Positions 1 through 32,000 of a DNA stretch of 32,000 nucleotides are shown here, piece by piece. This stretch comes from Ktedonobacterales bacterium. Lineage in GTDB: Bacteria; Chloroflexota; Ktedonobacteria; Ktedonobacterales; JADMIN01. The number at the start of each line of letters is the position of its first letter. Within the stretch, counting starts at the first letter, position 1. Where the stretch lies: the NCBI GenBank assembly GCA_030167145.1, contig CP126532.1, positions 1,110,001-1,142,000 of the forward strand, in the 5' to 3' direction. A model generated the notes under the pieces. The model saw only the letters and a program-made list of their open reading frames with translations. It was not told where the DNA came from and ran no database searches. Position numbers and translations under genes: made by a program.

Positions 1-1193
1 GGCTGGTGGGATTGTCCGGCGGCGGCAAGACCACGCTGGTGAAGTTAATCCCGCGTTTCTATGAAGCGCAACAAGGATCGGTACGTATAGACGGACTCGA
101 TAATCGCCTCTATCCCCTCGCGGTGCTGCGGCGAAATATCAGTATGGTACTTCAGGAATCAGTACTCTTCGAGGGGAGCATTGCAGACAACATTTCCATC
201 GGCAGACCAGATGCCACACCCGAAGAGGTGGTTGAGGCGGCGCGCAAAGCGAATATACATGAGGTAATCCTGCGGGATCTTGGTGGCTACGAGCGCCTGG
301 TTACTGAACAAGGCAAAGACCTCTCTGGCGGTCAGCGCCAGCGCATCGCTATCGCCCGCGCGATTCTTCGCGACGCCCCAATCCTGATTCTTGATGAGCC
401 GACGGCGGCGCTGGATGTTGAGGCCGAAACTGAAGTGATGCGCGCGCTCCACCAATTAGTGGAGGGACGTACGGTGATTATGATCTCTCACCGCCTGAGC
501 ACACTGGGGAGTGTTGACGAGATCATCGTCCTTAAAGCCGGCCAGATTGCCGAACAGGGAACCTTTGCAGAATTGAAGGAGCGAGGCGGCGTCTTCGCCG
601 CACTGCTTGAGGAACAGAATCGCTATAACCTCGAAAAGGTGGCGGAACAGAATCGCTATAACCTGCAAAAGGCTGGCAACGACTCCATTGTCCGTTCGGC
701 CTTTGTGCCGCTGGGGGTGGATGACGACCACCTGTCTCGCCAGCAAGTTCCTCCTGCCACCGACCGGGTGAAAGGAGAGCGCGCGGCACAGCGCGCCGGA
801 ACTCCGATAGGAATGGCACAGGCAGCGCCAGGAGATGGAAATCGGGGCCCGGCGGATCTTAGCGCTACTGTGATAGCAGTGCAGCGGCAGCAAGCGCCTC
901 CAGCCGAGATCACCGTTGCGATGGATGGTCAGATACTCACCCGACATGCGCTGAACAAGTCCATCATGACGATTGGCCGGCTCGCGGCAAATGATATTAC
1001 CGTGCCATTGCCGGGTATCTCGCGCACGCACGCGAAGATCGTTGCCAGAAATGGCGCCTGGGTTATTGAGGATACCGAAAGTTTGAATGGGCTGATCTAC
1101 CACGGTGAGCGTGTTGATCGCCTCATCCTGAAGACTGGCGACCGGATCCTTTTAGCGGCAGGAGTGGTGCTGCACTACCAGACGGTATCTTAG
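1..1193 (+). CDS. ABC exporter ATP-binding domain (5' end cut by window edge) fused to a C-terminal FHA domain
   Basis: The frame is open to the window edge; codons from nt 3 read LVGLSGGGKTT (Walker A). Also present: LSGGQRQRIAIARA signature, ILILDEPTAALD Walker B and ISHRL H-loop. An Ala/Pro/Gln-rich linker is followed by FHA hallmarks (TIGR..SRTHAKI..NGLIYHG). The upstream TMD lies outside the window. Confidence 0.9.
   Translation, partial: LVGLSGGGKTTLVKLIPRFYEAQQGSVRIDGLDNRLYPLAVLRRNISMVLQESVLFEGSIADNISIGRPDATPEEVVEAARKANIHEVILRDLGGYERLVTEQGKDLSGGQRQRIAIARAILRDAPILILDEPTAALDVEAETEVMRALHQLVEGRTVIMISHRLSTLGSVDEIIVLKAGQIAEQGTFAELKERGGVFAALLEEQNRYNLEKVAEQNRYNLQKAGNDSIVRSAFVPLGVDDDHLSRQQVPPATDRVKGERAAQRAGTPIGMAQAAPGDGNRGPADLSATVIAVQRQQAPPAEITVAMDGQILTRHALNKSIMTIGRLAANDITVPLPGISRTHAKIVARNGAWVIEDTESLNGLIYHGERVDRLILKTGDRILLAAGVVLHYQTVS
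612..677 (+). repeat. In-frame tandem duplication of 33 nt (2 units) in the NBD-FHA linker
   Basis: gaacagaatcgctataacct occurs at 612-631 and again exactly at 645-664. The unit tails diverge (cgaaaaggtggcg versus gcaaaaggctggc). The units encode EQNRYNLEKVA / EQNRYNLQKAG. Confidence 0.9.
909..1190 (+). other. FHA (phosphothreonine-binding) domain at the C-terminus of the ABC ATPase
   Basis: ITVAMDGQILTRHALNKSIMTIGRLAANDITVPLPGISRTHAKIVARNGAWVIEDTESLNGLIYHGERV carries the conserved G-R, S-R-x-H and N-G positions of FHA domains. Confidence 0.8.
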
Positions 1194-1217
1194 GGCGGTT
1201 GTGAAAAGGAGTAGGAG

Positions 1218-2609
1218 ATGGCGAAACCAGCCCCGATAGCGCCTAAAGGCCGAATTTCACCGCCGCCTGCTCGCGGAAAGCGAATCTCAGCAGGCCGCAT
1301 ATTCACCTGGATCTCAGGCATCGTCAGCTTCAGCCTAGTGCTGTATCTGTTCGGGGCGGTCGTACACCAGTTCGTCTTTCCGCCGCCAGCGCAGCGGCTG
1401 ATCATTGTCCAGGATGTTCGCCTTCCAAACGGCCTGGGCAAGAACGCGCAGGACGCAGCTTCACTGGCCCCTGGGATCGAAGACACATTGACCGACGGAT
1501 TCGATTTCCAGGCGTATGATGCCGCGACACACCGTCTGTTCATTGCCCATACCGGCCCCGATCCCGACATCATGAAGCAGCAGCACATTCCGTTCGATCC
1601 TCAGTACGACGGCAATGTAACGGTCTTTGACACTGCGCAAAATAAGGTGGTCGCGAGAATACCTGCCCCACAAGTAGCGGGGGTAATTGACGCGCCTGAT
1701 CTCGGCAAGGTCTTCGCGGCGGATGCAGAGGATAACATTATTTTTGACATCAACGTCAATACGATGCAAATCCAGGGGCAAATCCAGCTCCCTGATAACG
1801 ACGGCCCCGACGCCGTCGCGTATGACCCAGACGATCATCGCATCTTCGTTTCCGATCCCGGAACCCCGGCGGACTCCCTCGAATCTATGAACACTGATCC
1901 GAAAAATCAGGACGTAGCGGTGATTGACGCGGTGAACGATACACTGATCGGCCTAGTGAACGTTGGCTTGCTGCCCCTTCTGCCGGGGGAGAAGGCTCCG
2001 GTCACTGGCGATAACCTGCCGACGTGGGGGCGCGATGTGGGCCATAGTGATTATGACCTTGGGCACGAGTACGTGGCCTTGCAGGTCGCGGCCAATGCGG
2101 ACGATCCCAATGCCTATATCCTGCCGCCACATGCTACCGCTGAGTTTGCTTCGATTAACGCCGTGACGCTGAAAGTTGATAAGATCATCCGGCTGTCCCC
2201 CAATTGCAGCACGCCACATGGGATGACTATTGACAGGGAGCAGCATGCAGCCTTTGTGGCCTGCACCGACTTCGATCCCCAATCCGGGCTGTTCGAGTAT
2301 CTGCTGCGGGTTGATCTCGCCACTATGACGGTGATCCCCACAGACCCCAAGACGACCTCCTTGGCCGGAACCAGGCCAGACGTGGTGCGAATTGACCATA
2401 CGCTCCACGTGTTGTTCGTGTCGGGCGCGAGTGGTGTGACGATCTTCGACGAGAAAGCTGGCGAGTTCCACCGCCTGGGCGAAGCGGTTATCGGCGGAGA
2501 GACGCATAATATTGCGATCAATGAAGAGACGCAGCAGATGTACTTCGCCATCTTTGCCGGGGGCTTACCTGTGGTGCGCATCTGCCGTTATAACCCGCAT
2601 GGACAGTAA
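1218..2609 (+). CDS. Membrane-anchored beta-propeller repeat protein (YVTN/YncE-like)
   Basis: An SD (aaaaggag) lies upstream of the ATG, 24 nt after the ABC-FHA stop. There is an N-terminal TM helix (IFTWISGIVSFSLVLYLFGAVV). Recurring blade-like motifs follow (HRLFIAHTG, VTVFDTAQNKVV, HRIFVSDPG, VAVIDAVNDTLI, HAAFVAC, LHVLFVSG, QMYFAIF). Confidence 0.75.
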   Translation: MAKPAPIAPKGRISPPPARGKRISAGRIFTWISGIVSFSLVLYLFGAVVHQFVFPPPAQRLIIVQDVRLPNGLGKNAQDAASLAPGIEDTLTDGFDFQAYDAATHRLFIAHTGPDPDIMKQQHIPFDPQYDGNVTVFDTAQNKVVARIPAPQVAGVIDAPDLGKVFAADAEDNIIFDINVNTMQIQGQIQLPDNDGPDAVAYDPDDHRIFVSDPGTPADSLESMNTDPKNQDVAVIDAVNDTLIGLVNVGLLPLLPGEKAPVTGDNLPTWGRDVGHSDYDLGHEYVALQVAANADDPNAYILPPHATAEFASINAVTLKVDKIIRLSPNCSTPHGMTIDREQHAAFVACTDFDPQSGLFEYLLRVDLATMTVIPTDPKTTSLAGTRPDVVRIDHTLHVLFVSGASGVTIFDEKAGEFHRLGEAVIGGETHNIAINEETQQMYFAIFAGGLPVVRICRYNPHGQ

Positions 2610-2614
2610 CACAG

Positions 2615-2669
2615 ACTGAGCGAGCGAATCGCATGCTGATTTGCTTCAGCCTGGATTCGCTCGCTCAGT
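2615..2669. terminator. Bidirectional terminator-like hairpin between convergent genes
   Basis: A perfect 16-bp inverted repeat: actgagcgagcgaatc (2615-2630) and gattcgctcgctcagt (2654-2669), with a 23-nt loop. It lies between the stop at 2609 (+) and the stop at 2693 (-). There is no clear U-tract. Confidence 0.6.
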
Positions 2670-2692
2670 GAACAGGTGCATGAAGTGGTTGG

Positions 2693-3355
2693 TTAGCTCA
2701 CTGCATGGGTCTTCTCGCGAACGGGACGAATTGGCGCGGTGCGCCGGAGCATGCTCTGGTTGGCGGAGGCCAGCGCACGGAAGAAGAACCATACGCCCAC
2801 GAGCGCGAGGCCAGCCATGGAGATCCACATCAGCGCCAGGGCAAGCGATGGGTTGGCGTTGCTGACGAGGTTGTTGGCGAACCAGCTCAAGTGTTCCTGG
2901 CTGGCGGCTTCGACGCCAAATGTCTGGGGCACGTAATACAGGGTCGCTCCAACGATGAGGAAGATCGTTGCGAAGCGGTAGGCGCGAATATCGTCGTCCA
3001 CCCGCAGGATAATCTTGACCGCCAGAGCAAGCAGCAAACAGAGCGCCGCGAGCGAGCCAGTAATGGGCAGCGGCAACTGGGTGACTACATTAGGCAGGAA
3101 GAAGATCCAACTCAGCGCGAATGTCACGACTAGCACTGCGTCACGCGTGAGCAGGTACGACATCCACCAGACATCCGCGCCGAGGCGCAGGCCACAGCGT
3201 CGCAATGTGCGCAGCACGTAGGGCCGCGCGAAGTGAAGAATCAGGGTCATCGTCCAGAGGGCGGGCAGGAAGGCGACGAGTGTGGCGACGAGCCACTGTG
3301 CGCCACCCTGAACCAGGGCTTGCGTGATAGCGTTTGCGACATCTTCGGGGGTCAT
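2693..3355 (-). CDS. Polytopic membrane protein, unknown family (paralogue B)
   Basis: SD gaggag upstream of the ATG; about 6 hydrophobic helices. It is colinear with 3445..4086, sharing RPYVL, LRLGAD, FF.P.VV, LP.TG.LAA, LY.VP and NP motifs. Confidence 0.8.
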   Translation of the reverse strand: MTPEDVANAITQALVQGGAQWLVATLVAFLPALWTMTLILHFARPYVLRTLRRCGLRLGADVWWMSYLLTRDAVLVVTFALSWIFFLPNVVTQLPLPITGSLAALCLLLALAVKIILRVDDDIRAYRFATIFLIVGATLYYVPQTFGVEAASQEHLSWFANNLVSNANPSLALALMWISMAGLALVGVWFFFRALASANQSMLRRTAPIRPVREKTHAVS

Positions 3356-3444
3356 CTTCTCTACTCCTCTCGCACATGTGAGAGCACTCGTTGCGTAATG
3401 GTCGGGTGGCGCTACGCTTGAGCGCCGGGTAGTTGTTGCGTGTG

Positions 3445-4086
3445 CTAACGCGCCACTGGCTCGCTTTCGGCAGCCTCAGGTTGTCCGCCAGTCTTTAGCG
3501 CATAGCCAGCGGCAATCGCTGCCAGGATGGCGATGAGCGCGATGGACACGTAGGCAAGGCCGACGGCCCAGATCGGATTCGTGCTGGTGACGAGGAAGTT
3601 GCTGACATCAGCGATACTGCCCGCAGCAACCGCGCTTGCCTGGACACCGAGCACGTAGGGCACGAAGTAGAGCAACGCACCAAGGCCCAGCAGATAGGTG
3701 ACGGCTCGGAAGGCGCGTGCGTTATGATCAGGATCGCCCATCAGTTTGATAAGCAGCACGCCAAACAGCACGACCGCCGCAAGCCCGCCAGTGAGTGGAA
3801 GTTGATCGGTGACGACGACATCGGGGAAGAAGAACATGAAGCTCATCACGACGCCAGAGACGATCAACAGGTCGCGCAGGGCGACGTAGATCAGCCAGAG
3901 CATGTCCGCGCCCAGACGCAGCGTGAACCGATCAATGATACTCAAGACATAGGGGCGGCCGAGATGCAGCCCCAGCAAAACAATCCAGATGATCGGCAGG
4001 GCGGCGGCCAGCGTGCCTTCGAGGAACTGCTCGCCTCCCGCATTGATACCATCCACAATCGCGTTGGTGAGATCTTGTACCGACAT
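3445..4086 (-). CDS. Polytopic membrane protein, unknown family (paralogue A)
   Basis: SD aggagg upstream of the ATG, 30 nt after the stop of the upstream flavoprotein gene. About 6 hydrophobic helices; colinear paralogue of 2693..3355. Confidence 0.8.
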   Translation of the reverse strand: MSVQDLTNAIVDGINAGGEQFLEGTLAAALPIIWIVLLGLHLGRPYVLSIIDRFTLRLGADMLWLIYVALRDLLIVSGVVMSFMFFFPDVVVTDQLPLTGGLAAVVLFGVLLIKLMGDPDHNARAFRAVTYLLGLGALLYFVPYVLGVQASAVAAGSIADVSNFLVTSTNPIWAVGLAYVSIALIAILAAIAAGYALKTGGQPEAAESEPVAR

Positions 4087-4116
4087 GGAGAAACCTCCTG
4101 TGGACTACAGGCGCTC

Positions 4117-6087
4117 TCAGTGAGGAGCGCGAACTACGGCAGGTTGGTTGGCACCGGTGACTTTGACGGTAGGGCAGAGATACGCCAGGTCACAGCGTAG
4201 GCAGCGGCTGCCTTCGCGTTGCGCCTGCTCTTCGGTGAAGCCGAGCGCGAATTCGACGTTGCGGTCGCGCGCGGCGTTTTCCGCACGCAGTGGCATCTCT
4301 TCACGCGGGCTAGAATGCAGGTCGAGAGTGATGGTGCCATCTGGCGGCAAGGTTGAGGTGGTCTCGAACTCGTCTTCGGGCATCTCCGCGACGCTCTGCG
4401 GGTTCAGGCCGCGCAGATACGCATGGATTGAGCGGGCGGCTATGCGTCCGTGGGCGGCGGCATGAATGATGGACTTCGGCCCATAGGTAACATCGCCTGC
4501 TGCAAAGATGCCCTCGCCACCAGTCGCCAGGGTCTGGGGGTTCACTAGTAAGCCACCCCACGCGGCGACCTCTACGCTGGTGCCTTCCGGCAAGAACGAG
4601 GGATCAGGGGCTTCGCCAATGGCGACGAGCACGACATTGGCGGGCAAGTCGAACTCGGAATCTGGGATGGGAAGCGGCTGTCGCCGACCATGCGCATCTG
4701 GCTCGCCCTGGCGCATGCGCTGGCAAGTCACGCTGCGGAGCTGGCCTTCGGCGCCGTTCAACCGAAGTGGGGCAGCTAGCTCAGTAAGCTGGATGCCTTC
4801 GGCGAGCGCGGCGCGCACTTCTTCGGGCTGCGCTGGCATCTCGTCGCGTGTACGGCGGTAGAGAATATGCACGGTTGTGGCCCCTGCGCGCAAAGCTGAG
4901 CGCGCCGCATCCATTGCCGTGCTGCCGCCGCCGACAACGACAACCATGCCCGTGAGCCGTGTCTCGGGGGCAAGGTTGTACTGCTTCAGGAATGTCGTTG
5001 CGGGAATGACCCCTTTCAGTTCAGTCTCACCGGCAATCCCAAGGCGCTGGCTGCGTTGCGCGCCCACCGCCAGGAGGACTGCGTCATACTGGTCGCGCAA
5101 GTCATTCAAGGTGACATCGCGGCCAATCGCCGTGTTCAAGCGCAATTCCACGCCCAGTTCGCGTATCGCATCAATGTCGCGATTCAACTCGGCGCGAGGC
5201 AGGCGATATTCTGGGATGCCAATGGACATCATGCCGCCCGCGACCGGCATGGCATCGAAGACGGTAACGCCATATCCCCTGCGAGCGAGGTAATAGGCCG
5301 CGCTTAGGCCGGTTGGGCCAGCGCCCACTATCGCCACGTTCTCATGGTATTGGTGCTTGGGATGCGGTAGGTGGCGTTGGTACACGCCGTGGTCAGTGGC
5401 GAAGCGTTTCAGGTCGCGAATAGCGATGGGCGCATCGAACTCACCGCGCCGACAGACCGCCTCGCAGGGAGCAGTGCAGACACGGCCGCAGATCGCCGGG
5501 AAAGGGTTCGGCTCAGAGGCGACCTGTAACGCCTCGGAGTAGCGGCCCTGGGCGACAAGGCTGACATAGAGACCAGCGTTGGTGCCGACGGGGCATGCCG
5601 CCTGACATGGCGCACGCAGATCCTCTTTGCGCTCACCAAGCCAGGTGCGCCAGGTCTGCCATACGTCATTCCGTTCGGCGACGTGCCATGCGTGACCGTC
5701 GCCCCACGGGGTTTCGCCCGGCTCTTCGGGCATGGCGCGTGTGTAGGCATCGAGTGGTTGCCAACCATCTACAGGGGGCAGATAGGTGATGAGGCCACGA
5801 CGAGCAAGGGCAGGCGCATCGGAGCCAGCCTGAATGGTGATGGCGCTGGTTGGGCACTCCTGGGCGCAGACCTGGCAGCCAATGCAGTCCGCGACCTGCA
5901 CCGGCGCGAGCATCATCCAGGGCCGCGTAGCCGATTCGGTGGGAATCGGACTTCTCCGTTCTGCTTCACGCGCCAGTTCGCCATCGCCAGCGGGGCGTGT
6001 CATATCGAGACAGCGCACCGGGCAGAGATCCATGCAGATGCCGCAATTGATACAGACATCTTCGCGCACAAGGAAACGGTAAGCCAT
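4117..6087 (-). CDS. 4Fe-4S ferredoxin-fused GltD-family NAD(P)H-dependent flavoprotein oxidoreductase (AegA/SudA-like architecture)
   Basis: SD aaaggag. Two CxxCxxCxxxCP motifs (CINCGICMDLCP, CIGCQVCAQECP). GltD-type cluster region CQAACPV...CGRVCTAPCEAVC. Dinucleotide motifs VAIVGAGPTGLSAAYYL and VVVVGGGSTAMDAA; FAAGDV near the C-terminus; an extra C-terminal CLRCDLAYLCP. Confidence 0.85.
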   Translation of the reverse strand: MAYRFLVREDVCINCGICMDLCPVRCLDMTRPAGDGELAREAERRSPIPTESATRPWMMLAPVQVADCIGCQVCAQECPTSAITIQAGSDAPALARRGLITYLPPVDGWQPLDAYTRAMPEEPGETPWGDGHAWHVAERNDVWQTWRTWLGERKEDLRAPCQAACPVGTNAGLYVSLVAQGRYSEALQVASEPNPFPAICGRVCTAPCEAVCRRGEFDAPIAIRDLKRFATDHGVYQRHLPHPKHQYHENVAIVGAGPTGLSAAYYLARRGYGVTVFDAMPVAGGMMSIGIPEYRLPRAELNRDIDAIRELGVELRLNTAIGRDVTLNDLRDQYDAVLLAVGAQRSQRLGIAGETELKGVIPATTFLKQYNLAPETRLTGMVVVVGGGSTAMDAARSALRAGATTVHILYRRTRDEMPAQPEEVRAALAEGIQLTELAAPLRLNGAEGQLRSVTCQRMRQGEPDAHGRRQPLPIPDSEFDLPANVVLVAIGEAPDPSFLPEGTSVEVAAWGGLLVNPQTLATGGEGIFAAGDVTYGPKSIIHAAAHGRIAARSIHAYLRGLNPQSVAEMPEDEFETTSTLPPDGTITLDLHSSPREEMPLRAENAARDRNVEFALGFTEEQAQREGSRCLRCDLAYLCPTVKVTGANQPAVVRAPH

Positions 6088-6281
6088 ACGGATCTCCTTT
6101 CGAGATCACGCGACGCGCTACAAAACGCCACCTCCGAGGAACAGCAAACCGAACGAGGATATACAAAGTTGCGTAGGCAATTTGACTGAAACAAGTGTGA
6201 TGGGGATATATCACGGGCATGTCACAGCGTCCGAATCCGGTGTCACGCGTGGTTCACAAGCGAGGGGAACTATACTTCAGT

Positions 6282-6322
6282 GCAAAACACACCCTCTTCT
6301 GACCTGCGGAAGAGGGTGTGTT
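6282..6322 (-). terminator. Rho-independent terminator downstream of hsp20
   Basis: A perfect 14-bp stem: aacacaccctcttc (6286-6299) and gaagagggtgtgtt (6309-6322), with a 9-nt loop. On the minus strand it is followed by tttt (complement of 6282-6285). Confidence 0.75.
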
Positions 6323-6466
6323 GAGATAGGCGTCCATGCCGCGCTTCGTCAGCAGAGGGCGCTCATCCTTGTGAGACGGACGTACAGAGCATGGACGCAA
6401 AGTGGGGTCAAGCAGGATCGCGCAACATCCCAGCGCCTTACCTACTGTGCGTCAGCGCCAACCGGC

Positions 6467-6913
6467 TTAGTGAGCCTTTGGGTTTACGGGGATGCGCTTG
6501 GGCGAGGCTGCTGTGCTCTTCGGAATGGTGAGTGTGAGCACACCATGCTCATAGGTCGCCTGGACCTTGTCGGCATCTACGCTTCCGGGCATCTCGAACG
6601 TGCGTGTAACCTCGCCAGCATAGCGCTCGCGGCGCACATAGTTTCCCGCTTTCTCCTCCTTCGTTTCGCGCTTTGTCGCGGCGTGGATGGTGAGCACGCC
6701 ACCTTTGGCGGTGACCTCCACTTCCTCTGGCTTGAAGCCAGGGAGCGCGGCCTCCACAACATACGAGGTGTCAGTCTCCAGAATGTCTACTGGTAGTCGG
6801 TATGTGGGGAAGCTGGGCAGGCCCATGCCAAAGAAGCTGCTATCAATGAGCCGGTTCATCACGTCGCGCAAGGGCAGTGGAGATTCCATCGGGTCAAATA
6901 CGCTCATGGACAT
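6467..6913 (-). CDS. Small heat-shock protein, Hsp20/alpha-crystallin family
   Basis: Alpha-crystallin domain motifs (PVDILETDTSYVVEAALPGFKPEEVEVT, GVLTIHA, ATYEHGVLTLTIPK). I place the start at ATG 6913 because the track's GTG at 6928 lies within the SD itself (gtgaaggaggaacctATG). Confidence 0.9.
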   Translation of the reverse strand: MSMSVFDPMESPLPLRDVMNRLIDSSFFGMGLPSFPTYRLPVDILETDTSYVVEAALPGFKPEEVEVTAKGGVLTIHAATKRETKEEKAGNYVRRERYAGEVTRTFEMPGSVDADKVQATYEHGVLTLTIPKSTAASPKRIPVNPKAH

Positions 6914-6980
6914 AGGTTCCTCCTTCACACCTGCGGTGGTGTGTGTCTAGCAACGGCGGTCAGCATCGTGGCCACCTCTG

Positions 6981-6997
6981 GCAGCATAAGATGCTGC
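6981..6997. promoter_or_regulatory. Perfect palindrome in the hsp20 / dsrE-like divergent intergenic region
   Basis: gcagcat-aag-atgctgc, with 7-bp arms and a 3-nt spacer, about 70 nt upstream of the hsp20 ATG. It could be an operator or a 5'-UTR hairpin; function unknown. Confidence 0.3.
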
Positions 6998-7251
6998 GCT
7001 CACATTGGCCTCACTGTCCGCAGAGCGCATACCACAGTATGCTCACTGCTCTCTGCTCCCTATGTGCTCACTATCCGTGATCGCGGATGAGACGAATTGC
7101 TTCCTGACCGTACTGTGAAGCGTGGAGCATTCTACGTGACGGCCTCGTGAGATGGCTGCCATATATTTGCGAGTGCAGGGTCATGCACGGCGCAAGCCAT
7201 GTGGGCCAGCCTGCCAGATGAACTGGTAGCAGAGCAGAAAAGAGGGTTACC

Positions 7252-7668
7252 ATGGCAGATCGCATGTCGCTCATCGTGTTCTCCGGGACGGTGGATAAGC
7301 TGATGGCCGCATCCATTCTCACGACGGGAGCCGCCGCGATGGGGATGGAAGTCGAACTGTTTCTCACGACCTGGGGACTTGAGGCGTTCCGCAAAGATGC
7401 GTATAAGACGAACACGCGTGTCAGTGCGGACTTTCAGGACTATGCTTCGCCGATGATGGAAGCAATGCAAGCGAAGCATGTTCCGTCCTGGATGGAGAAT
7501 CTGCTCGGCGCACGTGAGATTGGCGATGTGAAGGTCTTCGCATGCAGCATGACGATGGAACTCTTCGGCATCAAGCATGAAGACCTCGAACCTATCGTTG
7601 ACGAGGTGACTGGGGTCGCGACGTTCGTCGAGCGTGCGAAAGAGAGCGCGATCACCCTGTTCATTTGA
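7252..7668 (+). CDS. DsrE/DsrF-like sulfur-relay family protein
   Basis: MSLIVFSGTVDKLMAASILTTGAAAMGMEVELFLTTWG and VKVFACSMTMELFG (conserved Cys), with a C-terminal ITLFI. This is the typical DsrE-like fold signature. It sits next to TusA-like and SQR-like genes. Confidence 0.75.
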   Translation: MADRMSLIVFSGTVDKLMAASILTTGAAAMGMEVELFLTTWGLEAFRKDAYKTNTRVSADFQDYASPMMEAMQAKHVPSWMENLLGAREIGDVKVFACSMTMELFGIKHEDLEPIVDEVTGVATFVERAKESAITLFI

Positions 7669-7748
7669 ACGGCGCGTGACTACCACCGCGCTTCCCTAAT
7701 ACGCGCTCGGCAGCATCACCACTGGTCTGGAAGGAAAGGAAACGCACA

Positions 7749-7958
7749 ATGGGTGCTTTTATCCAGTTCATGCAAAGCCACACAGGAAGGCTCGTGCGTA
7801 TCGTCGCGGGCGGGTCGCTGATGATTGCAGGTATCTGGCTGGTCGGTGGTGTATGGGGAGTGGTTCTCGCCGTTATCGGCGCGGTTCCGGTGGTAGCGGG
7901 AGCGGTTGGCATCTGTCTGATTGCCCCGCTCTTTGGCTACGAGCTATCCAGCGAGTGA
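7749..7958 (+). CDS. DUF2892 (YgaP C-terminal-like) small two-helix membrane protein
   Basis: SD aaggaaagga. GRLVRIVAGGSLMIAGIWLVGGVWGVVLAVIGAVPVVAGAVGICLIAPLFG matches the DUF2892 pattern, including the late Cys. Confidence 0.7.
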   Translation: MGAFIQFMQSHTGRLVRIVAGGSLMIAGIWLVGGVWGVVLAVIGAVPVVAGAVGICLIAPLFGYELSSE

Positions 7959-7985
7959 GGTTGGATAGGGACAAAGGAGACACCA

Positions 7986-8234
7986 ATGTTAGACATCGGC
8001 AACATCATCATTGATAAAGAGATTGATGCCCGTGGCAGTTTCTGCCCTGGGCCGTTGATGGAGTTGATCCGCGGAATGAAGGCGCTGCACGTGGGTGGTG
8101 TCCTGGCGGTTCTCTCCAGCGATCCCGGCTCATCCAAAGACATCCCCGCCTGGATTCAGAAGGCTGGTCATGAGTTGATCGGTGTCTTCCCAGAGCAAGG
8201 CTATACGCGCTTCGTCGCACGCAAGACACACTGA
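7986..8234 (+). CDS. tusA: TusA/SirA-like sulfurtransferase
   Basis: SD aaaggag. IDARGSFCPGPLMEL carries the Cys-Pro-x-Pro active-site motif. 82 aa, the typical size. Confidence 0.85.
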   Translation: MLDIGNIIIDKEIDARGSFCPGPLMELIRGMKALHVGGVLAVLSSDPGSSKDIPAWIQKAGHELIGVFPEQGYTRFVARKTH

Positions 8235-8262
8235 ACGCTCGTGCCTGAAAGGAGGCGGCATC

Positions 8263-9459
8263 ATGCCGCAACGGATCGTGATAGTTGGTGGCGGGGTGGG
8301 CGGCACCATCGTCGCCAATCTCGTCGCCAGAGCGTTGCGCCCCGACGAGGCGATGATTACGCTGATTGACGCCACTGGCGAACATGCCTACATGCCTGGC
8401 TGGCTCTATCTGCCGTTCAATGGTTCGGAGGGTATTGACCTGACACGGCCAGAGCGCGGCTTACTGAATAAGCATGTGCAGCTCGTCACTGGGGAGGTGC
8501 AGCGCATTGACGTATCGGCGCGCGAAGTGACGGTTCATGCCAGCCCTGGCATGGCGGGCATGCGTGGCACAGGCGGCGCGATTGAGGCACGCTACGGCTA
8601 CGACTATCTGGTGCTGGCGACCGGCGCGCGACTGGCCCCAGAAGATCTGAGCGGCCTGAGCGGGAGCGAAGACGCCTGGCACCACTTCTACAGCCTGGAT
8701 GGCGCGTTGCGGCTCGGCTCGGCGCTACGTGTGCTCAATGGCGGGCGAATCGTGGTCGCCATCGGCGGCATTCCGTATCGCTGCCCACCCGCGCCGCTGG
8801 AGTTCCTCTTCCTGTTGGATGAATGGCTGCGAAAACGTGGCATTCGTGAGCGGACGGAGATCGAGTATCTCTCGCCGCTGCCACGAGTCTTCCCTATCGA
8901 GAGCGTAGCCGAAGTCGCCACGCCGTTGCTTGAGCAGCGCGATATTCACTATCGGGTGTTCTTCAACACTGACGAGGTGGATACAGAGCGGCGGGTTGTC
9001 CGGTCACTGGAAGGCGAGGCAGCGGAATATGATCTGCTGGTGATGATTCCACCACACAGGGGCGCACGCATCGTCGAAGAGGCGGGGCTAGGCGATGAGC
9101 AAGGGTGGATCGCGACCGACCGTGCGACGCTGGAGGTGAAAGGACACGAGGGTATCTATGCCCTGGGTGACGCGACCGATCTGCCGGTCTCGAAGAGCGG
9201 CTCGGCGGCGCATTTCGAGGCGAAGGTGGTGGCGGCACGGCTCATCGCCGCTGTGCGTGGTGAAGAACCAGACCCGCAACATGCCACCTATGACGGTGAG
9301 GTGATGTGTTTCTTGGAGACGGGCCACAATGCGGCAACGCAACTCGTCTTCAATTACGAGAACCCACCACATCCGCCGCGACCAAGCCTCTTCTACCACA
9401 TGGAGAAGATGCTGTTCAATCGCGCCTACTGGCATATCGTGCCGCAGGGGCTGGTCTAG
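8263..9459 (+). CDS. Sulfide:quinone oxidoreductase-like FAD-dependent oxidoreductase
   Basis: Start placed at ATG 8263, after SD gaaaggagg (8247-8255). The track's 8182 start would overlap tusA. Motifs: RIVIVGGGVGGTIVA Rossmann, YRCPPAPLEF, ALGDATDLPVSKSGSAAHFEA and a Cys in EVMCFLETG. Confidence 0.75.
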   Translation: MPQRIVIVGGGVGGTIVANLVARALRPDEAMITLIDATGEHAYMPGWLYLPFNGSEGIDLTRPERGLLNKHVQLVTGEVQRIDVSAREVTVHASPGMAGMRGTGGAIEARYGYDYLVLATGARLAPEDLSGLSGSEDAWHHFYSLDGALRLGSALRVLNGGRIVVAIGGIPYRCPPAPLEFLFLLDEWLRKRGIRERTEIEYLSPLPRVFPIESVAEVATPLLEQRDIHYRVFFNTDEVDTERRVVRSLEGEAAEYDLLVMIPPHRGARIVEEAGLGDEQGWIATDRATLEVKGHEGIYALGDATDLPVSKSGSAAHFEAKVVAARLIAAVRGEEPDPQHATYDGEVMCFLETGHNAATQLVFNYENPPHPPRPSLFYHMEKMLFNRAYWHIVPQGLV

Positions 9460-9485
9460 TGGGCACGGAATGTGCGCGGACTTTT

Positions 9486-9523
9486 AGGGGGGCGCGCCGC
9501 TTAACCGGCTGGCGCGGCCCCCT
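9486..9523 (+). other. GC-rich intergenic hairpin between the SQR-like gene and the downstream oxidoreductase
   Basis: aggggggcgcgcc (9486-9498) pairs with ggcgcggccccct (9511-9523) at 12 of 13 positions, with a 12-nt loop. No U-tract follows, so a role as terminator or attenuator is uncertain. Confidence 0.35.
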
Positions 9524-9580
9524 GAAGGATGTGGCGACAGTGATGGTATTGGCCGCATGGTAAGGAAGGAACGAAAGCGC

Positions 9581-10948
9581 ATGAGCGAGCAGTTCGATGC
9601 TGTGGTCATTGGCGCGGGCATCGCGGGTGAGACATGCGCGCAACGCTTGCGAGACGCTGGCCGGAGCGTGGCGCTGGTCGAGCGCGACCTCATCGGCGGT
9701 GAATGCGCCTATTGGGCAAGTATTCCTTCTAAGACATTGTTTGGACCCGCTAATCTGCTCTGGCGCGCACAGCAAATTGCTGGGATCCATTCGCCAGCGG
9801 TTGGTGGTCCGCATGGCACTATCCCGCGTGACGCTTTGCTTCCGGCGCTGGATGATGCGGCACAGATGGATGCGCTTCAGCGCACGGGCATCGCCGTCAT
9901 TCGCGGGAATGCGCGCGTGCTGAGCGCGGGGCGCGTCGAAGTCGCGGACCGTCTACTCGAAACGGAGCGCCTGGTGCTGGCGACAGGATCAGCGCCGCGC
10001 ATTCCAGACATTGCCGGATTGGCTGCCAGTGTCTATTGGACCAACCGCGAGGCGACGGCATTCAAGGCGCTCCCGCAATCCGTCCTGGTGCTGGGCGGTG
10101 AATCGCAGGCCATCGAGCTAGCGCAGATGTTCCGGCTGTTTGGCGCTGATGTAACGCTCGTCACTAAAGCTGCGCGCCTCATCACTCACGAAGATGCGGA
10201 CGCAGCGGCGCTCATCACGCGCTATCTTTACCAAAGCGGTATCCGTGTGCTCGTTGGTCACACCCTCACCGAAGTCGCATGCGACGATGAGGAAGAATAT
10301 GTGGCGCTGCTGGACAATGGCGAGCGAATAGTGATGCAGGCGTTGGTGGTCGCGGGGAGCCGTATGCCACGCACGATGGCGCTTGGTGATAGTGGGATTG
10401 AGGCGCGGGTCACAGAGCGTGGTATCGAGGTGGATGAGCGGTGTCGTGCGGCCGAGGGGGTTTGGGCGATTGGCGACGTTACGGGTGTGCTGCCGCTCTC
10501 GCACGTCGCTCTGTATCAGGCGCACATCGCAGCAGATGACATTCTCGGCCACACGCATCCGGCGCAGTATCTCTCCGTACCACGCATCTATTTCACCGAG
10601 CCGCAAGTCGCAGCAACAGGTCTCACCCTCGCAGGCATTCAGGAGCGCCAGCTTGCCGTGTCTTCCGTAACGGTCGCCCTTGGCGGGCCTGTTCCGCGTG
10701 CATCGGGCGTACACAACGACTTGCAGGGGCAGTTGACGTTGCATGCGGACCGGGAGCGCGGTGTGCTGGTGGGGGCGTGGGCGGTAGCGCCCGATGCGAG
10801 CGAGTGGATCCAACTTGCGGCGCTTGCCATCCGGGCAGCAATCCCTTTGGCGATATTTCATGACACTCTGGAGCAGTTCCCGACATTCAATGAGCCGTAT
10901 CGCATTGCGCTCGAACGTCTGATCCGCGAGGCTGCGGGACCGATCTAA
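9581..10948 (+). CDS. Class-I pyridine nucleotide-disulfide oxidoreductase homologue with a single active-site Cys
   Basis: ATG 9581 follows SD aaggaagga; the track start 9557 is less likely. Motifs: FDAVVIGAGIAGETCA FAD motif, GGECAYWASIPSK in place of the canonical GGxCxxxGCxPSK, a second Rossmann motif VLVLGGESQAIELA, and AIGDVTG. The C-terminal FPTFNE replaces the usual HPTxxE. Confidence 0.8.
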   Translation: MSEQFDAVVIGAGIAGETCAQRLRDAGRSVALVERDLIGGECAYWASIPSKTLFGPANLLWRAQQIAGIHSPAVGGPHGTIPRDALLPALDDAAQMDALQRTGIAVIRGNARVLSAGRVEVADRLLETERLVLATGSAPRIPDIAGLAASVYWTNREATAFKALPQSVLVLGGESQAIELAQMFRLFGADVTLVTKAARLITHEDADAAALITRYLYQSGIRVLVGHTLTEVACDDEEEYVALLDNGERIVMQALVVAGSRMPRTMALGDSGIEARVTERGIEVDERCRAAEGVWAIGDVTGVLPLSHVALYQAHIAADDILGHTHPAQYLSVPRIYFTEPQVAATGLTLAGIQERQLAVSSVTVALGGPVPRASGVHNDLQGQLTLHADRERGVLVGAWAVAPDASEWIQLAALAIRAAIPLAIFHDTLEQFPTFNEPYRIALERLIREAAGPI

Positions 10949-10969
10949 GCATCGGTATAGCAAACGATA

Positions 10970-11007
10970 GCAAGAGCGGGAGCGCACACCAGCACTCCCG
11001 CTCTTGC
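10970..11007. terminator. Terminator-like hairpin between convergent genes
   Basis: A perfect 13-bp stem: gcaagagcgggag (10970-10982) and ctcccgctcttgc (10995-11007), with a 12-nt loop. It lies between the stops at 10948 (+) and 11058 (-). Confidence 0.6.
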
Positions 11008-11057
11008 AGTACATGCCACGCCATATATGCGAGGCGCAACCTGTTGATGCAAGCCCA

Positions 11058-11648
11058 CTACTGTGGCGCTGCCTGCGTATCCGTGGCACTCATCTGGCTG
11101 GAAGGCATTGGGCCAAGTTCATTGAAGCTCGTCCAGCCCTGCGTCTCCCATTCTTGTCGCCGTGTGTTCACATCCACCGCGTTGTGCCGACGCAACACAT
11201 CGGTAACTTCCTGGGCGCGGGCATCGGCTGTGCGGACTGTGACAAGGATGTTGCCGCGCTTCACACCTTCCGCATAGACGTGCGCCTCATGCTCTGGTAG
11301 GCCCAGACTGACCAGCGAGCCAACCAGCCCACCACCGACAGCGCCAGCAGCCGCGCCAAGAACGGTGGCGCCTACCCAGGTGAGGAACTCGCCAGCCGCG
11401 ACAATCGGACCGATACCGGGAATCGTGAGCGCGCCAAGGCCTAATAGCAGGCCGGCGATGCCACCAGCGGTTGCGCCAGTAATCGCGCCGACCTCAGCGC
11501 CAGTGCTCAGATCTAATTTGCTTTCCTTGAGTACCTCCTTCCGAGCCAGCACACCGATGTTCTCCTTGCTGTAGCCCAACTTGGCGAGATCATCCATTGT
11601 GCCGTCTACGTCGCGGGTGTTCTCGAACATTCCAACGATAGTCTTCAT
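11058..11648 (-). CDS. General-stress-type protein with a glycine-zipper membrane segment
   Basis: ATG 11648 follows SD aaggaggg. The N-terminal MKTIVGMFENTRDVDGTMDDLAKLGYSKENIGV resembles general stress protein 17M-type domains. There is a central Gly/Ala zipper (GAITGATAGGIAGLLLGLGALTIPGIGPIVAAG...GAAAGAVGGGLVG) and a C-terminal HEAHVYAEGVKRGNILVTV. Confidence 0.7.
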   Translation of the reverse strand: MKTIVGMFENTRDVDGTMDDLAKLGYSKENIGVLARKEVLKESKLDLSTGAEVGAITGATAGGIAGLLLGLGALTIPGIGPIVAAGEFLTWVGATVLGAAAGAVGGGLVGSLVSLGLPEHEAHVYAEGVKRGNILVTVRTADARAQEVTDVLRRHNAVDVNTRRQEWETQGWTSFNELGPMPSSQMSATDTQAAPQ

Positions 11649-12077
11649 GCGCTTCCCTCCTTGCATTTGCCTGAGTGGCGACTGGCTGCATGTTGCGGCA
11701 GTTCATCTACGGGGAACGCGCCCGTGAGCCACATTCCTTAATCGCTGGTCGCAACTACATCATGTCGCACCTTCATCACGGCGATGCCACAGTGGGCAGT
11801 GCGCCTCTCACAAAATGCTCGCAGCTTCCGGGCGACGGCGGGCAGGCAACAGGTGATAGAAGTGAGCCGCAGGGTGCGAAATAGGCACATCAGTTTGGTG
11901 GGTACGAGAATGCTGCGAGAGTATGGCGTTCCGGCGTATACTATGCACGCCCTGGAATACACTACGCAGGCGCGCGGCGTGCGGGATATATGGTTACGGA
12001 CCCGTGTGCCGTGGAAGTTGTTTTTGTTTGTAATCAGCCGCGCGGACGAGGCGAGTTCGGCGGCGGGAGGCACAACG

Positions 12078-12875
12078 ATGTCCGTTACTGACTTGCAGCT
12101 CAAATGCTTTACCGTGGAGATGGATGGCGCAGTCTGCGTCTTCCGGCTGAATCGCCCGCCGGCAAACGCGCACAACCTGGCGATGATCCGCGAATTCGAG
12201 ACGCTGATCACGGAGATTCGCTTCGACGAAAACGTGAAGGCGGCGGTGATGGCGAGCGCCAGCCCACGCTTCTTCTCGGCGGGCGCGGATATTGACGAGA
12301 TCCGCGAGAAATCGGGGGAGTATATCGGGCTGCTGAGCCAGACCAGCAAAGAGATCATGATGAAGATGCGCGCGACGCCCAAGGTATTCGTGGCGGCGGT
12401 GAACGGCCACTGCATGGGCGGCGGCATGGAGCTGGCGCTGGCCTGCGATGTGCGCTTCGCGGGCAAGGGCAACTGGAAGGTCGGCCTGCCAGAGGTTCAC
12501 CTGGGGCTGATTCCGGGCGAGGGTGGCACACAACTCGCCGGGCGCATCATGGGTCCGTCGCGGGCGCTGATGTATATGGTATCGGGCGAGTCGTTCGGGC
12601 CGGAGAAGGCGACGGAGCTTGGCTTGTTCGATGAGCTGGTTGAGGCGGACGAGGTGGAGAAGAAGGCGCTGGAGTTTGCCCACAAGTGCGCCGATGGCCC
12701 GAACAAGGCGATTGGCTTCATGAAGGTGGCGCTGACCGAGGGACTGGAGTTGCCGATCTACGAGGCGTTTGCCTACGAGCGCCAGTTGCAGAACCAACTC
12801 TTCGAGACGCCCGACAGCAAAGAGGGCGTGGCGGCGTTCGTCGAGAAGCGCGCGCCGAAGTGGGGCCAGAAGTAG
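12078..12875 (+). CDS. Enoyl-CoA hydratase/isomerase (crotonase) family protein
   Basis: ATG 12078 follows SD ggcgggagg. Crotonase motifs: FSAGADIDE, AAVNGHCMGGGMELALACDVRFA, GLPEVHLGLIPGEGGTQ, EGVAAFVEKRAPKW. Confidence 0.9.
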   Translation: MSVTDLQLKCFTVEMDGAVCVFRLNRPPANAHNLAMIREFETLITEIRFDENVKAAVMASASPRFFSAGADIDEIREKSGEYIGLLSQTSKEIMMKMRATPKVFVAAVNGHCMGGGMELALACDVRFAGKGNWKVGLPEVHLGLIPGEGGTQLAGRIMGPSRALMYMVSGESFGPEKATELGLFDELVEADEVEKKALEFAHKCADGPNKAIGFMKVALTEGLELPIYEAFAYERQLQNQLFETPDSKEGVAAFVEKRAPKWGQK

Positions 12876-12904
12876 CGGCGAGTGCGGCTATTTGCCTGGA
12901 TGGG

Positions 12905-12934
12905 GAGCGTTCCGTGCCATGGTGCGGAGCGCTC
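12905..12934 (+). terminator. Possible terminator hairpin after the crotonase gene
   Basis: gagcgttccg (12905-12914) pairs with cggagcgctc (12925-12934) over 10 bp, including one G-U. The U-tract after it (tcttcg) is poor. Confidence 0.3.
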
Positions 12935-12964
12935 TCTTCGCGTGTATCTGATATCGTGACATGC

Positions 12965-13252
12965 TCAAAGATGCGACAAGAGCTTCTCGTACTCGTCATG
13001 TGGCCCTATCCAGAACCACAGCATATGATCGGACTTGCGTTTCGCAAGCACGCGATATTGTTGGTTCGCTCGTGCTGAGTAATATTCGCCCTTTGTGTTG
13101 AGGCGCTCGAAATTAAGGCTGGGATGACCTGGGTTGGTTTCGTAGAGTTTGAACGCTTTCTTTGCCTGCCGTTGCACATCATCCGGCAAATTCGCCAGCA
13201 GCTTCCGAAATTGCTTGGTGGTCCTGTTGTGCCAGGAAGAGGCACTACTCAT
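12965..13252 (-). CDS. ParE/RelE-superfamily type II toxin (ParE-like toxin pattern)
   Basis: FRKLLANLPDDVQRQAKKAFKLYETNPGHPSLNFERL...YYSARANQQYRVLA...WFWIGPHDEYEKLL matches my recollection of the ParE-like toxin family consensus. The ATG overlaps the upstream small gene by 8 nt. Confidence 0.75.
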   Translation of the reverse strand: MSSASSWHNRTTKQFRKLLANLPDDVQRQAKKAFKLYETNPGHPSLNFERLNTKGEYYSARANQQYRVLAKRKSDHMLWFWIGPHDEYEKLLSHL

Positions 13253-13466
13253 AACTTTCGCTTAGCGGACGAGTCAGCCCCGCATCATCCTCAGCATCAC
13301 CATCCGCAGAGAGTATATCGAGCAATATCTCAGTTTTTGGATCATTCAGCAGACGTTCCCACCGCTGGTCGTCGAGAAGTGCCAGCATCCTAGCGGCAAT
13401 CTCATTCTGCTCCGCTTCGGGGAGCATCGCTATGCGTTCGACCGCTCGCCGTAGCTGTTCTGTCAT
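13245..13466 (-). CDS. Putative cognate antitoxin (73 aa, acidic C-terminus)
   Basis: It lies immediately upstream of the toxin and overlaps it (ATGAGTAG junction at 13245-13252). It is small and helical with an acidic tail (DGDAEDDAG). I recognised no DNA-binding family by eye. Confidence 0.6.
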   Translation of the reverse strand: MTEQLRRAVERIAMLPEAEQNEIAARMLALLDDQRWERLLNDPKTEILLDILSADGDAEDDAGLTRPLSESYE

Positions 13467-13769
13467 ACTTCACGCTCCTAATACATTCGATAAGATGTGC
13501 GGCTCAAGTATACCATTTTGTACTTACGACTGTATTTTTGTATTTTCGGCCACAAAGCGCATCTTTATCTATAGCCCATGCTTGGGCTGGGCAACATCCG
13601 CAACTCACGATACTGGTATACGGGGTGCGATGTGCCGCAGATAGATTTACACCACTCCGATGCGGCAGACATGAAGGGTATATGCATACCCTCTTTCAGT
13701 ACCAGGATCGTTTGACCAGTTAGGGGGGCTGCGCTACACTCATGGGGTGCGTCTGTGGGGAAAGGGAAC

Positions 13770-14801
13770 ATGATGTCTCGCGGGGTGATATGGCGGCCCA
13801 GATGCGCGGGCCAGGGACGGCGGACAGGCATACTCGCGCTCTGCTCGGTGGCGCTGTGTGCGGTGGTGCTACTAGCGGGCTGTAGCAATCCGTTGCGTGG
13901 GGCCAATCCTGTCGCCACTGGCACGAAGGCTGGTGGCAGCGCGTTGATCCAGACAGTGACGGGATTCGATCCGAGTGTGGGCGCACCGCTGCCGACGTAT
14001 CGCATTGTCGCGGCCTATGGCATTGTCGGTGGTGTGCAATTCAATGGTCCGGCATCGAACCTGGATCTACTCAACAGCTTCCTTCCGCAGTTGCAAGACC
14101 TTGGCAAACAATACGCCGCGCTGGACCCCACCCATCCGGTGAAGCTGGCAATTGACCTCGTGGTCAACACGATTCAGCCCTGTGCCTATTTTGCCAAGTG
14201 GTGTGCCTCGTTTACCGATGATGCGACGATGCAGGCGTATATCAAGTTTTGCCAGGACCATGACCTACTGCTCTTCTACGATATGCAGCTTGGCACTGAG
14301 CCGGTATCTGACGCGATCAACAACTATCTCATGCCGTATCTGTCGAAATATCCATTCACCGAACTGGCGCTGGATACGGAGTTCCACTTTCCCAATACGC
14401 CAGAAGGCTATGCCGAAGCGGCGGCGTATCCCGCGTTCCTAGGCTGGATGGACGCGAGCGAAGTGAACTGGGCGATCAATGCGCTGGCGCAGATCTCGCT
14501 CAAAAATCAGCTTCCGCGCAAGGTGCTGGTGATTCACCAATGGAACACGGCGGTGCTGCACAACAAAGACAAGATTCAGCGGAATCCGAATGTGTCGGTG
14601 GTGCTCCAGTCCGATGGATTCGGGTCTGTTGAGAATAAGCTGGGGGATTACCAATATTTCGTTCAGCAGGATTTGCTTCAGTATGGCGGCTATAAGCTCT
14701 TCTACACGTATCAAGGCGGCGCGGCCTCTGATACACCACTGCAATCGCCGCAGGACGTGATGAGCATCTTCCCGCAGCCGATTTTCATCTCATACGAATG
14801 A
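13770..14801 (+). CDS. Secreted lipoprotein of unknown function
   Basis: ATG 13770 follows ggggaaaggga. Signal peptide with a lipobox (VVLLAGCSNP). The mature part has alternating beta/alpha-like motifs (ALDTEFHFP, VLVIHQWN) that could indicate a TIM-barrel hydrolase-like fold, but no family was recognised. Confidence 0.65.
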   Translation: MMSRGVIWRPRCAGQGRRTGILALCSVALCAVVLLAGCSNPLRGANPVATGTKAGGSALIQTVTGFDPSVGAPLPTYRIVAAYGIVGGVQFNGPASNLDLLNSFLPQLQDLGKQYAALDPTHPVKLAIDLVVNTIQPCAYFAKWCASFTDDATMQAYIKFCQDHDLLLFYDMQLGTEPVSDAINNYLMPYLSKYPFTELALDTEFHFPNTPEGYAEAAAYPAFLGWMDASEVNWAINALAQISLKNQLPRKVLVIHQWNTAVLHNKDKIQRNPNVSVVLQSDGFGSVENKLGDYQYFVQQDLLQYGGYKLFYTYQGGAASDTPLQSPQDVMSIFPQPIFISYE

Positions 14802-14880
14802 CCGACGCACATCGTCAACAGCGCGTCGGGGTGACACTAGGTCACACAATCGCCAGACGACCCAAAGGAGCAACGCCAAG

Positions 14881-16125
14881 GTGATCTCTCTGTTTCGCAG
14901 GGCACGATGGCTCCCTGCGCTTGTCGCGCTGCTACTCTTGATGGCGTTGCCCGCGTGCGGCACGCATGCCAGCGATCAGACGATCACCATCGCCACGGTG
15001 TTTCCGACATCGGGCGTAGATGCCCCTGTTGGGCAGGCAATGCAGAACGCCGTAGACCTCGCCGTCCGGCAGAACGAGGCGCTTGGCAAAGGCTATACGC
15101 TCGCCGTCGCGCACATTGACGAGGCGAGCGGCGCGCCGGATCAAGCGGTGGCCATCGCGGCCACGAGCAGCCCCCATTTGGTGGGCATCGTTGGCCCACT
15201 GACAAGCCAGTCGGCGGTGGCGATGTTGCCGGTGATCGCACAGCAGAGCATCGCGACGATCAGCCCCGGCGCGACGCTGCCTGGCCTCACGCAGAGCGAT
15301 CAGGCGCAGGCGGAGGGGCTATCCTTCACGCAGATGCACCCAGCAGGCAAGCCACTGGCCTTCTTCCGGCTACCTGAGACAGATAACGCTGCCGGGAAGG
15401 CGACCGCCGACCTCGCCGTCGCCTCGACGCAGGCGCATGGGCTGGCGGCGCATGCAGTCTTCGTAGTGGATGACGGATCGGATGCCGCGAAGGCGCTGAC
15501 AGCGGCGTTCGCACAGGAACTCAATGCGAAGCATGGGGCGGTCGTGGGGCAGAAGTCCATCATTGCGGGCGTGCCAGATAGCGCGCAGGCGGCGGTGACG
15601 GCGATTATCGAGGCGTATCCCGATGCGGTCTTCTATGCGGGCAGCACGGTGGCGGGCGCGGAACTGCGCAGCACGTTGACACTGACTGGCGCGCCACAGC
15701 TTCCCATTCTCACTGCTGGTATTATCGCCGATCACCCGGCGTGGAGCGCGACGGTGGGCATGGCGGCAGCCTCGGCGAATACGGTGGGCATCTTGCCGGC
15801 GCAAGACCTTTCGACACTCAAGAATACAAGTGATTTCATCTCAGCCTATCAAGCGGCATATTCGGGAGCGAAACCATTGCCGCAGAGCGCGCTGGCCTAC
15901 GATGCGGCGATGGATGAAATCGCCGCGATCAAGTCGGTTATCGCCTCTGGTAAGCCGGTGACTTCGGCAGCGGTGTTGGCGGTAGTGACGTCTACGAAGT
16001 ATGTGGGCATTACCGGCGCTCTCGCCTTCGACAAAAACGGCGACAGCACGACGCCCATTGGCTTCAGCGTCTATAGCTGCGATACCAAGGGCGTCTGGCA
16101 CTATCAGACAAGCCTCAACGGGTGA
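14881..16125 (+). CDS. LivJ-type (branched-chain amino acid family) periplasmic substrate-binding lipoprotein; orphan
   Basis: GTG start after SD aaaggag; lipobox LALPACG. Motifs: ITIATVFPTSGVDAPVGQAMQNAVDLAV, LVGIVGPLTSQSAVAMLPV, ITGALAFDKNGD. No permease or ATPase genes are adjacent. Confidence 0.8.
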   Translation: MISLFRRARWLPALVALLLLMALPACGTHASDQTITIATVFPTSGVDAPVGQAMQNAVDLAVRQNEALGKGYTLAVAHIDEASGAPDQAVAIAATSSPHLVGIVGPLTSQSAVAMLPVIAQQSIATISPGATLPGLTQSDQAQAEGLSFTQMHPAGKPLAFFRLPETDNAAGKATADLAVASTQAHGLAAHAVFVVDDGSDAAKALTAAFAQELNAKHGAVVGQKSIIAGVPDSAQAAVTAIIEAYPDAVFYAGSTVAGAELRSTLTLTGAPQLPILTAGIIADHPAWSATVGMAAASANTVGILPAQDLSTLKNTSDFISAYQAAYSGAKPLPQSALAYDAAMDEIAAIKSVIASGKPVTSAAVLAVVTSTKYVGITGALAFDKNGDSTTPIGFSVYSCDTKGVWHYQTSLNG

Positions 16126-16133
16126 GATGCTTC

Positions 16134-16646
16134 CTACTGCCCTCCATTATTGTCCGGCGTATCTGGGGTGTCCGGCGCGTCTGGCGTGTCGGTTGACCCT
16201 TTGATCTCAGTGGCGGCGACGCTGCCATCGGCCTGGCGAGTGCCCTCGATGGAGAGTGTCATGCCCTGATGTACGCTGGCGAGCGAAGTCAATCCATCCT
16301 TGTATTCGACGTTTGCGGGAACGCTCACGGTGACGCAACCCTGCCCAACCGTCATGGTGAGCATGGCCTGCGTGGTATCTACCTGCGCTACCGTGCCGTC
16401 TACTTCTAACGACTGGTCATCGGCCTCGGCAGCAGACATGCTCACTGGCGCGCACGTGTTCGCCGCAAGGCTTGCGGGGCCACTCGCGGGGCCAGAGTTG
16501 GTGACTGAGCCGCTCTGATATTGCAGCGGTGGCAGTGGTGAGCCAGATGTGTTGCGCGCCGCCGCTGAGACGATGCCTCCGGCAAGGAGCGCGGCAACAG
16601 CACAGATGGCAAACAGCATCAGGATTGGTCGGATAGAGCGGAACAT
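16134..16646 (-). CDS. Secreted DUF5666-like protein with a C-terminal (D-T/A-P) repeat tail
   Basis: SD aaggagg; signal peptide MFRSIRPILMLFAICAVAALLAGG. LEVDGTVAQVD...VTVSVPANVEYKDGLTSLASVHQGMTLSIEGTRQADGSVAATEIKG resembles DUF5666. The tail is TDTPDAPDTPDTPD. It converges on the SBP gene with only 8 nt between the stops. Confidence 0.65.
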   Translation of the reverse strand: MFRSIRPILMLFAICAVAALLAGGIVSAAARNTSGSPLPPLQYQSGSVTNSGPASGPASLAANTCAPVSMSAAEADDQSLEVDGTVAQVDTTQAMLTMTVGQGCVTVSVPANVEYKDGLTSLASVHQGMTLSIEGTRQADGSVAATEIKGSTDTPDAPDTPDTPDNNGGQ

Positions 16647-16775
16647 CGGGGTGCCTCCTTTAGGCGGAAATCAACTGGGTAACGTTGCGTTGAACAGAGG
16701 GAACACGTGTCTGGCTTTGGTCTGGTCTGCGCTAGCGTGCTACCATTGCGCCTCCTTTCGTCTGGGCTACGCGCG

Positions 16776-16952
16776 CTATGCAGCTTGTTTCGTGCTGGCG
16801 GTCCGTCGCGCTTCGGGTTGCCGTGTGGGATGCTCGTGGTGTAGCTCGCGGAGCCAGCCGCTGGCGGTGGTGTGGCCGCAAATCGTGCAGCTTCGCATGA
16901 CGGATGGCCGATGGTAGGTCACGCCACAGAATTGGCATTGGTAGGTCGTCAT
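16776..16952 (-). CDS. Small zinc-ribbon protein (58 aa), not in the ORF track
   Basis: Hand translation of the minus strand gives MTTYQCQFCGVTYHRPSVMRSCTICGHTTASGWLRELHHEHPTRQPEARRTASTKQAA, ending in TAG. It has CxxC-x12-CxxC. SD gaaagga lies 10 nt upstream of the ATG, 36 nt after the ATP-grasp stop. Third-codon positions are GC-rich, unlike the competing 84-aa frame. Confidence 0.55.
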   Translation of the reverse strand: MTTYQCQFCGVTYHRPSVMRSCTICGHTTASGWLRELHHEHPTRQPEARRTASTKQAA

Positions 16953-16988
16953 GGCTGGTGCATCCTTTCGTGTTGCTGGTTGCCACCG

Positions 16989-17846
16989 CTAGGCAGCGCT
17001 GGATTCCGAGGAGCGAACGAGACGCCGTACATCGTGGCGCGAGACCGCGAAGAGGCTGGCGTCTGGCGACAGCGCGTAGTTCATGACGTAGTCAGCGAGC
17101 AGGGCCGCCGCGTTGGGGATGCCTTTGTAGCTGGGGAAGTAATTCAGGTCAATGACCACTGGGCCGTCTGGACCCTCGATGACATCCAGGCCATAAAGGC
17201 GCAGGCCGAAGACCCGACCGCAGCGCAGCGCAATGTCGCGTACCTCATCGCTGACAGGGCAGGCAATCCGTTGTGCGCCATCCCACGACTGCTGCTTGCG
17301 CACACCGAAGACGTGATTCCCGATCACCGCGACTTTTAGCTCTTCGCCAGGGATGAACTCTTGCACGAGCATCGGCTGCGATGGCACGGGCAATTGCTCC
17401 AGTTCGCGCAGTGTGTGCGCTTGCACCACGCCAACGCCGCGTCCGCCGATGTACGGCTTGAGGATGAGCGACCGCTCCGCGGCTACTGGGCGTAGCAGGT
17501 TGAGGTCGCCCGTCACCCACGACTGTGGTGTGGGGATGCCAGCGGCATCAAGGCAGCGCTGCGCGACGATCTTGTTGTGCGCCGAGAGACAAGCAAGATA
17601 TGGGTTGAGGATGCGAGCGCCCTGGCTGTGCAGGATGCCGGCCATGCTGAGCCACATCGCCGTATGCGACTTCAGCACATACAGGTCATGCTCGGCTACC
17701 AGACGTCCGGGGTCGGTGACCATCTCATCGGCCACACCCAGTTCGACTTCATGGCCCTCGCGCCGCAGGATGTCGAATAGCTCGACCAGCACCGGATTCG
17801 GCTCAAGTGTGTTGCGTGTGAACGCCAGCATGAAATAGATCTTCAT
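16989..17846 (-). CDS. RimK-type ATP-grasp ligase (paralogue 2)
   Basis: ATG 17846 follows SD gaaagga. ATP-grasp motifs: ILKPYIGGRGVGVVQA, MLVQEFIPG, LKVAVIGNHVFGV, GLRLYGLDVIEGPDGPVVIDLNYFPSY. Colinear with 21122..21955. Confidence 0.8.
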   Translation of the reverse strand: MKIYFMLAFTRNTLEPNPVLVELFDILRREGHEVELGVADEMVTDPGRLVAEHDLYVLKSHTAMWLSMAGILHSQGARILNPYLACLSAHNKIVAQRCLDAAGIPTPQSWVTGDLNLLRPVAAERSLILKPYIGGRGVGVVQAHTLRELEQLPVPSQPMLVQEFIPGEELKVAVIGNHVFGVRKQQSWDGAQRIACPVSDEVRDIALRCGRVFGLRLYGLDVIEGPDGPVVIDLNYFPSYKGIPNAAALLADYVMNYALSPDASLFAVSRHDVRRLVRSSESSAA

Positions 17847-17969
17847 GGCCGCAATCCTTTCGATCATCGTCTCGTATCCGGGCGCTTCGTCCGTTCTCGT
17901 CGCTATCCCGTACGTGGGGTCTTGCGATGTCTCAAGTCTGCCCGGAAAGTGGCGCGCATACCACGAAGA

Positions 17970-18042
17970 ACCCGTAGAATGACCCGTAGAAGTGGCCGGA
18001 GGAGCGGAAAGCAGCGGAATCGGGTGGAGAAAGCAGCGGAAT
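17970..18042. promoter_or_regulatory. Two pairs of exact direct repeats in the 300-nt gap upstream of ATP-grasp paralogue 2
   Basis: acccgtagaa occurs at 17970-17979 and 17982-17991 (12-bp period). gaaagcagcggaat occurs at 18007-18020 and 18029-18042 (22-bp period). Confidence 0.5.
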
Positions 18043-18146
18043 GTCACTGGTAGTTCCAGCCCGACGCGCGGGATGGCTACGTCCAGGACGCGCCGCGCGT
18101 GGTGATCAGCGGAAATAACATGTCCTGCGGCGAAGTGAGGAGAAGG

Positions 18147-21119
18147 TCACGGGCGGAGGGAGAAACGGCGCTCGGTCTGTTGATCTTCGGCGTTGGCACC
18201 GATGAGCGATTGCAGGCGATGGCGCTCGATGGCCAACGCCAGAGACTCACGCAGGGCGGGAGTAGTGGCGAGCGCTTCGAGGAAGTCGCTACGGCGCAGC
18301 GCCAGCACAAGCGACGGCTGGAGCGTTCGCGTGGTGGCGGGGGCGAGGGCGTCTTCGAAGAGCGCCGTTTCACCGAAGTAGTCGCCATCTTCGAGGGTGG
18401 CGACAGTACGCTCACGCCCAGACGCTGCTGATGTGGTGACAGCGACTCTGCCACGCGCAAGGATGAAGAAGGTGTCGCACGGCTGTCCCTCTGTCGCGAG
18501 GGTGACACCAGCGTCGAAGTGTGTGGAGTGGAAACGGCGGGCAAGCTCGGCCAGCGCATCGGCTTCCAGATTGGCAAATAGCGGCACGGTGAAGAGTGGG
18601 AGCGCACGCAGGCGCGACATATCCAGGGTTGCCGCCTGCCCATCAGGGCTAACCTCGACACCGTGCTGTTTCTGCCATAGCTCGTAATAGAGGCCCTTGC
18701 GAGCCAGTAGCTGCTCGTGAGTTCCGTATTCCGCCAGCTTTCCATCCCGAAGCACGTTAATACGGTTCGCGTGTTGCACGGTAGCCAGCCGGTGCGATGT
18801 GGAGACTACCGTGCGATTCCTCGCCAACCGCTCCAATGTCTGGGAGATGGCAGTTTCGGTGGCGGGGTCGAGCGCGGAGGTCGGTTCGTCGAGGACCAGT
18901 ATCGCTGGGTCGCGGACGATGGCGCGGGCAATGGCGACTCGCTGGCGCTGGCCGCCGGAGAGCAGGCTGCCCATCTCGCCGGTTTCAGTGTCGTAGCCTT
19001 TGGGCAGGCCGACAATCAGGTCGTGGATCTCCGCCGCACGCGCAGCTGCTTCGATCTCAGCATCGGTTGCGTTGAGCTTGCCGAAGCGAATATTCTCGCG
19101 GATGGTGGTGTTGAAGAGGAATGTGTCTTGGAATACCGCCGCCATTTGCGCGTGGAGAGATGCCTGTGTTCCCTGCCGGAGATCCATGCTATCCAGTACT
19201 ACCGCGCCTGCGCTTGGGTCGTAGAAGCGCATCAACAGGTTGAGGATTGTCGTCTTGCCTGAACCACTTGGTCCGACGAAGGCGATATACTGGCCTTTCG
19301 GAATCGCCACGCTCACGTGATCCAGAATCGTGAGGTCGTGTCCATATTGGAACGACACATCCTCGAAGCGAACGGCACTCGCGAGGCGCGGCAAAGCCAC
19401 TGCATCGGGCGCATCGCGCACATCTACCGGCGCGTTCAGCAATTCATCTACACGCCGCAATGCGCCAGAAGCGCCGATCAGGCTGGGGGCTACTTTCTTG
19501 GTGAGATTGTAGGCCTCACCAAGCAGGAAGCCAAACAAAATGTAGTTGTAGGCAAGCGCGCCACCGTTCAACTGGCCTTGCACCACAAGCACCGCACCCA
19601 CCAGTACAAACACGACATTGACCAGGAGTACGCCCTGGGTGGAGGCCGTACCCACCGTCTGCGAGAGAAAGTTTGCGCGCACGGCATTCGAATATAACTG
19701 TGCCAAATGCTGCTGAAGGCGGGCGAGCGCGGTAGATTGCAGGCCAAAGACTTTGATGACCGGCTGCGCTTTCACATTCTCTTGCACGGTGCTGGCGAGC
19801 GCGGCTTGCGCACGCTTGAGACGATACGTCTCGCGCGAGGCAGGCGCGGCGAAGAGGCGTGTACCCACCATCAGCAGCGGCAGCGCCAACAGAATCACCA
19901 GCGCCAGCCGCCACTGGCTGAGCGCTATCGCAGTGGTGAACCAGATGATGTTGATGATCGAATAGAAGCCGTCGGCGATTCTGCTGGTGACGAGCTTATC
20001 TATATCAGAGAGGTCGCTGGTAAAACGCGCGACAATGTCACCAGTCTGAGCATGGGCGTAATAACCTATCGAGAGACGCTGCATATGCGTAAACAGCTTG
20101 CGTCGCAGATCGTTGAGGATCTTTGCACCGACGCGCGCACCGAGAAAGTCTTGCAGGGGACTGGCGAGTGCGTTGATGATGAACCACACGATTAACTGCA
20201 CCGCGATAGCGGCGAGCAGCACGGTGAACTCATTTTCATCGAAATGCTCTGCGGATGTGGCGTTGATAATCTTTTGTAAGCCATCGGCGAAAATGGTTTT
20301 GAAATTGTCCTGTGCCATCACCGTCAGCCCGATGACGACGGCCGTGAGCCAGTAGGGCCGCCAGTAGCCAATCGCGCGCCAGAGCACCCAACCCAACCCC
20401 GGTTCCGGCTGGCGCGCAGCGCGTATCGTCGCCTGCCACTCGTCTTCCAGTGTGGACAGCGGCTTGCCATAGACAGTTTCGAGCGCGACCTCTGGGCGGA
20501 CATTGTTCAATTCGTGTGCGAATTGTCTGTAACGCTCCAAGCCGTAGGACGCAATGAGCTGCGCAGTGAAGGATGTGGCGGCGAGCCGATAATGCTGCTG
20601 GTCGCGCTGCGCTGGCCCGGAGAAGAGATCGTCGAGTGTGACCATACGGCGGCGTTTGGCGAGCGCCACCTGTGTCTTCTCAAGGTCTAGCTCGCGCTGC
20701 TGCACGGCTAGATAGCCCAACATACCTTCGAGCAGCACTGGTATGTGCGCGGCACGCTCGCCAGCCGCAGCGCTCAGCAGCAGCGAGGCAAGCGCACGGC
20801 GCACAATTTCGACACTTGCGCCCAGCGGCAGCACAATCGCCGGCACTGGACCGACGGGCATTGTCTCCCCGCTGTCATTGCGTGGGTAGGACGTTGTATC
20901 CGCGCCTTCTAACGTGACCGTGACCAGATCATGCGGCAGCGCCAGCGTGCCGAGTAGCTCCGCCAGCCCGCCCCAGGCGGCTTCCAATTGGGTGACAATG
21001 TGTTCGATGTGCTTCTGTGATGTCGCCCTGGGGGGATAGCGGATTACGAAGTGCGACGAACGCTGTTCGCCCGTATTGTCCTGAGTGGCTAGCTGGTCAC
21101 GTTTCACGTGTGCCTCCAC
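18147..21119 (-). CDS. Four-domain ABC exporter: N-terminal peptidase-MA-like (degenerate) domain + 6-TM exporter TMD + NBD + C-terminal cyclic-nucleotide-binding-like domain
   Basis: GTG start 2 nt after the upstream ATP-grasp stop. TMD from about aa 245. NBD motifs: GPSGSGKTT, LSGGQRQRVAIARA, ILVLDEPTSALD, STSHRL. C-terminal cNMP fold: LFANLEADALAELA...FFILARGRVAV...GDYFGETALF. The N-terminal 240 aa contain no Cys and show FVIRYPP, LLEGMLGYL, SFTAQLIASYGLERYRQF and VYGKPLSTLEDEWQ. Confidence 0.85.
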   Translation of the reverse strand: MEAHVKRDQLATQDNTGEQRSSHFVIRYPPRATSQKHIEHIVTQLEAAWGGLAELLGTLALPHDLVTVTLEGADTTSYPRNDSGETMPVGPVPAIVLPLGASVEIVRRALASLLLSAAAGERAAHIPVLLEGMLGYLAVQQRELDLEKTQVALAKRRRMVTLDDLFSGPAQRDQQHYRLAATSFTAQLIASYGLERYRQFAHELNNVRPEVALETVYGKPLSTLEDEWQATIRAARQPEPGLGWVLWRAIGYWRPYWLTAVVIGLTVMAQDNFKTIFADGLQKIINATSAEHFDENEFTVLLAAIAVQLIVWFIINALASPLQDFLGARVGAKILNDLRRKLFTHMQRLSIGYYAHAQTGDIVARFTSDLSDIDKLVTSRIADGFYSIINIIWFTTAIALSQWRLALVILLALPLLMVGTRLFAAPASRETYRLKRAQAALASTVQENVKAQPVIKVFGLQSTALARLQQHLAQLYSNAVRANFLSQTVGTASTQGVLLVNVVFVLVGAVLVVQGQLNGGALAYNYILFGFLLGEAYNLTKKVAPSLIGASGALRRVDELLNAPVDVRDAPDAVALPRLASAVRFEDVSFQYGHDLTILDHVSVAIPKGQYIAFVGPSGSGKTTILNLLMRFYDPSAGAVVLDSMDLRQGTQASLHAQMAAVFQDTFLFNTTIRENIRFGKLNATDAEIEAAARAAEIHDLIVGLPKGYDTETGEMGSLLSGGQRQRVAIARAIVRDPAILVLDEPTSALDPATETAISQTLERLARNRTVVSTSHRLATVQHANRINVLRDGKLAEYGTHEQLLARKGLYYELWQKQHGVEVSPDGQAATLDMSRLRALPLFTVPLFANLEADALAELARRFHSTHFDAGVTLATEGQPCDTFFILARGRVAVTTSAASGRERTVATLEDGDYFGETALFEDALAPATTRTLQPSLVLALRRSDFLEALATTPALRESLALAIERHRLQSLIGANAEDQQTERRFSLRP
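18240..18611 (-). other. cNMP-binding-like domain of the ABC exporter
   Basis: Beta-roll motifs G.LATEGQPCDTFFILARGRVAV and GDYFGETALFEDALAPATTRT. By eye, the phosphate-binding cassette Arg (canonical P-R-S-A-T) appears replaced (A-P-A-T-T). Confidence 0.65.
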
Positions 21120-21121
21120 GG

Positions 21122-21955
21122 TCAGGCATGGGCTGGCATCTGCGCCGATGGTGTCACGGGTTCACCGTGTATCGCGCGCTCGCCTGCGGCATAAATGTAG
21201 TCAGCGAGAAGCTCAGAAGCGTTAGGAACCCCCATGTAGCTGCCAAACTTGTTCAGATCAACGACATAGGGCACGCCGCTGATGATGACATCCAGCCCGT
21301 AGAGGTCTATGCCGAACGCCTGCCCGCAGCGCAGCGCAATGTCGCGTAGCTCCGCCGATGGCTCGAATGGCTGTCCGCGCTTGTCTTCATAGGTGCGGAT
21401 TGGCCACACACGGCGAATACCGAAGACGCGCTCGCCGATGCGGAAGAGTTTGTGATCGTAACCCTGAGCGTCATCGGGCGCATGATAACGCTGGGCCAGT
21501 AGCAGGTCGTCTTCGGGCAGGCCTTCCAACTCGTCTGGTGTGCGAATGACACGCACGCCACGGCCACGTGTGCCGCGATACGGCTTGAGAATCAGTGGTC
21601 CAGTGGCGAGCAAGGGCACGAAATCGCTAGCGTTACTGGTCATGTAGGTATCGGGCACAGGCACGCCTGCCGCTTGTAAGGCCCGCATGACAATCACCTT
21701 GTTGCGCAGCATCTGCACCGTCGGATAGGGATTGAGTGTGAGCGCCCCCAGCATGTGCAGCGAACCGCCAATGCTGAGCGCTGGCTCAGTTCCCGATTTC
21801 AGCAGATACAGGTCGTTCTCGACACGCACGTCGGCAAGGTTGGTCATCTGCTTTTCGGGGAAGATTAGTTGCAGCACCACGCCTCGCTCGGCCAGTAGCC
21901 GCATCAATTGCTCCATTGTCGGATTCAGCCAATCCGCGATCACGCCGATACGCAT
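21122..21955 (-). CDS. RimK-type ATP-grasp ligase (paralogue 1)
   Basis: ATG 21955 follows SD aaggag. Motifs: ILKPYRGTRGRGVRVI, LLLAQRYH, HKLFRIGERVFGI, GIDLYGLDVIISGVPYVVDLNKFGSY. The track start at 22051 lacks an SD and adds a low-complexity extension. Confidence 0.8.
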   Translation of the reverse strand: MRIGVIADWLNPTMEQLMRLLAERGVVLQLIFPEKQMTNLADVRVENDLYLLKSGTEPALSIGGSLHMLGALTLNPYPTVQMLRNKVIVMRALQAAGVPVPDTYMTSNASDFVPLLATGPLILKPYRGTRGRGVRVIRTPDELEGLPEDDLLLAQRYHAPDDAQGYDHKLFRIGERVFGIRRVWPIRTYEDKRGQPFEPSAELRDIALRCGQAFGIDLYGLDVIISGVPYVVDLNKFGSYMGVPNASELLADYIYAAGERAIHGEPVTPSAQMPAHA

Positions 21956-22051
21956 GCTGTGACTCCTTCTGTCCTGGTGGTAAATGCGGCCAGCATCCTT
22001 GTGCTGGACCGCTCGAAACCCAACCCACACGCATCCTGGCACATCTGCCAA

Positions 22052-22981
22052 CTACGAAGCCCCCATTGCTGGGATTACTACACGCAGCGCCCCGGCAAGC
22101 TCGCCCGCGGTATCGAAGCGATCTTCCGGGCGCTTGGCCAAACAACGCAAGATGACCTCCTCCAAAGCCGTGGGAAGCTCAGGATTGAGCAAGTGCGGCA
22201 TTGGCGGTGGCGTAAAGACATGCATGTGCAGCGCATCGCGCAGGCTGGTAATGTGAAACGGCGGATAGCCGGTGGCCATCTCGTAGAGCACCACACCGAG
22301 CGCATAGATGTCACTTCGCGCGTCAAGCGGCCGGCCACGACATAGTTCTGGTGGCATGTATGTCGGCGATCCCAACATCAGCCCGGAGCCGAGTAGCACG
22401 CCGGTGGTGGTCAACTCACTGCTGCTTTCCGCAAGCTGGGCCAGTCCGAAATCGGTCACCTTGAGGGTGTACGCTCCAGTGTCATCGGCGAGCATGGCAG
22501 GATGGTCCAGCAGTAGATTGCTCGGCTTGAAGTCCTTATGCACGATGCCGCGCGCATGAGCGTGCGCCAGTCCTTCCGCCGCCTGGCAACCGAGACTCAC
22601 CGTGAGCATGATAGGAAGCGGCTGGCCGGGCGGCTGTTGCTGCATGAACATTTTCAGCGAGCCAGCGGTTACTGGCTCCATCACAATGAAGCAAACGCTA
22701 TCTTCTTCGCCGAACTCTAGAATGTGGACGATATGCGGATGTTGGAGCGCGGCAACTCTCTCAAACGTGGCGTGGAATCGCGTGGGAAAGGCGGGGTCGG
22801 CGGCATTGGCAAGCTGGAGCACTTTGATGGCGGCGTGCTGCGCGCGATACAGATGGGCGCCGAGATAGACATCACCCGTCGCACCATGCCCGATGATCGC
22901 CTCGATACGATAGGCGCCTAACGTGCCACCAACAAGACTGGCCATTGCTTGCCTCCACGGGACGCCGCCCCGTGCCGCCAT
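22052..22981 (-). CDS. Soluble Hanks-type Ser/Thr protein kinase (non-RD: HKD catalytic loop)
   Basis: Motifs: GHGATGDVY G-loop, AIKVL Lys, IVHKDFKPSNLLL, VTDFGLA, GSPTYMPPE. No TM segment or extra domain. ATG at 22981 overlaps the upstream TGA (TGATG). Confidence 0.85.
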   Translation of the reverse strand: MAARGGVPWRQAMASLVGGTLGAYRIEAIIGHGATGDVYLGAHLYRAQHAAIKVLQLANAADPAFPTRFHATFERVAALQHPHIVHILEFGEEDSVCFIVMEPVTAGSLKMFMQQQPPGQPLPIMLTVSLGCQAAEGLAHAHARGIVHKDFKPSNLLLDHPAMLADDTGAYTLKVTDFGLAQLAESSSELTTTGVLLGSGLMLGSPTYMPPELCRGRPLDARSDIYALGVVLYEMATGYPPFHITSLRDALHMHVFTPPPMPHLLNPELPTALEEVILRCLAKRPEDRFDTAGELAGALRVVIPAMGAS

Positions 22982-25929
22982 CACACCTTCGCCAGCGCGG
23001 AAAGCGTCCGCTCGACCTGCTCAAGATAGAGACGCTCCCCAAGCGCGGTGAGCAGCGCCGCCGCCGCATCCAAATGCGTATGCGCGTTCTCGGGGATGCC
23101 TTGTTGGGCCGCGAGCATGCCGTATACATACAGCACGCGCGCTTCACCATACGGCCAGGGCATCGCGCGGCAGAGCAGCAGCGCCTCGTCCAGGCTGCGT
23201 GCCGCCTCTACCATCTGCCGCTCGCGCAACGCGATCAGCGCGGACACCCGTAACGCCTCGACCTGCGCGAGCTGGTTCTGCTCGGCCACGGCGCGCGTCA
23301 GGCTTTGTGTCGCCAGGACACGCGCCTGCATCACGTCGCCCAGTTCGAGCCGCACCCAGGCCAGCAACGCGACCGGATGCGCCGCGCTCTCGCCTGCCCG
23401 TGAGCTTTGCTTCGCGAAGAGCCGCGCCAGGCGCGCATCGGCAACTTCTGGATGTTCGGAGAGCAGATCACGCTCGACCAGTGAGGTCAGGGCATTCTGA
23501 AGCGCCTGGAGATCGCCGCTACGCTCGGCGACGGCAATCGCCTCGCCCAATGACTGCGTGGCCGCTTCCCATTTGCCCTCAAGCAGCGAGAGATGCCCAA
23601 GCCCCAGGAGCGGATATGAAGATGCCCAGGCCGTCTCGACCTGCCGCATCATCGCCAGCGACTGCTCGAAGTCCGCGCGTGCCTGCTTCCAGCGTCCGGT
23701 GTACATGCCAAGCACACCCTGATAGTAGGTCATGTGGGCGATTTGCACGGTATCATTAAGCTGCTGGGCGACGGCGAGACTGCGATCAATATAGGCGCGA
23801 CCGCGCTCGAATTCGCCTCTGCGGATGTAGGCGAGCGCCACATGATGTAAGGCGTGCAGGTGGCTGGAGAGATCCCCCAGTTCCTCAGCCTGGGGAATCA
23901 CCTCCTCCAGCGCGGGGATTGCCTCCGCCGTCCGGCCTAGGGTGAGTAGCGCTGTGCTACGCCACTGCTCGGCTTGAGTATGCAAACGCTCGTCGCCTAG
24001 CGCGTCTGCGACCGCCATCGCCCGTTCAGCGGCAGAGAGTTGCTCACGATACTGCCCACTCACATATGACAGGTCGGCGAGTGCAATGTAGAGGGCGGCC
24101 AAGCCAGGTGACGGCTCTGCCGCGTCCGCGCCGCGCAGGAGCGTCTGGATGCGCGCCACACCGTCACTGGCAGTGCCACGTCGCGCATGGATGCGTCCCT
24201 GCTGTGCGGTGGCTTGCCAGAGGCCTTCGCGGTTGCCGGTGCGGCGATAGACCTGCACCGCCGCGTCCAGTATTGTCATTGCCTCATCATAGCGGGCGGA
24301 GAGCCGCAGCACCGCGCCCAGCTTTTCTCGCGCACGCGCGGCATCGGTGGCGCGCCCCAGTTCATCGAGCCGAGTCACAAGCTGGCGATAATAGTCTTCT
24401 GCTACTTTGTTTGCGTACATTGCCTGCGCGCGATCACCAGCGCGTTCCAGGTAGATCACGGCTTTCTCGCGTTCTCCGCAGTGGGTAAAGTGATAGGCGA
24501 GTGTTTCGGCTGGCGTGGCTGGTTCATCGTGTTCGAGCGCTTCGGCAAGCTGGCGATGGAGTGCAGCGCGGGAGGCTGCGCCCAGATCATTCCAGACTAC
24601 ATCGCGCACCAAGTTATGCACGAACTGGTAGGCATCGTCACCGGTCTCCATAAGCAGTCGTGTCCGGCAAGCCACATCCAGCGCCAGCAACATATCCCGC
24701 TCGTCGCCATCCAGCCTCCGCGCAACCGTCAGCAGCGTGGTGCGTGTGAGTGGCTGGCCCGCGACCGCCGCCGCCGCCAGCAGATCTCGTGCGGACTCCG
24801 GAAGCGCCGCAATACGCTGGCGCACTGTCTCAGTCACATTCCACGGAACATCCTTACCTGTGGCCGCAGGCAGGGTGCCCTCGCGCAGTCCATCGGCGCA
24901 GCTTACCAGAAAGAACGGCACCCCACCCGCGCGGCTCGCCACCTCGGTGCGCAGCGTCGCAGGTGTGGCATCAGCGTCTGGCAGAAGCCGCGCGAGTAGC
25001 AATTCACTATCGGCTGGTGAGAGCGGGCCAAGCTGGCTCTGCGCCACCAGGCCAGCACGGACAAGATCTGCTAATGCTACGGCGAGCGGCGAGCGCGGCA
25101 CTAGCTCGGTGTCGCGGTATGCGCCAATGATGCGCAGTGGTGTCGCCGCAGGCGATTGCAGCAGCGCCAGGGCAAGTTCCAGCGCATCAGCGTCGGCCCA
25201 TTGCAGATCGTCGAGGAGCAGCAGTGTGCCAGCGGGGCCAGCGATGGCGGTGAGAAAGCGACTTACGGCGCTAAACATCAGCCGACGTTCTTGCTCCGGG
25301 GCTAGGCCCATTGGCGGAGGCAGGAGCAGTCCGTCACCGGTGAGTTCGGGCAGTAAACGCGCCAGCCACCCACATTGCCGCAGATCGCCGCGCAACCGCG
25401 CAGGCGGCTGACCGCTGATGTAGCGCTGCAGCGCTTCGAGCACGCAGGCGTATGGCTCCTGACCGCCGCGCTGGGCGTTGCCGCCGCGCAGTGTCTGCCA
25501 GCCACTAGCCGCGCCCCGCGCCGCCGCTTCGCGCAGCAGCCGCGATTTGCCGATCCCCGGCTCGCCAGCGAAGAGCAGCACTGGTGGTCCCTTGCCCGCA
25601 AGGTGACGGTCGAGCAGCGTCAGATCGGCGTCGCGCCCTACGAGTGGCGGCGGGACATCATCCGATGGCGCGTACGCTGTCAGCGGCGCGGTATCTCGGT
25701 GCCGTGCGGCTGCCGTAAAAAGCGCGCGATCTCGCTCGACGAGACCGAGCGCATCCGCCAGCAGCGCGACGGTATCTTTATGTGGCGCACGACTCACCCC
25801 GCGCTCCAGCGCACTGATCGCCTCCACGCTCAATTCGGCGCGCTCGGCTAGCTCCTCTTGCGTCAGGCCAGAGGCGCGCCGGAAGCGTTTTAGCAATGTG
25901 CCAAATGTGAGCGATTGCCCTTCAAGCAT
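22981..25929 (-). CDS. XRE-type HTH + AAA/STAND NTPase + TPR-repeat regulator
   Basis: N-terminal HTH (SGLTQEELAERAELSVEAISALERG). Walker A is LLFAGEPGIGKSRL; Walker B is LLLLDDLQWAD. A long C-terminal TPR-like helical repeat region follows (recurring A..Y...A....G). The start lies 6 nt after the upstream kinase stop. Confidence 0.85.
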   Translation of the reverse strand: MLEGQSLTFGTLLKRFRRASGLTQEELAERAELSVEAISALERGVSRAPHKDTVALLADALGLVERDRALFTAAARHRDTAPLTAYAPSDDVPPPLVGRDADLTLLDRHLAGKGPPVLLFAGEPGIGKSRLLREAAARGAASGWQTLRGGNAQRGGQEPYACVLEALQRYISGQPPARLRGDLRQCGWLARLLPELTGDGLLLPPPMGLAPEQERRLMFSAVSRFLTAIAGPAGTLLLLDDLQWADADALELALALLQSPAATPLRIIGAYRDTELVPRSPLAVALADLVRAGLVAQSQLGPLSPADSELLLARLLPDADATPATLRTEVASRAGGVPFFLVSCADGLREGTLPAATGKDVPWNVTETVRQRIAALPESARDLLAAAAVAGQPLTRTTLLTVARRLDGDERDMLLALDVACRTRLLMETGDDAYQFVHNLVRDVVWNDLGAASRAALHRQLAEALEHDEPATPAETLAYHFTHCGEREKAVIYLERAGDRAQAMYANKVAEDYYRQLVTRLDELGRATDAARAREKLGAVLRLSARYDEAMTILDAAVQVYRRTGNREGLWQATAQQGRIHARRGTASDGVARIQTLLRGADAAEPSPGLAALYIALADLSYVSGQYREQLSAAERAMAVADALGDERLHTQAEQWRSTALLTLGRTAEAIPALEEVIPQAEELGDLSSHLHALHHVALAYIRRGEFERGRAYIDRSLAVAQQLNDTVQIAHMTYYQGVLGMYTGRWKQARADFEQSLAMMRQVETAWASSYPLLGLGHLSLLEGKWEAATQSLGEAIAVAERSGDLQALQNALTSLVERDLLSEHPEVADARLARLFAKQSSRAGESAAHPVALLAWVRLELGDVMQARVLATQSLTRAVAEQNQLAQVEALRVSALIALRERQMVEAARSLDEALLLCRAMPWPYGEARVLYVYGMLAAQQGIPENAHTHLDAAAALLTALGERLYLEQVERTLSALAKV

Positions 25930-25935
25930 GGGTGA

Positions 25936-28900
25936 TTACCTTGGTGGAACGAGCGGCAGAATAATTAGCTTCTGGCTGTGCTCATATGCGGTCTCCACTC
26001 CTGCCTCGTTGGGAACGGGGTCTATCGTTTCGTCATTGTCAATGTTCTGCCCAGACAACGCGATTCCCGCTAAGCGGTTGATTTCGTCCGCAAGTTTTGG
26101 GTCAAAGTTGTTGTCAACCGCTATGGCAATTGCATCCTGCTGGACCGTGGTAAGCCACTTTCTGGCATCGTCGGTGGCAATGACCACATGGCCGGAATGC
26201 AGTTGAATCTGTTTGCTCGCGTCCGATGCTTTCGCCGCCTGCACGACATAGTTTGCGACATTCGTGAGATAGCCGGTTGGGCCTAGGAGGCCAACACCGT
26301 CATCCGTAGGGAAGATCTTTCGGTCGAGACATGCCAAACCAAGCTGACGATAGTCGGGGCCGCTCGTGCCTTCGAGAATATTCAGGATGTTCTGTGCGGC
26401 GCAATGCGGTGTAATCTGCAATGATGGCTGCATGAGGCTCGGTAGTTGTCCCGCCTGGCTGGCAAGTGCCTGTGCCTGCTGTAGCAGCCCTACCACATAC
26501 CCCTCCTGCTTCGGCGTTTGCGGCGCACTGACCAGCAGGTATTTGATCTGCGCGAGAGCTTTCGGAGGCAATGCGCCCCGCAAAACGACCTTCCCCGTCG
26601 GCGCGCTGACGCTTCCCTGCTCCTGGGTGATCTCGACTGCATCGCCCAATGACAGGAGATTCGTGCCCGGCTGGCCTGTTGAACCGTTTCCTGAGTAACT
26701 TAAACTCCAGCTTTTGTCCGCCTGTTGTGCCAGTATGCCCAAGGAGAGCGCTTTCTGCGTCTGACTGTCTATCAGCCATGCTAGATACTGAGATCCTTGC
26801 GGTGGAGCTGGAAGGCTGGGAATCTGTATTTTGAGGGCATCGGTATTTCCTTGGCCATATTGTCCATCCGCAAAGAATACTTGCGCAGTCTGCGCGGATG
26901 TTCCCCCTCCCGGCGGGGAAGTTTGGGTCGTTTTCCTGTTTTGCAGCAGGCTGAAGATGCCTAGCGTGCCACCGACAATGGCGACCAGCGCGACTAGGGC
27001 GATCAATTCCTTGGCAAAGCGGCGGTGCAGGAATCCTGGGCGATCTGCGCCGCGCTCCGGCGGGGCGGGCTTGACGGGGGGTGGCGGCGCGGGCGGGCTT
27101 GGCGCGAGTTGGCGCATCGGCTCTGGCGGCGTGGAGGCGGGTTGGGCGCGGCCACTGACGCCATCCGCACGACCGATGGGGGCAGTGGGCGGAGCTGGAG
27201 TGCTCGCCAGGGTGGGAGTTTGTGAGACGGCAGCGGATGTCATGGGCGCAATCGCTGCCTGGCCCGATGTAGCCCCCACTGTGGATGCGGTGAGCGATGC
27301 TCCCGCGCCGCCGCGCCCGATGACGCGCCGATAGGCCGATGCCAATTCGACAGGATGCTGAAAGCGATGTTCTGGTTCTTTGGAGAGCGCGCGTGTCAGC
27401 ACATTCTCCAGCCCAGGCGGCACGTCTTTGCGCCAGCGCCGAAGCGGTGGAATCGAAGAGTGCAGATGTTGCTGCGCAATGTCATCGGGAGTTGTGCCGG
27501 TGAATACCGGATGACCAGCGAGCAAGTGGTACAGCACCGCTCCCAGCGCGTATACGTCGGTGTATGCGCCGGTAGGATTGCCGAGCAGTTGTTCGGGGGA
27601 GCATGCCTCGCTTGTCACGTAGAGCGGCGACCCCTGTATCTGCCCATCCTGCTGTGGCGCCAACTCGCGCACGGCAAAATCGCCAACCACCACACTGCCG
27701 TCGGCCCGCGCAAAGATACAGTTCGCAGCCAAGCCAAGGTGGAGGATGCCTTGTTCGTGGGCGTGACTCAGCGCGGCGGCTGTCTGATCCACATAGGTCG
27801 CGATGGTTGTGAACTCCAGCAGATCGTTGTGCTCGACGAGGGCGCTTAGGGATGGTCCCGAAGGATCGGGCATCACCAGATAGGGCGTGCCGCGAAAGAT
27901 GCCGAAGTCTGTCACTGGCAAAATGTTGGGGTGATGCAGTGCGGTCAGATTCAGCGCCTGTTCCTCGAACCGCTCTGGATAGGCGGCACGCTCGGCGGGC
28001 GCGAGGTTTGCCAGTTGTGCGAAGGTGCGCAGACGATAGATGGCGCTCTCGTCATCGCGCGTGGTCATATACACATTGCCAGTCGTAGTGCTCGCGACAC
28101 GCCGCACTATGCGGTAGCCATCGAAGTCTACTCCCACCAGAGGATCTTGAGGATCACTTGGGCGATCATCGGCTACACCATCGCGAACGCTCGACGCTCG
28201 CCCGGTATAGGGGAGATCCGCTGCGTCGAGCGCCACCGCGCGCGCGCCGAATCCTGTGGCGAAGGGCCAGATGCCGCTGGGCGCGGCACCCGCATCTGGC
28301 GTGGTGATGGTCGCGAGACCGGCATGGAACGCCTCCGCCATTGCGCCCGCGCTGGAAAAGCGATCTCGCGGCTCCTTGGCGAGCGCGCGCATTATCACGT
28401 CCTCGATGGGCGCGGGCAGTTCGGCGCGCAGTAGTCGGGGCGCGGATGGCGTTTCCTGCAAATGCTGAAGCGCGACGGCAAGCGGGGTATCGCCGTGGAA
28501 TGGCACCTGGCCCGTCACCATTTGATACAGCACCACGCCCAGGGCGTAGATGTCGGTGGCGGGGGTGACTGGCTCACCCTTGACCTGCTCTGGCGCCATG
28601 TAATAGGGCGTGCCCAGCACCTGTCCGGTCCGCGTCAGCGTCGCGGGGCCTTCGCGCGTCAGCGCGTTGTCGCCACTATCGAAGATACGCGCGATACCGA
28701 AATCGGTGAGATAGACGTTGCGATGCTCATCCAGCAGGATGTTGGTGGGTTTCACATCCCGATGCACGACCCCCTGCTGATGCGCGGTATCCAACGCGCT
28801 CGCTATCTGTGTAAGATAGCCCGCGATCTCACTCAGCGGTAATGGCTCCAAGCGGTCGGCAAGCAGGCTACCCAGCGTACCGCCGACGATGACCGGCATA

Positions 28901-29190
28901 ATCATGTACGTCATTTCATCGTCGTCGCCGTAACTCAGCACAGGTACAATATGCTCGTTGCGGAGCTTGGAGGCCGCGTGCGCCTCGCGCAGAAATCGTC
29001 TGCGGAAGCTCGCGTGGTCGGCTACCAGCGTCGTCGTCTGATAGCTCAGAATCTTCACCGCCACCAGGCCGTGATGGTCGTCGAGTTGCTGGCCCAGATA
29101 GACAACACTGGTGCTGCCGGTGCCCAAGACACTCAGGAGCCGGTAATTTTCGATGATAGAGCCGAGTCGGCTGTCGCTGGTAATAGCCAT
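25936..29190 (-). CDS. Receptor tandem kinase: active Ser/Thr kinase + pseudokinase + Pro-rich linker + TM helix + RskA-like extracytoplasmic domain + unknown C-terminal domain
   Basis: Kinase 1 (aa ~15-285): VAVKIL, VVHRDVKPTNILL, LTDFGIA, YMAPE. Second kinase fold (aa ~356-622). TM helix: LIALVALVAIVGGTLGIFSLL. The ectodomain has YLAWLID and ITQEQGSVSAPTGKVVLRGAL, resembling the anti-sigma-K RskA C-terminal domain. Confidence 0.85.
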   Translation of the reverse strand: MAITSDSRLGSIIENYRLLSVLGTGSTSVVYLGQQLDDHHGLVAVKILSYQTTTLVADHASFRRRFLREAHAASKLRNEHIVPVLSYGDDDEMTYMIMPVIVGGTLGSLLADRLEPLPLSEIAGYLTQIASALDTAHQQGVVHRDVKPTNILLDEHRNVYLTDFGIARIFDSGDNALTREGPATLTRTGQVLGTPYYMAPEQVKGEPVTPATDIYALGVVLYQMVTGQVPFHGDTPLAVALQHLQETPSAPRLLRAELPAPIEDVIMRALAKEPRDRFSSAGAMAEAFHAGLATITTPDAGAAPSGIWPFATGFGARAVALDAADLPYTGRASSVRDGVADDRPSDPQDPLVGVDFDGYRIVRRVASTTTGNVYMTTRDDESAIYRLRTFAQLANLAPAERAAYPERFEEQALNLTALHHPNILPVTDFGIFRGTPYLVMPDPSGPSLSALVEHNDLLEFTTIATYVDQTAAALSHAHEQGILHLGLAANCIFARADGSVVVGDFAVRELAPQQDGQIQGSPLYVTSEACSPEQLLGNPTGAYTDVYALGAVLYHLLAGHPVFTGTTPDDIAQQHLHSSIPPLRRWRKDVPPGLENVLTRALSKEPEHRFQHPVELASAYRRVIGRGGAGASLTASTVGATSGQAAIAPMTSAAVSQTPTLASTPAPPTAPIGRADGVSGRAQPASTPPEPMRQLAPSPPAPPPPVKPAPPERGADRPGFLHRRFAKELIALVALVAIVGGTLGIFSLLQNRKTTQTSPPGGGTSAQTAQVFFADGQYGQGNTDALKIQIPSLPAPPQGSQYLAWLIDSQTQKALSLGILAQQADKSWSLSYSGNGSTGQPGTNLLSLGDAVEITQEQGSVSAPTGKVVLRGALPPKALAQIKYLLVSAPQTPKQEGYVVGLLQQAQALASQAGQLPSLMQPSLQITPHCAAQNILNILEGTSGPDYRQLGLACLDRKIFPTDDGVGLLGPTGYLTNVANYVVQAAKASDASKQIQLHSGHVVIATDDARKWLTTVQQDAIAIAVDNNFDPKLADEINRLAGIALSGQNIDNDETIDPVPNEAGVETAYEHSQKLIILPLVPPR
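27325..28125 (-). other. Pseudokinase domain (second kinase fold of the tandem kinase)
   Basis: The catalytic loop reads HLGLAANC instead of HRDxKxxN (Asp and Lys lost). DFA replaces DFG. IYRLRTF replaces the VAIK Lys strand. The fold markers HHPNILPV, GTPYLVM and DVYALGAVLY are retained. Confidence 0.7.
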
Positions 29191-29242
29191 GGTTAGCTCC
29201 AGTCCTGGCTCACGAAGAAGTCAGTGGAACTATTCCCAAGCT

Positions 29243-29289
29243 GGCGCACAACCTTGCGCCCTCTAGTAGCTCGGGTTGTAGCTCGCGTT
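29243..29289. promoter_or_regulatory. Inverted repeat plus tandem 12-mer in the putative promoter region of the kinase operon
   Basis: ggcgca (29243-29248) and tgcgcc (29255-29260) form an inverted repeat. gtagctcgggtt (29266-29277) is directly followed by gtagctcgcgtt (29278-29289), matching at 11 of 12 positions. These lie 55-100 nt upstream of ATG 29190. Confidence 0.35.
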
Positions 29290-29497
29290 GCCACGATGCG
29301 CTACTCTGCGTAAGCGCGAGACGCGCTCTTCATACACGCGCGAAAAATGCCGGGAAGGATCACGGTAGATGCGTGGAATAGCGGTTGGTGGCGGCCATAC
29401 ACATCCTCATGCATGTAAGAACGCGCACACGTTACTACGATGCCGAACATCAGCAAACCGAGGTGGAATACTGGGCGCAGCCCACCTGAGCCGCGGC

Positions 29498-29542
29498 CTG
29501 GACGGGAAACTTTCCAACATATCATTATGTCTTGTTTCCCGT
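29498..29542 (-). terminator. Terminator-like hairpin downstream of the patatin gene
   Basis: A perfect 11-bp stem: ggacgggaaac (29498-29508) and gtttcccgtcc (29532-29542). The loop contains a further acata/tatgt pairing. It lies about 50 nt after the stop at 29593. No U-tract. Confidence 0.45.
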
Positions 29543-29592
29543 CCATGTGCAACCTATCGTATTCAGACCTTGTGGCCATTCGCTGTATGTTT

Positions 29593-30669
29593 TCATGCAG
29601 GAACGGCCATAGTTGAGGTATGTATAGTCGCAGATTGCATGCCGCGCTCAGCGGGTAGGGCAGCGCGCAGATAGTCGCGCGTGGCGAAATAGGCGCGTTC
29701 GATCCACGTGGATGTGTCGCGGAAGCTGAGTGTGCCGCCACCATCGCCCGTGGCGAGACTGATGATATGCGTTTCGACATGCGCGGGCACACGCTCCAGC
29801 GCACGCTGAATCTGGTAATTGCCCATCACCTGCGATGCCCGCTGAATCGCTGCGGCGGTTGAGCGGGATGTGGGCCATCGCGCGGATGTGGAACGTGCGG
29901 CGGACACCCATGGCGCGCCGCCGTCGCCTTCGGTGTCGTAGCCAATGGCGAGAACGAAGATGCGCTGTGCGCCCAGTTCAACCGCTGTCTCGATGCTACA
30001 GCCGTCCACCGCCCCACCATCGGCGTAGTAGTTATTGCCGATACGCACCGGCGGAAAGATGCCCGGAATCGCCGATGACGCGAGCACGGCGGGCGCGACG
30101 GCCCCACTCTTGAAGACGGCTCGGCCACCATGGCTGAGATCGGTGGCGATGACGCGCAATGGCAGGGCTAGCTGCTCAAACGTGTCGTCGCCAAGGTACT
30201 GTGCCACGATCTGCCGCATCCCCACATCGCTATAGAGCGATGCGGAGCCATTCGCGATGCGCCGCAGCGCGCTGACGAGCAGCATGCAGCGCAGCATCAG
30301 CGACGAGATGCGTGAGGAGCCACGGCCCAGCAGCACCTGCGCTGGCCGCAATCCGCGCCACACCTCGGCGAGTTGTTCGACGCCCGCCAGCGTTGGCATG
30401 CGAGCGAGCCACGCAGCATTCCAGGCGCCTATCGAGGTACCTACCAGCATGTCGGGGTGTTCGCCATATTCGAGCAGCGCGCGCATCGCCCCAACGTGTA
30501 GTGCCCCGCGCGCCCCGCCGCCAGAGAGGACAAACGCTGTGGCTGGGCGCGTGCCGTGCCATGAGCCAGAGCGCAGACGTGCGCGCATCCGCAGGCTCTC
30601 GGATGGCAGCCATGAATCTTCCAAATCTGCCTGTTTCAGCGTTTCGGCGTTGCATTCGATTAACCGCAC
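29593..30669 (-). CDS. Patatin-like phospholipase
   Basis: GTG start after SD aaaggag. Motifs: LSGGGARGALHVG oxyanion motif, GTSIGA (GxSxG nucleophile), ADGGAVD (catalytic Asp, DGG). Confidence 0.9.
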   Translation of the reverse strand: MRLIECNAETLKQADLEDSWLPSESLRMRARLRSGSWHGTRPATAFVLSGGGARGALHVGAMRALLEYGEHPDMLVGTSIGAWNAAWLARMPTLAGVEQLAEVWRGLRPAQVLLGRGSSRISSLMLRCMLLVSALRRIANGSASLYSDVGMRQIVAQYLGDDTFEQLALPLRVIATDLSHGGRAVFKSGAVAPAVLASSAIPGIFPPVRIGNNYYADGGAVDGCSIETAVELGAQRIFVLAIGYDTEGDGGAPWVSAARSTSARWPTSRSTAAAIQRASQVMGNYQIQRALERVPAHVETHIISLATGDGGGTLSFRDTSTWIERAYFATRDYLRAALPAERGMQSATIHTSTMAVPA

Positions 30670-30825
30670 GGGGCGCTCCTTTATGGCACTGACGCGAGCA
30701 GCGATAAACCGCGCGCTGCTGGATATGTGTCAGTGTGCGCTGGCATCATGCCCGCGCGCCATGGAGAACCCGCAGAATCACCCGCAAAATCGCTCGTGTA
30801 ACGTTCCCTGCTCTGGATTGCAGCG

Positions 30826-31479
30826 TTATGCACTGATCGCGCTACTGTCGCGTCCCTGTCCATCGGGCGCGGCTGCGGATGTGGCAATAGGCTGCACGAC
30901 GATTTCGGCGGCGCGCAGGCGGCGCAGACTCCGATTCTCCTGGGCGTAGGGAATCGGGTCGAAGATGAGTTCTTCGAGGGTATCCCACATGACTACCCAC
31001 ACATACACCGAGGCGCTGCCGAAGACGACCACCTGGATCGGCTGCCCTGCCTGTGACAGTACGCTGATGTAGAGCAGATAGGCAACCGCGAGCACCACCG
31101 CAGAGGTTATGCTGGCGATGATAAGTTGGCGGCGCGCATGCTCGCGCGCGATGCGGATCGCCAGCTCGTTGTCGTTGATTTTGGCATCGCAGTAGCGATG
31201 GATTGCCTGGGTCACCTGGGCTGACCCGCGCTCCGGCGTGAGCTGGCTCGCGGGCACGCGCAGTGTCAGGCGTACACGGCGCTTGTCGCCCAGCTTGTGA
31301 ACCTGAAGCTCGCGCACGACGCGATGCAGCGCAGGCTCGCCTATCGCGCGCAGATCACTATCTACGAATGGGTTGACTGCTGGCGCGTTGAAGAGGTCGT
31401 CGAGCGTCGCCACGGTCATCGCCATGTCGTAGGTGTCCGCTGTATCGGTTGTTGTCGCCGCCGCGCTAGCCTGCGTCAT
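30826..31479 (-). CDS. Two-helix membrane protein of unknown function
   Basis: SD aaggatgagg. A soluble N-terminal ~120 aa is followed by two hydrophobic helices (LIIASITSAVVLAVAYLLYISVL, IQVVVFGSASVYVWVVMW). No family recognised. Confidence 0.65.
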   Translation of the reverse strand: MTQASAAATTTDTADTYDMAMTVATLDDLFNAPAVNPFVDSDLRAIGEPALHRVVRELQVHKLGDKRRVRLTLRVPASQLTPERGSAQVTQAIHRYCDAKINDNELAIRIAREHARRQLIIASITSAVVLAVAYLLYISVLSQAGQPIQVVVFGSASVYVWVVMWDTLEELIFDPIPYAQENRSLRRLRAAEIVVQPIATSAAAPDGQGRDSSAISA

Positions 31480-31697
31480 CGGCGTACCTCATCCTTACGT
31501 GCCGCATACATTTTGTGACGCGCACATGCCGTGTTGCCAGCACCTATCGCACGTTGTATGCCGGGGTGTTGGGTGCATTGTTCCGAGCTGACAGAGTAGC
31601 GAAGCAGTTGCGCCACCTGGATGAGCCACGTGATAGACTGCAAGCAACATGTGCCCGCCTGACCCGTACATCAGCGCACACGAGGAGGAGCGCATCA

Positions 31698-32000
31698 ATG
31701 GGCCTCACGCATGAAGCATTGTTGCGCGCCGTCTGCTATCTGCCGGAGGACTATTACCCCTACGGGAGTAACATGGACCGTGAGGCAGATCCGAACGTAG
31801 ACCTGGCGCAGATGAGCGACACGGAAGTTGCGGCATACTTCGAGAGGATCGAAGGACGCTACCACGGTGATTGCTCCTGCGGCTGCCGCTGGTTCGTGCA
31901 ACTGATCGGGGCGGTCGGCATGGATTGGGGCGCTTGCTACAATCCGGCGAGCCATCGCTGCGGACTGCTGACCTTCGAGCACCAGGGCTGCCCGCAATTC
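31698..32000 (+). CDS. Cys-rich protein, 3' end beyond the window (possibly DUF3027-like); not in the ORF track
   Basis: ATG 31698 follows a strong SD gaggagga (31682-31689). There are 101 codons without a stop to the window edge: MGLTHEALLRAVCYLPEDYYPYGSNMDREADPNVDLAQMSDTEVAAYFERIEGRYHGDCSCGCRWFVQLIGAVGMDWGACYNPASHRCGLLTFEHQGCPQF. The DWG.C.N..S...G...FEHQGC pattern matches my recollection of DUF3027. The family call is tentative. Confidence 0.6.
   Translation, partial: MGLTHEALLRAVCYLPEDYYPYGSNMDREADPNVDLAQMSDTEVAAYFERIEGRYHGDCSCGCRWFVQLIGAVGMDWGACYNPASHRCGLLTFEHQGCPQF

Follow-up and report, generated by a model that had tools for sequence, protein, structure and literature searches.

What product could require two ATP-grasp enzymes, an ABC exporter and three signalling proteins encoded side by side? 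The question is raised by a locus in the genome of a soil bacterium of the Ktedonobacterales (Chloroflexi), which we examined within a stretch of 32,000 nucleotides (hereafter the window). An initial annotation made from the sequence read the locus as a seven-gene module for ligating and exporting a peptide or protein tail under layered signalling control. We have followed up this proposal by comparing the genes, their products and their order with those of related loci.

Gene content and organization

All seven genes are encoded on the minus strand, and their domains and junctions as first described are borne out by the coordinates and by Pfam domain annotation. Gene A (25936-29190) encodes a membrane receptor kinase/pseudokinase and is separated by 6 nt (25930-25935) from B (22981-25929), which encodes a STAND-class transcription regulator with HTH_3, AAA_16 and TPR regions. 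The B/C junction reads GTGATG, so that the TGA stop codon of B shares 1 nt with the ATG of C, or 4 nt with its GTG. C (22052-22984) encodes a soluble Ser/Thr kinase (Pkinase) and lies 96 nt from D (21122-21955), the gene for a 277-aa ATP-grasp enzyme of the D-type subfamily; this gap is counted from the ATG at 21955, which was chosen as the start that aligns with homologues. Only 2 nt (14 nt with the public gene call) separate D from E (18147-21119), which encodes an ABC exporter that carries two domains in addition to its type-I exporter fold. Gaps of 300 nt and 36 nt then precede, respectively, F (16989-17846), encoding a 285-aa ATP-grasp enzyme of the F-type subfamily, and G (16776-16952), encoding a 58-aa zinc-ribbon protein and putative accessory component.

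The run of minus-strand genes is longer than had been claimed, as it also includes the genes for a secreted DUF5666 protein (16134-16646; Pfam DUF5666, 27.6 bits) and a patatin-like phospholipase (29593-30669, with a start at 30486 in the public gene call; Pfam Patatin, E = 5e-34) and a 217-aa open reading frame (30826-31479). A terminator-like hairpin had been placed after the patatin gene. The minus-strand stem 3' of the patatin stop codon is real (29498-29545; 12 bp, z = -3.26), but it has no T-run and is not called as an intrinsic terminator.

The comparison of loci supports a conserved unit consisting of the ATP-grasp pair, an exporter and STK/STAND signalling genes. The order A-B-C-D...F-DUF5666 is found in six of the seven Ktedonobacterales loci, and the DUF5666 gene, which follows F in the same proportion of loci, is the last conserved gene in this lineage. 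The gene-neighbourhood check that had been proposed also gave recurrence elsewhere: B-C-D-E is present in a second Ktedonobacterales genome (L088), which holds a copy of D at 80% identity, and a distant metagenome-assembled genome (L015) has a tight D-ABC-F operon ending in a gene for myo-inositol-1-phosphate synthase (MIPS). A fixed seven-gene operon, on the other hand, is not supported, because the slot of E is variable (E is absent from six related loci), G is rare and F is preceded by its own conserved promoter-like element. In our proposal A, B, C, D and E would form one transcript across junctions of 1 to 96 nt.

The ATP-grasp enzymes D and F

D and F share 41% identity and represent two paralogous, conserved subfamilies within a single uncharacterised ATP-grasp family. 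The D type, the F type and a third type form separate clusters which co-occur within loci. A word-indexed search gave 631 homologues of F with 45-70% identity, in Chloroflexota, Acidobacteriota, Actinomycetota, Gemmatimonadota, Rokubacteria, Eisenbacteria and proteobacterial MAGs; the family as a whole is present in at least eight phyla, and soil sources predominate.

D and F are not housekeeping RimK, LysX or GshB enzymes, as all curated equivalog scores fall fourfold to tenfold under the cut-offs. The best curated scores were obtained with rimK_fam (52-81 bits; cut-off 143), MptN (37-70 bits; cut-off 350), LysX (41-63 bits; cut-off 276) and the RimK equivalog (29-31 bits; cut-off 331); the graspetide model TIGR04187 gave 16.6 bits (cut-off 350), and CofF is also far under its cut-off. 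The overall profile and fold of D and F are nonetheless nearer to those of carboxylate-amine ligases than to those of the inositol phosphate kinase ITPK1. They share the three-domain ATP-grasp fold of RimK, LysX and ArgX, with a Foldseek TM-score of about 0.73 to ArgX/LysX/RimK compared with 0.67 to ITPK1 (the AF2 model of F has a pLDDT of 89); a PDB profile search gave 6e-22 for RimK and 2e-11 for ITPK1, and hhalign gave 98.5% and 96.3%, respectively. The ATP-binding lysines, the QE hinge and the glycine loop GxxGxGV of the ligases are also kept. The loop is GGRGxGV in D and F, where ITPK1 has AHGxxSH, and the catalytic or substrate-binding histidines of the latter are missing.

Other features are shared with ITPK1 (PF05770, Ins134_P3_kin). 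F passes the gathering score of this family (38.5 bits compared with 23) as well as the RimK cut-off (47.4 bits), whereas D, with 32.5 bits for RimK, reaches 22.8 bits against the Ins134_P3_kin cut-off of 23. The RimK catalytic loop FRSNLHRGG (RxNxxxGG in GshB/RimK) is deleted in D and F and is likewise missing in ITPK1. Both enzymes carry the ITPK-type motif VIDxNYFPxY, the sequence VIDLNYFPSY matching VIDINYFPGY of maize ITPK1 where RimK has VMEVNSSPGL, and the longer C-terminal pattern VIDxNYFPxY...P...L.D(Y/F) is common to maize, human and Entamoeba ITPK1 and D/F. The magnesium site is DxN, which is invariant across the D and F types, rather than the ExN of RimK, LysX and ArgX. Against an ITPK reading, the third paralog type, found in other phyla, has the ligase-type ExN, and the PF05770 match lies mainly over the C-terminal half. 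If the substrate is a polyol, as argued below, our tentative preference is for an ITPK-like phosphoryl transfer to its hydroxyls; the alternative, in which a carboxylate is attached to the polyol through an acyl phosphate, ranks close behind.

The relationship to ligases is also an argument for the peptide product first proposed, in which D and F would be RimK-, LysX- or graspetide-like enzymes: their nearest sequence and structural relatives are RimK, ArgX/LysX and the graspetide ligase PsnB. ArgX and LysX work with the zinc-ribbon carrier LysW, and G, encoded only 36 nt 3' of F, could act as a carrier or substrate. G has a CxxC...CxxC arrangement (Cys6, Cys9, Cys22 and Cys25) and an ASGWL motif, and its sole homologue at the same position, in L008, is 42% identical and keeps all four cysteines. 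It is, however, found in 2 of 8 related loci, and its tail is basic and non-conserved and does not end in glutamate. Neither S6 nor a LysW-type partner with an acidic C-terminus accompanies D and F. The genes for LysY, LysZ, LysJ and LysK are absent, and no conserved precursor reading frame was found, the one conserved small open reading frame (in other phyla) encoding an 80-aa helical protein and not a RiPP leader or core peptide. The deleted RimK loop and the scores far under every curated ligase cut-off also argue against this explanation.

The exporter

E consists of an N-terminal pseudo-metallopeptidase domain (residues 1-250; 20370-21119), an ABC_membrane domain (19521-20291), an ABC_tran domain (18660-19325) and a C-terminal cyclic-nucleotide-type domain (residues 867-952; 18264-18521; cNMP_binding, 74 bits), all on the minus strand. 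The N-terminal domain had been described as peptidase-like, and it does have the MA-clan fold, but without HExxH it is catalytically dead. A true cyclic-nucleotide input on the pump is not supported, because E lacks the key arginine of the phosphate-binding cassette. The natural comparison is with ABC exporters that have N-terminal C39 or C39-like domains (bacteriocin and T1SS exporters) and with NHLP-type exporters that have cNMP-like domains. E resembles them as an exporter-fold half-transporter combining a cytoplasmic N-terminal peptidase-derived domain with a cyclic-nucleotide-type domain. It differs in that its N-domain has a gluzincin fold and not the papain-like C39 fold, and in that its cNMP-type domain is C-terminal and has no cassette arginine.

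On the peptide hypothesis E would export a product recognized through its peptidase-like N-domain, the fold of which is consistent with such a role, and from residue 162 E aligns to the NCBIfam model `cyanophycin metabolism-associated ABC transporter'. The loss of HExxH and the lack of this N-domain in the ATP-grasp-linked ABC transporters of L002 and L015 argue against it.

The four-domain architecture is present in eight of nine complete relatives tested (a tenth protein ends at a contig end), and the family is small, with 51 cluster representatives among 1.8 billion proteins. The core of E is 55-56% identical to the ATP-grasp-linked ABC transporters of L002 and L015. Its identity to 80 other ABC relatives does not exceed 45%; the majority of these also have a cNMP domain, and none has such ATP-grasp neighbours. 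More generally, an exporter gene stands beside the family member in the loci surveyed: MFS in 67 of 83, ABC in 3 and FUSC in 1. In all 67 MFS-bearing loci the MFS gene is directly downstream of a family member; its place is taken by ABC in the window, L002 and L015, and by FUSC/ArAE in L010. Two observations on E count against the reading proposed below: six related loci lack E in the D-F slot, and other proteins with the N-domain/ABC/cNMP architecture occupy unrelated contexts.

These contexts include cNMP-NTE-patatin, DAG-kinase and PAP2 genes, which would suit a different role, the remodelling of inositol phospholipids. Here patatin would deacylate the lipid, D and F would modify the head group and an MsbA-like E would flip the lipid or head-group derivative to the outer leaflet. 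The best curated matches of E are indeed MsbA-related lipid exporters (403 and 366 bits), but every MsbA score is under its cut-off. Patatin is syntenic and shares a cis-element with F, and MIPS adjoins in relatives; patatin is limited, however, to Ktedonobacterales and one other locus, none of the loci yielded a gene for a CDP-alcohol phosphatidyltransferase or PIP synthase, and most phyla use an MFS protein whose closest models are anion and organophosphate carriers. We give this explanation only a slim chance.

Linkage to polyol-phosphate enzymes

Unlike those of RimK, LysX and ArgX, the genomic partners of the D/F family are polyol-phosphate enzymes. MIPS follows F in L001, L005 and L006, and a mannitol-1-phosphate-5-dehydrogenase-like gene (M1PDH-like) is present in 12 of 13 actinobacterial, 6 of 8 Anaerolineae and 21 of 33 acidobacterial loci. 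Twenty-seven loci encode a phytase-like phosphatase of the beta-propeller type (PF02333, E = 1e-102), on the same strand and within the operon in 24 of them, as seen in Acidobacteria. A route to inositol polyphosphates that uses MIPS and ITPK1 and is independent of lipids is established (PMC6900528, PMC8024741), and in related loci MIPS and phytase-type genes adjoin the D/F family; ITPKs are known from eukaryotes and Asgard archaea only (PMC8024741). The genome that holds the window has neither MIPS nor an M1PDH-like or phytase gene at coordinates 1,101,218-1,142,000, so that the polyol link at this locus is by orthology only. We know of no bacterium in which ITPK activity has been demonstrated.

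These recurrent cross-phylum partners, sugar-alcohol-phosphate and phosphatase genes, leave the peptide or protein-tail substrate unsupported, and we now consider it improbable. Taken with the exporters, the gene partners point to a secreted product of the sugar-alcohol-phosphate (inositol-type) kind.

The same partners could serve salvage, with extracellular phytase-like enzymes trimming environmental phytate, the transporter importing lower inositol phosphates and the ATP-grasp enzymes running a reversible ITPK reaction in which phosphate is passed to ADP or re-sorted. The ITPK1 reaction is reversible, secreted phytase-like, NHL, DUF3616 and SGL propeller proteins go with the cassettes, and the carriers are mainly soil MAGs. 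Efflux is favoured over import, because ABC genes of the type-I exporter fold and a FUSC/ArAE efflux gene stand in for MFS in some genomes. In addition, MIPS and the M1PDH-like enzyme are entry enzymes of synthesis, and there is no phytase at the window's locus; the chance of salvage seems to us slimmer still than that of lipid remodelling.

Signalling genes and the direct-repeat element

A has an active Hanks kinase (residues 16-286) and a pseudokinase (about 360-620), the second of its two Pkinase regions being degenerate, with HLGLAAN for HRDxKxxN and DFA for DFG. A transmembrane segment (about 715-735) leads to an ectodomain of about 340 residues, which is 39-44% identical across six related loci and has a weak, under-threshold similarity to RskA_C (E = 2.4e-4). 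In C the VAIK lysine and the HKD and DFG motifs were all found. The HTH_3 domain of B is of the XRE type; B is found in six of seven Ktedonobacterales loci and in L088, and the STK and HTH-AAA-TPR block is upstream of D in the same loci.

Two copies of a 31-nt direct-repeat promoter/operator element were found on the minus strand of the window, compared with none expected from shuffles. Copy 1 is upstream of patatin (30759..30789; TTTTGCGGGTGATTCTGCGGGTTCTCCATGG) and copy 2 is in the E-F gap (17961..17991; TTCTACGGGTCATTCTACGGGTTCTTCGTGG); GCACACT and GCAGACT, respectively, occur about 19 nt after the repeats, which stand in place of the -35 box. The element is kept upstream of F-type genes in L001, L005, L006, L007 and L008, also precedes patatin in L006, and in L010 the DUF5666 gene has its own copy. 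As both carry this element, patatin is probably in the same regulon as F; its position ahead of the kinase block is conserved in L001, L006 and L010.

In the AfsK/AfsR system of Streptomyces the DNA-binding activator, a STAND ATPase with TPR repeats, is phosphorylated by a Hanks kinase and binds direct repeats in the -35 region. The locus is similar in that the gene for a membrane-associated Ser/Thr kinase, A, adjoins that for a protein with a DNA-binding domain, NTPase and TPR, B, and in having direct repeats instead of a -35 box at the putative target promoters; the NCBIfam models for AfsK and AfsR match the signalling genes of the window weakly. It differs in that the DNA-binding domain of B is XRE-type and not SARP, and in that A is a tandem kinase-pseudokinase with an RskA_C-like ectodomain.

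It could be argued that A-B-C and patatin adjoin D-E-F merely by synteny inherited within one order and regulate something else. Every locus with the A-B-C block is from Ktedonobacterales, the L015 operon has no kinase gene, and PADLOC gives generic kinase matches only. The gene order has, however, persisted although identity has fallen to 39-44% for the A ectodomain and 37% for the E N-domain, and although both the flanks and the D-F slot have been reshuffled; the junctions are of 1-6 nt. Ser/Thr-kinase or FHA proteins go with the ATP-grasp family in several phyla: Acidobacteria have FHA-STK-MFS fusions and FHA-TPR-receiver proteins, Ktedonobacterales have ABC-FHA proteins, and family members in Acidobacteria, Anaerolineae and Actinomycetota have unrelated STK/FHA architectures beside them. 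Adjacency without a shared function is in our view distinctly unlikely.

Proposed function

In our view, the best reading of the locus is an exported polyol-phosphate-derived anion under AfsK/AfsR-like control, to which we assign a probability of about one half. Mycosporine-like amino acid clusters, which combine a sugar-phosphate cyclase with the ATP-grasp ligases MysC and MysD, offer a parallel: an entry enzyme leading from a sugar phosphate to a cyclitol or polyol, then at least two ATP-grasp steps, and a transporter. The ATP-grasp subfamilies are probably unrelated, however, and there is neither an O-methyltransferase nor a DDGS/EEVS cyclase.

In the mechanism that we propose, the kinases A and C would phosphorylate B, and B would bind the 31-nt repeats, which overlap the -35 region in the promoters of F(-G-DUF5666) and patatin, and turn these promoters on. 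D, F and the pump E would be the working core of the locus. In the Ktedonobacterales lineage the precursor would most likely be myo-inositol 3-phosphate, made from glucose 6-phosphate, on which D and F would perform two successive ATP-dependent steps. E would export the product, its dead N-domain and degenerate cNMP-type domain perhaps serving as cytoplasmic gating or ligand-sensing modules. The core would thereby produce, and release from the cell, a small anionic metabolite with a sugar-alcohol phosphate as its scaffold.

Gene organization and signalling proteins

The ORF map of the window places ten minus-strand genes in an unbroken run from 16134 to 31479. The seven that the initial annotation had grouped (A-G, 16776-29190) were recovered with the same junctions (6 nt, a GTGATG overlap, 96, 2, 300 and 36 nt), and its domain calls agree with Pfam and NCBIfam. 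Protein A (1084 aa) consists of an active Hanks kinase, a second kinase-like region, a transmembrane segment and a 340-aa ectodomain. The second kinase-like region is a pseudokinase, as HLGLAAN replaces HRDxKxxN and DFA replaces DFG; the ectodomain gave a sub-threshold match to RskA_C and no other. Pfam and NCBIfam assign an XRE-type HTH, an AAA_16 NTPase and TPR repeats to B, and describe C as a soluble kinase. A 654-aa PP2C-type protein phosphatase encoded about 6-8 kb to the left of the window start (positions 2156-4120 of locus L087) may act as the counterpart of A and C, the Ser/Thr kinases.

The hairpin previously noted 3' of the patatin gene is present (z = -3.3), though it lacks a T-run. 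No Rfam family was matched within the window, and a promoter/terminator scan of the window performed no better than chance. PADLOC gave no match for D, F or G, and the kinase, NBD, HTH, TPR and patatin domains were matched generically only; because the hits were confined to such generic kinase, NBD and phospholipase matches, an anti-phage defence system was rejected.

Elsewhere in the window we note a toxin-antitoxin-like pair at 12965-13466 (L085 17642-18143), in which a 73-aa ORF is followed by a 95-aa ParE-like protein, and a sulfur-handling cluster at about 7035-10950 (L087 16035-19731) encoding a DsrE-like protein, a YgaP-like transmembrane protein, TusA and two pyridine-nucleotide-disulfide oxidoreductases. 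Near this cluster, on the minus strand (4117-6087), lies a gene for a large Fer4/Pyr_redox protein.

Conservation of gene order

Six other Ktedonobacterales loci share the order patatin, tandem kinase, HTH-AAA-TPR, kinase, D-type, F-type and DUF5666. The identity of the A ectodomain among these loci falls to 39-44%, and the synteny is therefore kept by selection. Gene order, which had been put forward as a test of the original proposal, is thus conserved for patatin-A-B-C-D-F-DUF5666, but not for E and G as fixed members. In the six loci the D-F interval is either empty or occupied by other genes (a GNAT gene, a gene for a 392-aa unknown protein), and E is not a fixed member of the gene unit.

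The link between D and E is no accident. In L088, a relative in which D is 80% identical, the genes for an AAA-TPR protein, a kinase and D are accompanied by an ABC gene with the same N-domain as E. At L015 2598-7535, in a MAG from soil that was assigned to Deltaproteobacteria by binning, four genes form a tight operon: D-type, ABC, F-type and a gene for myo-inositol-1-phosphate synthase (MIPS). This operon shows the system in its minimal form; an SMP-30/gluconolactonase-type propeller gene lies upstream of it. The window's own contig carries a second pair near 4.58 Mb (L002 8064-10903), a plain ABC exporter (614 aa) and an F-type gene, with neither kinase genes nor a copy of the cis-element described below. 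The L002 proteins are 55.6% identical to E in the ABC core and 59% identical to F, and the E transporter core is 55-56% identical to the ATP-grasp-linked ABCs of L002 and L015. The 80 best metagenomic relatives of E are at most 45% identical to it and most also carry a cNMP domain; none has a D/F-type neighbour, so that no general tie exists between the ABC+cNMP family and the ATP-grasp genes.

In the Ktedonobacterales locus L010 (10001-12368) the F-type gene is separate from the kinase block and adjoins the patatin gene, and is followed by a gene for a FUSC/ArAE-type efflux protein, a third, unrelated exporter class in the same position.

The pump and its additional domains

E is a type-I ABC exporter half-transporter, with PF00664 (121 bits) and PF00005 (115 bits) in one polypeptide, extended at its N-terminus by a 250-aa domain (the N-domain) and at its C-terminus by a cNMP-type domain. 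A word-indexed homologue search with the N-domain returned no match; an exhaustive representative search of 1.8 billion proteins found a small family of 51 cluster representatives. The four-domain architecture is present in eight of the nine complete N-domain relatives tested, a tenth being clipped at a contig end. Other members of this ABC family lie in unrelated gene contexts, some of them lipid-related.

As stated in the initial annotation, a C39 peptidase is lacking, with no C39 match in E. The AF2 model of the N-domain (pLDDT 84) matches the catalytic domains of MA-clan metallopeptidases, with weak E-values, including collagenase H/G (ColH; TM-score 0.53-0.57) and M1, M30 and M61 enzymes. 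Peptidase_MA_2 scores 17.4 bits on the domain against a cut-off of 32.4 and is weakly matched in six of 15 family members. Where HExxH would be expected, the helix has the sequence VRRALASLLL (LERALxxLLL in the family consensus), so that the domain is a pseudo-peptidase in which only the E/DGxxG element is left. Of the peptidase-like character proposed for this region, the fold is therefore retained as MA-clan-like, but the catalytic HExxH is not present.

The cNMP-type domain (18264-18521, minus strand; PF00027, 74 bits) retains the GE of the phosphate-binding cassette. The cassette itself reads ALAPATT, in which, relative to a CRP reference, Ala replaces Arg; most relatives have PRTAT (PRTATVR). 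With the phosphate-binding Arg replaced, classical cAMP or cGMP binding by E is doubtful.

Distribution and partner genes of the ATP-grasp family

A one-genome-per-species scan identified 162 relatives of F, and the loci of the best 80 of these were used, by ORF clustering and a tblastn census, for the partner-gene counts given here. The family is large, shares 45-70% identity across at least eight phyla and is coupled to an exporter throughout. Most loci contain two to four ATP-grasp paralogs, which fall into three conserved subfamilies, a third type being distinguished from the D-type and the F-type.

Of 83 loci, 67 have an MFS gene, and each of these MFS genes directly follows, on the same strand, a gene of the family. 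The exporter place is otherwise filled by an ABC protein (the window, L002 and L015) or by the FUSC/ArAE protein of L010; this exchange of one exporter class for unrelated ones speaks for efflux. A mannitol-1-phosphate 5-dehydrogenase-like (M1PDH-like) gene, aligning over its full length with 233-276 bits against cut-offs near 360, accompanies the cassette in 12 of 13 actinobacterial, six of eight Anaerolineae and 21 of 33 acidobacterial loci, and is also found in beta-proteobacterial, Gemmatimonadota, Rokubacteria and Eisenbacteria loci. MIPS is the corresponding neighbour in L015 and in three Ktedonobacterales loci (L001, L005 and L006). Since enzymes converting hexose phosphate to polyol phosphate are interchangeable across these loci, we argue for a polyol phosphate as the substrate.

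Of the loci, 27 carry a phytase-like gene, which in 24 of them is on the operon strand. The acidobacterial operons have tight junctions and the order G1-G2-G3-MFS-G4-phytase-NHL-(FHA-kinase-MFS), with a divergent FHA-TPR-receiver gene. L065 (8284-19222) is typical of about 25 Blastocatellia-type loci: its eight-gene operon encodes three ATP-grasp proteins, the MFS protein, a fourth ATP-grasp protein, two secreted proteins (a phytase-like phosphatase and an NHL propeller) and an FHA-kinase-MFS fusion, and divergent FHA-TPR-receiver and M1PDH-like genes lie next to it.

At the left edge of the window (6-1193, plus strand) lies a clipped gene, complete at L087 7469-9976, for an ABC exporter that ends in an FHA domain. 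Relatives have this gene behind MIPS, two to three genes downstream of F, whereas a rearrangement has placed it about 16 kb away in the window. No MIPS gene adjoins the ABC-FHA gene of the window's genome, the place that it takes in relatives, and none was found within positions 1,101,218-1,142,000 of its 5.07-Mb metagenomic contig, on which the window spans 1,110,001-1,142,000.

Are D and F ligases or kinases?

D and F are small ATP-grasp proteins that are 41% identical to one another. By score they do not fall inside the housekeeping clades that had been named as a potential objection to the initial annotation, and neither belongs to a curated NCBIfam family. The RimK equivalog PRK10446 (cut-off 331 bits) gives 29.1 bits for D and 31.1 bits for F, and LysX TIGR02144 (cut-off 275.6) gives 41.4 and 63.5 bits for the two proteins; no Lys or Arg pathway genes are present in the window. 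The graspetide maturase model TIGR04187 gives 16.6 bits for F against a cut-off of 350, and the likeness of the family to PsnB is at the level of the fold only. No small precursor ORF is conserved across 84 loci. A graspetide/RiPP system was rejected on the TIGR04187 score and the missing precursor gene, and a peptide or protein-tail substrate, as first proposed, is not borne out by the precursor search or by equivalog scores so far below their cut-offs.

In Anaerolineae, and likewise in a single beta-proteobacterial MAG, the gene next upstream of the F-type gene encodes a conserved protein of about 80 aa with the motif ATVTxFVPIFIxR (L023 9743-9997; also L019, L021, L024, L027, L028, L029 and L031). 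This small ORF (f25) was considered as a precursor and rejected, being an 80-aa helical protein with no copy in the window.

Several comparisons bring D and F close to ligases. A PDB profile search ranks RimK first (6e-22), followed by PsnB, ArgX and then inositol 1,3,4-trisphosphate 5/6-kinases (ITPKs; about 2e-11), and hhalign probabilities are 98.5% for RimK and 96.3% for ITPK1, each with a single reference sequence. Superposition of F, as modelled by AF2 (pLDDT 89), gives TM-scores of about 0.73 on ArgX, LysX and RimK and 0.67 on ITPK1. In addition, the ITPK His loop KxxxAHGxxSHxM is missing, and D and F read KPYxGGRGxGV, a glycine loop of the ligase type, unlike that of ITPK.

Other features of the sequences resemble those of ITPK kinases. 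The GshB/RimK catalytic loop (D/E)xRxNxxxGG (FRSNLHRGG in RimK), which holds the acyl-phosphate, is removed from the D/F family by a nine-residue deletion in both alignments; at R193, near the deleted loop, the majority of F-type sequences have V and the majority of D-type sequences have D. The ITPK profile PF05770 (cut-off 23 bits) scores 38.5 bits on residues 127-255 of F, corresponding to profile positions 78-200 of 201, and a borderline 22.8 bits on D; a precomputed PF05770 match is attached to nearly all of 120 F homologues among the matches listed. The Mg/substrate segment, VIDLNYFPSYKGIP...LLADY, resembles VIDINYFPGYAKMP...VLTDF of maize ITPK1, where RimK instead has VMEVNSSPGLEGI. VIDLNYFPSY pairs with VIDINYFPGY of maize ITPK1 (PDB entry 7tn3) and corresponds to the ITPK motif hhDxNxFPGY. 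Asp233 and Asn235 are invariant in 57 F-type sequences; among 49 D-type sequences Asp233 is invariant and Asn235 is kept in 40, and the third paralog type has ExN in place of DxN. In lacking the ligase loop and possessing a DxN Mg/substrate motif, D and F are thus like ITPK. Conserved basic residues failed as a discriminator between kinase and ligase, because RimK and ITPK1 are both basic at the equivalent positions.

As ligase-like and ITPK-like features are both found, the family is a hybrid for which sequence alone cannot choose. In our view a kinase function for D and F is slightly favoured, given that MIPS and phytase genes occur in the gene context and that MIPS together with ITPK1 constitutes an established lipid-independent route (PMC6900528; PMC8024741). 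Ligation onto a polyol is nearly as likely.

The zinc-ribbon protein and putative regulation

G is a 58-aa CxxC...CxxC protein present in two of eight related loci. Its one homologue, at the same position in L008, keeps the four Cys residues and an ASGWL motif but has an unrelated tail (...SSRVS, compared with ...TASTKQAA in G), and the acidic C-terminal Glu of LysW-type proteins is missing. A LysW-like carrier role was rejected given the basic, non-conserved tail and the presence in two of eight loci; G is an accessory protein.

The 300-nt gap between E and F contains conserved direct repeats, TTCTACGGGT-CA-TTCTACGGGTTCTTCGTGG, with GCAGACT 19 nt on. By pattern match this 31-nt element occurs on the minus strand at 17961-17991, in the E-F gap, and at 30759-30789, upstream of the patatin gene (two matches in the window against zero expected). 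It recurs in relatives at L001 9874-9907 and 15846-15876, L006 6-36, L007 12065-12095 and L010 560-590 (minus strand), the last preceding DUF5666. The genes that it precedes are the F-type gene (L001 and L005-L008), patatin (L006), DUF5666 (L010) and, in L001 and L007, small genes that follow the ABC-FHA gene. The element, with a GCAxACT box behind it, thus marks several Ktedonobacterales promoters and outlines a small putative regulon reaching outside the module first reported.

The layout of the element looks like an activator site in place of a -35 box, and its position ahead of F and of patatin suggests that F, G, DUF5666 and also patatin are probably regulated targets. A Hanks kinase adjoining a DNA-binding-NTPase-TPR protein, together with direct repeats at two promoters, is reminiscent of AfsK/AfsR. 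The possible likeness of A and B to that cascade draws on weak NCBIfam matches; AfsR has a SARP domain, whereas B has HTH_3 as its DNA-binding domain.

A to E are a tight upstream unit. The predicted separate regulation of F-G-DUF5666 and of patatin argues against a single 12.4-kb operon and for a functional module, and supports an extension of that module past its original limits, to 16134 and 30789.

Product and significance

The observations of the initial annotation held up, and its interpretation did so in part: the gene unit is kept, whereas a peptide product, a fixed seven-gene operon and a true cyclic-nucleotide input are not supported. In line with its remark that the gene combination is not recognised as a described system, literature searches yielded no paper on the cassette and no description of the ATP-grasp family, and PADLOC gave no specific match.

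As a joint reading, to which we give roughly one chance in five, the D/F-type proteins would be bacterial relatives of ITPK that phosphorylate inositol or mannitol phosphate, and the cassette would be a lipid-independent pathway for polyol-polyphosphate synthesis and secretion. It would comprise a polyol-phosphate synthase, two to four kinases and an exporter, to which some phyla add a phytase-like phosphatase that is secreted. If this is true, the pathway would be widespread in soil Acidobacteriota, Actinomycetota, Chloroflexota and others, with Ser/Thr-kinase control in Ktedonobacterales.

The current view assigns inositol-phosphate kinases to eukaryotes and Asgard archaea (PMC8024741), and the origin of soil inositol phosphates is unresolved (PMC5984642). 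Were D and F kinases, bacteria would have a polyol-polyphosphate route of their own, a candidate microbial source for soil inositol phosphates, the origin of which would become directly testable; were they ligases, the product would be a new class of polyol conjugate. Whichever it is, soil bacteria that are abundant but hard to culture probably secrete the family product as a common metabolite. The Ktedonobacterales version, with its receptor tandem kinase, its STAND regulator and their proposed link to a 31-nt promoter element, would provide a tractable example.
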